Shown piece after piece: positions 1-64,000 of a stretch of 64,000 nt of DNA; within the stretch, counting starts at the first letter, position 1; every line of letters begins with the position of its first letter. The DNA is taken from contig KE561047.1 of assembly GCA_000442015.1 (NCBI GenBank), positions 203,341 through 267,340 on the forward strand, given 5' to 3'. Position numbers and translations under genes: made by a program. Source of the stretch: Rozella allomycis CSF55 (lineage: Eukaryota). The notes below the pieces were generated by a model. The model searched no databases and was not told where the DNA came from. It saw nothing but the letters and a program-made list of their open reading frames with translations.

Positions 1-473
1 CCTATGATAACAAAAGTACAAGTTGTTGATGTCCATCTGACTGTGTGTCCATACAGCATCCTTGTGACTAGTTTGATCCCGTTTTCCATTATATCACTAT
101 GGGTCGGTAGAACCTTTATCATATTAGAGCTAGGCTCATATTCAAAAAATGAAGTCATAACTGTTGATTTTTGATTAAATAGTGCATGAAAGGTCGGGGA
201 TTGACACAAGACAATCTTATGGAGTGCTATAGATCTCTGTTGTATATATAAAATGCAATCTGTAAAAGCACCTTTTATAAAGCCATTTGAATACAGTGAA
301 AATTTAGAGTCTGAAGAAAGAGGAGTCGAAAAATCTGTTTCGAAATGATTTTCAAGAAGTGAAACAAACGAAGCCGACGAATTTGTTTCCGTTTGTTCAG
401 AAATCGGCTCGAATGAATAAGAGGTAGATTTCTTCATTTGCTTTTTACTGCTATTAAATGTCATGAATCGCAT
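1..473 (-). CDS. BTB/POZ-domain protein, N-terminal part (runs off window edge)
   Basis: Open frame from ATG 473 (or 437) to position 1: ...FTDCILYIQQRSIALHKIVLCQSPTFHALF...GIKLVTRMLYG, a BTB-type motif. Confidence 0.65.
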   Translation of the reverse strand, partial: MRFMTFNSSKKQMKKSTSYSFEPISEQTETNSSASFVSLLENHFETDFSTPLSSDSKFSLYSNGFIKGAFTDCILYIQQRSIALHKIVLCQSPTFHALFNQKSTVMTSFFEYEPSSNMIKVLPTHSDIMENGIKLVTRMLYGHTVRWTSTTCTFVII

Positions 474-606
474 TCAGCAGAACGTGTCGGACAATCGGAC
501 TTGGAATTTTCGGTCGAGACTTTAAATGATTTTGGCAGATCATATTGACTTAAAAATGGAGAGTAAAATATATAGTCCTTCAATCATCAAACTATAAGAA
601 TTTCAT

Positions 607-1137
607 TTATTCTTTAAGAAATTTGGACAAATCAGAAAAACCTTCCTTCTTCTTGAAAGTTGAATCCTGTAAAACAGATTGAGTAGCATCGTTTGAATAG
701 TCGGATACCCATTCTGCAAAAGTAGAATTATCCTAAATACAATATGTGCAAAAAACTTACATGAGTAACTCTCTTAAGACGAATTGTATGGATGGCACTC
801 ATGCAATGAGTTGGTGGATTGCTTTCAATGAGTTCATAAGTTATGAAATGTTGCAAATCTATTGGAATTGTTGGGTAAAATTTACCTGAAAGTTCAACAA
901 TTCTAATCTTTTGAATGGTACCATCTTTGTAAGTAACCTTTTTCAATGCTCCGACTATGTTAAACTATATTAAATATCATACCACCAGTTCCTTCGGAGT
1001 CCACGGTAGCGACGGTTGTAAGCCATTTAAAATCAAGGGGGCGAATAATATCCCAAATCTATGAAATGTAAAATCTGAATCTATACCTTGTTTTCAGGAG
1101 TTTTGAAAACTCTAGTTTCAGAAATATGTGTTGCCAT
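607..1137 (-). CDS. SRPBCC/Bet v1-like (polyketide cyclase-like) small protein, 4 micro-introns
   Basis: Spliced: MATHISETRVFKTPENKIWDIIRPLDFKW...VGALKKVTYKDGTIQKIRIVELSD...TFAEWVSDYSNDA...FLKE*. Confidence 0.65.
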
Positions 1138-1297
1138 TTTCTTCGGTTGTTATTGCAAGGGTAGTAGGCAAGCAATTGAGAACTTCTTGGAAACACGATC
1201 GATGAAACAAAATAGACGAATAAATTTAAACTATTTTTTTCCATTTATTAGAAAACCTAATATTTGAACCTAACATTTATGAAAATTCGCATTTCAA

Positions 1298-2723
1298 ATG
1301 CAGGTGCAAGACGAGGCCTATGCTGAACCAAATGTAGTTGATGCCATAATGTCATCCTGGAAAACCCGCCTTACAGAAGACGAAAGAGTGAAGCTTTCAT
1401 TGATGCTACTAGAAGGATTGCCGACTCAATATTTGTCATTTGTGATTTCAGATCTTACTTCGCATATTCATACAGATATTATTAGAAATCTGCCTTATGA
1501 GATTAGTTTGAAGGTACTTTCCTACTTGGAACCTAGATCAATTGTGAATTGTAGCTTAGTGAGCAAATATTGGTATAAAATATGCCACGACAATAATTTA
1601 TGGAAAAAAGTGTATTCAAGGAAAAGTAATTGTTATAATGTTGAAAGATTTAGACTTTAACAAAGAGATTCCATGTTGGAATAGCGCTAATTCCGAGAGA
1701 ATTCATGATAGCATTGTTCGTGGAAATAAATCAGAGTCAGAAAGTGAATGGCTTCAAATGTATATTAACCACACTAGAGTATCTAATAATTGGAAATCTT
1801 CAAAGTATCAGCCAAGTCGAGTAAAAACGTTTGCTGGGCATGATGATGCTGTTTATAGTTTACAATTTGATGATAAAAAGATGATTACAGGCTCACGAGA
1901 CCGAAGTATAAAAATCATAAATCTTGAAACTTTTGAGCAAACTAAACATTTGGAAGGACACGAAGGTTCTGTTCTTTGCCTTCACTTTATGGATGATATG
2001 TTGATTACTGGCAGCTCAGATCAAACTGTGAGACTTTGGAATATTAATGATGATACCAATAAAGTAATCGGAATGCACCAGGAAAGCATTTTGAATTTGA
2101 AGTTTGATGATAAATACTTAATCACGTCTTCGAAAGATAGAACCATCAAAGTTTGGGACATGCAGGATATAAAGAATAGTCTAGGTGAGGTTTCAGCAGT
2201 GAAAACATTAACAGGCCATTTTGCAGCTGTAAATGCAATTTCGTATATTGGATCTAAATTGGTGATTTCAGGCTCAGGGGATCGACTGGTCAAAATTTGG
2301 AACGTTGAAAGTGGTGAATGCTTGAGAACCCTTGAAGGTAATTTCTTTTTCAAGTCTTAAAGAGGCCACTCAAGGGGAATAGCATGTCTTCATTCGGACG
2401 GTAGACAAATTTTAACAGGCTCATCTGATACTACTGCCAAATTATGGGATTTAGAAACGGGCGCGTGCATTAATACTTATAGAGGCCATAGCGAACTAGT
2501 TAGAACGGTGCAAGTAGACCAGGCAGCATTTGTCACCGGCTCCTACGATAGAAGTATACTCGTCTGGGATCCAAGGAGTAACCATTATGTCCATGAACTT
2601 TCTGGACATTCTTCTAGAGTCTTCAAATTACAGTTCGATCATAGGCGTTTAATTTCAGGATCTCAAGATAATACTATAATGGAGTGGTCCTTTTCAGGTG
2701 GAATTTCAAACTTGTTTCTTTAG
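1298..2723 (+). CDS. F-box/WD40 protein, beta-TrCP/FWD-1-like
   Basis: F-box (LPYEISLKVLSYL...LVSKYW) plus WD repeats including GHFAAVNAI, GHSRGIACL and GHSELVRT; 2 micro-introns. Confidence 0.85.
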
Positions 2724-2872
2724 GTTATGAAAGAATATTCTAAATGTGTAGATTGATAATAAATTACATTGTTTGATGTCACATTCAGGATTGTTCACAA
2801 TTTTCAACATAAAAAAACATAAACCAAAATTTTATGAGGAAGAAAATCATTTTATTGATTACATGATAATCT

Positions 2873-3617
2873 CTAAAATCCGGCTGCCCGCTATTGTAAA
2901 CGAAATAACAACTAAGTTACTTCAATTGATTGTTGAGCATGTTCATTAAATCGTTTAACCTCTTCTGAACAATTTAAAGTTTTTCCAGGATTCTTTCTGT
3001 AACAAAAATAATTTAATATGAGTACCTATAACACTCCAACACGGCATGCTGCAAGTTGATTACAACTCCATCTTTGGGGAGTCTTTGATGCCTTACAAAA
3101 TATATTTGAATTAACATTACGAAGGTATTTTGCTTTCAAGTTCATGTATGATATTTAATAGTTTGCCGGTATCGCCTTTGGCATTTTCAATTTGATTACG
3201 CAAGGCATTCACAGAGTCTGCACTTGCAGGGTTATTTGTATGTTCTTTAATTTTTTTCTTTTTCTGAAGCTCTGCATCCTCTTTTATTTTTTTACTCATT
3301 TCATGCTTCCATAGTTCTTGCACCCTTTCCTGAACGCGCTTCTCAATCAATTCTTCGATTTCCTTTTCATCTAAAAAATTCTTCTTGGAATAAGTTTCCT
3401 TTTCATTTTTTAAACTTTCTTTTTCGCTTTCCTGTGTTTTATCGATCCCATGAACATTCTTAAAAATGCGATTACAATATGGTTACTTTGCTTTGGAAGA
3501 CGCGATTCAATATATCTCCACTTATCTGTTTTTTGAAACTTTAATAGTTACTGATATATGCGCCTCGGGGTTATCAATGATTAGATCCGGTTTCGCTAGA
3601 GATTGCGATTGACCCAT
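2873..3617 (-). CDS. MICOS subunit Mic19/CHCHD3-like
   Basis: N-terminal MGQSQS myristoylation-type start, coiled coil, C-terminal AVLECYRKNPGKTLNCSEEVKRF; 5 micro-introns. Confidence 0.7.
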
Positions 3618-3882
3618 CGTAACTATGAAAATTCGTAAACTACAATTAGGTGGTAGCGCTGAAATAGTACTTTAAAATGATTCTTAACACTAAACTCAAA
3701 TGAGTTAAGTAGTATTCAAAGTGTATTCGGGCGTCAAAACTTTGAATGGTAATTTAATTGGCAAATGATAAATACATGAATATTTCTGGACGAACAATAA
3801 ATCATAATTAACTATATGTTATATCCTTCTGTAATATAGTGACTTATCTATCCTCCAATTTGAAGTATAAACCCTTGCTTGA

Positions 3883-5789
3883 ATGAGTGTCCACCAAGAC
3901 ATTTTTAAACAACTAAATAATTCAACAGCAACAGTCAAACAATATTTAAAAAAACTAGAAGCTAAATTTGCCAATGATATAGATATTTTCAAGAGCTCTT
4001 TGGAGTTTGGATTTAGAAAGTATTTGATTGAGAATTCTGTAAGGAGTGTTTATTATCAAGATTAATAGAATGATTCTAAAAAGAAAAAGAGTCTCATAAA
4101 AACGGCTATTTCTCTGGCGGAAGATGGTAAATGTGCGTGATTCTTAAAATGAGGGGTTATAGAATCGACGCTACTTGTTACTTTAATAGAGGATCTTGTT
4201 GACTTGTCTCCTGTTAAAGAGCTTGATAGCGTTATTTCTCTTTTGGAATCTCTACAAGACTTTTTTGACAGAGTAAAATACTACGCGTTAGGAGAAAGGA
4301 CCAATTTTTAACCAAGACTAAAGGTTTGGTGATGTTGAGACTTTGTAATGAACTTCAAAGAAGGCTACCTAAACATACTCATGCACGTGAATGTGGTAGA
4401 ATTTCATTGTTTCTTTCTAAAAACTTGACACTCTGCGATCGTTCTGGTACAAATCTTTCAATGATTATATTAGGTGTCAATATGACTGGAAATTTTAACA
4501 TTTCAAATATTACAAAATACGATGAAGAAAGTGATGACTTGGCGTATAAAACATTTTGGCACATGCAGTTTCTTTACAGCAATCCAACTCTCTGCTTCCA
4601 AGCACTTAACTTGCAATTGCTGAAAAAGGGCTTAGAGGAAACATTTAAATTATTTGAACAAAATCCCATCGATAATAATTTAACTGACGAGCAATTTGTT
4701 TTTCAAACCAAACACATAACTTCAAAAAAGACATTTGATCGACTATTAAGATACCAGAAATTTAGAAGAGAAATTTTAATTCAAATTATAATCGTTTTAA
4801 ATTATTTACTTTCAAAGCCCAGAGATGTGAATTCTAAAGGCTCCACTGTATCTACCCCTGTCGTTGCTTCAAAGCAGCCACTTAAAGTATTGAATGAATC
4901 TCAAGAAGCTCTTTTAAATGATTTTCGAAAGCAAGCATTAAGAGCTTTGGAAAAAACAACTCCAAATGGACGAGCACTCTATGTAACAGCGAGAAGAATG
5001 ATAAAATCTGAACAGCATTGGGCAGATTGGAAAGCAGAAGGATGTCAAAGCTTTGAAAAACCTAAAGCCAGTTTAAACTTTGTAGACAAGAGGAAAATAA
5101 AATCTTATGTAAGTCATTTTCATCCTTTTTAAAAGAATATTGACGATATTTACAACGAACAAAATTTCGGCACTGAAGAGCTTTCAAGGCTGTGGAAAAA
5201 TGAATCTAATTTCAATAATTATGAATATCTAAAAAACAAGTAAATGAATGTTTTCGTTAATTTATAGCACTAAATTACCAAGGTTTGAAGATTATCTAGA
5301 GGATTTGAAAGAGCAAATGAACCCTGAAGATGATATTGAAAAAGAATACCGCCTGTCCAACAATACAGTAACGGCTCTATGTCAGCTAAATAGACTTACG
5401 TTTGGAAATGTTTTAGATTAGCAGGAAAGAAGGACGTTTCAATGTTACAGAAAATAGAACACATGAATATCGAAAAACTTGTATTGCTTTTGAATCCCGA
5501 TTTGAAAGAACAATTAGACAATGTTGGAATGGATATATCTAATGATAATCATAACATTAATTCCGATCTCGACGAACACGCTAGCATTACTATGCCACCA
5601 GATCTTCATGAATCTGAAGAAAATTTTGAAAATGAATATCTCGTCGATGAATCGGCAGACCAAACATCAGATAAGCAAAATGAAGTCATTCTATCCAATG
5701 GATCTCAAAGTGCTACACTGGCAACTCCTATGGATGTTTCCATGTCTGAAAAGCCATCTGTTGAAGACGGAGAACTATCAGATCAATAA
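3883..5789 (+). CDS. THOC1: THO complex subunit 1 (Hpr1/THOC1)
   Basis: LRLCNELQRRL, CGRISLFLS...DRSG-VNMTGNFN, EQHWADWKAEGCQSFEK; multiple micro-introns. Confidence 0.85.
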
Positions 5790-5903
5790 ATTTTCTTTCC
5801 CAATTTAAAATACAAAGCCTTATTGAATATGAAGATCTCTTAGAATCTTTTTAAATCTCTTTGTGACCCCTGCAACCATTGTCCTCTGAACTTTTCTGTT
5901 GGG

Positions 5904-7139
5904 ATGATCGAAGAGCTGTTACGAGAAACATCTAAAGAAATTCCATATACTTGTATCACCAAATTTTTGCATAATACGCAATCTCTTGGAAACTTGCTGG
6001 CAAAGTTAACTTCTGAAAAGTTGCTTATTGAAGATTACTATCCACACAAAAGAGATTTTGTTTACGATGCTCTCTCCCGCCAATACATTGAAGGATATTA
6101 TAGTTCTGTGCACAAATGTTGGTGTTTTCAGTCGGAACCCGTCGTACTTTCAGTTGAAGACGTGGAAAAGTCAAAAGAAATCTGTGAACTAATTAACAAA
6201 GAATTTCATGGATTTATTTGGTTTTCTTTATTTTTGAAGCGATATCCTATCTTATTTAAAACTACGAAATACCCAAGCTTGAAAGATTTGTTATTTATGG
6301 CCTGCACTAGCGGCATAATATTTGGAGGTTATCTAAAATCCAAAAATGATTGGTTCTTTTGTACAGGAACTGTCTCACCTGATTACTTGAAAGATCAATT
6401 GCTCAATGAAAGCACTATTTCAACTTCTGCTACATCCTCTTTACTCGAGGCAGTTATTGAAGAATGCATGACGGAATTAAATAACATGTGCCGAAAGCAG
6501 CGCTTTGTATCATTTATTGATTTGTCCAATCGTTTCGCATCAAATAAGCTAAACGAGAAAATTAAAGGATGCAATTTCAAATTTAAGAAGTTTTTTTATT
6601 ATCTTGTTTCAATCAACAAGATAAAAATGGTTTTCGATGTTGAGTGGATTGTTTATGTTCCACCATGTGATTTTGAAGCACCAAAAGAAAAGCATTTCAA
6701 ACTATTAGAAACCATTGAAAAATCGCTTCCTTGTACTTATGGTACATTGTCCCAGTCAAAAGATCTTAAAGTTTTTTGTGAAGATTCTGGGTTTCTGGAT
6801 TTATGGCACGGTATCATTGAATTAGCTTCTCATGATCTCTTAAACTTAGAGTTTAGCGCCAATGATTATAAAATATTTCCATATTCTTCAAAATCTAAGG
6901 AGACCGATGCCAAACCCCAACTTGGCACCAAATCGACCACAGATAATGAATTGAAGGATACTTTGAATCAAAACAATCAAAAAAAGGAAAGCGTTAAGGA
7001 TCCAATTGAAATAGAACAAGATGATAAAGAAGCAGAGATTGATACAAACTCAGCCGGTCAAAAAGAACGCTCACAATTGGACTATTTCAGCGATCTATTT
7101 TTTAGTATGAAAGTGCCAAGTATCTTTGGATCAAAATAA
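5904..7139 (+). CDS. Hypothetical protein, 411 aa, intronless
   Basis: Long uninterrupted ORF, no motif recognised. Confidence 0.65.
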   Translation: MIEELLRETSKEIPYTCITKFLHNTQSLGNLLAKLTSEKLLIEDYYPHKRDFVYDALSRQYIEGYYSSVHKCWCFQSEPVVLSVEDVEKSKEICELINKEFHGFIWFSLFLKRYPILFKTTKYPSLKDLLFMACTSGIIFGGYLKSKNDWFFCTGTVSPDYLKDQLLNESTISTSATSSLLEAVIEECMTELNNMCRKQRFVSFIDLSNRFASNKLNEKIKGCNFKFKKFFYYLVSINKIKMVFDVEWIVYVPPCDFEAPKEKHFKLLETIEKSLPCTYGTLSQSKDLKVFCEDSGFLDLWHGIIELASHDLLNLEFSANDYKIFPYSSKSKETDAKPQLGTKSTTDNELKDTLNQNNQKKESVKDPIEIEQDDKEAEIDTNSAGQKERSQLDYFSDLFFSMKVPSIFGSK

Positions 7140-7208
7140 AAACTGAAGTTCTTTTTTATATTGGATTCAATTTTAATTAGAACTTAATTTGCCCCTTAGA
7201 AATAGTCT

Positions 7209-8124
7209 TTATTTAAGGATTGTATTGAAAATTAAAGCCAGGCGCAATGCAGCCTTTTGAATCAAGGATTCGACCAGAATAATCATTTGTTCATAATATT
7301 TTGTCGATATTTCCTCACCTTTAAAGTATTTTAACACGCCTCGGCAATTGTACCGTACCACTTCTGCAGCCCATGCATCAATCATACCCACATGAAAAGC
7401 TTCATTTGATGCCTTTAATGTCTCAGTGCTAAAAATTGAAGTAAGCGCTACAGAGGAGGCTCGAAAATACTTTTCTTTGAAACCTCCAAAATCGTCTTTT
7501 ATACGTTTCTATTATAATATACTCACTTTCCTACCCTTAACATCTTTGAATCCCATACAAAATGTAAATTAGAATGTTGACCTTCAAACAGAACTTTCAT
7601 TTTCATACCGCCTCTCTCATTTGTAAGCACTATTGATAACAATATAGTCTATTTACTATGCATGGGATTGTGGAGATCTCCAATTAAATGAATCATAAAC
7701 AACGCGGCCTCTTGTCTTTCCTTGGGAGAAACACCTTTTTTGGTCAATATAGCCGTGAAATTTTTTAAACTGGTAATTAAACAGCCATTTCCTTTGCATG
7801 TATCATAATTTAATAAACAACGGGAGGGCAGCTCAACATTGTTGTTCATGAAGTGATAGTGTTGAGTATGTATGTATTCTCTCTTCTTTTTGATTTTATC
7901 AGCCCATCTAGCTGCTTTTGTGAAAGGTAATTGATTTTCGGGCATCTTCATAATACTTTCCAACTTTTCCAGAGTTGCATTGTTAAGCATTCGAACAAAT
8001 AGATAACCAATCATTTCATGGCCTTCAAGAATATTGGCAAATATGATTTACCAATATCTCCGTAGCAAGAAATACGACAAACAAGGGCTAAAATTACGTA
8101 ATTAAGGCAATTCGATGGATTCAT
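7209..8124 (-). CDS. Secreted S1/P1 nuclease family protein
   Basis: Signal peptide, YGDIGHEMIG, AARWAD, HLIGDLHNPMH, NLHFVWD, KAALRLALIFN; 3 micro-introns. Confidence 0.85.
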
Positions 8125-8635
8125 TGGTTAAAATTTGTCAAGTGAATAAAAATGGCTTGGAGTTTTCCAGAAAATTATGCTTTTAAACTAGCTGAAAGTC
8201 CGAAGAAAGAAGTTTAAACAATTTATTAAATGTTCGGGTGATCATGAAATCGGCCATTGTCTTTCAAAGGGTTGGCGTGTAACCTTGATCAACAATTCAT
8301 TATTCGATGACAAAAAATGATTTTATGCAAAGCAACGAAGGATCATAGCCGTTGTAATTGTAAATGTTTATATCACACCATTATTAAACAATTTTATGGT
8401 TGGACTAAGATGCCATTGGATGTGAAAAATACAAAGATAAGAACCGATATTGTCAACATTAATTATGAAAAGATGCTCATCAATCTAACTCTTTATATAC
8501 GCCGCCTTAAATCGCCGAATCATTTACGTTGAATCCAACTTTATATGCGATGTTTGGTTTTAGATTATATTGGTGGCTCAGCAGGCAATTTCCTTTTGGA
8601 GTACAATTTTGAAAATATGTAAAAAAAACATTCAG

Positions 8636-9130
8636 ATGAAAATACTCATCATGGGTGTTGCGGGTTGCGGGAAAACAACATTCTCACGAGCATTAGGTGA
8701 GAGACTAGCCCATTTTATTGTTGTTGAGGCAGATGACTTCCATTCATTGGGATCGAAAGAGAAAATGGAAAAAGGGATACCATTGAACGATAATGATAGA
8801 TATCCTTGGCTTTTAAGCATTAGCAGTGAATTAAGAAGCAATGAGAATGTCATATTAGCATGCTCTGCTTTAAAAAAGGCATATAGGGATATCATTTTTG
8901 ACGGAATCCCCAGGCATAATATATTGGTCTTATTTTTGGATATTTATCCGGAAGATTCATATTCACGATTAAAGAAGAGAAACGTGGGGTTTTTTAATCC
9001 ACAACTTTGTGTATCTCAATTTCAAGCTCTTGAAATACCCGAAGAGTCTGAAAACTACAAGCATCTTCTCTTTTCTCGGGATTTCACATCAATGGATAAG
9101 TTACTGGAGAAAGTAGTTTCGCTAATTTAG
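8636..9130 (+). CDS. Gluconokinase (GntK/IdnK family)
   Basis: MGVAGCGKTT P-loop, EADDFH, GIPLNDNDRYPWL, ACSALKKAYR, SQFQALEIP. Confidence 0.9.
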   Translation: MKILIMGVAGCGKTTFSRALGERLAHFIVVEADDFHSLGSKEKMEKGIPLNDNDRYPWLLSISSELRSNENVILACSALKKAYRDIIFDGIPRHNILVLFLDIYPEDSYSRLKKRNVGFFNPQLCVSQFQALEIPEESENYKHLLFSRDFTSMDKLLEKVVSLI

Positions 9131-9548
9131 ATGAAAACATCGACTTAGTAGAACAGGTTTCGTCGGTAAGCATTGTTTTTAACTAATAAATACATCACTA
9201 TTAAAAAATGACTTTCTTTTTGACAAGGCTACTATTAGTATGCTGTATGTGCCACACACAATCTTGACTGTTCAGGGTAACCCAAGCATGCCGTATTTGA
9301 ACTGACATAACAAAATTGCAATTTTAATTTTTAATATACCCTGTAGATATAATGGCTGCCGCTGTTTACAGCAAAATTATGCATCAGAATTCACATGATT
9401 GTTTGCCCATGTATTTCTATTTCTACCTGAAAAGAATGCATACAAACAATTCATTTAAAATTTTTAAGCATACGTCTTTTGATATTTGTTTACACTTTTT
9501 TCTAGCCTATAAATAGAGGCAATTACACACCCTGGTTCAATTTCGCAC

Positions 9549-12500
9549 ATGTCTGCTGAAGGAAAACGAAGCGGTTCTGCGGAGAAAAAGGGAGAAGATA
9601 ATGAATCTGGGTCCAATAACGTTCCAGTAGAGGCAATTCCACTCGACCCTAGGGTGGATTGGTTCTCTGAACGTGTATTGACCTCTCTACGTTTGAAAAC
9701 TGAAAAATGGAAGAAGATGACCACTGTCAAAGAGAGTGCGTAAGATGATTGATTGATATATAACTCATAGAGAGGCAATAGTCCAGTTTATGGACCAGAT
9801 TGATGTCCCAACCCTTTTGTTTACGGTTAACGCCAAGGAGGAAATAGTGCCATGCACTAGGTTTCCCGAGGTGTTAAAGAAGAAATCAATATATTTTATG
9901 AAAAAACCCAAGGCACCATCACCATTGGTAGCTCCTTTTGAACAGTACTTGATTTGGGGTGAGGTGCCTGCTGCTCCATTGGAGTTTTTGGCTACAATGC
10001 TGGATGAGATCTATGGACCTATGCTAGTCAATCCAAAGAATCTTGAAACTTGGCCTCAAGTTGTAGCGCATGATATGAACAATCATTTCCATCAGCTTCA
10101 GAGCAATGTTTACGTTATTGCTGGTCAAACAAAGGTAATGAAAATGAGTGTAATGAAGTAGGGAAAAACTTTATTGCCCATCCCACAAAACATTTTTAAT
10201 GAAGCTGGAGAAGTTGTGTTGGAGAAGAATGTTCTTCATACTATCGAGTCTGCAGTTATTGAATGGACTCATCAAATCCACATTGTTGTTAAAAGTAATT
10301 CGGCGAGTTTGAATGAAGATTCTAATCCTGGGCCGATGGTTGAGATTGAGTTTTGGGCTGCCAAGTTTGCTAATTTAAAGTCCATCTCACAGCAGCTTAA
10401 TTCAGAAAAGATACAAAAGGTTGCAAAGATATTGGAGGAGAGCAATTCAACGTATTACCCTGCGTTCCGTGGAATGTGTGACAAGGTGTCTAATGCATTG
10501 GATGAAGCTCAAGATATCAATACCTATTTGCAGGCTTTTAAACCGCACGCTGAGAGACTCAATGGTGTGTCTGAGTTTGCTGAGATTGCTAATGTGTTGC
10601 CTGCATTGTTTCATGTTGTTGGAATGGTTTGGAAATTGAGTCGTCATTACAGTAATCCGACCAGAATGCAAGTGTTGATTCATGAGCTCTGTAATGACAT
10701 TATTGAACAAGTAACATGAATGGCCTTTTGATGATGTAGGCAAGAACCTTTATCCAACCTGAAGATTTGTTTAAGAATCCACCAGAAGAGGCGTCATTAA
10801 AGTTGAAGACTGTTTTGAGAAAGGTTGAGTTGTTTAAATTTCTGTATGATGATCAATGCAAGAAGATGGTTGAGATTGATAAGCCATGGAATTTTGATAC
10901 CCGTTTGATATTCTTTAGAATGGATGGTTTTTATGAGAGAATAGAGAATATTTTGGAGCTTTTTGATACGATTGCAGAGTTTAATAGGTTGGAGAAGATT
11001 GAGATTGGAGGATCAAAGGGAAAAATCTTGAGTTCACAAATTGTTCAAATATTTACAGAATTTAGTTTGGCGTTGGCAAATTTAGCAAAAATTAAATATG
11101 ATATTTTGAATTTGAAGACTGAAGAGTTTGATATTGATTTGAAAAAGTTTCATCGTGTGATTGAAGATTTGGATAAACGTCTTGGGTAAGATTGTAGTGA
11201 TGATTAGAGTAGAACTGTGTTGTGTCAAGCATTTGATGATTGCTGTGGATTGATTGGTTGTTTCAAGTTGTTGGATACATTTTCTGGATTGTTGAATAGG
11301 GAACACATTCAGAGAGATTTTGAGAATAAATATTTTGACTTGTTGAAGATGTTTGGAGAGGAGATTGGAGTTGTTACAGGAATGTTTTTGAGACAGAGGG
11401 AGAATCCGCCAATCCACTATAACATGCCACCGATTGCAGGGGCCTTAACATGGACACATGAATTGAAGGACAGATTGACTAAATCAATGGAGAAATTAAC
11501 AACGGTAATAAACAAATTATTAATGAATGATAGTTTACGCATCCAATTTTGACAAGTTCAGAGGAGGCTATAATAATGCGTAAAAAGTATCAAGAAGTGT
11601 TGGAAATGATGGATCAACATGAGCAGGGAGTGTATGGCCATTGGTCTGGCAATATTGTTGATGATTCAGAGGAGAATTTAGGAAAGCCATTGTTGTTTAG
11701 AGATGAAAAGAATTTGCTTAAAGTTAATTTTGATCCAAAGGTTGTTGCACTGTTAAAGGAAGTCAAATATTTTAATGCGCTGACTGTTCAAGTGCCAGAG
11801 AAAGCTTCTAATGTGTATTCAAAGCAAGAAGAGTTGAGAGAGTTTCAGTTTAATTTGGAGTTTATAGTGAATCAGTACAATACAATTCAAACAACAATGT
11901 TACAAGTTGAGCAGCCGTTAATTCAAAGTAGACTTGAGGCTATTGATTCTCAATTTGAAGATGCCTTGAACAGAATAAGTTGGAAGAGTTCTGAGATTGG
12001 AGAGTATATAAAGTCTATTGGAATAAGTGTTGGAAATCTTGCTAATATTCAAAAGAATATGAAGAGCAATGTGGATCAAATCCAAAAGATTATGAAGAGA
12101 TGGAACAATGCACCATTGATAGAAAGAAAAGATACGAGAAAACCATTGAATGTTGATGAAAGAGATAACAAGTTGAATGCTACTTATGAGCAGATTAGAC
12201 AAGATGGAGAAAATATTCATAAACTGATTCAAGAAACGTTGAATATTTTACAAGTTGATCCAGAAGGAGAAGCATGGAAGAATTATTTAATTTTTGTTGA
12301 TAATATTTTGTTGGCTGGATTGCAAGAAACTGTAAAGACTTCATTGCAATATTTGTTGAACAATATGGATCAAGAATATTTATCAAACAATGAATTGTAT
12401 TCTTTATTTGAAAGTAAATTGGAGCTTGGCAGCAATGAACTAATATTTACGCCTCCAATGGAAGAAGAAGTATCAAATGGGTTCATGTCAATTATTCAAG

Positions 12501-15500
12501 CGTTGTTGTCTGATATTTACAAGATTAATAAATTGATTAAACCAGTCACTGGAAAAGATGTTGATTATATGATTGCTGTTACTGCTAGCAATGAATTGGA
12601 AGAAATGAGAAGTCGCATTTTAGATAAAGTTCGCCAAGTGTTGGAAAAATGTCATGAATACAAAGAAACGTTTGATCAGTTTGCTTATCTGTGGATTGAG
12701 AACAGACAAGATTTCTTGAAACAATTTGTTAAACAATTAAAGCAAAAGTTTGTGCAAGATGGATCTCCAGAAGAAGATTTTGTTGCTCCATTGTATCTGG
12801 ATCAATTTGAACAGCAAATTAAGAAATATGAAGATATTCACAAGACTGTTATGAGTTTGGAAGGCGATGTCACATTTTATGGCTGGTTTAAGATTGATGC
12901 CAAGCCACTGAAGCAAGCGTTGAATTTGGTAGTAAAGAAATGGTCGTATACATTGTCTAAATATTTGAGTGATGAGACAATAAAAACGTTGAATGAATTG
13001 AATTCGTTTATTAAGAGCACCAAGAAGGGACTGCAAGTGAAACCAGTTGAGGGTGATTATAGTGCGCTTGTGGCATCGATGGGATTGTTGTTGGCAGTGA
13101 AGCATAGATCGTCAATTGATAATTTGTTTGAGCCGCTGAGAAAGACTGTGAATTTATTAAAGCATCATGGAGTAGATACACCAGAAGAAGTGTTTAAATT
13201 TCTGAGTGATTTACCTGAAGAATGGAGTGATGTGAAGAAGATGGCTGTTGCGATGCGTGATTATGTAGCACCTTTGCAAGCACAAGAGGTTGATTCATTG
13301 CAAAAGAAGTGTAACACGTTTGAATACAAGATGCATTTGTTTAGAGAAGAATTTCGCAACAAGGCGCCATTTAAGTTTGATGTTGGGATTGAAAAGTGTT
13401 ACGAGTTGATAGATCAATGCCATGTTGATGTTTTGATAATTGAGAGTGAAGCAGCTGCAATGAAGTCGTCGGCTGATTTGTTTGAATTGGTTATACCGAG
13501 TTTTAAGCAGTTGGGAGATTGTAGAAGGGATATTGGAATGTTGAAGAGTTTGTGGGATTTGATTTCAATGGTGACGTATTTGTTTAATGAGTGGAAATCT
13601 ACGTTGTGGAATCAAATTGATACTGATGCGTTGGAAATCAGGTGTAGAGATTTGATGAAAGAGTTGAGAAAATTTGACAAGGAAATTAAAGGTAACTTTA
13701 CAATGTTTATTTAATATAGGTAATGTTGAAACTGGTTTATTATTAAAGGATGGGATGCGTTTAATGGATTGGATCAGATGGTGAAGGATATGATAACATC
13801 GTTGAGAGCAGTTGGAGAATTGAGAAGCAATGCAATTAGAGACAGACATTGGAAACAGTTGATGAAGACAACTGGAGTGACATTTACTTTAACAACAGAT
13901 ATGAAGTTTCAAGATTTGTTGAGTTTGCAGTTGCATAAATATGAAGATGATGTCAAGGGGATTGTGGATAGAGCTACGAAAGAGTTGAGTATGGAGAAAG
14001 TGTTGGGAGAGTTGGAAAAGACTTGGAATGTTATGGAATTCACCTATGAAGTTCATGACAGAACAAAAACACCCTTGTTAAAGTCATCTGAAGAATTGAT
14101 TGAAATATTGGAAGACAATCAAGTGTTGTTGCAGAATATGATGACATCAAAGTATGTTGCTTATTTCTTGGAAACAATTTCCAAATGGCAGAATATTCTG
14201 TCTACAGTTGATACAGTTGTTACGTTGTGGTTGGAAGTTCAAAAGACGTGGAGCCACTTGGAAAACATTTTCATTGGATCTGAAGACATTAGAACTCAAT
14301 TGCCAGAAGATACTAAAAGATTTGATGGAATTGATTCTGATTATAAGAAATTAATGGCTGAAGCATCGAAAACACCAAAGACTATTGAAGTTTGTTTGAA
14401 ACCTTCGTTATTTGAAACTTTGGAATCTTTGCAAGGTCAATTAGCGTTATGTGAAAAGAGTTTGGCTGAATATTTAGAAACAAAGAGACTTGCATTTCCA
14501 AGATTCTATTTCATTTCTAGCAGGTAATTTACTAAATAAGTGCTTAAATAAAGTGATTTGTTGGATATTCTAGCTAGAGGTAATCAACCACAAGCAGTGG
14601 CTATTCATTTACCAAAATTATTTGACAATTTAGCTGGCTTAAAGTTTAAAGGCGGCGCTGATTCTAAAACAGCTATTGGAATGTTTTCAAAAGAAGATGA
14701 ATATGTAGAGTTTTCAGAAGAATGTGAATGTGTTGGACCAGTTGAAGTTTGGTTAAACAGAGTTGTTGATGTAATGAGAAAGACATTGCGTCATTTAATG
14801 TCAGAGGCTGTTGTTACTTATGAAGAGAAGCCGCGTGAACAATGGCTGTTTGACTATCCAGCACAGATTTCTCTAGCTGGAACTCAAATTTGGTGGACAA
14901 CTGAAGTCAATGCTGCTTTTGCTAGGCTAGAAGAAGGCTATGAAAATTCATTGAAAGATTATTACAAGAAACAAGTTAATCAATTAACTGCTTTGATCAC
15001 TTTGATTCAGGGTGAATTAACTAAAGGGAATAGACAAATGATTATGACTATTTGTACGTTGGATGTTCATGCGCGTGATATTGTGGCAAAATTGATTTCT
15101 GAAAAGGCTGATAATGCTCAGTGTTTTAATTGGCAGTGTCAATTGAGATTGAAATGGGATGAAGAACAAACTGATTGTATTGCCAATATTTGTGATGCTT
15201 CGTTTCGTTACTCTTATGAGTATCTAGGAAACACTCCCAGACTTGTTGTGACTCCATTAACTGATAGATGCTACATTACATTAACACAATCTATTCATTT
15301 AATTATGGGTGGTGCACCTGCTGGTAATTTAATTCGTTATGATTGTAATTAAAGGCCCTGCTGGAACAGGAAAGACAGAGACTGTTAAAGATTTGGGTAG
15401 AGCATTAGCTATTATGGTGTATGTGTTTAATTGTTCAGAACAAATGGATTACAAATCTATTGGAAATATTTTCAAGGGATTGTCACAGTCTGGCACATGG

Positions 15501-18500
15501 GGCTGTTTTGATGAGTTTAATAGAATTGCTGTTGAAGTTTTGTCTGTTGTTGGAACTCAAGTTAAATCTATTCAAGATGCATTGAGAGCTAAAAAGAAGA
15601 GATTTGTATTTCAAGGTGAAGAAATTAGTTTATGCAAGACTGTTTCTTACTACATTACAATGGTAAGTAGAGGTTTAAAACTTAAATAGAATCCCGGGTA
15701 TGCTGGTAGAGCAGAGTTGCCTGAAAATTTGAAAGCATTGTTTAGACCTTGTTCAATGGTTGTACCTGATTTGCAAATGATTTGTGAAATTATGTTAATG
15801 GCTGAAGGGTTCCTGGAAGCATCAACGTTAGCAAGAAAGTTTACAACGCTGTATAGATTGAATAGAGAGTTGCTTTCCAAGCAAGATCATTATGATTGGG
15901 GTTTGAGAGCTATTAAATCAGTTTTGGTTGTTGCTGGTGGGTTGAAACGATCAGAACCAGGTGTTAATGAAGAACATGTTTTAATGAGAGCTTTAAGAGA
16001 TTTCAATTTACCCAAAATCGTTACAGATGATTTGCCAGTCTTTAATGGATTAATTTCTGATCTGTTTCCTAAAATTGATATTCCAAGAAAGAGAAATGAA
16101 CAGTTTGAAGATGATATTAGAAAAGCTACAATAGAAAGTGGATTGCAAACAGAAGAAAACTTTATTCTCAAGGTTGTTCAATTAGAAGAATTATTAGCTG
16201 TTAGACATTGCGTGTTTGTTCTTGGTAATGCTGGAACTGGAAAAAGTCAAGTTTGGAAAACGTTGGCTAAAACTTATAATAACATGGGCAAAAAGTGTGT
16301 TTATTCTGATTTGAATCCAAAAGCTGTTACTACTGATGAACTCTTTGGGTGTATTAATCCAGCTACACGTGAATGGAAAGATGGTTTGTTTTCCACTATA
16401 ATGCGCGACATGTCTTCTATTCCCAATACTGATCCCAAGTGGATTGTTTTAGATGGTGATATTGATCCCCAATGGATTGAATCTCTAAATACTGTCATGG
16501 ATGATAATAAGATACTCACACTTGCTTCTAATGAAAGAATTCCATTGAAACCGCACATGCGATTGTTGTTTGAAATTAGTGATCTGAAATATGCAACACC
16601 TGCTACTGTATCCCGTGCTGGTATTCTGTACATTAATCCAACTGATCTTGGTTGGTCTCCGTATGTTCAAAGTTGGTTGGAAAAGAGAGAAGATGCCGCT
16701 GAAAAGAGTAATTTAACTGTCCTGTTTGATCGCTATGTGAACCCTTGTTTAGATGTTATTCATTCAAAAAGATTTAAATGTGCTCCCGTTGAAGATTTCA
16801 GCATGGTACAAACACTCTGCTCCATTCTAGAAGCATTACTAACTCCAAAGAATACTCCCAAAGGTTGTGACAAGGAATGGTTTGAAATATATTTTGTGTT
16901 TGCTGCTGTGTGGGCATTCGGTGGTATAATGTATGCAGACACGATGGTTGACTACCGTGTCGAGTTTAGTAAATGGTGGAACACGGAATTCAAGCTGGTA
17001 AAGTTTCCACCAACTGGCACTGTTTTTGATTATTATGTTGACAATGAAACAAAGAAATTCATGCCGTGGGCTGATAAAGTTCCCTCTTTTACTTTTGATC
17101 CTGAAGTGCCGCTGCAAAATGTTCTGGTTAATACTGTTGAAACTTATAGAACTAAATATTTGCTGGACTTGCTGGCTGATAATGGGAAGCCTGTGTTGCT
17201 GATTGGACCAGCTGGTTCAGGTAAAACTGTGCTTATGCAAGACAAACTGGCTCAGTATGGCGAAGACAGGATGATTGTTAATATTTCATTTAATTTTTAT
17301 ACAACGTCCTTGTCGTTGCAGCAAGTGTTGGAGAAGCCCTTGGAGAAAAAGGCGGGAAGGAATTATGGACCCCCTGGTCAGAAGAAGTTGATTTACTTTT
17401 TGGATGATTTGAATATGCCTGAAGTTGACAAGTACGGGACAGCGCAGCCGCATACTATACTGAGACAGCATTTGGATTACAAGCATTGGTATGATAGAAG
17501 CAAATTGACGCTGAAAGAAATACACAATTGCCAATATGTAGCATGTATGAATCCAACTGCTGGTAGTTTTACGATTACTTCAAGGTTGCAAAGACACTTT
17601 TCAACGTTTTCTGTGAATTTTCCTGCAATGGAATGCCTTACGACTATTTATAATAGCATCTTGTCGCAGTTTCTGAGAGGGTTTGGAGAGAAGATTAATA
17701 AGAGCTGTGATAGACTTGTTAATGGAATTATAGCGTTGCATAAAAAGGTAAAATTAGTTGGCATTGATTAGAAAGGTTGCGTCTGTGTTTTTACCGACGG
17801 CTGTTAAATTTCATTATGTGTTTAATTTGCGAGACTTGTCTAGTATAATCCAGGGGATATTGTTTGCGCAGACGAGTGTTATAAAGGAGCCTATTGATTT
17901 AATTAGACTGTGGTTGCACGAAAGTACGAGAGTTTATGGGGACAAGCTGGTTAATGCTGATGATAGAAAGGCGCTGAGTGCGATACAGGCGGAGATTATA
18001 AAGAAATCGTTTGAAGAGATGGACCAGAAGAGTGTGTTTGCAGAGCCATTGGTGTTTTCGCATTTCGCTGGTGGGTTGAGTGAGCCAAAGTACATGTCGA
18101 TCAAGGATTGGGCGTCGTACAAGAAGATACTAGAGGAAGCGTTGGAGCAGTATCAAGAAGCGAATGCCGCGATGGATTTGGTGTTGTTTGAAGATGCGAT
18201 GAGCCATATATCGCGAGTGAGCAGGATACTAGAGTCACCGAGAGGAAATGGACTGTTGATTGGAGTTGGTGGCAGTGGCAAGCAGTCTTTGGCTAGATTG
18301 GCGGCGTTTATGAGTGGCAAGGATATCTTCCAAATAACGTTGAAGAAGGGGTACAGTAGTGCGGATTTGAAGTTGGATTTGGCCATGTTGTATCAAAAGA
18401 CTGGAATTAAGAAGCAGGGGGTTGTGTTTCTGTTGACTGATTCGCAGATTGCTGATGAGAGATTTTTGGTTTTGATTAATGATTTGCTTGCTAGTGGGAA

Positions 18501-21500
18501 TATTCCTGGACTGTTTCCGGATGAAGATTATGAGAATATTATTAATGCGATGAGGAATGAAGTTAAAGCTTTGGGACTTATTGATACGAGAGAAGCTTGT
18601 TGGGATTTGTTTATCAAGACTGTTAGAAAGAATTTAAAAGTAAATTGAATTTAAATGTTTAAAAAAGGTTGTGTTGTGTTTTAGTCCAGTTGGAAGTGCA
18701 TTGAGAAACAGATGCCGAAAGTTCCCAGCAATAGTTAATTGTACAATGATAGATTGGTTTTCGGAATGGCCGCAGGAAGCATTGTTGAGTGTAGCGCAGA
18801 GATTTATTGATAATTGTGATTTGGTGCCCCAAGAGTTGAAAGAGAGTGTTACAAAATTCATGGCGTTTGCGCATCAGAGTGTGAATGATGTGAGCAAAAA
18901 GTATTTGGAGAATGACAAGAGATACAATTATACAACACCCAAGAGCTTTTTAGAGTTGATTAATTTGTACAAGATAATGTTGGAAAAGAAGTCTACAGAG
19001 TTGCTGTCTAGTATGGAGAGATTGGAGAATGGGCTGGCTAAATTGCAGAGCACGGCGTCGCAGGTTGATGATTTGAAAGCAAAGCTTGCGAGCCAGGAGG
19101 TTGAATTGAGAGCCAAGAATGAGGAAGCTAATAGATTGATTGAAAGGGTTGCGATTGATACAGAAAAGGTTAATAAAGAAAAAGCTATTGCTGATGAAGA
19201 GGAGAGAAAGGTTGATGCGTTTGCAAAGGAAGTAGCAGAGAAGCAGCGCCAGTGTGCAGAAGATTTGCGGGCAGCTGAGCCAGCATTGGCAGCAGCAGAG
19301 GAAGCGTTGAATACATTGAACAAGGCTAATTTAACAGAACTGAAATCATTTGGATCGCCAACAGATGAAATTAAGAATGTAGTGGCGGCTGTTATTGTGT
19401 TGTTGTCTCCACCGGGAAAGATTGCCAAGGATAGATCATGGAAAGCTGGGAAAGCAATCATGGCCAAGGTGGATCAATTTTTGGAAACATTGATTAAATT
19501 TGACAAGGAGAATATAGACAAGAGTAATTTAGAGGCATTGGCACCGTATTTGAGTGATCCCAATTTCAATACAGAGTTTATAAAGACAAAGTCAGCGGCT
19601 GCAGCTGGGCTGTGTGGATGGGTGATTAATATAGTAAAGTATTTTGAAGTTTACTGTGATGTTGAGCCCAAGAGGAAAGCGTTGGAGCAAGCTAATTTGG
19701 ATTTGAGTGTAGCGCAGAATAGACTGGCAGAGATTCAGAATAAGATTATGGAGTTGAATAAGAATTTGAGTGATTTGAAGGCTAAATTTGAGAAAGCGAC
19801 GGCTGATAAATTGAGGTGTGAAGAAGAAGCAAAGAGAACGCAGGAAACTATTATATTGGCTAATAGGTTAGTTGGAGGGTTGGCGTCTGAGAATGTTAGA
19901 TGGGCTATTTCTGTGGACAAGTTTAAAGAGCAGCAGAAAACATTAACAGGTAATTTTAGTAGGTTTGATTTAATTAGGTATTTTAATAAACTTTCTATGA
20001 TGATTAGGTGATGTGTTACTAGCAGCAGCGTTCTTGTCTTATGTTGGATGTTTTACCAAGAAATATAGAACAGAGTTGATAACAGAGAAATGGTTGCCAT
20101 TTTTGAATGATCCCAGCAACAATATTCCCATGAGTTCTGATATTGATGCATTGAAGATATTGACTAATGATGCAGAGATAGCCAAGTGGTGTAATGAAGG
20201 GCTGCCGAATGATAGAGTGTCATTAGAGAATGCGACTATTTTTGTTAATTGCAAGAGATGGCCATTGATTATAGATCCGCAGTTGCAGGGGATTAGATGG
20301 GTGAAGAATAGAGAAAAGAATTTGAGAATAGTGAGACTTGGACAGAGAGGGTATTTGGATGTGATTGAGAAAGCAGTGAGTTCAGGGGATGTAGTGTTGT
20401 TGGAGGATATTGGTGTTAATTTGGATCCAGTGTTGGATGCTCTAATTGGAAGGAATACGATTAAAAAGGGAAAGTATATAAAGATTGGAGACAAGGAAGT
20501 TGAATATGATTCAAACTTTAGATTGATACTGCAAACGAGAATAGCCAATCCACATTATCCACCTGAAATACAAGCGCAAACTAGTTTGATTAATTTTACA
20601 GTGACGATTGCAGGGCTGGAAGATCAGTTGTTGGCTGATGTTGTTAATTCAGAGAGACCAGAACTAGAAAGAACCAAGGCAGAGTTGACTAAACAGCAAA
20701 ATGAATTCAAGATTAAATTGACAGAGTTGGAAGATTCGTTGTTGAGTAGACTGAGTGCAGCAGAGGGCAACTTTCTTGGTGATTATGCGCTTGTGGAGAA
20801 TTTGGAAACGACCAAGAGAACAGCGACAGAGATTGAAGTGAAAGTGGAGGAAGCTAAAAAGACTGAAAAGAAGATTAACGAGACGAGAGAGTTGTATCGA
20901 CCAGTGGCTGCACGGTCGTCATTGTTGTATTTTCTGTTGAATGATTTGAACCAGATTAATCCAATGTACCAGTACTCGCTAAATGCGTTTAAAGTTGTGT
21001 TTCAAGCTGCGATTAATTCAGCTGAAAAGAGTGAAGAGTTGAAGGAGCGTGTGTTTGCGTTGATTGACAATATAACATTTTCAGTGTTCAAATATACCAC
21101 TAGGGGGTTGTTTGAAAGAGATAAATTAATCTTTGTGACTCAAATGACGTTTTCTATATTGAAGCATCAGAATGATATAGATTTGGAGCAATTAGATTTT
21201 CTGTTGAGAGGCCCAGTGATATTGAATGTGAATAGTCCTGTTGAATGGTTGAATAACAATTCATGGGGGATGGTCAAGGCATTGTCTAATTTAGACTCAC
21301 TGAAGATTCTAGCGAGTGATATTGAGAATTCATCAAAGAGATGGAAAAAGTATTGCGAACATGAATCACCTGAAAATGAAAAGCTTCCACAAGAGTGGAA
21401 GAACAAGACTGCTTTAGAAAAACTTTGTATTATTAGAGCATTGAGACCTGATAGATTAACTTATGCTGTGAGAAATTTTGTTAAAGAAAAGATGGGCACA

Positions 21501-23414
21501 AAGTATATTGACAGTACAAGAGTTCCATTAAAGATTTCATTCCAAGAATCATCACCTGGCACTCCAATCTTTTTTATTTTATCCCCTGGTGTTGATCCAG
21601 TTAAAGAAGTTGAAGAATTGGGATTAAGTTTGAATTTCACTGAAGATAATGGAAAGTTTTATAATATTTCACTTGGACAGGGGCAGGAGGTTATTGCTGA
21701 ACAGAAATTGGATTTGGCGTATAAAGATGGTGGATGGGTCATGCTGCAGAATATTCATTTGACTGTCAAGTGGCTCCCTACATTGGAAAAGAAATTGGAA
21801 TCGCTCAGTCAAAATAGTCATCCTGATTTCAGAGTGTTTTTATCTGCTGAACCAAGCGCTGATCCTGCGTTCCATGTTATTCCAACTTCCATTCTCCAAT
21901 CTTCAATCAAAGTAATTGAATTTATTCTTTTAAACATTTAGATTACAAATGAACCGCCAACTGGAATGAATGCTAATATTCACAGAGCACTAGACAACTT
22001 TAAACAAGAAACACTGGAAATGTGCAGCAAGGAATCTGAATTCAAAACTATTCTATTCTCTCTTTGCTACTTTCATGCTGTTGTTTTAGAAAGAAGAAAG
22101 TTTGGCACACAGGGTTGGAATAAAGGGTATCCATTCAACACTGGTGATCTAACAATCTCTGTTAATGTTCTCTACAATTACCTTGAAGCGTCAGTCAAAG
22201 TGCCATGGGTTGATCTAAGATACATTTTTGGTGAAATCATGTACGGTGGTCACATTTCTGATGTAATTTAAACTATTATTCTAAATGTAGGATTGGGATA
22301 GAAGATTGTGTTCAGCTTATTTGGAAACATTTGTCAATGAACAGCTATTTGAAGGCGCAATGGAGTTCGCTCCTGGGTTTCCTGTTCCACCACCAAGCGA
22401 CTACAAGGAATACCATCGCTACATTGACGATCAACTGCCTCCTGAAACACCTTATCTATACGGTCTACATCCAAACGCTGAAATTGATGTATTGACTAAA
22501 ACTGCCGACAAGCTGTTCAAAACTATCCTTGAAATGCAACCACAAGAAACAGCTGGCGGCTCTGTTGTGTCAAGAGAAGAAAAAGTTAAACAGATTTTAG
22601 ATGATATTATTGAACGGTTGCCTGAATCATTCAACACTCTTGAAATGATCGCCAGAGTGGAAGAGAGAACGCCTTACATTTCAGTAGCTATCCAGGAATG
22701 CGATAGAATGGCTATTCTCACTAATGAAATCAGACGGTCTTTGAAAGAACTTGATTTGGGACTTAAAGGGGATCTCACAATCTCTGAAAACATGGAATCA
22801 CTAATGAATGCAATGTTCCTGAATGAAGTACCAAACAATCTCAACTAATATAATAGGTTCCTGAATCATGGAAGAAGATGGCTTACCAATCAACATACGG
22901 TCTCGCCCAATGGTACGCCGACCTCCTAACCCGCATCAAAGAACTAGAATCATGGGTCTCTGAATTCCAGCTCCCATCCGTCGTCTGGCTCTCCGGCTTA
23001 TTCAATCCCCAGTCATTCCTCACAGCGATCATGCAAACAACAGCCAGAAAGAACGAATGGCCTTTAGATAAAATGACGCTCAACGTTGACGTCACAAAGA
23101 AAACCAGAGAAGAGTTCAACGCACCGCCACGAGAGGGAGCGTACATTCATGGGCTGTTCATGGAAGGCGCTAGATGGGATACCGCGTCTGGTATGATCCA
23201 GGAATCGCTGTTAAAGGAACTCACACCATCTATGCCCGTTATTTATGTCAAGGCGGTGACTATTGATAAAAAGGATACAAAGGGCGTTTATGAGTGCCCG
23301 CTTTATACTACAAAGACTAGAGGACCCACTTTTGTTTGGACTTTTAATTTGAAGACTAAAGAAAAACCGCAGAAATGGACCCTGGCGGGAGTTGCTCTTT
23401 TATTGTCAATTTAA
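9549..23414 (+). CDS. Axonemal outer-arm dynein beta-type heavy chain (DNAH9/11/17 class), full length
   Basis: DHC_N1/N2, AAA1 [13 protein letters not shown]2 [11 protein letters not shown]3 [11 protein letters not shown]4 GVGGSGKQS, stalk, C-terminal [10 protein letters not shown]; about 14 intron positions join the ORF pieces. Confidence 0.95.
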
Positions 23415-23493
23415 ATAAACGTGATGAAGGAATTTTAAAATTTTCAAGTTTATCTTTATAAAATGCAAATTTATTCATTTCGTTTATTTTCGT

Positions 23494-24801
23494 TTATTGC
23501 TGCATTCTGGATGTGGCAGATTGAGTTAATTCCCTTTTAATCTCCTTTGAAATCAAATAATGCTCCTTTTTGCCAGCAAGACTCAATAGAACCTCCTTTT
23601 GTTCATCTGTTAAATCATCCTTGTATCTAATCAACCAAAACATAATCAAACAACCTTTGACAAAACACTAGAAACGCTTGATGCCACAGAACAGGCAATT
23701 CACGAGAATCATTCGCAAATCTCGCAAAATGATACACCAATGAATCAATAACTTGGAACGGCATCGCATATTTCTTGTCCAAAAGACATTTAATAAATAT
23801 ACTACATGCTGGTGAATAGTCCATCTCGGCAAGTTTCAGTAAAGCTGCACTGGAATGCAACACGGGAATGCTCACCTTGGTTATCACGGAGCCTACTATT
23901 GTCGCCTCACGCAGTGTGCATTGGTCTTCAACTAACGGGAGTATGATACCCTTGAAAAAGGCCGCTGGCTTGTACACTGATTTCTTTAAGGCATTGTATA
24001 AATGCACGTTAAGTTTTGATGTTTCTTTAATATTTATACGCACATGTTCAAGCAAAATGTTGAAATAGAATCTATTCATCAAATACGTAATAAATTACAC
24101 TTGGGACATTCTGGCGTTCAAGTTGGATGCGAATATTCTTGTGGCTTCATAGACAGCATGCGGTGTCCATTCCATCGGATTAGTTAAAGCCAGAACAGAT
24201 TCCCTGCTGAATGCAAATCAACATTATTACCAGTTCTTTAATGAAGGAATAACCTTGAAAGCTTTGGGCAATTTGCCGCTTTTATATCTAGACAAGAGCA
24301 GCCCAACTTTGGAGTAAACTTGGACTATCTTTGGATGCAGATTTGAATTCTTGGCAGCCTCAGTCTGTGGCAAATTGATTCTATCGACCAACTGGTCAGC
24401 CTGGATTCCACTCACAAACTGGTTGAATATTTGCTCCTCCTGTGGATCTATTGTATTCGCATTTTCGTCTTCATAGTCACTCCATTCGTCATCAACTTCA
24501 TTGTCACTGTCCACGGCCATTGTCGATTCAAACACGGCCGGCATCTCCATCTTGTCTTTTGATGATTTATTTTCTTCGTCAAAAATTTCTTCTTGCTGTT
24601 TCTTTACAGCCTTCATTATTCTTTTTGATGTGACGGCGTCTATCTAGAGTTTCGTTTTAAAGAATTTGGTACCACATTTTCTTCCAAATCGGAATCAGAT
24701 TCTTGGTTTTTGGTTTTATTCTTCATTGTGACATATGTATCACGCTCTAACTGGGCCTGCAAAGGAGGCAAACGCTTGGAAGAAGATTTGCGAATTTTCA
24801 T
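23494..24801 (-). CDS. ENP1: Bystin / Enp1
   Basis: [52 protein letters not shown]. Confidence 0.93.
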
Positions 24802-24813
24802 TATTACAGGGGT

Positions 24814-25235
24814 ATGCACGGGTGCAGCTTGGAACCAGCTATTTTTGCACATTTGAGCTGCAGAAACGGTAGGAGAAGGTTACTGGCAAAGTAAATGTAT
24901 TAAATTGGGTTTAAAAAGGTACGAAAATTATGTTTCTTGGAAAGCAGAGTTTTACCGATTACGCTCAACGAACCTATTGCGATTGAACTAGCTATAAATG
25001 AAAAAAAGAGATCGATTTTAATTTGTGATACTTCATTAATTGAAAATGGTTTGTTGGAAAATGAAGTCTACTTCTTTATTGGTGATGTTGATTGGGTAGA
25101 AATTTTGAAAAAATATTCTAGGAAAAAAGATATTTCAATATCAAAGTTGCGAGAAGAGTAAATATTAAATGGCCAGATGATGTTCTTGTTTGGCAAAAGG
25201 TAGCATCAAAGGTCCTTCACTATGGAAATTCTTAA
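24814..25235 (+). CDS. Small OB-fold-like protein, possibly TEN1 (CST complex)
   Basis: Spliced ~110 aa: MHGCSLEPAIFAHLSCRNGRRRLLAKVLPITLNEP...ILICDTSLIENGLLENEVYFFIGDVDWEKRYFNIKVARRV...; resembles the Ten1 pattern by eye only. Confidence 0.4.
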
Positions 25236-25346
25236 ATCGTTATTCGTCACAGTTGTATAGTATTTATTTTCACCGCTTTGAATTGTTTCAAAGGCTTATT
25301 GCTCCTTGGGTACCTTAAATAAATTTTGTTTCGGATATTTCTTGTC

Positions 25347-25856
25347 ATGGAACTGGATGTAGGGAGACAGTGTTCTTTAAAATCTTGCAAACAACTAGAT
25401 TTTTTACCTTTTAAATGCCCCGCTTGTAGTCTTAGTTTTTGGTAAAAATAGAAGTGATTATAAAGTAGCGAAAATCACTGGAAGCCTGGTGACCATAGTT
25501 GCGTGAAACGAAGAGAATATGAACTCAAGAGAGACAACAAAACGATAGACTGTCCTGTTTGTTCGTTACCGATATCAATTCCATTTGGCCAAGATCCGAA
25601 TATTTATGTGGATGAACATATAAGAAAAGGTTGCAAGAAAGTTGAAATTTACCCTCACAAATGCAGTGTTGAAAAATGCAATCAGAAAGTGGCAGTGCGC
25701 ATTAAATGTAAAAATTGCAATAAAAATTATTGCTTAAAACACAGATTTCCTGGTGACCATAATTGTGCAAAGAAAGTAAGTAATGTAAATAACACCGATA
25801 CATGTGGGATTCAACAAGTCTCGCAGTGCTCGTTAAATCGGACGGGGAGTTTCTAA
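25347..25856 (+). CDS. AN1-type zinc finger protein (ZFAND2/AIRAP-like)
   Basis: MELDVGRQCSLKSCKQLDFLPFKC, CPVCSLPI...DPNIYVDEHI, CKNCNKNYCLKHRFPGDHNC. Confidence 0.88.
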
Positions 25857-26015
25857 TTAATAAAAATTTCTTCACACAAAACAACTGTTTTCTATCGTGA
25901 TCATTTTNGGGCTACAAATTTTATCTTTTAATATAATTTTATAATCGATTGCATAATAATTAATATAATTTTATAATCGATTGTATACGTTTTAAGATTC
26001 GCTACACTATGGGAN

Positions 26016-28043
26016 TAATGCAATAGAAGGAATATTGAAGAGATTGAATATGGAATATGCGCATGAATATACGATTCCTGTTGAATTGAAGAAAGTATAT
26101 TCGAAGTGTGACAGTCCAGTGATAGGGAGTCCGGAGCACCAAGAAATGAAAGATGTACCATACAANAAGAGTGTAGACGATGTTGTTAGATATATTGAAA
26201 CAAAATATAAAATAAATTTATTAGGAAAGATTAACTGGTTCTTGGGAAAAGGAATTGAAAGAGATGGAAATGAATTGAGAATGAGTCAAAAGAGTGCAAT
26301 AGAAGGAATATTGAAGAGATTTAATATGGACGATGCGAATGAATATACAATTCCTGTTGAACTGAAGAAAGTATATTCGAAGTGTGACAGTCCAGTGATA
26401 GGGACTCCGGAGCACCAAGAAATGAAAGATGTACCATACAGACAAGCAGTCGGAAGTTTGATTTATTTGGCGAAGTGTACAAGACCAGATATAGCATATG
26501 CAGTGAGTCTTGCGAGCAGATTCTTATCGAATCCAGGGAAAGAGCATTGGTTGTTAGTCAAGCGAATCCTCAGATACTTAAAATACACTAAAGAATATAG
26601 TTTAATAATGGATGGAATAAATGAAGATAAATTTATTTGTCAAGGATATGTTGATGCCGATNAAGTGTAGAAGACGTTGTTAAATAAATTGAAACGAAAA
26701 ATAAAATAAATTTATTAGGAGAGATAAACTGGTTTTTGGGAATAGCAATTGAAAGAGATAGAAATGAATTAACAATGAGTCAAACGAGTGCAAAAGACGG
26801 AATATTGAAGAGATGTAATATGTAAGATGCGAATGAATACACGATTCCTGTTGAACCGAAGAAGGTATACTCGAAGTGTGACAGTCCAGTGATAGGAAGT
26901 CCGGAGCACCAAGAAATGAACGATGTACCATATTGCCAGGCAGTTGGAAGTTTGATTTATTTAGCAAAGTGTACAAGACCAGATATCGCNGTAAAACCAT
27001 GCGAATCATAGTAGAAGAAAAAGAAGCAAAGTCTGGGTGCCAACCAGTTCACAAGAAGATTACCGAAGCTTTTGGTAAGAAAAGAAAATCAAGCACTACA
27101 TCTCTAAATGAACATGACACGACCACCGATGTAGTCCTTAAACCAACCAATAATGAAGTTAACTCATCCACTGAGAAGGATCTTTTATTGAAAATTTATN
27201 CGCATATGAATTAAGTCTTGCGAGCAGATTCTTATCGAATCCAGTGAAAGAGCACTGGTTACTAGTCACGCGAATTCTCAGATACTTAAAATACACAAAA
27301 GAATACCGTTTGATAACGAATGGAATAAATGAAGATAAATTTATTTGTCAAGGATATGTTGATGCCGNTAAAGGATAATGTTGCTCCACCTGTGAATATG
27401 ACTCCAGCCGCTGAAGTACCTCTAGCTGATGTTAAGACCAGATAGAGCATATGCAGTGACTCTAGCATTGGTTGTTAGTCAAGCGAATTTTCAGATACTT
27501 AAGAAACACTAAAGAATATAGTTTGATAATGAATGGAATAAATGAAGATAAATTTATTTGTCAAGGATATGTTGATGCCGATTGGGCGGCTGACAATGAA
27601 TCAAGAAGAAGTATCTTTTCAAGATAAATGGAAACTAAGTATCATGGAAAAGTCAAAGGCAAGCAACAGTAGCACTATCAACAGTTGAAGCGGAATATAT
27701 GGCATTATCAAGCGCATAGCAGGAACCATTGTGGATTAACAGTTTAATGAGTGAATGGGAGATATCTTTTGAANACATTATGGATTAAGAGTTGAATGGG
27801 TGAATTGGAGATAACTTTTGAAGCGGAATTAAGTTGTATGAAGATAACAAAGGAGCGATAGCATTGACCAAAGANTAGCAGGAACCATTGTGGATTAACA
27901 GTTTAATGAGTGAATGGGAGATATCTTTTGAAGGGGGATTTAAGTTGTATGAATACAATAAAGGAGCGATAGCTTTGACCAAGGAAACGAGCGGGAGAAG
28001 TAGGAGCAACCACATTGACATCAGGTATCACTTCATTACCGCT
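26016..28043 (+). mobile_element. Ty1/copia LTR retrotransposon pol fragments (RT C-terminus, RNase H), degenerate and internally duplicated
   Basis: PYRQAVGSLIYLAKCTRPDIAYAVS, KRILRYLK, GYVDADWA, ALSTVEAEYMALS, YEDNKGAIAL, HIDIRYHF; several partial copies separated by single Ns. Confidence 0.92.
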
Positions 28044-28598
28044 TACTTGTTATGCAAACCCGGCTATATTTCGCCCTTATGGGATTGCTAGTGTGAAAAT
28101 GAAGTGCAACAAAGCTTATCTGATGGTGTCTAGGGAAGAATCAGGGTATAAGAAGAAATCGGAAAATAGATAAACATTCCGTTACTAATCTCAACTCTTT
28201 ATAAGTTTTAATAAGTTTCTTTATTAAGTGACGAATCAGTTATAAGAAAAACCAAATCAATCCATTAAAAGAAACCACATTTATTAAAATTAAGAACCTT
28301 TGGCCTCACATTTGTCAAAACATTTCTTCATTTTTTGATCCCGAGACTTCATAAGTATGTTTTCTATCGTGATCATTGTTTAACATTAGTTTGAAGTCTG
28401 AAGATCCATGGAAAGTGTGATTTCGTCCAAAATTAAATCTATCGTTCGTGACCTTCATTTACAGTCTCCAAATCCCGAATCTATAAAAAATAAACAATAA
28501 ATTTCTTCACACATTTCTTAGCTCATTTAAATAAATTTATTCACACAAAACAAGTTTTTCTATCTTTATCATTTTTTGACATTAGTGTGATTTCGTCT

Positions 28599-28702
28599 NN
28601 NNNNNNNNNNNNNNNNNNNNNNNNNNNNNNNNNNNNNNNNNNNNNNNNNNNNNNNNNNNNNNNNNNNNNNNNNNNNNNNNNNNNNNNNNNNNNNNNNNNN
28701 NN
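28599..28702. other. Assembly gap (run of N)
   Basis: Continuous Ns. Confidence 0.99.
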
Positions 28703-28754
28703 TCACTTACCGTTTTCCAGTTTCCTCCTACGAATCCCGAATCTCAATTATCAT

Positions 28755-29496
28755 GTTGTAATAAATAAATGTGTACAAATTTTATCTTTTAATTAATATA
28801 AATTTATAATCGATTGTATACTATTTAAGATTCGCTACACTATCATGGACTCAAAAGTAGGTGTAACAAGCGATTCTTATGGCTCCAAAACGCTAATAAA
28901 AAAATAAAATAACAATTTATTGTTTTAATTTAATTTATTTATAATTAGTCACAAATGTGCCATATTAANATTTAATTTAATTTATTTATTATAATTAGTC
29001 ACAAATGTGCCATATTAATGAGCAACCCAACATGCACCTTAAAAGACATCCGCCACCTATATCTCAACAACTACCTTCACTATAGGGGTTGAAAATAAAT
29101 ATTACTTCGTATATTGGATGTTCTGAGTTCTTAGACCAAATTTGGGAGGANGTTGTCATAAATAAATGTCTACAAATTTTATCTTTTAATTAATATAAAC
29201 TTATAATCGATTGTATACTTTTTAAGATTCGCTACACTATCATGAACTCAAAAGTAGGTGTAACAAGCGATTCTTATGGCTCCAAAGCGCTAATAAAAGA
29301 AATAAAATAACAATTTATTGTTTTAATTTAATTTATTTATAATTAGTCACAAATGTGCCATATTAATGAGCAATCCAACATGCACCTTTCAAAACTTCCG
29401 CCACCTATATCTCAAGAACTACCTTTACTATAGGGGCTAAAAATAAATATTGCTTGGTATATTGGGTGTTCTCTCTTCATAGACCAAATTTGGGAG
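28755..29496. repeat. Tandem duplication of a ~345-395 bp AT-rich non-coding unit; partial third copy at ~25911-26012
   Basis: 28755-29150 and 29152-29496 align (gttgt.ataaataaatgt.tacaaatttt...agaccaaatttggga). Confidence 0.9.
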
Positions 29497-29516
29497 AAAC
29501 GGAAGCAAAAAATGGT

Positions 29517-29570
29517 TACATACACACAGACACACACACACACACATACACACACACACACACACACACC
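29517..29570. repeat. (CA)n microsatellite, imperfect
   Basis: tacatacacacagacacacacaca...cacc. Confidence 0.95.
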
Positions 29571-29724
29571 ACTCGACAACCCCCCTGGTCAGCGATGTAA
29601 ATCCCTTAAAGTGAGTGTGTATTCGAGGTGAAAATGGTGTTAACTCAACATGCCAATAATCGTTTCTGAAGTCCGGGTCGTAAACTCCCCGTCCGATAAA
29701 AAATTTAAACTGACTAGGTAGGAT

Positions 29725-31193
<1,469 letters not shown>

Positions 31194-31260
31194 TTACAAT
31201 CTCATAAATAATTCAAACTTCAATTGAACAAATTTATTTGCATATTCAATATATTTGTGA

Positions 31261-31542
31261 TTAAAACGTGTACTTGAGATATTCTGTCATGAGTGAATTG
31301 ACATCTACCTTAACGGCTTTTGTTTTAATTTTCTTTGACTAACTCCTAATACATTTTACCATAACAGTAGTACAAGACGCGAGCTTAGCGAATTCCGAAG
31401 CGCATATGCTCGAATCGACGCCAGATGTTCGCCAGCAAGTCATTAAGGCACTTAATTCTTTCATACATGGCTTAGGCTGTTTCACGGCTTTACTATTAAA
31501 AATGAATCGATCAAGTTTCTTGGGCAATGGATTACCTCGCAT
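31261..31542 (-). CDS. CHCH twin-Cx9C protein, mitochondrial ribosomal mS37/Mrp10-like
   Basis: KPCMKELSALMTCW...ICASEFAKLASC; one intron; ends ...EYLKYTF*. Confidence 0.7.
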
Positions 31543-31667
31543 TACACTTTGAATTGAATATAGAAATTTCAGTTCTAAGATGACGACCGTTAATTAGTTC
31601 ATTTTAGAGCGAAAAAAATTGATGTTGTGTTACTGTTTGATAAAAATTTACATTGAAATTGGTAACC

Positions 31668-34021
31668 ATGTCGAAAGCTGAAGTCCAACGAATTTATCAA
31701 ACTTCAGAGACTCAACAATCCAGACCTCGTGATTATATTTACGGTAAAAATTATTTGAATCATTGATGCAGATGGAACTTATACAGTTTCTTCTGTTAAA
31801 GATCATGTAAATCTGGTTAATAAAGCCGTTGCTCAACCTCCAGTAATTTCATTGACTCGCATTGAAAAAGAAATCATATCCGATATACGAGAACATGTTC
31901 AGCTCATTGCATCAGTATCCTTCTCACGTGAATGCCATACATCAAAGCAAAGTGAACTATAATCTCGGACTACCGAGGAATACAAGAGAGACAAGGGTTG
32001 ACGTTGGAGGAAAAGATAGATATCTGTATTTTAAGCGTGCTCTTGTACCATATCATCCCACTGTTGTATCTCAATTGATTTATGGTAGACGCCCCCAGAC
32101 GAAAGGAAAGGATCAAAAGCTAGAAAAAGAGCCGCCAACAAAAACAATCTCAATTCAGACAGTTTTTAGAGAATCTTACGCACAGACGGATCCGTTTTCA
32201 CCTGATTTTGTATTGGCCAAAGACATTGATCCAGAGAAGCAAATGCCCGAGTTGCTTTCATTAGCGTCCCTGACGTTTCAAAATGGACTTCCTGTTTCTA
32301 TCGCGGAACTTGATATGATCGAAAGAGCAAGAGCAAAGAGAGAATGGGAAAAGACACTCCCGGAAGTTGTCGATGATGAGTCCTTTGAGAGGAGATTGAA
32401 AATGATGGAGGAAATGGAAATCATAGAATGGCAAGAACGTGAAAGAGAAATTGAAAGGCTCCAGAAAATAAGATTAGATATATTGCAAAAAGTTATAGAA
32501 GAAAGAGAAGCAGAAGGTGAACAAGAGAGTGAGGAAAGATTAAAGAAGCTTTGGCAACAAAAATTACAAGAAAGAGATCATTTAAGAGAAAAAATTGAGA
32601 AGAAAAAGGTTAAACGTAAATGTGTCGTCATTTTGTTTGAATTTAGTTTTAAGGAAACTGGAAGACAAACGTAGAAAAATTAGCCAAATCAATTTCAAAA
32701 AGAAAGATATAATAGAAGATTACATGAATTATTCTTCCGAACTTTATGTCCCTAAAAAGAGAAACGGATTGCTGATGAAACAAATGCCGCCAGATGTGGA
32801 ATTTGAATCAAGCATGGACCCTTCTATTACTAACATCAAAGGTAAAATATTTAATATTATTAGAATTGACTTAAAGGCGGCGCTTCAAATAATGGTAGAA
32901 CCAAAGGTTGAGATGATTGATGAAATGCCTGTTTTGGATTATGAGTACCGAAAAGAGCTAATTTTGAAACAACAATTGGATATTTTGTCAGATATCTCGT
33001 TCCAAAAGACTAAAATACAAGAAAGAGACGAAATGCCATTGAAATGTGTTCAAAAGATTGAAAAGAAGATTGAAAGACCTCCAACACCTACATTGGACTT
33101 TGAGTAAGCTAAAAAAAATTAAATACAATAGAAATGATGAAAAAGATAAAAAGGAACAGGCTGTCTTATTACTACAAAGATATTTACGTGGTCGCTCTTC
33201 TCAGATAAAGACTCTCAGGGGTATTTTGTTATAGAGTCTAACATAGAAATGGAAAGACGATTACCTCTAATTAAAGAAATAAGAACGAGAAAGAACATAT
33301 CGGACGCTGACATCAAGCCTTTTGACAATGCCGAGATTGCAGTCGTTGAAACCAATGAGCAAGTAAGCAACTTTGCAAATAATGTATAGAAATTTCAAAA
33401 TCTTGTTGATCAAACAATTACCTCAGACTTTATGGGAAGGGAACTTGAATTTATCCAAAAAGAGCTTGTGCGCTTAAAAGAAGAACAAAAAATGGCAGCC
33501 TTAATTAAGTTAGCGGAAAGAACTCGCAGATTACGGGAGGCTGAAGAAAGCGGCAGAAGACAAGTAGAATTAGCCAAACTGAAAGAGAGGGATGAAGTTT
33601 TTAGACAAACGTTTAAAATACATCAAGAATCTGTCGATACATTCTTAGAAGACGTCATTCTTGATTCAATTGATAAAACTTCAGATGGAAATGCAAGAAA
33701 GTATGTCAGAACATATGCATCTAAACTAAACGATTTCATTGATGATACTGATAAAAAGTATATTTTCCATTTCAAAAATATAGTGAATCCAATGATGTGA
33801 CTGTAGCAAGGCTTGTTTCAAGTTTTCTTATTCCACATGTTGAAAAGGAGATAGTTAGGCGCCAAGGTAATTATTAGGCTAAACAATAATAAGTTGCCAT
33901 GCAGCAACAACCATATTTACAGGCTGCACATGAATCTATTTACAGCGCTGTCTACATGATGTCGAAAAATATAGACGATATGAATAAGGATAAAGAAGAT
34001 AAGCTATCTGATTCGGAGTAA
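31668..34021 (+). CDS. CFAP91: Cilia- and flagella-associated protein 91 (MAATS1/AAT-1)
   Basis: SRPRDYIYD, QTVFRESYAQTDPFSP, PELLSLASL..GLP, MIERARAKREWE, LLQRYLRGR, AERTRRLREAEESGRRQ. Confidence 0.88.
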
Positions 34022-34082
34022 AAATAAATTTCTTTAGTGTAAATTTTATATTCAGATACTATTCTGGACAGACCCTATCATA

Positions 34083-34154
34083 TCCGCATTGGTCTAGTGG
34101 CTAGGATTTTGCGCTTTCACCGCAAAGGCCGGGGTTCGATTCCCCGATGCGGAA
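34083..34154 (+). tRNA. tRNA-Glu (anticodon TTC)
   Basis: Acceptor TCCGCAT/ATGCGGA, D-arm GGTCTAGTGGCTAGGAT, anticodon arm TTGCG-CTTTCAC-CGCAA, T-loop GGTTCGATTCC, followed by T-run. Confidence 0.96.
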
Positions 34155-34380
34155 CTTTCTTTTACGTCTTTTAACAAGACATTCACTTTATTTTTGCAAA
34201 TTTTTTTGACAGCCACATTATTTCCATTTTAATTTACAAAAGTTTTCATATATCGTATACCTTCATAATGATTAATAAAAATATGATCTGCAGTCCGTAG
34301 TAGGCTTCCTTTTTGTGAATGTTCTACTAACAAAGAACTTATTGATTCTTGATATCGGAAATTTCAGAATTTTTTTCTTC

Positions 34381-35215
34381 ATGGAAGTATGCCATTTTTC
34401 AAAAGTTCACCTCAGGATACTTTTGATTTATCAAAAAAGAAAAAAAAGAAGTCCAAACCAATTTCCGCCGAAGAGGATGTGAGTTCTTCAACTCCAATAA
34501 CTGAAGTTGCTGAAAGTGCCGCACAGGAGAACATTGATCAAGATATGTTTAGCATGAAGAAAAAGAAAAAGAAGAAGCCTACGACGGAAAAACAGGTTGA
34601 GGAGAGTGCAACGCCTGACGCAAAAGATGAAGACATTGCAATCCAAGTCAACAGCCCTTACAATTACCAACAAGTAATAGTTTTGTGTATTGGTTATTTA
34701 AAGATGTTGACTAGAATATATAACATTCTAAAGCAGAGGAATCCAGATTCTGGAGACAGACGTGCCGTATTCAGGCCATTACCTGCCAAAGTTATCAGAG
34801 ATGGGACAAAGAAAGTTGCATTTAATAATTTCAGTGCTGTATGCGAGCAGTAATATTTATTTATTTAACCTAAAAGTCTTCGTCGATCAATTGAACACGT
34901 TATGCAATTTGTTTTGACTGAACTTGGAACAACTGGTTCTATTGACGGAAGTAGACGCCTCATTATTAGGGGTGTTTTAAAAGAAAGGCAAATTGATAAG
35001 CTTATTGAAACTTACACGAGTAATGTTTTACAGCTTTGGCGATGATAGATGAATATGTGATTTGCAGAGATTGTCAAAGTAATTTGACGAGTCTTGTAAA
35101 GGAAAATCGTTTGACCTTTTTACGATGTGAAAACTGTGGAGCATCTCGAACTGTTCAAGAAATCAAAGCTGGATTTAAAGCTCAAACTCGTTTCCAAAAG
35201 AAAGTTGTCACATAA
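34381..35215 (+). CDS. SUI3: Translation initiation factor eIF2 beta
   Basis: Poly-Lys boxes, ELGTTGSIDG, EYVICRDC...CENCGASR zinc ribbon; 4 micro-introns. Confidence 0.92.
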
Positions 35216-35222
35216 ACTCAGT

Positions 35223-36985
35223 TTATTTCATAAACATCATTCCGGATGTATCTGCCACCGATGCAATTTTTGTAAATGCATTTGCCATAGCTGCTGTCCT
35301 GTAATCAGTTTTCTATATCAAATCGTTTTAATCAATACCTTTTCCTCTGCTGTTTTGATTGTCTCGTGACAAGCGTTAATCATCGTATCTTCTAATCCAG
35401 AATATACCAAATGATGCTCTTCTGCTCCGTTTATTACTTCACGCTTCACTTTTGGATCCAATTGTTTTCCTGTAGCTTCTTCAATTACATCTATCATTCT
35501 ATGCTTGCTATATTCTTCCCATCGCTTGTTTAACCGACCAAATCGTACATGGCTTAAGTTTTTCAACCATTCAAAATAAGAAACAACAACTCCACCCGCA
35601 TTCATTAGCAGATCCGGTAAAATTATTATTCCTCTGCGTAAGAGGACATCATTGGCTCCTGGAGTCGTGGGTCCATTGGCTGCCTCCGCCACGATCTTAG
35701 CCTTTATTTTGTCTGCATTCGACATTGTTATTTGTTGTTCCAAGGCGGCTGGTATCAGTATGTCACATTCACGCTCCAACAATTCTTTTGAATTTTCAAC
35801 AGTGATCGCTTTCGTATATCCTTTAAAAGATCCCTTATTGGAAGTGAAATATTTTTGTAAATCATCAATATTTAAACCTTTTTCGCTATTAATTTTAACG
35901 TACCTTGTTCATTGTAAACTCCAAAATCCCTTTCCGCAATTCCAATAACCTTTGCTCCATGAGATGAGAAGAATTTGGCGGTCCAATATCCCACATTACC
36001 AAAGCCCTGGACGATCACTCGAACACCATTGATACTACCGCTCAGACCTGTTTTCTTTTGCACAGTTGGATCCTTTAAGAACTCTCTGACTCCATAAAAT
36101 ACACCGAGTCCAGTAGCTTTTCTTGGATAAGAATGTGATTTACCTTCATTTCGGCCGCGAACACCACCTTGATTTATTGGTTTGCCTGTTACACATGCCA
36201 TGGAGTCGACGTCTGTGCTATAAAATTGCCTATAAGTATCTTGTATCTATTGAAAAATTCCTAATGAATATACCCAAGACATTTCAACAGGTCCCGTGCC
36301 AACATCAGGAGCTGGCACATCTGTTCCCGGACCTATAAAGTTCTTCTGACATAGTTCCATTGTATATCTTCTTGTAATTCTTTCAAGATAGTCCGGCGAC
36401 CATTTCTTAGGATTAATGCAGATGCCCCCTGTTATATTTGAATACAGCCAAAACATACCTTTTGCTCCACCAAATGGTACATCTACAACTGCACATTTAT
36501 ATGTCATTAGAGCCGCTAATGCTGAAACTTCTTCAAGGTTTACAGCCTTTGAAAATCTTATTCCTGGTCTTTTTGCACTTTTTATATTACCCCCTTTGCA
36601 TGGTAGTCTGTGCTTTGAATGTTGCACTCGGTAGGCTTTTAGTACCTCCCATGTTCCATCGCATCGCTATTTAAAATCATTATTAAGCTGTATACCTTAA
36701 TAGGAAATGTAACGCTCAAAGCACAATCTGGAGACCGAATGTGTGCCATCGTTGCTTCCGATATTGTATCTTTCAACAGGTTCGTAGCGTTGTCAACATA
36801 TCTTTCTACACTTTGCAAAAAGCTATTTAGTGTTTTGGTTTTAATTACTCTGGTTCTCCATTTGGGTGGATGGTGTTTCCGTTGGTAGAGTATAGTTTGC
36901 TGAAAAACGTATTGACTTGTCTAAAATTATATCGATGACGACTTTAATAATGAAGAATGATAACAATTTACATAGAATTCAGCAT
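35223..36985 (-). CDS. Mitochondrial glutamate dehydrogenase, animal (GLUD1)-type
   Basis: [74 protein letters not shown]. Confidence 0.93.
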
Positions 36986-37069
36986 TTCTAGGTAATTGGT
37001 ATACACACAAAGAGTTGTCAAGGGAACAGTAATTGAATGTCATATATCTAAGGTGCAAATTTATTGATG

Positions 37070-37984
37070 TCATGATACAGGCGTTTCTTCATTATTTTCT
37101 ACTTTTCGTTTTGGAATGACTTTTTCGAACGCTTTCCCCCAATCGCCGTCACAATCGATAACTTGTAACAATATCTCGAAAACTATACTTAATGGCTTAA
37201 AGTTTTACCTTGGTGTACGGTTAAAACTTTACTACCAGAAAGTTTTAAATATTCTCCAATTGGAAGTCTTGCAGTTGAAATGCCTTCTTTATTTGCTTTG
37301 TCAAAACATAATGATTTATGACGATTTCTATCAACGATACCCCCAATGATGTAAACAGCGTCTTCATTCAATTTATCAATAGTGTTTTCAGAATCTGCAG
37401 TTAAATAAACTATTTTATCCTTTGGGAATAGAGATGTGTATGATTCGCTCGAAAAAGACATGGTCTTACTTGAAAAAGAACTTATGTATTACTGTCCATT
37501 TGTCATGCGTGGGATAAGACTTCAATAGAGACTCTTTTGAACCACCGTTTAATGAGCATACGTGCAAATTGACCGGCTGCAAGATTTTGCGGTTTGCAGA
37601 ATAGCATCTTGAAATCTGGGAAGACAAACTTTTTATTTCCTTTCAAATCTCTTTTATGAACATACTTGTGGGAGCATGAGGTCATCAAAAGACATATCGA
37701 TGGCTATGTTAAACTTTGGCAGCTTTTGTTCTATCTTCGCCGGTTTTGGCGGTCTTTCCTCTGGATGATTTTTATAATACTCTTGTTTTTCTTTTCTACT
37801 TTATAGCATTAAGAATACCTTTTTTCTTTTCTTTTTCCTTGAGTCTCTTTTTTTCACGCCATTCCTTTTTAGTTTCCTCAAATCGTTCACGTTTCTTTTG
37901 TTTCTTCAATTGGTTTTTCGATAGTTCTTTTTCTTCTACTTTTTCTACTTTCTCTTTTTCATGCGATTTCACATCCGTAGACAT
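37070..37984 (-). CDS. TRM10: tRNA (guanine-N1)-methyltransferase Trm10
   Basis: [49 protein letters not shown]. Confidence 0.92.
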
Positions 37985-38001
37985 TATGCACAACCCCTGC
38001 T

Positions 38002-38233
38002 ATGAGTGAGTTTCTTAACCAAGAATGTAGAATCACAGTCAGAGACCAAAGGACTTTTGTTGGAAGATTAATCGCGCTAGATTATCAGAAGAATGTTATT
38101 TTAGAAAATACTCAAGAATTTAATCCAGGTAAAGAAAAATTAAAATATTCTCAAAGAGCTAAATGAAGAGCGCGAGTGTGGATGCATTATGATTAATGGT
38201 TATGATATTGTCAAATTTGAGTGTCGTGAATAA
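38002..38233 (+). CDS. Sm/LSm-fold protein (Mak31/NAA38-like); absent from ORF track
   Basis: Spliced MSEFLNQECRITVRDQRTFVGRLIALDYQKNVILENTQEF...ERECGCIMINGYDIVKFECRE*. Confidence 0.75.
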
Positions 38234-38339
38234 CATGTATGTAAATAGAATAATAAAGAGGGATGAGTTTAGTGTTCTGAGTTATCGGCTACAGTATTTA
38301 TTGGTTTCTATGGCTACACACACTGCTTTCAGCGACAAA

Positions 38340-41300
38340 ATGGAACAAAATTTTAACGACGTCAAGAAGTCGTTAAATAAGTTGAATGCTTTCAAGACAT
38401 TACCGAAATTGGATTCTACTATATCTTCCGTCTTCATAGATGAGGAAGATCCAACTACGGTATTCGATCAAATAGTACTACTATCCATCAGCATTAATAA
38501 AAAGGATTCTTCCATATTTCCACCAATACTCAAAAGACAGAGTTGGACGTTACTGTCTCCATACAAAGAGGAAAGGCACCATAGGGCCGTCAGTGATTCA
38601 ATAGCAAACAATTACAGTCCCCGGGCCATGTTTCTAAACACTAGATCTTTACCAAAAAGTAGAGTTAAAAAAAGTAACGTAGAAATATAAGAATGATAGC
38701 TAATTTTATAACGAAAAGAACAAGTTTGTCAGCAGGAAAAATTACATTGTTACCTTTATCACCCAGTAGACCAATGTCTCCATGTGAAAGATTGAAACTT
38801 CATTCCTCTCAGTTTGATTTCACCACAGTATTTACAGAGGATTACAATGGCAAAGAAAACAATTCTCATAAAAGATATTGGCATTACATTGAGCAAGGTG
38901 TTCCTGACAGTTTACTTCCTGCATTTGAATCCCATGGATTCGATTTTTCCAAAAGAATGCCAAAAGAAATCAAAAACAGAGAGGAACTAGGCTTGCTAAT
39001 GGAAGAGATTAAGAAAGATTATGTACTTTCAATTAAAAGGTCAATTGTTGATTACGTATTACTTGATGCGACCGAAAGAAAAAGGCTTGATATATCTTCA
39101 GTACCCAGGATGTTTAAAGACTTTATACCAATTAGAGCACCTGTTCCTTGGAGTGAAACTATTCAGACGGCAAAGGCTTTTCTTGAATGTAACTTGTTTG
39201 TGACCAACCCGGTGATGACAAAGTTGTTGGAAATATTTGATGCCTACTAGAATATAAGAATAATTGATATGAGTGTATTTCAATCGGAGAGCGATTTTAA
39301 AATTCAAGTGGGCAAGAACGAATTGACACAAAACTATTCAAATGCCCCAACAATCACAGTGGATTCGATGATAGAAAACTCATTTTCAAGTCAAAAAATT
39401 AAGCGAATTCCTCTTACAACTGGAGAATTTCAGTCTATTATTCGTGAGCAATGTAAAGAATTTCGACAAGTGATATTGACAAAGTAATACAACAATGTTA
39501 TTAATATCGTTAGATGGTTGCCAGAAATTATTCAAGTGTTCATTGAAATGAAATCCACGTGGTATTCAATAGTGACAAGTAGAAATGGTTCTGATGAGTC
39601 ATATGATCTTCTTGACTCCTTTTTCCGTTCCGTTGCAACTTTAATGTCGAATCAATTGTGGGAAACGTTAAATAATTCAATCGATGATTTTGAAAAGTTT
39701 ATTTTTACTTTTGAGCAAAATGAGAATCAGAATGGACTCTTTAAGATTAATCTAACATTGTCTGGGTCGTCTGTGAGATTTGAACCAGCGCTAAACGAGG
39801 TTGAAAATGTTTTAATTCAAACGATGGAGGAAATTTCAAAAGCGGTTATCGAAATACCTAGAGTTGAAACAAAGTTGTTTACGAGTCTTCAAAATGAGAA
39901 TATTTTTCTCTCTACCATTTCTTTAGATGATCCCAGAATAGTGGAGTGCACTGAATTGCGTAATACGTTTGCCAGAAATTATGTTGAGCCACAAAGATAC
40001 ATATTGCAATATGAAAAATTTAAAGCATTGATGACTCAAAAAGCAGATCGGAAAATAGAAGATTTCATAAAAGAGAGGCATGATTTGGATGAATATGAAA
40101 CGGAAATAAATAAGTTAATGAAAACTAGAATTGAAATCAATTCTTTGCCTTTGTCTATTTCATTCAGTATGATCAATTTAGATTGCAATGCTTTGGCAGA
40201 GGATTTATTGAATAGAACAAGAGCATTAATTGACAAATTAGTTGAGCAAATTTTATCGAAAGCGAGAGAAGACAATTCTCAGTAAAGTTAATTTCATTTA
40301 ATTGATAGGATTTGTGAAAAATTTGAACAAATTTCTGCAAAAGTTATGAAAGTGCCTTCAACTACTGAAGAACTTTGTGAATTAATAAACTATTTAGACA
40401 AAAATTCAGCCGATGAAACGACTGGATTGAAAGAAGAAATTTATAGAGGAATTAAAAGGATTAACTTTTTGCTTAATTATGCGCAGTTAACAGAAGAGGA
40501 TATAAAGTTGAATAGCGTTACGATGACATGGCCAGAGAGAATAGGTCCAATATTTGATCTTAGCAAAAAGCGTCTTGTTCAAAAGAAAACCAAGGCGCAA
40601 GAAGAAGTGAAAATTAAGTCTCAAAATTTGGAGGCGGAAGTAGAAAGTTTACTTGACATTGTTTACAAATTTCAAGATTGTGGGATTTTATCGGAAACAA
40701 ATGAATATGTAAAGAAACTCAGATCAATTGAAATCAAAATTGATGAACTTTCATTTAAAATCAAGGAAATTAATAAAGAAGAAGAATTGCTGGAATTTGA
40801 TCTAAGCCCCTTTGGAAAATTTGAGGAAGCAAAAGAAGCATTGGGGCCATTTAAGCTTTTATGGGATTCAGTTTCAACATTTCAAAATGAGTACAATAGA
40901 TGGATGACAAGTGCTTTCATTGAATTAGATGCCCACCAAATTGATGAACAAGTAGGGAACTTGTACAAATCAATACTAAAATTAACAAAAACATTTAAAG
41001 ATTTAGCAGTTCCAAGGAAGGTCTCTGAACAAATTAAAAACAAAATTGAAAAATTCAAAGCGTATATTCCCTTGATCACAATTCTAAGATCGCCAGGGTT
41101 GAAGAATAGACATTGGAAAGAAATGAGTGATGTTGCTGGAGTTGATATGACACCTGATGAAGAAACAACTTTATCAACATACCTTGAGATGGATTTAAGC
41201 GCACATATTCCAAAATTTGAAGAAATATCTGAGGTTGCAATGAAAGAATTCAACTTTGAAAAGACATTGGCTAATATGATGGAAGAATGGAAAAATATGA

Positions 41301-41755
41301 CTTTTAATCACATGCCTTATAGAGATTCAGGAACTTTTACTTTAACTGCACAAGAAGATCTTCAGGCTTTAATGAACGATCAAATCATCAAAATACAAAC
41401 GTTGAAGAATTCTCCACTAGCTAGAAACCTAGAAGATTTAATTGCAGAAAGTGAACAAACGTTGATGAATATTAAAGAAACTTGGAACGAATGGCTCAAA
41501 GTTCAGTCTGGTTGGTTACGTTTAGAACCGATTTTCAGTTCTGAAGAAACGTCGCAACAAATGCCCCTAGAGAGTCGTAATTTTAAACAAGTTGATAAAA
41601 TATGGAGAGAAATTATGACTCAATGCTTGGAAACACCCGAAATACTGATTATGATAAAGACGCCAAATCTATTGGAGAAATTAAAGGAATGCAACTCTTT
41701 GATCGAAGAAATTCAAAAAGTACGCAACGAGCAGAATCATGAAACTCCTCAATAA
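38340..41755 (+). pseudogene. Inner-arm dynein heavy chain (DNAH3/7/12 class) N-terminal tail only; no motor domain; in-frame TAG at 39248
   Basis: IKRSIVDYVL, PVPWS, PGLKNRHW, WLKVQ..W..LEPIFSSE; ORF ends just after EEIQK, before the usual GL..YLE.KR..FPRF; 3 micro-introns. Confidence 0.65.
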
Positions 41756-41765
41756 AGTTAGATTT

Positions 41766-43176
41766 CTATTCCTTCATTTTATTTGTTAATGTTAATGTCT
41801 CATCTAAATCCATTTTAACATATAGATCGTCTGAATCCCACATATTCTTTAATTCTCCAATATAAAAGGCGCGAATAATCACCGCAATAAGCATACAAGG
41901 TACTAAATATAACAATGCGGGTTGTCCAGTTTCAAATAGTAACAGTGCCAGAATTGTCATTAGCATTCCGACTACATAGCCCATCATACCAGAAAGAAAT
42001 AATCTTCCTTTACCATCCAATTTTAAATATTCATAAACTTTTAAATATATCAAAAATAATCCTGGCAATGCAATGTCTCCAAATCCCAAGAACGAAAATG
42101 AAGGGATTTCATTAAACAAAGATGGAAAGACCAACAAGGCAGGCATTGATTCTCCACTTGAAGACTTGGACGCAACCTTTTCCATCACACTCACACCATC
42201 TGATGTGAATGATTTGGACCCAAACACCCAGAACACATCATAGAGAAATAGGCCCATTAGCAAGAAAAAAGATATCTTCATTACAAATATTCATTGAATT
42301 TACTTTGATGTTTGGTAATTTAACAATTTTTAAAATAAACATTATAACAGAGCTGCCTAGAATATCAAACAACCACCAATATTCCCTAAATCGACATAAT
42401 TGAGTTCATACTCTACTTCTTTCCGTTTAATCAACCATAGAATACATAATGGCAAACTAATTATGAAGCAAAACGGTCCGGGTAATCTATTTTTTGAAAA
42501 ATACTGCAGAACATGATATAGCGATACTAGCGACTGTAAGGTAAATAAAACGATTATCAAATAGACTAATTTATACACACTTAATTCATTTACTCAGATA
42601 ATCCTTGACAAAATATAGCAATAAGAGCATCGAGGAAGCCGCAAACACAAAAAACGCAGCTAATTGTGGAGTGAAAACAAATTTGTTATCATCTTCATTA
42701 TTAAGCTGCAAGTCATGTATAGCCCACTTTGACGACACGAAAATAATCCCCGTGGACAATAAAATCATTAGAACAAAGTTCATTGGGATAGGGAACGTTT
42801 TTAAAGGACGAATAATTACACTTTTTCCATTTTTGAATGAATAATTCGGACTGCACCATATGGATTTTTCATCTGATTTCAAGATGTCTGTCAAGTTTTC
42901 CTTTGATGTTACTTTAAATGACAAAATTATTGGGTAGTAGTCTTTTCTGCATTTAATTGAGTTTGAGACATATACATTGTCGTTCTTTTCATTGTTAAAA
43001 GTGGGTTCACATGTATCGTTATGAAGATTTACAATAGTCCCCGTAATCTTCTCAGGAAATGAATTAAAAGACCAACAATAATAAGTAACATCTTCGCTGT
43101 TCTCAATTGCTATTTGCTTAAGCGCAAACAAGTTTGGGATTGTGAAAAAAAGAAGAGTTAGTGGATGCAAATTCAT
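41766..43176 (-). CDS. Signal peptide peptidase-like GxGD aspartyl protease (SPPL2-type)
   Basis: YDVFWVFG, LGFGDIALPG, QPALLYLVP; signal peptide and luminal N-terminal domain. Confidence 0.9.
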
Positions 43177-43562
43177 TTCGAATTTTTCGGCATCTTGACC
43201 CTTAAAGCGAAGACGGGGAAAACTGAATTAGTGATTTGAAACGGTTACAGAATTGAGGAGAGTAGACTCTTGGTTGCACGGATCGAATTACTGGGAATTC
43301 GAGGACGCCCCCTCTATTTTTACCCCTCCACAATCTCTGTCACAAAAAATAAGGAATCGTTTAGAGGCCCAATTTACTTAAATAAAAGTGTTTTTTGGGT
43401 TCTACTGTACAACTTGTTACCATTGAATTAATGAGTACTTCTTTCTTTAGTCTCTCTCCAAAATCTGTTAAAACTTGAAGGCAAATGAGAAGAACTATTA
43501 AAATGGTTGACCAGCAAAAGTTTTTAAAAAGTAGATAAATTATTAGAAACCAATTTATTCAA

Positions 43563-44695
43563 TTAATTTTGAAGTACTATTCTGTAACGAACATCGTTTT
43601 TGCGGACTCTTGCAATTCCTTCATTTACTTTCTCCATTGGTAGCACATCAATCATTGGGCGAATATTCTTTTCGTCACACAGCTTTAGCATCTCACGAAT
43701 ATCGTTGCGTGAGCCAATTAGACTTCCAATTATGGATAGATTTTTCATCACCAACACCCCAGGAACAAATGATATCTTGTATTCAGGTAATCCTACTAAT
43801 AAAAGTTTCCCATTAGTCTTCAAAAAGCTCAAATATAAATCCCATGGTGCTTGTGGCGCACATGTTGAGACCAGTAGCAAATCGATCTAACCTTTTGCAT
43901 TACATAATTAAATACCGATTTCATCACTGAAGACAGCTGCGAGACAGGTTGATTCAAATTGACAAAGTCAGTTGCACCAAGCGTCTTAGCTTCCTTTTCT
44001 TTATTCGGAGAAGTTGAAAAGGCGTACACTCTATCGGCACCCATCGCTTTCGCAAACTGCAAACCCAAGTGACCAAGGCCACCGATTCCAATAACACCTA
44101 CCGTCTTTCCCGGTCCACACCCATATCTTCTCAGTGGCGTGTAAGTTGTTACACCAGCACACAACAGTGGAGCCGCATATTCGGAAGGAATATTTTCAGG
44201 TATTTTAAATGCACAATTTGAATCTACCCTAGTTTTTCTATCAAGCTAATTTGAAAATATATACTTTGCGTATCCGCCATATGCAATGTGACCATCTGGA
44301 TACTTGGAATTATACGTAAAAACGCAACCAGAACAGCAAGGATCGTTGTTGTTAGTGCAATCAGGGCAATTGCTTTTTAAGCAAGATGAAACCATAGCCC
44401 CCACACCTACCCTATCGCCAACATTCAAATGAGACACTTCAGGCCCTTTCGCCGTTATTTTACCAATTATTTCATGACCGACAACGACAGGGTACATTGT
44501 TGGCCCCCATCCGCTATCCAGAGTATGGATATCTAATATAAGTTAAAAGCAAGCCTTACCAGAATGACATATTCCACAATGAGATATTTCAATTTCAATA
44601 TCATGAGGTCCGAGTGGATGAGCCTTGTAGGTCCATTTTTGAATTGGTGAACCTTTACTATGACATGCATAGGCTTCGATTTCTGCTTGCGTCAT
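43563..44695 (-). CDS. NADP-dependent Zn alcohol dehydrogenase (CAD/ADH6-like)
   Basis: CGICHSD, GHEIIG, PLLCAGVTTYTPL, GIGGLGH, DVRYRIVL. Confidence 0.93.
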
Positions 44696-45119
44696 ACTTG
44701 CCTGCGCCACAGAGATCGCTATGATGATATTATAGGGTGATGACATGCTTGAGAATTTCTATGGTTTGAATTAAAAACGATCTTGAAAAAGATAGGAAAG
44801 ATATATACTGACTTGACTTGAGTCACCCTGGAATTAGAATTTACGTTTCTTCAAATTAATACTTTTGACGGTCGAAGTTCGACTGTCAAAAGTTAATGTT
44901 TTTTCTTTGGAAATGGGAGTCGAGGTTTTAAGTTTTCAACAAGGACGTTAAGACGTATGTGTTAATTTTAGCAAGGTAAGTTTGGAGTAAGACTTGAGTT
45001 TTAGAGGGAAAATATATGGTCGCGGGAAAATCAAAATTTTAGTCAATTCAATAGTGTATAATCTATTTAATAGATATTTAATTTGTTCATTCGAAATAGT
45101 TTTAGGAAATTTCGCTTCA

Positions 45120-45677
45120 ATGTCACGTTTTTCATTCAACGTACTCGTTTTTTTATTTTTGTATAACGTAACCCTTACACACCAAACTCACTTGATAAGT
45201 CCAAAATTATCTAAGTCTGATGAATTTTCTCAAGAAATTGATGTTGAAAACGGAAATTATCAACTGGAAGACTTACTTGAAGATCTACATGGATCGAAAG
45301 ATTCCGCTTCTGCTGAATACAAAACTTGGAAACATTCACCCCTTCTTTCTCCTGTTTCCACTGACTCTTTTATAAGTTGTTCCAGTGATAACAGCATTGA
45401 AGAAGAGGCCAGTATTGTACGCAATGCTGTAAATGAAGATTCTGATGATGAAACGATTATTGTGGATATTGAAGATTCAAACGGACTAGAAGATATTTAT
45501 AAAAATTTAAGGAGAAAACCAGAACCTAATCAACTTTCAATTCCTAAAATCATAAATAGGCCGATTCAAAAGAAGAACTCAAACAAATATTTTCTGAGGG
45601 AAAGAAAAAGAAAAGAGTCCAAGAAGATCGTCAAGCCCCGAATGGGTATTTTCAGCAGGAGCTCAAATGAGATATAA
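45120..45677 (+). CDS. Hypothetical protein: hydrophobic N-terminus, acidic middle, basic C-terminus
   Basis: Intronless ORF from ATG 45120 (MSRFSFNVLVFLFLYNVTL...). Confidence 0.55.
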   Translation: MSRFSFNVLVFLFLYNVTLTHQTHLISPKLSKSDEFSQEIDVENGNYQLEDLLEDLHGSKDSASAEYKTWKHSPLLSPVSTDSFISCSSDNSIEEEASIVRNAVNEDSDDETIIVDIEDSNGLEDIYKNLRRKPEPNQLSIPKIINRPIQKKNSNKYFLRERKRKESKKIVKPRMGIFSRSSNEI

Positions 45678-45788
45678 GAAATCATTTTTTATTTGAAATA
45701 AAAATCGTGTTTTTAGGGTAATTGGTAATTTTTTTGTGCAAACAATGAAATTTACAAAACATTTCTCTTCAACATGCGCCACTAAAAC

Positions 45789-46373
45789 ATGGAACACAGA
45801 AAAAGTGAAAGAGATCGCTCCAAAAGTATCTGGGTTGGAAATCTTTCATTTACAACAACCAGGGACGCCTTGGAAAAGCACTTTTCGGTGGCAGGTGAAA
45901 TTACGGACGTCTTTTTTCCACGAAATGGATACCGCAACAAGGGCTTTGCTTTCATCGATTTTGTTGATGTTGAGTCCAGGAATAAGGCTATCGAAATGCT
46001 TAATGATTCCCAACTGGATTTTCGCCAATTGTTTGTCAAGGCTGGAGACGATTTCTCAAGAGAAGAAACTCCTCGAGTAAAGCGGGAAGAGAAACACTAT
46101 AATGATGAGTGTACTATTTTTGTAGGAAATCTATCGTACAGAGCTCGCGAGGATCAGATTCGCGATGCGTTTGAGCATTGCGGCAAGGTAGTAGGTGTCC
46201 GCATTCCAATAATTCCTGGTACAACTAAAAGAAAAGGGTAATAAATATACGAATCCAGAAACCGTAGATTTTGCTATGTCGAATTTGCTGAAAAATCCTC
46301 GGTTAAGGAAGCGGTTAACATGGGTGAAATCGAAATTGATGGGCGTCTTTCTTTTATTGAATCCTCTAAATAA
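45789..46373 (+). CDS. Two-RRM RNA-binding protein
   Basis: IWVGNL/KGFAFIDF and IFVGNL/KGFCYVEF RNP2/RNP1 pairs; one intron. Confidence 0.88.
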
Positions 46374-46421
46374 ATTAAGAAGTAATTTCATATCAAATTA
46401 TCAATATTTCTACAGCACTAT

Positions 46422-46706
46422 TTATAATGATCTAGAATTCGCCCTTTTAATCATTGTAATCTGCCAAATCATTATTAAACCAGTTATCCCCCAGCATATT
46501 GCTGCCCCGTATGCAGAATCACTTGCCTTCAGCTGCCCTTGCTTATCTAACTTTCCCACAAACTGCTCGACGCCGTTTTTATAGAACACACTCAAACCAG
46601 ACTATATCAATGGCAGATAAACTGATACCAGAATTATTACACCGAACACTGATGTGATCAAACAAAAATATGCCGTCAAAGGACTGACGAAAACAAGACT
46701 GGGCAT
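46422..46706 (-). CDS. V-ATPase subunit f / RNASEK-like two-TM protein; absent from ORF track
   Basis: Spliced MPSLVFVSPLTAYFCLITSVFGVIILSGLSVFYKNGVEQFVG...AYGAAICWGITGLIMIWQ... Confidence 0.7.
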
Positions 46707-46845
46707 TCTGAAAATTTGGCAAATTCTAAGTCAATCAAACACATCATACCATTTATTAACGTAAATAACTACACATTTTTTTCTAGTTTCTTAAATTGAG
46801 AATGAGAGTCACAAGATCCCATCACAAACTAACCAGGGTTTCGAA

Positions 46846-48192
46846 ATGTTCTACCTTCCTCTTCTATTATTGATTCTAAGTAACGCTGTCAGGGCAAAAA
46901 CCATCATCGTCAGCGACGATTCCACCTCGCTGAAAACATTTATCGCTCTTTTTTCGGAAGGTAAATTTGAAAGAAGTGTTATTCTTAGTACAATTGGCTT
47001 CTAGCAGAACGAAAATTCAGTTATTTGAAAACGATGAATTATTGTTTGAAAACTTAGTCATCGTCTCACCTTCAGTAGATAGTAAAAGTTGTAGTTATTA
47101 ATTCCTTAGAGCCAAAGAATCATTTAAGCTCTCCCCGGCTTATTGAATACATGAAAAAAGGAGGAAACATATTACTAGCCATTGATGAAAAAGCTTCGGA
47201 TCATTGGAGAGAATTCATAGACGAGTTCGGGATTGTTATGGATGACAGGGTCTTAGACTCTAGCAGAGCATTCCAAAATGACTCGAGCCGTATTATTTTG
47301 GATAATTCTCAAATTTCAGTCGAATTCGGCTACAAAAAAGTGAATGAACAATATCTTTATAGTGGAATTGGGTTTGAAATTAAGAAGGCGAAACCGTTGG
47401 TAAATCCCATCGTATATTTACCGGAAACAACCTATACCGGCGCGTTTAATAAGTTATCAAAATTCAATGTCGGAATTAAAGGGAGAGATGGTTCTTTGAT
47501 AGTCAGTTCACAATCAAGAAATAATGCACGTTTAACAGTTTTAGGGTCAACGGAGTTCATTTCTGATAATTATTTAAATTTAAAAGGGTGAACTTTTATT
47601 TCGTTATTTACTTAGATTTTCAAACCTTGAATTAGTTAAAGATATTGTTTTATGGACATTTTTAAAGCGTGGTGCTTTGAGAATCGAGAAAGTATTTCAC
47701 CATAAAGTCGGAGAAAATGAACAGCTTCAAAAGTACAGAATTAAAGATGACATTGTAAACATGTTTGCAATAACAAATAGATATTCAATCTGACAATATC
47801 TGAATATAACGGACGAGAATGGGGTAAACATAGGTTTTATATTTCATTAGTACCTTTCACGGCCAATGATTTACAGCTTGAAATTGCTATGCTAGATCCC
47901 TATTACAGATTAAATCTTCAAAGGGTAGGTCCAGGTGAATTTTCATCTGGAATTTTTAAACTACCTGACACTTACGGTGTTTTTACTTTCCGCTTAATTT
48001 ACCAGAGGCCTTTTTTGTCTTATTTAAAGTACGAGAACCAGGTTGTATTACGTCCTTATGCATTGAATGAATATGAGCGATTTATTATATCAGCTTTTCC
48101 ATATTTTTTCCAATTTATTTGGCTTCACGCTTCTTCTACTTACACTGATGTACTCTGCGAAACAAATTAGCAAGGAGAAGAAGAAACAATAA
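46846..48192 (+). CDS. WBP1: Oligosaccharyltransferase subunit OST48/Wbp1 (apparent +1 frameshift near 48104)
   Basis: GGNILLA, QSRNNARL, QLEIAMLDPYYRL, KLPDTYGVFTF, YERFIISAFPY. Confidence 0.9.
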
Positions 48193-48299
48193 AAGAAGAT
48201 ATTAATTATTACATTATAAATTAACAAACCATATTCTTTTTCAACATCTAGTATTTAATTTACTACACAAAAGGGCGACTTGGTTACCAAAAGGTTACA

Positions 48300-50342
48300 A
48301 TGCCCGAAACAAAAGAAATTCCATTTTTGCCCGGATTCACGCAAAAAAACATATCTGTACATTTCAAATGATTATTAAAAATAGAAAACAGATTTCCGTA
48401 AAGGTCACACTCTTGGTTACAAAAACGGATACGCGGTTACGACAAAACCCACTTTTGGTATAGGCGGAGATGAACTAATACATAATGGGATGGAAGAAGA
48501 TCAATTTAGAAGGCTCATCGAGAAACCGATTGATGAAACATTACTTAACTACAAGCCTGAACCATTTTTCCGAGCAGAGGCAACAAAGCCATTTATACCA
48601 GCACATGTAGCTTATGACAAACTAGTATACGCATCTAAATATATGATAAATAGGTTCTCTCATTTAAAGCATACTTTAAACAAACCGTGCATGATTCAAT
48701 GGAACAATATATACTTCGCCGTGTCAAAATTCATGTTTACCTAGAAGATGATTCTGTCGAAGTCATTGAGACGCCTCAAGAAAATAGTGGCATACCCCAA
48801 GGAGTACTTATTAAAAGACAGAGACTCCCAAAATCAGAGATTGACTATGTGCGCCCAACTGACTTTAATGTTGGTATGAATATAACAATCTATGGGAAGA
48901 CAATTAGAATCATCGATTGTGATAGCTTCACGAAAGTAATATATTTTTTTGCAGAAAACAGAAATACTTGACGGACACATTAGGAATTAAACTTAACCCA
49001 CCAGAAGAAATGCCTATTGATATCTATTTAGAAAATAGAAATAAGAAGGTTAAAAATGTGTCGAGAATTGAGCATAATGACAAACTGCGGCAGTTTCTAG
49101 AAAATGATCGAAAGGTGCTGCGGTTTTATGCTTTATGGGATGACCGTGAAAACATGTTTGGAGAGATTCGAGAATTTGTAAGCAAAAATATTTTTTTGTT
49201 ATCTAGATAGTCCATTATTTTCTGGTGGATGACTGTATTGAAGTGACTGAAGTCAGGAAACCCAATCAAGGAAGAGTTTCATTCCCTGTACTTTTAAGAA
49301 GACAGCAATTGCCAAAAAGATACGAAGGAGTTGGTAATTTATGTATGTTTTCTGTTGATATAGATACCACCTTAAGTGAAAAATACACTTGGAGGGATCT
49401 TAAAATTGGGACGCTCCTTAATGTGCTAGGGCGTCAAATGCTACTTTATAAATGTGATGATTATACTCGGGAATACTACATTCAGAATCTTGGATACAAA
49501 GATATTGAAATGAAGGAAATAAAATTCAATGACGGAAATGTAGTGAAGGAATATGAAAGGGTAAATATGTAAATGAAATTAGAAACAAGGAAATACCCCC
49601 TTATAATGGTTTTGGAACTCTCGAAGATTCTTTGGGTTCTGTAAAGCATTTGGTCTTAAAGCCGCCCAAAAAGGATTTTGTCAAAATGCTTGAAAATGAA
49701 CATAAAGTGCTTAGATTTGTAGCTTTGATGGTAATTAAACTTTTAAAACATTGACAGGAATCCACCCACAAAGAAGATTACAATAGAAAGTTTATCATCG
49801 CATACCGACTTTCAGACGATATGTTGACCATTTATGAACCTCCGCAAAGGTAAGACTTCATGTAGTTTATAACATAGGAATGCCGGCTTCATTGGCGGAA
49901 AATTTCTTGAAAGAACAAGGGTTCTGAAACCGGGTCACACTCTACAAAACTCCGAATATTACAATGCTGTAGATTTAAACATCGGAGCAACAGTCGAAAT
50001 CAATCATTATAAGTTTAAAATTATCGACGCTGATGAATATGTATACAATTATATGGAATCCAACTCGCATGCATTTCCAATGTCAGATATTCGCCAAGTT
50101 TTAAAAAAGGGGAGAATTCATGTTGATAAAATTAAAGCATTATTAAAAGATCATATTGAACACGCTGTCTCCCGTCAACAATTTCTTACCAGTTTCAGAG
50201 ACACTCACTACTTAACGCTGCATGTAAACAATCTAAATGTTCTGATAAATAGGAACTTATAACCATTGTTCGATTTTATGACTCAAATAAAAATAATCAG
50301 ATCGATGTTAAGAAGTTCATCACAGACCTTGAACAGCAATAA
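48300..50342 (+). CDS. EFHC1: EFHC1/Rib72 axonemal DM10-domain protein
   Basis: IPFLPG N-terminus, PAHVAYDK, three DM10 domains ([41 protein letters not shown]). Confidence 0.9.
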
Positions 50343-51144
50343 AAGTACTTTCTAAAATCTCCTTTATTTCCATCTACTATCAAATTTGATCCATTTATTA
50401 GTTTATTATTCATCAGAAATACTACCGCATCTGAAATATCCTTGGCGTCACCCTTAGGCTCTTCAACCTTCCTCGACATTTCAGTGCCAATTAATCCCGG
50501 GAGAATGGTGTTAACTCTCACGTTAATTTTGTTAAGCTCTTGAGATAGGCAATTTGTCATACCAATAATTTATATTCATAATGTCATACCACATATTCCT
50601 GCTTTTGATGCACCATAGCAAACTTGTCCTATATTTCCAATATCTGTCCCAACAATGCTTGAAATATTGATTATAGACTCTTATTTTTAAAGGAAAATAG
50701 GTCTACTATTTCTCTGGCCGGATAGATAGAATGACTTTAATATCAATTTTGTAAAATAGATCGGACCTATTAAATTCGTATGCAGCGTATTCACGATAGA
50801 GTCATAACTATTCAATATTAACATTATAATTTACTCTTCTTTTATCAAGAGTCTATCCCTTGCCACGCCCGCGTTATTGATCAATGCGCACAATTCCTTC
50901 TTTTGAATAAAAAAATCATTTAATTTCTATTAATATAATAAATTATCAAACATACCTTTGAAGTTCGTTCGATAGAGATTTTATCACTCAAATTTAGATG
51001 ATACCACCGTAACCTCTCATGTTCACCCCAAGGCTCAGAACTGTTGTAAGTACCATGAACAAAGATGTCGTTTTCAGTTAAAAACGTTTCTGTGATTGCC
51101 CTTCCAATTCCTTTAGAGGCACCAGTTACTATAATGTGGCGCAT
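50297..51144 (-). CDS. Short-chain dehydrogenase/reductase, FabG/CBR4-like
   Basis: VTGASKGIG, LINNAGV, NISSIVG, YGASKAG, VRVNTILPGLI. Confidence 0.85.
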
Positions 51145-51283
51145 TTAAACTTAAGTTATTTCCTGGGGCTGCTATTATGCGTCATCCAAGTAAATTTCAA
51201 AATTGCCCTCATTTCTCACCTTTCTCTGCAATTACCTGTTCATTTTTCATCATAGAATTTTATTGTTACATAAACAAGCCACA

Positions 51284-51643
51284 ATGGAAAATGATGACGA
51301 TATGCGACCAATACAAAAAGATCAAGAGAGCTTAAAATTTAAAATGTTTAACGTATATTAGTTTTTATGGTAGTTCTAGGTTGGTTATCGAGAAGGAAAA
51401 TCCGTGTTTACTGAAAAGGTTTTACAAGAGAATTTCAATAGAAGGTACAGTGAAGGGTTTGTCGTAGGAACCCAATTTGGGGAGTCTGTGGCACATATTT
51501 TGCTAGCAGGGCATGAAGAAAAAGTCAAAACATTGCTTTCATGGTATCAGAAGAATTTGGATAGACAAGATTTCAAAAATATAATCGAAGGATTTACCAA
51601 TAGTAATGATGTGAAAGAATTTATTGAAAACAACTGCAATTAA
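51284..51643 (+). CDS. Yae1-like protein
   Basis: Spliced VGYREGK...LQENFNRRYSEGFVVG deca-GX3-like motif. Confidence 0.65.
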
Positions 51644-51698
51644 AAACAGCATTAAAATTTAAATAGAAATGCTTAAAGAAACGCAATGGAAATAAATG

Positions 51699-52991
51699 CT
51701 ATCTTTTCTTATTTTCAATATTTAAAATAATACTCAACAACAAAGCCAGAGAAGACATTGTAAAAGCAACCCTAAAGCAACCTAAATATCCACGAAAAAT
51801 GAATTCATATTGATCATAACTTAAAATAAAAGTGCCGACTAGCCCACCAAGGCATTGCGACATTCCACTAAAAACAGCCAAAAAAAGACCTTGAGCCAAA
51901 GTTTTGTTACTAGCACTAGATTCATGAGAAGATACAATAACCCCAATAGCGGTCATTAAGCCAAAGCTAATGCCTTTGAAACTTTCGGCGCCTAATGAAA
52001 TAAGTTTGGGAGCAAGAGAATCGCTACCGATAACATTAAAGGCGTGTATACCAGTCCTAATAGAAGAACAAAGTTGTGCAAATATTGTCATTTTTTTCAC
52101 GCCTACAAGAGCGATAAGTTTGCTTGAGAATAACAAAAGAAGAATTTCAAATATGCAGCTGATCCAATGAGCAAATGATATCCATATTTTTTCCGCGCCA
52201 AGTCCCAAATCTTTATCTTCCATAAATCCACCGAAAAAATGCATTCCTATTGCGTGAGATATCCCGTTGAAAAGTGATATGACAAGAAAATTGGAATATC
52301 GTCTATTCAATAACAATTTCATAAAGTTGTTCTCTGTCTTCAAATCAGATTTATCAATGCTTATTTCAGATATGCCCTTCTTTTCTTTAAAATCACTAGG
52401 AACATAAATTAATATAGAAATTAATGCCAGAGTTGTGGTGATTGGGACGAAATATGCCAGAAATTTGTAATTAGAATTTCCAATCACTATTGCCATTAGA
52501 AAAATTGTCAATACATCTCCTATCGTTCCAAACAGTCTTTGCTTTCCATACATGTTATCACTGTTGGCTTTTGAAAATTGCCTCATAACAATCCGATTCG
52601 CTATAGGATACAAAGCGCTACTAAAGCAACTTATCAGAATACAAACACCTAATATTGCAGCTTCTTTCAGAACTTCGTCAACTTCACTCGGTATTGCAAA
52701 GAATAACATGAACGACATTCCCTGACAAAATGTCGCCAAAATGAGGACTATCTTTGTTTGTTGAAGTTTGTCACACAAAAAAGTCCATAGTGGCGCACAT
52801 ACAAAGGTTGTTAAAGAGAATATCGTCGCCATCAAAGCATAATGTGAACTGGGTAAGCCAAAGTAGGATTCAAAAAATTTAAGCCTAAAGGAGAAGCAAG
52901 AACTGACAAAGGAACAAAGGAAAAAGTAAAAAAGCTTTGGCTTTAGCTCAAGCCGTTGAATGAACATAAAATTTCTGCTTAGCCACATCAC
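51699..52991 (-). CDS. MFS transporter (MFSD6-like), paralog 1
   Basis: Many TM segments, YGKQRLFGTIG; similar to adjacent ORF. Confidence 0.88.
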   Translation of the reverse strand: MMWLSRNFMFIQRLELKPKLFYFFLCSFVSSCFSFRLKFFESYFGLPSSHYALMATIFSLTTFVCAPLWTFLCDKLQQTKIVLILATFCQGMSFMLFFAIPSEVDEVLKEAAILGVCILISCFSSALYPIANRIVMRQFSKANSDNMYGKQRLFGTIGDVLTIFLMAIVIGNSNYKFLAYFVPITTTLALISILIYVPSDFKEKKGISEISIDKSDLKTENNFMKLLLNRRYSNFLVISLFNGISHAIGMHFFGGFMEDKDLGLGAEKIWISFAHWISCIFEILLLLFSSKLIALVGVKKMTIFAQLCSSIRTGIHAFNVIGSDSLAPKLISLGAESFKGISFGLMTAIGVIVSSHESSASNKTLAQGLFLAVFSGMSQCLGGLVGTFILSYDQYEFIFRGYLGCFRVAFTMSSLALLLSIILNIENKKR

Positions 52992-53025
52992 ACAACTGTA
53001 CCTAAATTTACAATTTATTCATCTA

Positions 53026-54378
53026 TTAGGTTGTTTTAGCTGAAGCACATTCATGCTTTGTTATTTTCTTGTCTAAAACAAATGCCATGATAACCGAGAT
53101 AATTGACAAAAGCATAGCAATTTTGAAGCACCCAGTATATCCATACAAAAAGGATCCTTCTGAATTTTTAAGCAAAATCCAGCCGATTACGCCTGCGACG
53201 GCTGGTGATAGACCATTGTATATTCCTGAGAATAAACCTTGGGCTGTGGTCTGTAATTCCTTAGGAGCTTCTTTGGATGCAACCAACACACCTCCTGCCA
53301 TCATACACCCAAAACTTATCCCTTTAAACAATTCTCCAAAGCAAGCCAAAACAAGGTTTACAGTGTTACCTGTACCAATTATATTTAGAGAATGTGTAGT
53401 CATTCGCATCAGCATCGAGATTTGCGCAAATAATAATAGCCTGCTTATACCGAACTTCTCAGCTATATTTCTCGATATTAAAAAGAAAAATACTTCACAA
53501 ACACAACTGGACCAACCTGCTATTGAAACCCACAATTTTGATCCATTTAAACCCTTAATTGGATCTTCAACATAAGCATCAAAATAATGTGAGCCTATTG
53601 ACCTTGAAATACCATTAGCGATAGATATGATCATAAACATTTGCAAGTTTTTGTTGCATAGAAGTGTCTTAAAAGCCTCAAAAGTATCCAGTTCTCGGCC
53701 CAACTTCTTGTTATTTGCTTCAGGATCGGTCTTTTCCTTCTCGCTATTTTGATTATTTGGAAACCCAAGTAATATGAAAGATATAAAGATTGTCATTGTG
53801 ATTCCTACTCCTACGAATAGTCTCTCATAAAAGAATCCTTGGATCAAAATCGCCATTAGAGTTTTTGTGCTTGCATCCCCAAAAGTTCCAAAAAGTCTCT
53901 GCCTTCCATATAATTTCTTGCCATCATGCTTATTATTACTTTCAGTTTGAGAATCACAAAGTTCAGAAAGTACTAGCTTGTCTGTTACAGGGTAGAGCGC
54001 CGCGTTAAAACAGTTAATTAAGAAAGCAACGAGCAAAACAAAATAAAAGGTATAATCACCGAGATATCTTGGTATAAGCAAAAATGAAAAAAAGGACATT
54101 CCTTGGAGAACAGTAGCAAAAGATAAAAGTAATCTTGGCGATCTTAACTTATCATTGATGAATGCCCAAAATGGCGAGAATACAAAGGTGGTTGTTGCTA
54201 AAAATGCCATAATTAAACCATATTTTGCAGGCTCGATTCCAAAATATTGCTCGAAGAACTTTAGTCTGAAAGAATAGCACGTGTGAACAAAAGAACAAAG
54301 CAAAAAATAAATGATCTTTGGACGTATTAAATATTTGCTGTTAAGCTTTGCCAGGAAGGTTCTGAGCGACAAAGACAT
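53026..54378 (-). CDS. MFS transporter (MFSD6-like), paralog 2
   Basis: YGRQRLFGTFG, APKELQTTAQGLFSG; start uncertain (54378 or 54456). Confidence 0.88.
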   Translation of the reverse strand: MSLSLRTFLAKLNSKYLIRPKIIYFLLCSFVHTCYSFRLKFFEQYFGIEPAKYGLIMAFLATTTFVFSPFWAFINDKLRSPRLLLSFATVLQGMSFFSFLLIPRYLGDYTFYFVLLVAFLINCFNAALYPVTDKLVLSELCDSQTESNNKHDGKKLYGRQRLFGTFGDASTKTLMAILIQGFFYERLFVGVGITMTIFISFILLGFPNNQNSEKEKTDPEANNKKLGRELDTFEAFKTLLCNKNLQMFMIISIANGISRSIGSHYFDAYVEDPIKGLNGSKLWVSIAGWSSCVCEVFFFLISRNIAEKFGISRLLLFAQISMLMRMTTHSLNIIGTGNTVNLVLACFGELFKGISFGCMMAGGVLVASKEAPKELQTTAQGLFSGIYNGLSPAVAGVIGWILLKNSEGSFLYGYTGCFKIAMLLSIISVIMAFVLDKKITKHECASAKTT

Positions 54379-54558
54379 GTGTTTGACTGAAATTAGCGCA
54401 CCAGCCACATAACGACACCCACAATGATTATAATAAACAATTTTCCTTCTTCGCATTTATTATTTATATTTGATATTCGAATTACTAAACTTGTATTTTA
54501 AAAGGCTGCATTATGCGTTTGTAATTAGTGGCGGGGCAACGGTATTACGGAATAAACA

Positions 54559-57380
<2,822 letters not shown>

Positions 57381-57432
57381 AAAATTAATAAATAGAATAT
57401 TAAATATCAAACTAAATTTATTTAGAACTAAA

Positions 57433-58638
57433 TCAAACTAGTTGTTTTACTTGGTTTAAAATTTCAGTTGATGATGGGTGAACATGCAAAAAAGAAGCTA
57501 CAAACTTTACCGAACAGCTTAGCAAGATAAAATAATGCTCCTCGGTTATCAAATCTTCAAGTTCTTTAAAAATAAGTGCCACATCAAAAGGCCTTTCATT
57601 TTGACATAAGTGGATGATCATTTCATTTAAGTTTTTGGGGAAATATTTCAAAAGAATGATACCCGATTGCTTTCGATTATAAAAACAGTTCAATATTTCA
57701 GGGAACGACATATCAAATTGATGATAGAGATCCAAAGCTGTACTTAAATATTCTGGTTTAGACCTTATTGGAGATAAAACAATCTTTTTAAAGAAATGGT
57801 CTAATCGCGATTTAAATCCATTTTCAAGTAGAACTTTTACGAGCAGTTTAGCAGTTTTGTAAGAACCCCTTGCTAGACAAATATCCAATGGATAGATTCC
57901 AGGAATCAATACAAATTGCTTTACACCAAAGTGTTTAATGAAAGTATTTAGAACGTTTACTGAATCATATTTGAACATTTTATCAATGAATGGACTAGGC
58001 ACCCATGGGCCAAAAATCAACTTTCTATATTCTTCCATTTTAAATATATGATTTGATATATTAGCTAGATCGTTTTTAGCAATTATTTCAAGAAATGACT
58101 CAGAGGGCATGTTTTTGTGATGTTTAAATAGACCCATACCGATACTTTGTGCAGATAAGGATTTAACCGCCATTATTCCATCAACAAAAATCCAAAATTT
58201 TTCACTTGAAGGCTCATAGTAAGGTAAAATATTATCCAATCCAACCAAACCTTCGAGTTTTAAACTATGAGCACATAACATACCAATTAATTTCGGATCA
58301 CCCTTTTCTACAATACGATTACGCGCCTTTTTTGAAAATATTATCTCGTCTATGTATTCTTGCCTATCTTCAATTGTAGCCTTTTCAAGAATTTTGTCGA
58401 CAATATTCTTATTTAGAATATCAAATGATATATTCGATGCTCTACATGTTGCCTTGAATTTTAATGAATCTGAAGTATTCAAGTGACTGTGAACCATCCC
58501 GAGGATCTCTGCAGGCATAGACTGAACTTGAAGTATTTTCTTTTTAACAGTATCTTCTCTATTTATTGTCGCACTACTTTGAATAAAGTTTAAAAATATC
58601 AGAGATATTAATATTCTTAAACTGGCCAGCACCGTCAT
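57433..58638 (-). CDS. Putative secreted protein with F-box-like motif and ankyrin-like segment
   Basis: Signal-peptide-like start; SMPAEILGMVHSHLNTSDSLKFKATCR; YPLDICLARGSYKTAKLLV; intronless. Confidence 0.6.
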   Translation of the reverse strand: MTVLASLRILISLIFLNFIQSSATINREDTVKKKILQVQSMPAEILGMVHSHLNTSDSLKFKATCRASNISFDILNKNIVDKILEKATIEDRQEYIDEIIFSKKARNRIVEKGDPKLIGMLCAHSLKLEGLVGLDNILPYYEPSSEKFWIFVDGIMAVKSLSAQSIGMGLFKHHKNMPSESFLEIIAKNDLANISNHIFKMEEYRKLIFGPWVPSPFIDKMFKYDSVNVLNTFIKHFGVKQFVLIPGIYPLDICLARGSYKTAKLLVKVLLENGFKSRLDHFFKKIVLSPIRSKPEYLSTALDLYHQFDMSFPEILNCFYNRKQSGIILLKYFPKNLNEMIIHLCQNERPFDVALIFKELEDLITEEHYFILLSCSVKFVASFLHVHPSSTEILNQVKQLV

Positions 58639-59090
58639 TCAGTGTTCACGTGTTTGGGCTACCAGGGCTAGACTCCTTCTATTTCGGTTTTTCAGATCTA
58701 TAGAATTCTGAGACTTAGATCTATTCACAATAATTGTTTTCTACAACTGTGAAATTCACCTATAGTGTACAATTTTGGGCTAAAGACTTAAAACTACCAT
58801 GGCACTCGTGACTCCACTTTAACTGGACCTTCTGCTATATAGTTGGTCTCTGGAGCATATATGGTATAACATATCTTTAGTTTTTTACTAATCAAACGCG
58901 AGTTAATTGTTAATATAATTCTCTCCTATTAAATCATCACGCAATCAGGGTGAACTTGTTCCCTTTTGTAGGGGAGACTAGAAGGAAACATTCAGGTTTC
59001 TAATAAGCAGAAAAGTAATTTCATTCCCCAAAATCATTCCGCTTTCGCTTTTCAATTCATCTTTTTGTGATTGTCCATTTTTGGCAACCC

Positions 59091-60688
59091 ATGCCGAATT
59101 TCTCAAAAGTAGACATATTTGTTGAACCTCATGAATAGTATGCTTTATCAGATCGATATGCAAATTGTTTGTCTAAAATTTCAAAATATAAAAACGTGAA
59201 TGCCTTCATTACCGTATTTGATAATGCAGAGAATTTGGATTCAGCATCAAGTGATGGGAAAATAATAGCTGTCAAAGACAACTTGTGTGTCAAGAATTCA
59301 TATACTACATGTGCATCTAAGATCTTAAGCAGTAATTTCTTTTGTAAATGTTTCTCAGATTACAAAAGTCCTAATAATGCCACAGTCGTTGAAAAACTTT
59401 TGACCCAAGGAAATTTGATTATAGGAAAAACAAATATGGATGAATTCGGAATGGGATCTGGTAATGTGTATTCAAATTACAAGCCTACGTTGCATCCAAT
59501 CCATGCTGAAGATAGCGTACCATGCTCAGACCCTTATGTTCCTGGTGGTAGTTCGGGTGGTTCGGCAGTTGCAGTTGCAATGAATTTATGTGATGTTGCT
59601 TTGGGTTCTGATACCGGAGGATCTGTTAGGATGCCTGCAGCGTACTGTGGAATAACCGGTTTCAAGCCTTCATTCGGTAGGGTATCCAGGTTCGGTCTTA
59701 TTGAATATGCTGAATCTCTTGATTGCGTTGGTTGGCTAACGAAGAATGTAAATTCTTGTATAGATTTGTATAGAAATCTACAAGGACCAGACCAGAAAGA
59801 TCCAACTACTTTAAATATGATTAATTACGATGATTACACAATTCTACAGAAAATTAGAAATATTAAGGATGGCGGAAAAAGAAATACGATTTCCTTGGGG
59901 TACATTTCTGATGAATCCTTTTTTGTGGGAATGAACCCTGAATTTCGTGAAGCTTATTTTAAAGTCATTGATCAATTAAGGGATGAAGGATTTAATTTAG
60001 TGGAAATCCGGAAAGATTTTGTGGAAGACTCTTTGGCATGTTATTATACTCTTGCGACGTCAGAAGCAAGCAAGAGTCTATCAAAATATGATGGCTCGCA
60101 TGGTAACATAAATGACACCATAAGAGAACAAGGGTTCGGTTTTGAAGTCAAAAGAAGGCTAAAAATCGGGTCCATTCTCTCTTCCTCTAGGTAATAAATA
60201 TATTAAGCTGTAATAGACTTTTAACAGAATATTATCAGAGATCTCACCAAATAAGACATCGTATTAGACAAGATTTCAACAATATATTTACAAAATGTGA
60301 TTTTCTGTTTATTCCAACTGTTGGAGATTTCCCTCCTAGGCAAAGCAAATTCATTTATGACCATGAAAATATAGAAGAAGAGGAATTAGAAGAGATTGTT
60401 CATTCATGGTGGGCATTAAAAGAATCTAGCAATGATCATAGCTTTATGAAAGCTTGGCTAAATGATACATTTACTATTCCACCTTCACTAGCAGGTAAAT
60501 TGATTATCTTGGTTTTATCAGGCTTGCCAGTATTAGCCATGCCATTACTACATATAAAACATCCGGAGCTCGCTAATCATTCTTTCTCAGGCCAAATAAT
60601 CGGTGCTATTGGAAATGATAAAGGGGTTTTAGAAATGGGAAGCATAATGGAAGGGTTATTTAGTATATTAGAAAATCAAAGACAATAA
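59091..60688 (+). CDS. Glutamyl-tRNA(Gln) amidotransferase subunit A (GatA/HER2/QRSL1)
   Basis: AVKDN, GKTNMDEFGMGS, PGGSSGGSA, GSDTGGSVRMPA, EVKRR, NDTFTIPPSLAGLP. Confidence 0.92.
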
Positions 60689-61479
60689 AATGGAGAAGAT
60701 ATTTCCTAAACTTTTTTAGTTTAATTCTATCTTTAAGAGGTGGCAATAATTTAGAATTCATTTGCTTTTCATATTCCTGCTTTCTTACTTCATTCTCAAG
60801 TTGTTGAGAATAATCTTTTAATTGGTTAAACGTCGGCTCTGTATATTCACTGCACGTCTCAATTTCATTCCTCATACTCTCTACTAGCTCTTTAAGGTAC
60901 AATGATTCCTGTACTAACGCTTCTTTCCACTGCATTAACAATAACAAATTTTCATTACCTGTAATAATTTTTGCTCTTCGTTTAAAAAATTCAAACAAAA
61001 TCCACTATCTTTTGATTTATCTCATGTTAATTTGTACATGACTTCTTACTGCTCGCTGAAGTAGATGGTCTTGAATGACTTTTGTCTGAAGTAGCATATT
61101 TAGCTATTAAATGTATCGAATTATAATACCATATGGATGCTTTTTAAGAATACTTTTATCGCCTAATGATTCAAGCAGAATCCTTATTTTGCTAATTATC
61201 AATTGCCGGGCTCTTGATGATTCTAAATTCAATATATTCGTATTCTCTATAAACAAATGATTCCATTTACCCTCTTTTCCGTCTGCATTTCGTTGTATAT
61301 TAGTAGCAGACTGTCGTATTCTGCGTATAAATCCTTTCTACCTTTATTTAAGCAGTTACTTCTATGAAATTAATCAAAACGTTGCCGAAAATTTGAACAC
61401 AATGTTCATATGCGCTTGAATCTATTTGTTCGTTTATTGACTTCCAAATGAATGGACAATCGTCGGAATCGTCTAGCAT
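60660..61479 (-). CDS. Coiled-coil protein, possibly CCDC24-like; ends uncertain
   Basis: Several exons joined by GT-AG micro-introns; FIWKSINEQI...VQIFGNVLI and EPTFNQLKDYSQQLE resemble CCDC24 by eye only. Confidence 0.4.
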
Positions 61480-61744
61480 TGAAATTTCGGATATTGAAGT
61501 ACGACAATTCTGATGAATTCAATAATTGATTAAGAAAATATTAAATAAATGCTGATATTTAGCAAATTAAAACTGTAATGAATTTGTCATTTACTGCATG
61601 AATATTTCCAGATTTAACAATGGTCAACAATTACAATAGTTGCATAAAAATTTATTATCAAACATAAAAATTGTCATCATTAATGTCATAGATTTGAGTG
61701 GTAACACAGCTGTGAACCATTAAAGGAAATTTCTGAAACTCAAG

Positions 61745-64000
61745 ATGAGTGATTTTTCGTTTCTTGATTTTGCTGCGAATACACAAGCGTCTCAATACGG
61801 ATATCCTGCTCTGACACAAGAGCCTGGTGTTTCTGATGATTTGACGCTTGCTTCACTCACACTGAACGACTCTCTGACGCAGCCTACTGGCGCCTCCTTT
61901 TTCAAAAGTTTGGATGATGAAGAGGAAGTGGAAGAAGAGGGCTTTGATTTTTCTGATCTACCAGCCCATTGCTGCAAGTACTATTTAAGATTCAAAACAA
62001 TGTAGGTATTGTGGAATACATAATCCAAAGTCGGTATTGAAATGTTTGACATGCCAGAAATGGTTTTGTAACTGTTCAGGAAATTCAAAGGGAACGCATA
62101 TAGTGCAGCATCTAGTGAGAGCGAAGCACAAGGATGTTTGTTTGCATGCGGATTCCCTTTTGGGAGATACTGTGCTTGAGTGTTATAATTGTGGATGTAG
62201 GAATGTGTTTCTGCTTGGGTTTATACCAGCTAAGAGTGATATGGTGGTAGTTATTTTGTGTAGACAGCCATGTGCGAGTGGATCGTCAAAGGATATGAAT
62301 TGGGATCTGTCACAGTGGCAGCCTATTATTGAGAATAGAGCGTTTTTGGACTGGATTGTGATACCCCCGACGAAAGAGGAGATTGCTAGATCAAGAAAGA
62401 TTACACCTGGAAAGATTGCTAAACTTGAAGAGTTGTGGCAAACGAAGCCTGAAGCTGAATTGGAGGACTTGGAAAAGCCTGGCATTGATGAAGAGCCTAA
62501 TCCAGTGCAATTAAAGTAATTTAAGAATGTGAAATATTATAGATATGATGATGCATTTCAGTATCAAGAAATATTTGCACCGTTGGTTAAATTAGAAGCT
62601 GAATATGATAAGAAAGTGAAAGAATCGCAAACACAAGATGATATTGTGATTAGATGGGATACGACAACTAGTTCAAAGACATCGATAGCGTGGTTTGTGT
62701 TTTCAAAGTTGGATAATGATATAAGATTAGCTACGGGCGATGAATTAAGAATAAAATATAAAGGAGAATTGGCTAAAGGATGGGAGAGTGTTGGATTGGT
62801 TGTTAAAGTTCCAAATAATCAAAGCGAAGAGATTGGAGTTGAATTGAAGAGATCAAATAACACTCCAACTTATTTAACACATGGATTCTCTGTAGAATTT
62901 GTATGGAAAAGTACTCCCTTTGACAGGTAAATCAGTAGTAGTTTGATTATAGGATGTTGAAGGCTTTGAAAACATTTTCTTTGGATGATAATTCAGTTTC
63001 TAATTACATTTATCATTTAGTGTTGGGACATGAAGTTCCAGTTCAAGTTTTAAAGGCAAATTTACCAAAACGATTTTCAGCGCCAAATCTACCAGAACTG
63101 AATCATTCGCAAGTGTATGCAGTGAAAACTGTTTTACAAAGACCATTTAATCTTATTCAAGGCCCACCAGGTAATTTAATGAATAAAAGTTGAATAAAGG
63201 AACTGGAAAGACTGTTGTGTCAGCTTCTATTGTTTATCATTTGGCAAAGTCAGGTGGTGGTCAAGTGTTGGTGTGTGCTCCTTCCAATGTTGCTGTTGAT
63301 CAACTTTCAGAAAAGATTCATTCCACAGGATTGAAGGTTGTTAGAATCACAGCCAGAAGTAGAGAAGCTCTAGATTCACCAGTTTTGTTTCTTTCTCTTC
63401 ATGAACAAGTTAGAAACTACAAGGGTAATCCAGAAGCAACAAAGTATTTCACACTTAAAGAAGAACAAGGCCATTTAAATGCTGCAGATGAAAAGAAATT
63501 TAGACAAGCGAAAAGTGCATCTGAAATGGATATTCTTAGAAATGCTGATGTTATTTGTTGTACTTGTGTTGGAGCTGGTGACCCTAGATTAAGAAAATTT
63601 AGATTCAAAGCTGTTTTGATTGATGAAGTCACTCAAGCTGCTGAACCAGAATGTTTGATTCCTTTAGTTTCTGGTGCTAGACAAGTTATTCTTGTTGGTG
63701 ATCATCAACAATTGGGTCCAGTGATTATGAGTAAAAAAGCATCAAATGCTGGTTTAAATCAATCTTTATTTGAAAGACTTGTTTTGTTAGGAATCAAACC
63801 AATTAGATTACAAGTTCAATATCGATCTCACCCCTGTCTTTCTGAATTCCCTTCAAATATGTTCTATGAAGGTTCTTTACAAAATGGTGTTACTTCAAAT
63901 GAAAGATTAAGAAAAAATGTAGATTTCCCTTGGCCTGTGCCTGAAAATCCAATGTTCTTTTATTTGACTTTGGGTCAAGAAGAAATTTCACCTTCTGGAA
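61745..64000 (+). CDS. UPF1: UPF1/NAM7 NMD RNA helicase, 5' part (runs off window)
   Basis: CH domain ([20 protein letters not shown]), [29 protein letters not shown]. Confidence 0.97.

Follow-up and report, generated by a model that had tools for sequence, protein, structure and literature searches.

The dynein gene of the window

Rozella allomycis is a parasitic fungus and sister to the microsporidia. The window analysed here, a 64-kb stretch of its DNA, carries on the forward strand a gene for an axonemal outer-arm dynein beta heavy chain, interrupted by short introns and by two longer intervening sequences that each consist of two introns placed end to end (referred to here as doubles). 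The features of the gene that bear on the first double are as follows.

9771..23411 (+): axonemal outer-arm dynein beta heavy chain gene, with a stop-free spliced model of 4394 codons
9740-9770 (+): candidate further intron of the dynein gene, 31 nt
11534..13691 (+): upstream dynein exon, tail/linker (PF08385, PF08393, PF25007), ending in ...KEIK plus the G of a split codon (phase 1)
13692-13748 (+): double 1, 57 nt made of two GTA...AG units without spacer
13692..13719 (+): unit 1 of double 1, a complete 28-nt micro-intron, GTAAC...TATAG, within the 27-31 nt range of the single introns
13720..13748 (+): unit 2 of double 1, a complete 29-nt micro-intron, GTAAT...TAAAG, starting directly after the AG of unit 1
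13749..14523 (+): downstream dynein exon, linker (DHC_N2), beginning GA|TGG..., read as (G)WDAF

The model was obtained by removing 14 intervening sequences, namely 12 verified single introns and the two doubles, and its exons use standard stop codons. The 4394-aa product is collinear over thousands of residues with three metagenome loci (L002, L005 and L006). Among solved structures, the axonemal outer-arm chains DNAH17 (1064 bits) and DNAH9 (1057 bits) match it best; full-length collinear similarity together with the dynein domain set places the host gene with the DNAH9/DNAH17 type. The proteins nearest to the downstream exon 13749..14523 are chytrid-like dyneins, with 74-82% identity. A ciliate source for the window was rejected in view of the standard stop codons, of the animal chains DNAH17 and DNAH9 as best solved matches and of the chytrid affinity of the nearest proteins; a dicyemid source, considered because of GC content and intron size, was rejected on that chytrid affinity and on the enolase match described below. 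From 10001 to 22000, the dynein coding strand shows a strong G-over-C skew of 0.19-0.43 per 2 kb, compared with values near 0 for most other parts of the window, and the antisense strand of the gene contains many long spurious open frames. A second dynein-heavy-chain-like gene was found at approximately 38006-41752 (+), with a DHC_N2 linker (E 1.7e-83) in the exon 40310-41752. The frame closes at 41752 without having reached an AAA module, and 41769 is the start of a convergent gene; the locus could be a pseudogene, a truncated paralog or the product of an assembly break.

The introns of the homologous genes were also compared. The closest DNA relative with introns (L001, GC 0.44) carries dynein introns of about 55-61 nt and has three intron positions in common with the window, near residues 121, 452 and 550, and none at the site of double 1. 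Likewise, the intron-rich locus L017 has no intron at the site of double 2. Five loci (L002, L003, L005, L006 and L010) contain no introns anywhere in the gene; they may be transcripts and are for this reason uninformative on intron position. Four others (L004, L008, L009 and L012) have a break some 10 residues upstream of the site of double 1. It should be noted that one dynein intron of L001, at 7211-7265 of that locus (55 nt), contains an internal TAG|GT that splits it into 25 and 30 nt, which is probably due to chance.

Removal of all 57 nt at double 1

As originally predicted, and exact to the base in the sequence, the 57-nt intervening sequence is a 28-nt and a 29-nt intron fused directly to each other, so that the exon between them has zero length and the joint is AG|GTA at 13719|13720. 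When it is left unspliced, in-frame stops are encountered within the 57 nt. All GT..AG combinations within 13680-13760 were enumerated, and only three parses keep the frame open: removal of the 57 nt as a whole, removal of 28 and 29 nt, and removal of 28 and 14 nt. The last leaves a 15-nt exon, adds five residues and requires a 14-nt intron. Removal of the 57 nt yields KEIKGWDAF, and at this junction the alignment is gap-free in 6 out of 6 homologous proteins, which read KEIK[GA]W[DE].. or KESRAWD, and in 5 out of 5 aligned relatives (L001, L002, L005, L006 and L010). Removal of one unit alone shifts the frame. The parse enumeration and the gap-free homologs thus bear out the further claim of the prediction, that EIK-G-WDAF is read in frame after excision of both units and that the frame is lost after excision of one. 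These results demonstrate the need to remove all 57 nt at this site.

A single RNA run was compared with the window (share 0.00). It gave seven pieces of 32-63 nt with 90-95% likeness and no joints, and is no evidence either way.

A second double and a candidate third

Two further tandem arrangements were considered in the window.

19950..19977 (+): unit 1 of double 2, 28 nt
19978..20007 (+): unit 2 of double 2, 30 nt, following unit 1 without spacer; joint AG|GTA (19977|19978)
24891..24947 (+; end at 24944 or 24947): candidate third double, 28 nt plus 26 or 29 nt, frame-consistent

Double 2 (19950-20007, 28 + 30 = 58 nt) lies in the same dynein gene as double 1. Exactly one residue separates the exons that flank it in 4 out of 4 relatives (L002, L005, L006 and L010), which indicates that 58 nt are removed at this site and not 49. 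When the dynein frame is followed with introns of at most 33 nt, a zero-length exon is required at two places, doubles 1 and 2. Both of the dynein intervening sequences longer than 33 nt are therefore accounted for by the same anatomy, being exact sums of normal units (28 + 29 and 28 + 30) with the joint AG|GTA, and both are in phase 1 at AG|G.

The candidate third double would connect an ATG at 24814 with an orphan open reading frame at 24904-25158, the frame being kept only when both units are out. For this open reading frame, searches found neither a Pfam family nor a solved relative, and gave no match among 1.84 billion representatives. The putative first exon (24814-24890, +) overlaps an opposite-strand exon at 24673-24879 (-), the 5' exon of a gene that we take, from a reading by eye, to be bystin. 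The prediction had counted three doubles; those at 13692 and 19950-20007 are confirmed by homology, and the third, at 24891, is only frame-consistent.

Other matches were rejected as doubles. The one at 37183-37235 (-), in a gene read by eye as presumably TRM10, is one 26-nt intron preceded by coding sequence; those at 61978-62030 and 62901-62952 are each one intron plus exon sequence, and that at 36429-36486 (-) lies inside an open exon. A further match to the tandem pattern GTA..AG|GTA..AG is found at 44955-45004. Elsewhere in the window, 25908-29151 contains eleven isolated single N bases and one gap of 104 N, and the open reading frame at 26167-26661 is presumably, as judged by eye, a fragment of a retroelement polymerase.

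Lengths and splice signals of the single introns

The 12 single introns of the dynein gene that were checked by homology measure 27-31 nt; the junction alignments are gap-free, with an indel of 2 residues close to one of them, where the sequence is variable. The enolase gene at 29725-31166 (-) has five introns of 27, 28, 27, 30 and 28 nt, which were mapped exactly, residue for residue, onto the published 433-aa NCBI protein 'enolase [Rozella allomycis CSF55]'; the match assigns the window to R. allomycis CSF55 or to a strain identical with it. One of them (30337-30363, -), of 27 nt, has no in-frame stop and reads through as nine extra residues. Taken together, 17 out of 17 homology-verified single introns (12 from dynein, 5 from enolase) fall at 27-31 nt, and the doubles, with 57 and 58 nt, are outside this range, the sample being small. 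No intron of 32-56 nt was found among the 19 verified intervening sequences of dynein and enolase.

An approximate catalogue based on open reading frames, with a length limit of 33 nt, contains 74 introns of 24-32 nt (mode 26-29 nt) across the 64-kb window. In the enolase gene, the same method mis-set 2 out of 4 introns by a few bases and missed the stopless 27-nt intron. Since stopless introns with a length that is a multiple of three escape calling from open reading frames, intron counts based on frame only are underestimates. The predicted length of about 24-31 nt for the other introns is mostly borne out, with the verified singles at 27-31 nt. Gene models built by chaining open reading frames joined everything when introns of up to 200 nt were allowed, and recovered only dynein when scored by dynein codon bias; with limits of 75 nt and 33 nt they were usable and approximate. 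Candidate long introns of 40-75 nt all vanish with proper gene splitting or with introns of at most 33 nt. The two long open reading frames at 51702-54456 (-) are two separate MFS genes: they are intron-free MFS_1_like transporter paralogs (51702-53018 and 53029-54456, -) arranged in tandem 10 nt apart. Short introns have been reported in this organism: two introns of about 30 nt are described in the S23 gene of R. allomycis (PMC6349667). In a comparative study, the lowest median intron length among fungi is 29 bp (PMC8042348).

The sequence logo of the 74 introns inferred from open reading frames shows GTA at the 5' end, A at +4 in 68%, [T/A]AG at the 3' end and an AT-rich interior. As there is little sequence information beyond GTA(A), [T/A]AG and AT-richness, spacing probably contributes to the pairing of the sites. 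In 67 out of 74 catalogued introns the 3' site is the first AG ending at least 22 nt from the 5' end, and in the other 7 the bypassed AG is only 3-5 nt upstream of the 3' site. If a double left in one step, a well-placed AG would have to be passed over by 29-30 nt, an argument that is partly circular since the catalogue of single introns was built with the 33-nt length limit.

Placement of the joints, similarity of the halves and origin of the doubles

Sequences were drawn from the interior composition of the introns of the window, with 400,000 draws per length. An internal AG|GTA with both halves of 24-33 nt occurred in 0.0042 of the draws at 57 nt and in 0.0037 at 58 nt, giving a joint chance of about 1.5e-5 for such splits in both doubles; the expected frequency of a central split is about 0.4% for AG|GTA and about 1.2% for AG|GT. 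The window contains 263 AT-rich GTA..AG stretches with a length of 50-65 nt. Such a split occurs in 6 of them, at four loci: the two dynein doubles, the candidate third double and one intron-plus-exon case. The motif AGGTA is absent from all 74 catalogued single introns. The placement of AG|GTA in the doubles is non-random, far beyond chance.

When the two halves of each double were compared, similarity scores of 9 (double 1) and 7 (double 2) were obtained, values reached by 4% and 13% of 2701 background pairs, respectively. In both doubles the five bases of the joint, AG|GTA, are preserved, even though the similarity of the halves has fallen nearly to background. If the halves are old duplicates, the joint bases stayed intact while the interiors diverged. 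AGG microhomology is found at both borders of both doubles, and with an AGG at each border, slippage could have duplicated a whole intron. A probable origin of the doubles is that one micro-intron was duplicated in tandem between the border AGG triplets, or that a second intron was gained at AG|G. As a separate observation, the first units of the two doubles (13692-13719 and 19950-19977) are unusually alike, with a score of 15 that is reached by 1 out of 2701 background pairs, and the second units are not alike (score 4). A shared origin of the first units of doubles 1 and 2 is possible.

Folding was examined as a means of shortening the introns by structure. The folding energies resemble those of shuffled sequences (z-scores of 0.14, 0.18, 0.03 and -0.22), and in this comparison no stable structure able to loop out half of either double was detected. 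A search of Rfam found no family in either double, and hence no intron-hosted small RNA of the families that it covers; two weak matches were obtained elsewhere in 13000-20500.

Comparison with known compound introns

Ubx is part of the history of recursive splicing at ratchet points. Recursive splicing across zero-nucleotide exons is described at ratchet points of long Drosophila introns (bioRxiv 10.1101/006163). The doubles share with ratchet points the juxtaposition of AG|GT in one intervening sequence, a 5' site that the first step would regenerate and the absence of any remaining exon sequence; the juxtaposed AG|GT is present at both doubles, and the regenerated 5' site is there as far as the bases tell. 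Nevertheless, the Drosophila introns extend over tens of kilobases and are subdivided, whereas the Rozella doubles are 57-58 nt long and each of their segments is one micro-intron of modal length. The Drosophila steps are proven by intermediates and lariats, those of Rozella being predicted from genomic sequence. Moreover, unlike at Drosophila ratchet points, either unit of a Rozella double could go first.

The second system of comparison is the stwintron, a complex intervening sequence described in fungi, including Lipomyces (PMC7138796; see also PMC9024468 and PMC5639578). In L. starkeyi, one-step and two-step removal coexist, and new internal sites can arise within an existing intron or by small duplications of it (PMC7138796). 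Like stwintrons, the doubles combine fungal U2-type introns in one compound intervening sequence; consecutive removal is a fact for stwintrons and is proposed here for Rozella. In a stwintron, however, a splice element of the outer intron is broken up by the inner one, which makes the order obligatory, and the units have the ordinary fungal size. By contrast, the Rozella units of about 28 nt neither overlap nor nest and are complete beforehand: they share no base, and the GTA and AG of both are intact, with no donor, branch or acceptor interrupted. As their units do not nest or interrupt each other's signals, the doubles lack the defining feature of the stwintron. Viewed as ordinary U2-type GT-AG introns, they have borders that restore the frame and lengths that lie outside the distribution of the organism.

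Narrow micro-introns are described in Paramecium and Nyctotherus (about 25 nt), Stentor (15-16 nt) and dicyemids and myxobolids (22-27 nt) (PMC13644364, PMC5014332). Rozella resembles these systems in its tight length mode (27-30 nt) and in signals reduced to about GTA...AG. The texts of this literature that were examined mention no introns abutting across a zero-length exon and no class of twice the modal length. More generally, no description of abutting micro-introns, or of such a second length class, was found in the texts of the literature searched.

Proposed stepwise removal of the doubles and alternative explanations

As each unit of a double has the sites and the size of a whole normal intron, one would most simply expect the splicing machinery to treat it as an intron, and the end-to-end anatomy suggests two successive cuts. 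Given the AG|GTA joints and the normal-length units in both long intervening sequences, functional internal sites and stepwise removal appear most likely. With moderate confidence, we propose that the 57 nt are two complete abutting U2-type micro-introns, most likely removed by two successive splicing reactions. A spliceosome on one unit would occupy the sites of the other, and one unit would go first; as the branch/AG region of unit 1 lies directly beside the unit 2 donor, two spliceosomes could not sit there at once and removal would be sequential. If unit 1 went first, the upstream exon would be joined to the GTA of unit 2, generating a 5' site anew as at a ratchet point; the resulting sequence, ...AAAG|GTAATG, is by its bases a normal GTA(A) donor for R. 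allomycis. If unit 2 went first, the AG of unit 1 would stay beside the downstream exon. The unit remaining after the first step would be an ordinary intron. That the internal sites are used, and in which order the steps would follow, we infer from this anatomy.

The principal alternative, quite possible although on balance we doubt it, is that the 57 nt are a single intron removed in one step, in which the outer 5' site is used together with the AG and the branch point of the second half. The internal AG|GTA would then be an unused relic of a tandem 28-nt duplication, for example by slippage between the border AGGs. One-step removal gives an mRNA identical to that of two-step removal, so that the mature message fits both readings. 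The outer sites are canonical and their use yields the correct, homology-matched protein; introns of about 55-61 nt are spliced from the corresponding gene in relatives such as L001; and the border AGG microhomology of both doubles, as well as the slight likeness between the two units of double 1 (score 9, in the top 4% of the 2701 background pairs), are in agreement with a duplication, which, if recent, would yield AG|GTA without selection for its use. Against this, AG|GTA is preserved in full at the joint of both doubles, between halves near background similarity, a well-placed AG would have to be ignored although its spacing of 28 nt from the GTA is the norm for verified introns, and in the two genes checked no verified unsplit intron exceeds 31 nt. 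Longer unsplit introns may exist elsewhere in the genome, the sample being two genes in one 64-kb window, and their presence would remove the argument that the organism needs doubles.

Two other explanations carry far less weight. A double could be a regulatory device, in which removal of one unit leads to a frameshift and an early stop, so that partial splicing would lower dynein output through nonsense-mediated decay. As read from the sequence, either half-spliced product meets a stop within about 20 codons, and the window contains a gene at 61724-63999 that we take, from its translation as recognised by eye, to encode the decay helicase UPF1. Any retained micro-intron in the dynein gene would nevertheless have the same effect, without the need of a double, and the presence of two doubles in one constitutive flagellar motor gene follows no obvious regulatory logic; we therefore consider this explanation improbable. 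Still less credible, to the point of being nearly negligible, is a chance resemblance or a mis-modelled gene, with part of the 57 nt coding as a micro-exon, or an assembly artefact. Although the 28 + 14 nt parse keeps the frame open with its 15-nt exon, its five extra residues are absent from all six homologous proteins and all five aligned relatives and it needs the 14-nt intron; furthermore, the tandem pattern has a chance of about 0.004 per site and a second site shows it as well.

Stepwise removal of the tandem units is hence the reading that we retain. The anatomy required by the original prediction of two-step removal at the AG|GT point, abutting sites and normal unit lengths, is present beyond chance in both dynein doubles, which gives that prediction partial support; removal in two steps is plausible and the most likely reading. 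The accompanying claim that the spliceosome handles only units of about 28 nt is a stronger one, which rests on the gap at 34-56 nt among 19 intervening sequences of two genes. In its boldest form, which we find rather unlikely, splice sites would be paired by a length ruler of about 27-31 nt, longer intervening sequences being accepted only as whole units placed end to end and removed sequentially. Lengths would then be quantised, and a second class of about 55-60 nt (perhaps also of about 85 nt), always with AG|GT at the unit borders, would be expected genome-wide.

Significance

If the units of a double are indeed excised in succession, no recursive splicing on a smaller scale would have been described so far. 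It would mean that the spliceosomes of micro-intron organisms measure length, which bears on why intron lengths in such genomes are so narrow and on how splice sites are recognised with little sequence information. If the doubles are removed in one step, they would be a minor curiosity of intron duplication. The doubles also offer a concrete picture of how micro-introns multiply or duplicate.

Follow-up and report, generated by a model that had tools for sequence, protein, structure and literature searches.

The stretch of DNA analysed here, 64 kb in all and called the window below, carries on its forward strand a gene for a dynein heavy chain that is interrupted at 15 positions, 13 of them occupied by a single intron and two by a doubled one (Table 1). 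After removal of the 15 intervening sequences, which were located by chaining open reading frames (ORFs), the spliced model comes to 13,410 nt (divisible by three) and encodes 4,470 amino acids with no internal stop. It contains the full series of Pfam domains (DHC_N1/N2, AAA_6/7/5/8/9, MT and Dynein_heavy). The best PDB matches are DNAH9 and DNAH17 (E = 2.4e-174 and 1.6e-267), and the closest solved structures are human DNAH9 and the bovine or human DNAH17-type outer-arm chains. The best database proteins belong to the zoosporic fungi Coelomomyces, Cladochytrium, Spizellomyces, Entophlyctis and Nowakowskiella (73-76%, against 60-65% for animals), and the alignment with the Cladochytrium protein gives 76.6% identity over 2,596 columns with 3 gaps. 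The genetic code is the standard one: under table 1, open stretches between stops reach 726 codons. The gene is that of an intact axonemal outer-arm beta-type dynein heavy chain of the DNAH9/11/17 group, and DNAH9/17-like within it.

Table 1. Features of the dynein heavy chain locus, in window coordinates
Feature	Positions	Strand	Description
Dynein heavy chain gene	9513-23414	+	Frame open from 9513; first ATG 9549; stop TAA 23412-23414
A1, unit intron	13692-13719	+	28 nt; GTAAC...ATAG
A2, unit intron	13720-13748	+	29 nt; GTAAT...AAAG
Upstream exon	18668-19949	+	Stalk / microtubule-binding region; 3' end ACA TTA ACA G (...acattaacag), phase 1
B1, unit intron	19950-19977	+	28 nt; gtaattttagtaggtttgatttaattag; GTAAT...TTAG; own donor and acceptor; length inside 25-31 nt
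Internal AG|GT	19976-19979	+	B1 acceptor against B2 donor, then ATTT; zero-length exon, ratchet-point-like
B2, unit intron	19978-20007	+	30 nt (3n); gtattttaataaactttctatgatgattag; GTATT...TTAG; in-frame TGA if retained alone
Downstream exon	20008-21911	+	AAA5/AAA6 region; begins GT GAT GTG TTA (gtgatgtgtta), completes Gly, then D-V-L-L

The 58-nt intervening sequence at 19950-20007 (+) reads directly as two abutting introns, B1 and B2, with zero nucleotides between them; the coordinates and lengths given in the original prediction (28 nt at 19950-19977 and 30 nt at 19978-20007) match the sequence. Both units start with GTA and finish with TTAG, and B1 contains what was judged by eye to be a branch-like motif, TTGAT/TTAAT. 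In order, the site consists of ACATTAACAG, GTAATTTTAGTAGGTTTGATTTAATTAG, GTATTTTAATAAACTTTCTATGATGATTAG and GTGATGTGTTA, the divisions falling after 19949, 19977 and 20007. When the 58 nt are taken out, ACATTAACAG joins GTGATGTG to give T-L-T-G-D-V-L-L across a phase-1 junction that splits the Gly codon as G|GT. The context of the exon junction, ACAG|GTGA, bears out the CAG|GT proto-splice site that had been proposed there.

It had also been predicted that removal of the 58 nt restores a conserved TLT-G-DVLL, and the comparison with homologues is in agreement: the alignment is free of gaps against human DNAH9/DNAH17 and, within 15 residues on either side of the 19949|20008 junction, in 10 out of 10 other homologues aligned across it. 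Against human DNAH9 (8j07_n9) the left exon extends to residue 3377, the split codon is Gly 3378 and the right exon starts from Asp 3379; in the Pfam MT profile, position 310 is the last in the left exon and 313 the first in the right one. Removal of B1 alone leads to a stop 23 nt past the exon end, inside B2, and removal of B2 alone to a stop at 32 nt; with both retained the stop is met at 62 nt. Taking the two doubled introns of the gene together, all partial products reach a stop within 23-65 nt. Inside 19950-20007 there is no other GT/AG pairing of 25-31 nt. The only other GT...AG pair that keeps the frame, an intron of 49 nt at 19959-20007, was rejected: it adds three residues that the homologues all lack, and 49 nt is beyond the lengths observed. 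Since partial removals run into stops and the 49-nt alternative adds residues, the 58 nt have to be removed whole, with none of the middle left behind.

The name of the original prediction, which spoke of a second doubled intron, implied a first one, and this is indeed present in the same dynein gene at 13692-13748. Its two units, A1 and A2 (57 nt together), occupy a single phase-1 Gly codon, split as G|GA, and meet at an internal AG|GT at 13718-13721; across the resulting exon junction, I-K-G|W-D runs unbroken against DNAH9 residues 1350-1354. In a scan of the window for abutting GT...AG units with at least 40 open codons on each flank, two cases need both halves and have both GTA starts: 13692-13748 and 19950-20007. 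The other matches were discarded. The candidate at 2698-2751 has GTGG and GTTA as donors, and a TAG at this place is enough to end the ORF; at 24891-24944 frame 0 is open throughout and an intron is unnecessary; in all the remaining matches one of the "halves" is plain exon.

We should consider whether the doubled structure could come from an assembly or sequencing artefact, or from decay of the gene. The window does contain single Ns and a 104-N gap (25908-29151), together with a truncated second dynein heavy chain fragment at about 37.7-41.75 kb. However, all the Ns lie outside the dynein gene, which is itself intact over 4,470 amino acids, has no internal stop and is 76.6% identical to the orthologues of chytrids. 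Neither half is a copy of its neighbour, moreover, which makes an artefact of collapse or duplication unlikely. We regard this explanation as very improbable.

The doubled introns have to be seen against the other introns of the window. Fifty single introns were curated by hand, by chaining neighbouring ORFs on both strands (the dynein gene supplied 13 and the other genes 37); this census covers the window, in which a few ORF links stay unresolved, e.g., 53018-53029, 43558-43566 and 29724-29728. The single introns are 25-31 nt long (mean 27.84, SD 1.55, n = 50) and none is longer, so that within this window 50 out of 50 show the narrow unimodal lengths, up to about 31 nt, of a minimal-intron genome. 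The donor begins with GTA in 47 of them (GTAA 36, GTAT 6, GTAC 5) and with GTGA in the other 3. An in-frame stop is found in 16 of the 17 single introns of 3n length, and also in the 3n half B2, which resembles the retention/NMD signature of Paramecium. Only two longer intervening sequences in the window join ORFs. They belong to the dynein gene, measure 57 and 58 nt, and are divided by an internal AG|GTA into 28+29 and 28+30 nt. An upper limit on the length that can be spliced is suggested only by the lack of a longer intron among the 50, a pattern that a deletion bias could mimic.

As to composition, the window has a G+C content of about 35%. The part of the dynein gene considered here is strongly G-rich and C-poor, introns included: the G to C counts are 49 : 16 for the introns of this part versus 97 : 91 elsewhere (p = 0.0008). 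A codon-usage score trained on the dynein gene was a poor general gene finder, because the composition of this gene is atypical. Elsewhere the window codes for a 201-residue fragment of enolase that is 95% identical to the Rozella allomycis CSF55 enolase, while the other matches listed (at least 120 in all) do not exceed 81%. On this one fragment, taken with the G+C content, the DNA is best assigned to a close relative of Rozella, within the lineage that is sister to Microsporidia. An Rfam scan of the window returned one tRNA only and no snRNA.

How often an internal AG|GT would arise by chance was calculated analytically with a first-order model built on the interiors of the 50 single introns. 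The probability of an AG|GT in a 58-nt intron at one of the 5 places that give halves of 25-31 nt is about 0.0064 (0.0021 for AGGTA), and in a 57-nt intron, with 6 such places, it is about 0.0077. The joint probability for the two cases is 4.9e-5, or 5e-6 for AGGTA. In the single introns AGGT occurs, at any place inside, once in 50. The two-unit architecture is non-random.

The signals of the halves were compared with those of the same 50 introns, and none of the four (A1, A2, B1 and B2) lies outside the values of real introns, either for the donor PWM or for the last 14 nt. B1 is quite ordinary, at the 52nd percentile for the donor and the 46th for the 3' region; B2, the weakest half, is at the 16th percentile for the donor and at the 6th for the 3' region (last 14 nt), still within range. 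The donors of the second halves score 6.05 and 4.38 bits, well over the mean of -0.38 for the 373 exonic GT sites, whose 95th percentile is 5.26. The 3'-region matrix barely separates real introns (mean 3.96) from exonic AG sites (3.46), and for this reason the "competence" of the halves rests mainly on donor and length.

We believe that the structural reading, two unit-length introns on one site that are not mutual copies, is well supported. The proposal that the 58 nt represent two complete unit introns with a zero-length exon between them, which would be removed in two steps, is a further claim, to which we give a probability of roughly 60%; the case consists of two examples in one gene only. 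The main rival is that the 58 nt are removed in one step as a single intron, with the donor at 19950 and a branch point and acceptor in the 3' half, the internal AG|GT being unused and either a relic or due to chance. Formally this is possible, since the GT at 19950 and the AG at 20007 bound a canonical intron; the B2 signals are weak, so that its donor may go unused; and most spliceosomes have a lower, not an upper, length limit. On the other hand, both long cases have the central AG|GTA, which chance would seldom produce (joint probability about 5e-5), and none of the 50 other introns exceeds 31 nt. The spliceosome would also have to pass over the ordinary acceptor of B1, which is complete and the first to emerge, and the sequence offers no reason for skipping it. 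We therefore consider removal in one step unlikely.

If the two-step proposal is correct, B1 and B2 would be individually competent minimal spliceosomal introns placed head to tail at one phase-1 position in a Gly codon. B1 would most likely be spliced first, as it emerges from the polymerase; we expect this because introns here are held to 25-31 nt and the signals of B1 are all at normal spacing. Its excision would join ACAG to GTATTT and in this way present the B2 donor, and B2 would then be excised by a second reaction. This would amount to recursive splicing in miniature, with a message that is useless until the second reaction has taken place. The reverse order, B2 first, is chemically possible, as each unit is whole before any splicing begins. 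The use of both internal sites, and the order given, is what we infer from the arrangement of the signals.

Sequences from relatives add the following. The 68 metagenome loci found have a best identity of 73%, and so are distant. Four of them (L001, L002, L025 and L044) have no intron at the B1/B2 site, these loci being distant and L001 and L002 possibly transcripts; two distant relatives read GCAG|GTGATG and ACGG|GTGATG at the site. Owing to the distance and to their possible transcript nature, such loci are silent on whether one or two units were present. A close relative's protein was sought among 337 ORF-fragment matches, and none turned up, the best match being 77% identical. A metatranscriptome run compared with 9400-23500 gave 25 short pieces from other organisms, all below 95% identity and with no joint at any intron.

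The origin of the second unit can be approached through the likeness of the halves. B1 and B2 have a global alignment score of 7, which is reached by 13% of 1225 unrelated intron pairs and by 31% of the 78 dynein-only pairs; the original statement that the halves are not copies is thus upheld. The score for A1 and A2 is 9, reached by 4.5% of all pairs and 13% of the dynein-only pairs. A1 and B1 score 15, a value that ranks second among 1431 intron pairs and that none of the 78 dynein-only pairs attains; it is a lead only and may be due to chance, considering that one unrelated intron pair scores 17. Further copies of the halves, which in large numbers would mark an introner-like or transposing intron family, were sought in the 64-kb window with up to 8 mismatches; the one near match is a 28-mer at 48357-48384, intron-like but unrelated, that differs from A1 at 7 places.

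The original prediction pointed to the gain of a second intron at an occupied position. On a fuller form of this reading, a new unit intron would have been inserted at the AG|GT boundary of an existing one, by reverse splicing or by another route targeted to proto-splice sites. The exon junction ACAG|GTGA is consistent with it, and so is the unusual likeness of A1 and B1, with the reservation that it may be accidental. It is also weakly suggestive that the upstream exon ends with AG in both doubled introns versus 11 of the 50 single ones (the chance of both is about 0.05). Of the AGGT sites in the dynein gene, 9 out of 35 sit at intron boundaries, and insertion at a boundary is therefore not improbable, taking up approximately one quarter of AGGT-targeted insertions. 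Against this, an AG|GT exon context surrounds only 2 of the 50 single introns, which means that AGGT-targeted gain is not a general source of introns here, and a search allowing up to 8 mismatches found neither half again in the window. Such a gain is possible and is no better supported than its rivals; we place it on the unlikely side.

The other origin we considered is that an ancestral intron of fungal size (about 55-60 nt) was split in the course of shrinkage to about 28 nt, or else that an old tandem duplication has since diverged. In the G-rich and C-poor local introns AG and GT arise more often, which speaks for splitting; however, an internal AG|GT is rare by chance, and no undivided long intron is left in the window as a precursor. 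For duplication, the A1/A2 score is in the top 4.5% of all pairs, but against the dynein-only null the similarity of half to half is not significant (13% of the pairs reach A1/A2 and 31% reach B1/B2). The model of tandem duplication of AGGT predicts two similar copies. We hold this alternative, splitting or old duplication, tentatively and at less than even odds.

It is tempting to go further and to propose that the spliceosome of this lineage measures a fixed unit of about 28 nt, that longer sequences exist as obligate chains of units spliced through zero-length exons, and that the doubled sites reflect recent gain at AG|GT boundaries in a clade (Rozellomycota and Microsporidia) otherwise known for intron loss. 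This broader proposal is doubtful at present. Were the halves really spliced sequentially, it would be recursive splicing through a zero-length exon at the smallest scale yet described, and would show directly that intron length is bounded above as well as below for the spliceosome of a minimal-intron genome. This bears on the narrow intron lengths in such genomes, for which a mutational deletion bias and a mechanical "ruler" are the competing accounts. Whether the sister lineage of Microsporidia is still gaining introns can also be asked concretely at this locus. In annotation, a gene caller trained on introns of 25-31 nt will break genes at such places unless it allows tandem units.

Turning to known systems, R. 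allomycis is listed with an intron density of 2.5 per kb in the available text of PMC8476143; published intron lengths for Rozella or zoosporic fungi were not found in the literature searched, supplementary files being outside its scope. According to the accessible part of a 2026 survey (PMC13644364), introns below 30 bp are known in ciliates, Microsporidia, dicyemids and myxozoans, and Rozella-like fungi are not named there. The introns described here are like those of the minimal-intron genomes (Paramecium, Nyctotherus, Stentor, Microsporidia, dicyemids and myxozoans) in their narrow lengths below about 31 nt, as far as the available passages of these reports go (PMC13644364, PMC5014332, PMC6349667). 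The literature searched, including the accessible parts of PMC13644364 and PMC13685798, with supplementary files and subscription journals outside the scope, gave no account of unit introns lying end to end in a genome of this type.

In the available text of PMC13685798, tandem duplication of a segment containing AGGT is among the listed mechanisms of intron gain. AG|GT boundaries are common to that mechanism and to the present case; the difference is that our halves are no more alike than unrelated introns. The stepwise emergence of new splice sites in an intron already present has been put forward for complex introns of fungi, in the accessible part of PMC7138796, and this counts for the splitting alternative.

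The fungal stwintrons are, in the available portions of the reports, two U2-type units at one intron position that are removed by consecutive excisions, and one Lipomyces case of this type is given there with excision in either one step or two (PMC7138796, PMC9024468, PMC12403724, PMC5639578, PMC5587772). By that description a stwintron's external intron has its donor, branch site or acceptor split by the internal one, so that the order is obligate, whereas B1 and B2 merely abut. The identification of B1/B2 as a stwintron was considered and rejected: there is no parse of the [D1,2] type, and the GT of the B2 donor is already intact after B1 removal. Neither B1 nor B2 breaks into a splicing motif of its partner, and on that ground B1/B2 is no stwintron. 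With two units at one position and the frame restored when both are removed, it does belong with the complex intervening sequences of two U2 units, the broader notion that appears in the accessible text.

In its proposed logic B1/B2 resembles the ratchet points of recursive splicing, a class which, as defined by long introns, does not include it; exons of zero nucleotides are known from Drosophila Ubx and about 200 other sites, as given in the available parts of the sources (10.1101/006163, PMC8605326). In both, an acceptor and a donor are juxtaposed as AG|GT within one intervening sequence (here at 19976-19979 and 13718-13721) and none of the middle is kept as an exon; the first reaction joins (here, would join) the upstream exon to a 5' splice site that is regenerated or exposed, after which comes the second. 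They differ in that ratchet points, as described there, belong to very long introns, of kilobases or more, and have a strong polypyrimidine tract, while B1 and B2 together measure 58 nt, with 28-30 nt for each step.

The outer-arm beta-type dynein heavy chain gene has two doubled introns (pairs of unit-length introns abutting at one site), whose first halves resemble each other unusually closely: they are identical at 19 of 28 positions in an ungapped comparison, and their alignment score of 15 is the second best among the 1431 intron pairs compared. This likeness could hint at a common source; alternatively, it could be due to chance, given the AT-rich sequence. An additional intron-like 28-mer (GTACA...ATAG), which lies outside the census of 50 single introns, differs at 7 positions from the upstream unit (13692-13719) of the first pair.

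At the position matching the first doubled intron, the second dynein heavy chain fragment lacks an intron. Its DHC_N2 match ends at profile position 300 of 403, and a signal peptide peptidase gene follows directly on the opposite strand; possible readings of the fragment are a paralogue that was truncated, a pseudogene and a rearrangement.

The strand composition of the complete dynein gene changes abruptly within the gene. Up to the intron at 21912-21941, third codon positions contain 5-10% C and 23-37% G, versus 17-25% C and 12-26% G in the last three exons, which are similar in composition to the other genes of the window. The introns share this pattern (G 49 : C 16 versus 97 : 91 elsewhere, p = 0.0008); therefore, the switch looks mutational rather than a consequence of codon selection.

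Features discussed in the text (window positions)
Feature	Position	Strand	Basis
First half, first doubled intron	13692-13719	+	
First half, second doubled intron	19950-19977	+	
Dynein gene before composition switch	10162-21911	+	
Dynein gene after composition switch	21942-23411	+	
N-bearing stretch	25908-29151		
tRNA-Glu (TTC)	34083-34155	+	Rfam / ARAGORN
Second dynein heavy chain fragment (tail + linker)	about 37713-41752	+	DHC_N2 match
Intron-like 28-mer	48357-48384	+	
Two neighbouring MFS-type transporter reading frames (476 + 439 codons)	51702-54456	-	
Example introns	2338-2364, 33363-33389, 44238-44264, 62927-62952		census members

The N-bearing stretch, where 11 isolated Ns and a gap of 104 Ns make the assembly uncertain, falls outside the dynein gene. 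The tRNA is the only Rfam or ARAGORN match in the window. The MFS-type frames, about 10 nt apart, are probably tandem paralogous genes; no canonical intron that would join them was found.

Single introns throughout the window vary extremely little in length (25-31 nt, mean 27.8, SD 1.6, n = 50), and 16 of the 17 with a length divisible by three contain an in-frame stop. The source organism appears to be Rozella-like, as an enolase fragment from the window shares 95% identity with the R. allomycis enolase. Among the lineages listed in 2026 as having introns shorter than 30 bp (PMC13644364), Rozella-like fungi are absent and Microsporidia are included.

What the first reader, a model, noticed from the sequence alone, without database searches (positions are those of the whole stretch)
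24891..24947. Third doubled intron, in an unrelated small gene
Seen: GTAAA...AAAAG (24891-24918, 28 nt) plus GTACG...AGCAG (24919-24947, 29 nt). Removing both joins RRLLAK to VLPITLNEP in frame; removing only the first leads to a stop. Three of three long introns share this architecture, so it may be genome-wide. This gene model is less secure than the dynein.
Basis: partly seen in the sequence, partly recalled or inferred. Interest (0 to 1): 0.75.

Follow-up and report, generated by a model that had tools for sequence, protein, structure and literature searches.

The report
Back-to-back mini-introns in an unannotated gene
In the parasitic fungus Rozella, whose introns are almost all 26-31 bases long, a small overlooked gene is interrupted by two complete mini-introns joined end to end, which are probably cut out one after the other, although no RNA data were available to show it.

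Summary
The two GT..AG units are at the stated coordinates, and only removal of both keeps the frame from ATG 24814. A gene model trained without this gene picks the pair (posterior 0.99 among 8,261 models). Shuffles rarely match it: 175 of 20,000 and 1 of 5,000. On the 304-kb contig, zero-length exons number 11, against 0 exons of 1-10 nt, among 418 internal exons.

Corrections: the second unit may end at 24944 (26 nt) rather than 24947, and a third intron (25096-25121) may exist. Weak points: exon 1 scores no better than shuffled DNA, its ATG is 12 nt from the bystin ATG, no homologue or RNA was found, and a TEN1-like identity is only a lead.

Best reading: two separate spliceosomal cuts, like recursive splicing at a zero-nucleotide exon, forced by a narrow intron-length window (about 0.6). 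The scan has already noted such stacks elsewhere in this genome; this is one more, less secure, case.

The parts
24814..24890 (+). Putative coding exon 1, from the only ATG that reaches the exon-2 frame in a well-scoring model
   Evidence: Start posterior 0.997. Coding score -0.4, equalled by 526 of 1,000 shuffles; ATG only 12 nt from the bystin ATG. Weakest part of the model.
24891..24918 (+). Mini-intron unit 1, 28 nt, GTAAA..AAAG, two in-frame TAA
   Evidence: Log-odds 9.18, 66th percentile of 460 training introns; GTAAA is the commonest donor, 119 of 460.
24917..24920 (+). Internal AG|GT junction (zero-nucleotide exon)
   Evidence: Seen directly; interior-shuffle null 175 of 20,000.
24919..24947 (+). 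Mini-intron unit 2, GTACG.., ending at AAAG 24944 (26 nt) or GCAG 24947 (29 nt); both keep the frame
   Evidence: Log-odds 6.41 / 5.89, 11th / 8th percentile; posteriors 0.62 / 0.37. AAAG ends 102 and GCAG 10 of 460 introns.
24948..25095 (+). Exon 2 (starts at 24945 if the nearer acceptor is used); no Met in its frame
   Evidence: Coding score 6.8, near the median 7.7 of real coding pieces; 7 of 1,000 stop-free shuffles score as high.
25096..25121 (+).
   Evidence: Log-odds 5.45, 6th percentile; posterior 0.20.
25122..25235 (+). Possible exon 3, ending at TAA; carries a TEN1-like C-terminal residue spacing
   Evidence: Coding score 4.5, 57 of 1,000 shuffles as high; spacing pattern in 3 of 167 control proteins.
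23494..24801 (-). Neighbour: bystin gene, head to head with the small gene
   Evidence: Pfam Bystin; 100% identical over the query to P0002, named Rozella allomycis bystin, 398 aa; conserved N-terminal motif fixes the start at 24801.
25347..25856 (+). Neighbour: ZFAND2-like AN1 zinc-finger gene
   Evidence: Pfam zf-AN1 and zf-C2H2_ZFAND2; model.
13692..13748 (+). Reference stack 1 in the dynein heavy chain, 28+29 nt
   Evidence: Only 57 nt keeps the frame; Pfam DHC_N2 runs on across it, positions 2-61 then 60-320.
19950..20007 (+). Reference stack 2 in the dynein heavy chain, 28+30 nt
   Evidence: Only 58 nt keeps the frame; Pfam MT runs on across it, positions 1-314 then 312-344.

Best explanation
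The stretch is the first intervening sequence of a small, unannotated protein-coding gene (96-113 aa, possibly TEN1-like), made of two complete spliceosomal mini-introns with a zero-nucleotide exon between them. The spliceosome of this organism appears to pair splice sites only over about 26-31 nt, so a 54-57-nt stretch is removed in two ordinary reactions. Either order is open: cutting unit 1 puts exon 1 next to the intact donor of unit 2; cutting unit 2 puts the acceptor of unit 1 next to exon 2. Both half-spliced RNAs carry early stops, so they would be finished or degraded. Shown: sequence anatomy, frame logic, narrow length window, excess of zero-length exons. Inferred: that the gene is expressed, that exon 1 is right, that removal is stepwise, and the protein's identity.
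For: Only double removal keeps the frame. 445 of 460 modelled intron units are 26-31 nt; the density, 455 sites in 187 kb, is near the 2.53 per kb given for R. allomycis in PMC8476143 (passages). Models not trained on this gene select the pair, also with no special prior for abutting introns. Posterior 0.997 of 393 models and 0.991 of 8,261 models that allow long and GC-AG introns; two units beat one long intron by 9.6 nats with priors removed. Nulls: 175 of 20,000 and 10 against 0.4; 1 of 5,000 shuffles of the upstream 146 nt give a tandem model as good. Zero-length exons 11 against 0 of 1-10 nt among 418. Two homology-anchored stacks lie in the dynein of the same window. Exon 2 looks coding and has no Met in frame, so it needs an upstream exon.
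Against: Exon 1 is not distinguishable from shuffled DNA (526 of 1,000) and lies between the 5th and 25th percentile of real first exons. Its ATG is 12 nt from the conserved bystin ATG, closer than all 42 modelled head-to-head gaps (minimum 17). 165 of 5,000 upstream shuffles give some model, tandem or not, as good as the real one. Unit 2 is weak (8th-11th percentile) and ends in a tandem acceptor, seen at only about 4 of 460 introns. No homologue in Pfam, the PDB or 1.84 billion representatives, although the neighbouring bystin is on record, so the gene seems unannotated. Posteriors depend on my self-trained model, whose first intron set came from the dynein, stack units included.
Confidence: 0.6

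Rival explanations
1. The gene is as modelled, but the 54-57 nt are removed in one cut; the inner AG|GT is a relic of how the intron grew.
For: No intermediate has been seen. A model allowed to use long introns long single introns on the contig. The inner donor is rare, GTACG 3 of 460.
Against: The two units share no more similarity than unrelated introns (43 of 77 and 74 of 111 same-length introns score as high), yet both keep signals and length. None of the 8 long calls whose flanks I scanned had one Pfam family on both sides; one is re-read as two short introns by the short-only model.
Confidence: 0.16
2. Exon 1 is wrong or there is no working gene: the units lie in promoter or leader DNA, or the locus is decaying, and the pair is a chance or left-over pattern.
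For: Neutral coding score of exon 1 and 12-nt ATG-to-ATG gap; no homologue or annotated product; at this score 0.4 of 10 pairs per contig are expected by chance.
Against: Exon 2 is coding-like (7 of 1,000) and has no Met; the pair restores its frame from the nearest free ATG; 'no gene' has posterior 0.003. Modelled head-to-head gaps of 17, 24 and 30 nt exist.
Confidence: 0.18
3. Only unit 1 is an intron. Unit 2 is coding (it is stop-free in the exon-2 frame), and the frame is set by an upstream GC-AG intron (24847-24872) or by a one-base error in the assembly of exon 1.
For: The GC-AG model is open from 24814 to 25161; unit 2 is the weaker unit.
Against: Posterior 0.001; all models with unit 2 coding sum to 0.0015. 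Unit 2 scores -1.8 as coding against +5.9 to +6.4 as intron. A base error was not tested.
Confidence: 0.04

Closest known systems
Recursive splicing at a zero-nucleotide exon in fungi: C. neoformans BOT1 intron (375 nt = 210 + 165; bioRxiv 10.1101/224170, passages) and S. pombe SPNCRNA.445 intron (336 nt; bioRxiv 10.1101/226894, passages)
   Same: An intervening sequence is two complete introns with a 3' splice site directly against a 5' splice site.
   Different: There, one or two cases per genome, in introns of hundreds of bases, shown in RNA. Here the whole stretch is 54-57 nt, each unit has the genome's normal size, about 2% of intron sites are stacks (10 of 554), and there is no RNA evidence.
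Ratchet points of Drosophila and vertebrate long introns (PMC8605326, passages)
   Same: AG|GT junction that leaves no trace in mRNA.
   Different: Ratchet points lie in long introns and need a cryptic exon of about 50 nt with its own donor. Here unit 2 is 26-29 nt, which points to intron definition.
Fungal stwintrons (abstract of PMC6616335 in the listing; PMC7138796 passages)
   Same: Complex intervening sequence of two U2-type introns removed in two steps, in a fungal lineage.
   Different: In stwintrons one intron is nested in the other, usually inside a splice signal, which fixes the order. Here the units abut and each has intact ends.
TEN1 / RPA14 small OB-fold proteins (host-gene lead; PMC3691326 passages)
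   Same: Size of the three-exon model (112-113 aa); hydrophobic residues at 0, +1, +4, +5 and Tyr at +11 near the C-terminus, and an Arg 76-77 residues earlier, as for human L104, L105, A108, I109, Y115 and R27; STN1 is in the genome.
   Different: No Pfam, PDB or structural match was obtained; an equivalent of R119 would lie beyond the stop. The first resemblance was recalled from memory.

Membership tests
Recursive splicing (zero-nucleotide exon) | 3' splice site directly followed by a 5' splice site inside an intervening sequence | tested here: met
   AG|GT at 24918/24919; null 175 of 20,000.
Recursive splicing (zero-nucleotide exon) | Each sub-intron carries its own usable signals | tested here: met
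   66th and 8th-11th percentile of 460 introns, both of normal length. No positional branch consensus is visible in this genome's introns, so branch points were not assessed.
Recursive splicing (zero-nucleotide exon) | The whole stretch is intronic, flanked by exons of one transcript | tested here: inconclusive
   Model posterior 0.99, but exon 1 has no independent support.
Recursive splicing (zero-nucleotide exon) | Half-spliced intermediates or unit lariats seen in RNA | not testable with these tools
   No RNA holder listed; the one added run gave no cover of 24269-25900.
Recursive splicing (zero-nucleotide exon) | Inner junction conserved in related species | not testable with these tools
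Drosophila-type ratchet point | Located in a long intron | tested here: not met
   Total length 54-57 nt.
Drosophila-type ratchet point | Cryptic exon of about 50 nt with its own downstream donor | tested here: not met
   Only 26-29 nt follow the inner junction before exon 2; feature as described in PMC8605326.
Stwintron | Internal intron nested in the other, interrupting its donor, branch element or acceptor | tested here: not met
   Both units have intact GTA.. starts and AG ends; the base before unit 1 is A and the base after unit 2 is C or A, so the G|GT and AG|G splits are not available. A split branch element could not be assessed.
TEN1 (host gene) | Match to Pfam Ten1 / Ten1_2 | tested here: inconclusive
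   No match for single exons or the read-through frame. Genome-wide family searches found no candidates and their controls did not ring. The spliced protein was not scanned.
TEN1 (host gene) | Single OB fold with C-terminal helix | tested here: inconclusive
   Single-sequence model of a partial read-through has pLDDT 34.7, too low to use.
TEN1 (host gene) | Interface residue spacing (R27; L104, L105, A108, I109, Y115; R119) | tested here: inconclusive
   Pattern present in the three-exon model; in 3 of 167 control proteins, 2 of 167 with the Arg. Chosen after seeing the sequence; R119 has no counterpart.
TEN1 (host gene) | STN1 partner in the same genome | tested here: met
   PF10451 at G000:C690:57564-57926, E 1.4e-7, over cut-off. 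This makes a TEN1 gene likely somewhere, not necessarily here.

The most novel reading that the evidence does not exclude
The Rozella spliceosome works as a fixed-length ruler that cannot span much more than about 33-38 nt, so introns can lengthen only by adding whole units and every longer intervening sequence must be removed unit by unit. This locus would show that the rule reaches a small housekeeping gene, possibly the missing telomere protein TEN1 that gene finders overlooked because of the stack, and that a weak second unit could throttle its expression by sending half-spliced RNA to nonsense-mediated decay.
Probability: 0.3. Interest if true: 0.8.

Novelty: new variant of a known kind. 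Interest (0 to 1): 0.52.

Why it matters
Recursive splicing is described for long introns and a few fungal introns of hundreds of bases. Routine stacking of minimal introns would make the question of how a spliceosome measures intron length, and how new introns arise next to old ones, directly testable. Five paper searches bearing on it (also 79) listed no paper on such stacks in Rozella; the library lacks most subscription journals. This locus adds two things to the earlier notes: a stack in a tiny non-flagellar gene, and a hint that stacks hide genes from annotation. Its short span suits one RT-PCR. As evidence it is weaker than the dynein stacks.

Tried and rejected
RNA: no RNA holder listed. 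The one added run X1 gave only 80-95% matches to conserved dynein parts, likely other organisms, and no cover of the small gene; no evidence either way.

Homologues of the small gene: none. The metagenome hit L002 is a bacterial IMP dehydrogenase-like ORF (my reading of its translation; not scanned), a chance match. Atlas look-alikes (ADP-ribosyltransferase-like clusters, recognition 1864, below 2300) and PDB rows at E 0.58-1.3 were rejected as noise. Family searches for Ten1_2, Ten1 and RPA14 found no candidates and their controls did not ring. The fold model was unusable (pLDDT 34.7) and its search gave one row at Z 2.2.

RNA structure: none beyond shuffles for the focal or dynein stacks (z 0.14-0.60). 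Recent tandem duplication as origin of this stack: rejected. A later bystin start that would free room for a promoter: rejected. An intron at 24812-24838: 1st percentile. Long single introns: flanks of 8 of 10 calls scanned, none confirmed. One search timed out and was redone. No complex prediction was run.

Full report
Setting. The window is G000:C699:203341-267340 in an 11.86-Mb genome. The neighbouring bystin is 100% identical over the query to a protein named Rozella allomycis bystin, so the organism is that parasitic fungus relative. PMC6349667 (passages) mentions ~30-nt introns in it, and PMC8476143 (passages) gives 2.53 introns per kb.

Observation. The two units are as described: 24891-24918 (28 nt) and 24919-24947 (29 nt), each GT..AG, abutting. 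From ATG 24814 only removal of both gives an open frame. The locus lies between bystin (minus strand) and a ZFAND2-like gene.

Yardstick. The dynein heavy chain has 15 intron sites. Two need 57 and 58 nt, each splitting at AG|GT into 28+29 and 28+30, and Pfam profiles run on across both. I trained a gene model on 264 kb, starting from long ORFs and the dynein introns and leaving the focal gene out. It gave 460 intron units, 445 of them 26-31 nt, at 455 sites in 187 kb of coding sequence, near the published density. The model is my own and self-trained, so its posteriors are conditional.

Is the pair more than chance? Unit 1 is at the 66th percentile of those introns; unit 2 at the 11th (26 nt) or 8th (29 nt). 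Interior shuffles reach the observed score in 175 of 20,000 (57 nt) and 96 of 20,000 (54 nt); the dynein stacks give 2 and 30 of 20,000. Pairs this good number 10 on the 304-kb contig against a mean of 0.4 in 20 shuffles. With no special prior, 11 of 418 internal exons have length zero and none has 1-10 nt, so abutting introns are a class of their own and not the tail of micro-exons.

Is it inside a gene? Exon 2 scores like coding DNA (7 of 1,000 stop-free shuffles as high) and its frame has no Met. Among 393 models the tandem pair has posterior 0.997 and 'no gene' 0.003. Among 8,261 models with long and GC-AG introns it has 0.991, one long intron 0.00005, and unit 2 as coding 0.0015. Shuffling the 146 nt upstream of exon 2 gives a tandem model as good in 1 of 5,000 cases, but some model as good in 165 of 5,000. 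Against: exon 1 is neutral (526 of 1,000). Its ATG is 12 nt from the bystin ATG, which is fixed by a motif shared with 81 homologues; the smallest of 42 modelled head-to-head gaps is 17 nt. The transcripts would have to overlap or have very short leaders. No homologue was found and no RNA.

The end of unit 2 is a tandem acceptor: AAAG at 24944 or GCAG at 24947, both in frame, 0.62 against 0.37. A possible third intron, 25096-25121, would extend the protein to 112-113 aa (posterior 0.20). That form reminded me of TEN1 (recalled, a lead). It shows the residue spacing given for human TEN1 in PMC3691326 (passages), found in 3 of 167 control proteins, and STN1 is in the genome. No profile or structure test confirmed it. 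The paper's alignment is a supplementary picture that I could not see, and it bears on this lead. I put TEN1-like at about 0.4.

'All long introns are stacks'. A model allowed long introns called 534 short singles, 10 stacks and 10 long singles on the contig, none of the last in this window. Flanks of 8 of the 10 were scanned and none showed one family on both sides; one falls into two short introns under the short-only model. So the rule holds here and is open elsewhere.

Mechanism. Most likely each unit is recognised across the intron by a spliceosome with a narrow length window and removed in its own reaction, in either order; half-spliced RNAs have early stops. This step is inferred. The two units are no more alike than unrelated introns, so this stack is an old duplication or an intron gained at the edge of another. 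A stack 58 kb away has two 29-nt units differing at one base, which shows that duplication does build stacks. No RNA structure stands out.

Comparison. It works like recursive splicing at zero-nucleotide exons, shown in C. neoformans and S. pombe (passages) and in flies (passages). It is not a fly-type ratchet point (no long intron, no room for a cryptic exon) and not a stwintron (no nesting; listing, 56 passages). Membership in recursive splicing proper needs RNA. Searches listed no paper on stacks in Rozella; bioRxiv supplements were closed and subscription journals are mostly absent. Earlier notes of this scan report stacks of 2-6 units on other pieces of the genome; I reproduced those on this contig only.

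Verdict. Real sequence feature; about 0.8 that it is a two-unit intron in a working gene, about 0.6 that it is also removed stepwise. New variant of a known kind, already noted by the scan. Interest 0.52.

Noticed in passing
G000:C699 108243-108296 (-), 127451-127505 (+), 173297-173354 (-), 188191-188246 (+): Four more modelled two-unit stacks, in genes of 125-710 aa; not checked by homology.
   Followed up: partly
G000:C699 284058-284114, 285417-285473, 286276-286361 (-): Three stacks in a 4,528-aa gene beyond the window's end; the last has three units, two of them 29 nt and differing at one base. One unit starts with GTACG like unit 2 here.
   Followed up: partly
G000:C690:57564-57926 (L028): STN1 gene, modelled with four short introns.
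   Followed up: partly
window 44947-45006: Weak candidate stack (29+31 nt, GTTAA donor), called only before training.
   Followed up: partly
window 25996-27214: Retrotransposon reverse-transcriptase fragment (Pfam RVT_2, below cut-off) with scattered N; a direct repeat of about 30 nt near 25926-25986 and a repeated block in 26020-26440 seen by eye.
   Followed up: no
window 61989-62927: UPF1 domains, so nonsense-mediated decay is probably present, which bears on the fate of half-spliced RNA.
   Followed up: no
264 kb of C699, 460 modelled introns: Lengths start sharply at 26 nt (111 units; none at 23-25), 28% of acceptors have A at -3, there is no positional branch consensus, and NAG directly after an acceptor occurs in 3 of 460. 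Partly shaped by the model.
   Followed up: partly
window 39269-41755: A modelled 810-aa gene with a dynein DHC_N2 domain that ends without motor domains, next to a signal peptide peptidase fragment; possibly truncated or mis-assembled.
   Followed up: no

Follow-up and report, generated by a model that had tools for sequence, protein, structure and literature searches.

Within the 64,000-nt stretch of Rozella allomycis CSF55 DNA that we analysed (contig KE561047.1, positions 203,341 to 267,340; hereafter, the window), a gene for a short-chain dehydrogenase on the minus strand is interrupted by 27 nt that open with GT, as an intron would, and end in TG. This raises the question of whether the insert is a spliceosomal intron that does without an AG acceptor, as the first-pass annotation of the sequence had proposed, or a recent insertion that damages the gene, and what would become of it in the RNA.

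The host gene (50297..51144, minus; ATG at 51144-51142, stop TGA at 50299-50297) is, in its predicted function, a classical short-chain dehydrogenase of the FabG/CBR4 type with five exons. Without the 27-mer its coding sequence comprises 738 nt and encodes 245 aa with a single terminal stop. The protein scored 62.8 bits against Pfam adh_short (gathering score cut-off, 26.6), its nearest solved relatives are bacterial FabG and human CBR4 (PDB 4m8s, 4cql), and its alignment to a 247-position profile of 109 homologues covered 239 positions. It is divergent, with 34–41% identity to the best non-Rozella matches and a substrate loop about 13 residues shorter than in the family profile. Exon 1 (50956..51144) contributes 63 codons and the nucleotide-binding motif TGASKGIG, exon 2 (50835..50926) carries NNAG, exon 3 (50707..50807) adds further spliced coding sequence, exon 4 (50590..50679) contains the catalytic Ser and YGASK, and exon 5 (50297..50562) encodes the helix after YxxxK, the PG motif and the C-terminus in a frame open to the stop. 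All five exons are open and the SDR motifs TGxxxGxG, NNAG and S...YxxxK are all present. Intron 1 (50927..50955) has 29 nt, GTA...TAG, and a junction that is also used by the public protein model P0002 (see below). Introns 2 (50808..50834; GTA...TAG, one in-frame TAA) and 3 (50680..50706; GTA...AAG, two in-frame TAA) both have 27 nt and both coincide with alignment gaps. A decayed pseudogene should carry several independent lesions; the insert was the sole lesion found. The stop of the reductase gene (50299-50297, minus) lies only ~37 nt from the end of a convergent plus-strand ORF (50259), in keeping with a compact genome.

The insert (50563..50589, minus) has a GC fraction of 0.185, a 5' end of GTATGA, a 3' end of TTG and no AG anywhere inside. 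Read in the frame of the gene it gives G-M-T-L-TGA-I-TAA-I-I, with the TGA at 50578-50576 and the TAA at 50572-50570. Both of its borders carry the same 10-nt direct repeat, TGGTATGACA, in perfect identity. The upstream copy (50582..50591) consists of the last exon bases TG and the donor GTATGACA, and is thus the source of the GTA; the first two bases of the downstream copy (50555..50564) are the TG of the putative acceptor and the remainder opens exon 5. Between the copies lie 17 nt of AT-rich filler (50565..50581). The repeat period equals the length that needs to be excised (27 nt), so that filler plus one repeat copy make up the excised unit. Because of the repeat there are 11 equivalent 27-nt excision registers, among which only GT-TG (50589-50563) and AT-AC (50582-50556) begin and end with dinucleotides of a recognised class. 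The border ambiguity at the insert is 10 nt, as against a maximum of 6 nt across 50 other introns of the window.

Short-spaced 10-nt repeats are not rare window-wide. A total of 20 exact direct repeats of at least 10 nt with a spacing of 15–60 were observed, where 30 Markov simulations of the window averaged 6.2, and 10 of the 20 belong to a single AC run at 29518-29532. What counts at the insert is that the period is equal to the excised length. Another exact 10-nt direct repeat, GTTCCTGAAT (22815-22824 and 22857-22866, plus), brackets a 29-nt dynein intron (22828-22856); its spacing of 42 nt differs from the intron's own length and it may be due to chance (~6 such repeats are expected per window).

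Introns 2 and 3 and the insert share one frame, so the region was read through, with X at the stops, and aligned to solved structures using HMMER. The alignments to the FabG/CBR4 structures had a gap of exactly nine residues at the insert, whereas those at introns 2 and 3 shifted in place or size among three alignments. In protein alignments, homologues carry no extra residues at the insert position. We enumerated the excisions that leave the frame open at this site, and the full conserved segment, YGASKAGICGMTNCLSQEL, was restored only by those of 27 nt. The shortest GT-AG or GC-AG excision has 51 nt (50589-50539); its acceptor is the next AG (50539..50540), 24 nt downstream of the TG, and it costs the eight conserved residues GMTNCLSQ. 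The family profile drew on those 109 of the 122 stored proteins that measure 230–262 aa; against it, the product scored 178.3 bits with 27 nt removed, 167.8 bits with the insert retained and X at the stops, 152.0 bits with 51 nt removed and 120.1 bits when truncated at the first stop. Judged by these protein comparisons, a 27-nt excision is the sole predicted route to a family-conform protein. The first-pass annotation was accurate in every detail of its description of the insert (27 nt, GT...TG, no AG, in-frame TGA and TAA, 10-bp border repeat). It was also right that the next AG would give an in-frame 51-nt excision deleting a conserved segment. The gap-free alignment and the best profile score after 27-nt removal bear out that the insert must go if the protein is to conform to its family. 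Its term "obligate" is too strong, given an AG 24 nt downstream and the geometry of a TG-AG tandem.

The introns of the window provide the local rules by which the insert can be judged. In a scan of junctions between ORFs of at least 100 aa, which ignored splice dinucleotides and returned 28 junctions, 26 had a GT-AG solution (one of them spurious, on the antisense strand of a dynein gene). The two without such a solution separate distinct genes, one being a gene end followed by the next start and the other lying between two complete tandem MFS genes. A non-AG acceptor was needed at 0 of the 26 solvable junctions in the window. A broader scan of the window for obligate non-AG mini-introns by ORF logic alone was too noisy for a complete census and gave no second homology-supported case; 145 of its 254 loci had no GT-AG solution, mostly as antisense or frame-switch artefacts.

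We also compiled a catalogue of 50 introns, comprising introns 1–3 of the host gene and 47 curated from 74 loci after ambiguous rows, rows antisense to the dynein gene and rows with weak flanks were dropped. Candidates had been pre-selected as GTA...AG of 20–35 nt, so their termini are invariant by construction. Lengths ranged from 25 to 31 nt with a mode of 27 (14 of 50), and the mean GC fraction was 0.233. There was a T at -3 in 33 introns, an A at -4 in 30 and a GTAT start in 8, and exon starts had G at +1 (17/50), T at +2 (24/50) and A at +3 (21/50). Apart from GTA...AG and some A residues ahead of the acceptor, these mini-introns thus have little left by way of signals; a search for a TRAY branch motif was uninformative, the motif being absent from 11 of the 50 introns and its distances scattered. 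The insert agrees with the catalogue in length (27 nt), GTA start, GC fraction (0.185), T at -3 and A at -4, with its one misfit at -2. The first-pass annotation is borne out on the missing canonical acceptor, and in its length, 5' GTA, AT-richness and T at -3 the insert has the form of a local mini-intron. An internal AG was bypassed in 29 of the 50 introns, and the acceptor was the first AG giving at least 25 nt in 49 of them (partly by construction). This first-AG rule, counted from the donor, predicts the 51-nt product at the insert, and so does not support the earlier suggestion that the TG is an acceptor chosen by distance.

Only two obligate introns longer than 35 nt were found in the window, at 13692-13748 and 19950-20007 (plus), and their existence indicates that 51 nt is a feasible length of excision in this genome. 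Each (57–58 nt) is an exact tandem pair of mini-intron-like units, of 28 + 29 and 28 + 30 nt, with an AG|GTA joint. In alignments with human DNAH17 and DNAH9 the full 57 nt of the first pair falls in a gap of 19 residues, and the second pair was identified solely by ORF junction logic. The arrangement suggests removal in two steps (recursive splicing) or the origin of one intron next to another that was already there. In the literature that we found, the mini-introns of Rozella are the subject of a passing remark in PMC6349667, which mentions two putative introns of ~30 nt in the S23 gene of R. allomycis, and of no genome-wide characterisation; that remark agrees with the 25–31 nt seen in the window.

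The only close database protein, P0002 (R. allomycis CSF55, ROZALSC1DRAFT_28806), is identical to the window in its exon-derived sequence and terminates at ...GICGMTL, that is, at the TGA inside the insert. The exact match of the exons sets aside a dicyemid or myxozoan origin, which the 27-nt introns had at first suggested. Its source contig of 10,144 nt points to another assembly, which argues that the insert is not an artefact of a single assembly. The annotators took the insert as a stop, in a gene model that is itself a prediction. The first ~49 residues of P0002 are read antisense to a small gene on the plus strand (~51.2–51.7 kb), and 20 conserved residues (VNTLHTNLIGPIYFTKLILK) are treated as a 60-nt intron and skipped. 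Compared with the window sequence (51144-50576, minus), the model looks wrong at both ends. A protein spanning the junction was not found among matches of 30–359 aa in a set of 5.8 billion protein clusters, and a search for shorter fragments that might come from spliced transcripts (30–111 aa) returned one unrelated match.

Together with what the sequence itself shows (the insert, its repeat, and a host gene with canonical introns), these results lead us to infer how the insert arose. We propose a 27-bp insertion made up of 17 bp of AT-rich filler and a 10-bp target duplication (TGGTATGACA), a footprint that staggered-break repair or another target-duplicating insertion would leave. The duplicated exon sequence would by chance have contained a GTA, which could then act as a donor, and the total length would have happened to equal the modal intron length, so that the insert mimics a mini-intron in everything except its acceptor. 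The TG would have been copied from the exon with the rest of the repeat, making the insert a proto-intron at best. Those bases of the repeat that lie in the intron and could change freely have all stayed identical, which points to a young event, a bound on age that is weak with ~seven free sites. The earlier suggestion of a recent intron born by duplication or break repair therefore fits the flanking repeat as far as the origin goes, and "intron" is at most a putative status. As to the source of the filler, neither it nor the whole 27-mer had another copy within 3 mismatches on either strand of the 64 kb. A patchwork of local snippets was not indicated either, since the k-mer coverage of the filler by its flanks was not significant (shuffles reached its level in 872 of 5000 cases for k = 5 and 431 of 5000 for k = 6, as did 7 of 50 ordinary introns). 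No inverted termini were noted by eye on the 27-mer.

The reading that we favour, while granting it somewhat less than an even chance, is that this is a real young 27-bp insertion which has produced a crippled or leaky reductase allele. The fate in RNA, as predicted from the sequence, would then be that the spliceosome mostly retains the insert, with a stop after ...GICGMTL and presumably nonsense-mediated decay, or that it splices from the GTA donor to the first AG (51 nt), so that eight residues are missing from the helix that follows YxxxK. Use of the TG would probably be confined to a minor fraction, hence crippled or leaky. The presence of a UPF1-like gene in the window hints at degradation of any transcript in which the insert stays. 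In favour of a crippled allele, the T of the acceptor is among ten identical repeat positions, as if the TG had been copied with the target; in addition the first-AG rule holds in 49 of 50 introns, introns of 57–58 nt exist, P0002 ends within the insert and the protein set yielded none that spans the spliced junction. Against it, the gene shows no other damage, so any death must be very recent, and the likeness to a standard intron would be much coincidence for a random insertion. Moreover, the removal of 27 nt gives the best profile fit, and the P0002 model has the standing of a prediction.

The strongest rival is a working newborn GT...TG mini-intron that a U2-type spliceosome removes efficiently and precisely, leaving the gene functional; we hold this to be possible, and distinctly less probable than a crippled or leaky allele. 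Tentatively, the short distance from branch site to acceptor in introns of 27 nt could place the TG in the catalytic centre, and the AG 24 nt downstream may aid early recognition, as has been proposed for human TG-AG tandems. The form of a mini-intron is matched in every measured respect other than -2, the gene is otherwise intact, and only 27-nt excision provides the gap-free spacing from YxxxK to PG and the top profile score. However, no solvable ORF junction needed a non-AG acceptor (0/26), and the first-AG rule that fits 49 of 50 local introns predicts 51 nt. Two further points count against splicing at the TG: during exon ligation the branch adenosine is paired with the A at -2, and in yeast an acceptor UUG is spliced poorly. 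That an intron has here been caught at birth, with precise and productive removal at the TG and geometry standing in for the AG, is less likely than not, and a fresh loss-of-function allele is at least as likely as a TG-spliced intron. The weighing of the two depends on how workable a TG acceptor is, set against how far a reductive parasite tolerates the loss of a gene.

Human TG-AG tandems (Szafranski et al. 2007, PMC2374985) bear on both readings. Like these, the insert has a GT donor, a candidate TG acceptor with a pyrimidine at -3 and a purine at +1, and an AG at 24 nt; a TG followed by an AG within 28 nt is the configuration that works in human genes, which supports a newborn intron and speaks against a crippled allele. 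In the human cases described there, on the other hand, the TG is an alternative to that AG and never the sole acceptor, and AG>TG mutants activate neighbouring AGs, which argues against a newborn intron; about 0.01% of candidate human TGs are used, according to the same source. The human sites are also verified alternative acceptors in long introns, whereas the insert has 27 nt and a candidate TG, and its AG product would lose conserved residues.

New introns with direct repeats over their splice sites have been ascribed to the capture of DNA at staggered double-strand breaks and end joining (PMC3020277). As in the gained introns of Daphnia, Drosophila and Aspergillus described there, in which such repeats mark recent gains, the repeat spans both borders, insert and one copy form the excised unit and the coding sequence is exactly restored, which lends support to a newborn intron. 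Those gains are transcript-verified GT-AG introns, in contrast to the TG and the predicted splicing of the insert. Introner elements, in which a target-site duplication is co-opted as a splice site (PMC11282704), are similar in that one splice signal comes from the duplicated target, here the GTA donor. They differ in that the insert has no second copy within 3 mismatches in the window and its 17-nt filler is far too small for a transposon. Ultra-short spliceosomal introns with AG acceptors are reported from myxobolid cnidarians and Dicyema japonicum (PMC13644364), and the window introns resemble them in their lengths of 25–31 nt and their reduced GTA...AG signals, although Rozella is a fungus-like parasite and stands outside that survey of animals. 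At the level of sequence the insert shares the features of TG-AG tandems and of repeat-flanked intron gains and lacks the AG of a standard intron. It may be classed with known direct-repeat-flanked insertions that resemble intron gains.

An error in a base call or consensus, such that the true base at 50564 (minus) is A and the insert an ordinary 27-nt GT-AG intron, is improbable. One substitution would create a TAG ending, the commonest in the catalogue (T at -3 in 33 of 50), and ambiguous bases do occur elsewhere in the window (115 N at 25.9–29.2 kb). The acceptor T nevertheless lies within a perfect 10-nt duplicate and matches the upstream copy, so an error would need a tenth identical position to have arisen by chance, and no N or low-complexity sequence is near the site. 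The second assembly holds at least the first half of the insert and is silent on the T itself.

Still less probable is that a long-standing canonical intron has lately had its AG acceptor changed to TG, with a flanking repeat that is coincidental. GTA-like exon starts are common, and part of the repeat could be splice-site consensus, but five further identical bases (TGACA) and the TG match extend beyond that consensus, and border identity in the 50 other introns is at most 6 nt and itself reflects it. We give next to no weight to excision in the AT-AC register (50582-50556) as a U12-type or rare U2-type AT-AC intron: the repeat makes this formally possible with an identical product, but the 5' end, ATTATGAA, is unlike ATATCCTT, the donor consensus of U12 introns, the form of local donors is matched by the GTA register, and 27 nt is far below known U12 intron lengths. 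Removal without a spliceosome, by ciliate-like DNA excision between the repeats or euglenid-like structure-guided RNA excision, is just as hard to credit, as we know of no such system in fungi, the insert is present in both assemblies and no RNA fold brings its ends together: of 200 shuffled versions of the surrounding RNA, 194 gave a fold at least as good (z = +1.54). What speaks for it is the flanking direct repeat alone, a feature common to those systems (PMC11282704).

What the locus would mean depends on whether the TG is used. If it is, a single locus would show the birth of an intron by insertion and target duplication, with the exon donating one splice site, and ultra-short introns may relax the AG rule through geometry. 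The insert would also be the first case of a U2-type intron that needs a TG acceptor to yield a functional product, and R. allomycis, which groups with Microsporidia, would become a tractable system for intron birth and the relaxation of the AG rule. If the TG is not used, the insert would have made an ordinary young allele, with loss of function or an in-frame deletion, of a FabG/CBR4-type reductase, possibly of mitochondrial fatty-acid synthesis, in a reductively evolving parasite, and a warning that intron-like insertions can mislead gene models. The window in addition documents introns of ~27 nt in Rozella, a size that recent work treats as exceptional among animals (PMC13644364).

The remaining content of the window, with a GC content of 31–40% and the standard genetic code, fits a zoosporic, compact eukaryote. 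An alternative code with TGA and TAA as sense codons was considered and rejected, as stop-to-stop ORF lengths and gene content fit the standard one. The genes include an outer-arm-type axonemal dynein heavy chain (~9.3–23.4 kb), a partial second dynein (38–42 kb, DHC_N2 domain only), a UPF1-like helicase, enolase, glutamate dehydrogenase, an amidase and two tandem MFS transporters. At 25908-29151 the assembly seems to have resolved a repeat region poorly: single N are scattered there, a gap of 104 N brings the total to 115 N, and pieces of a Ty1/copia-type reverse transcriptase (RVT_2) occur in duplicate; an AC microsatellite lies near 29530. The two MFS genes (51702-53018 and 53029-54456, minus) are intron-less tandem paralogues that match MFS_1_like, the second also matching Nuc_H_symport, and may belong to a transporter family discussed for Microsporidia and related endoparasites (PMC6699826). 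A tRNA-Glu (TTC) at 34083-34155 (plus) was the single Rfam/ARAGORN match in the window.
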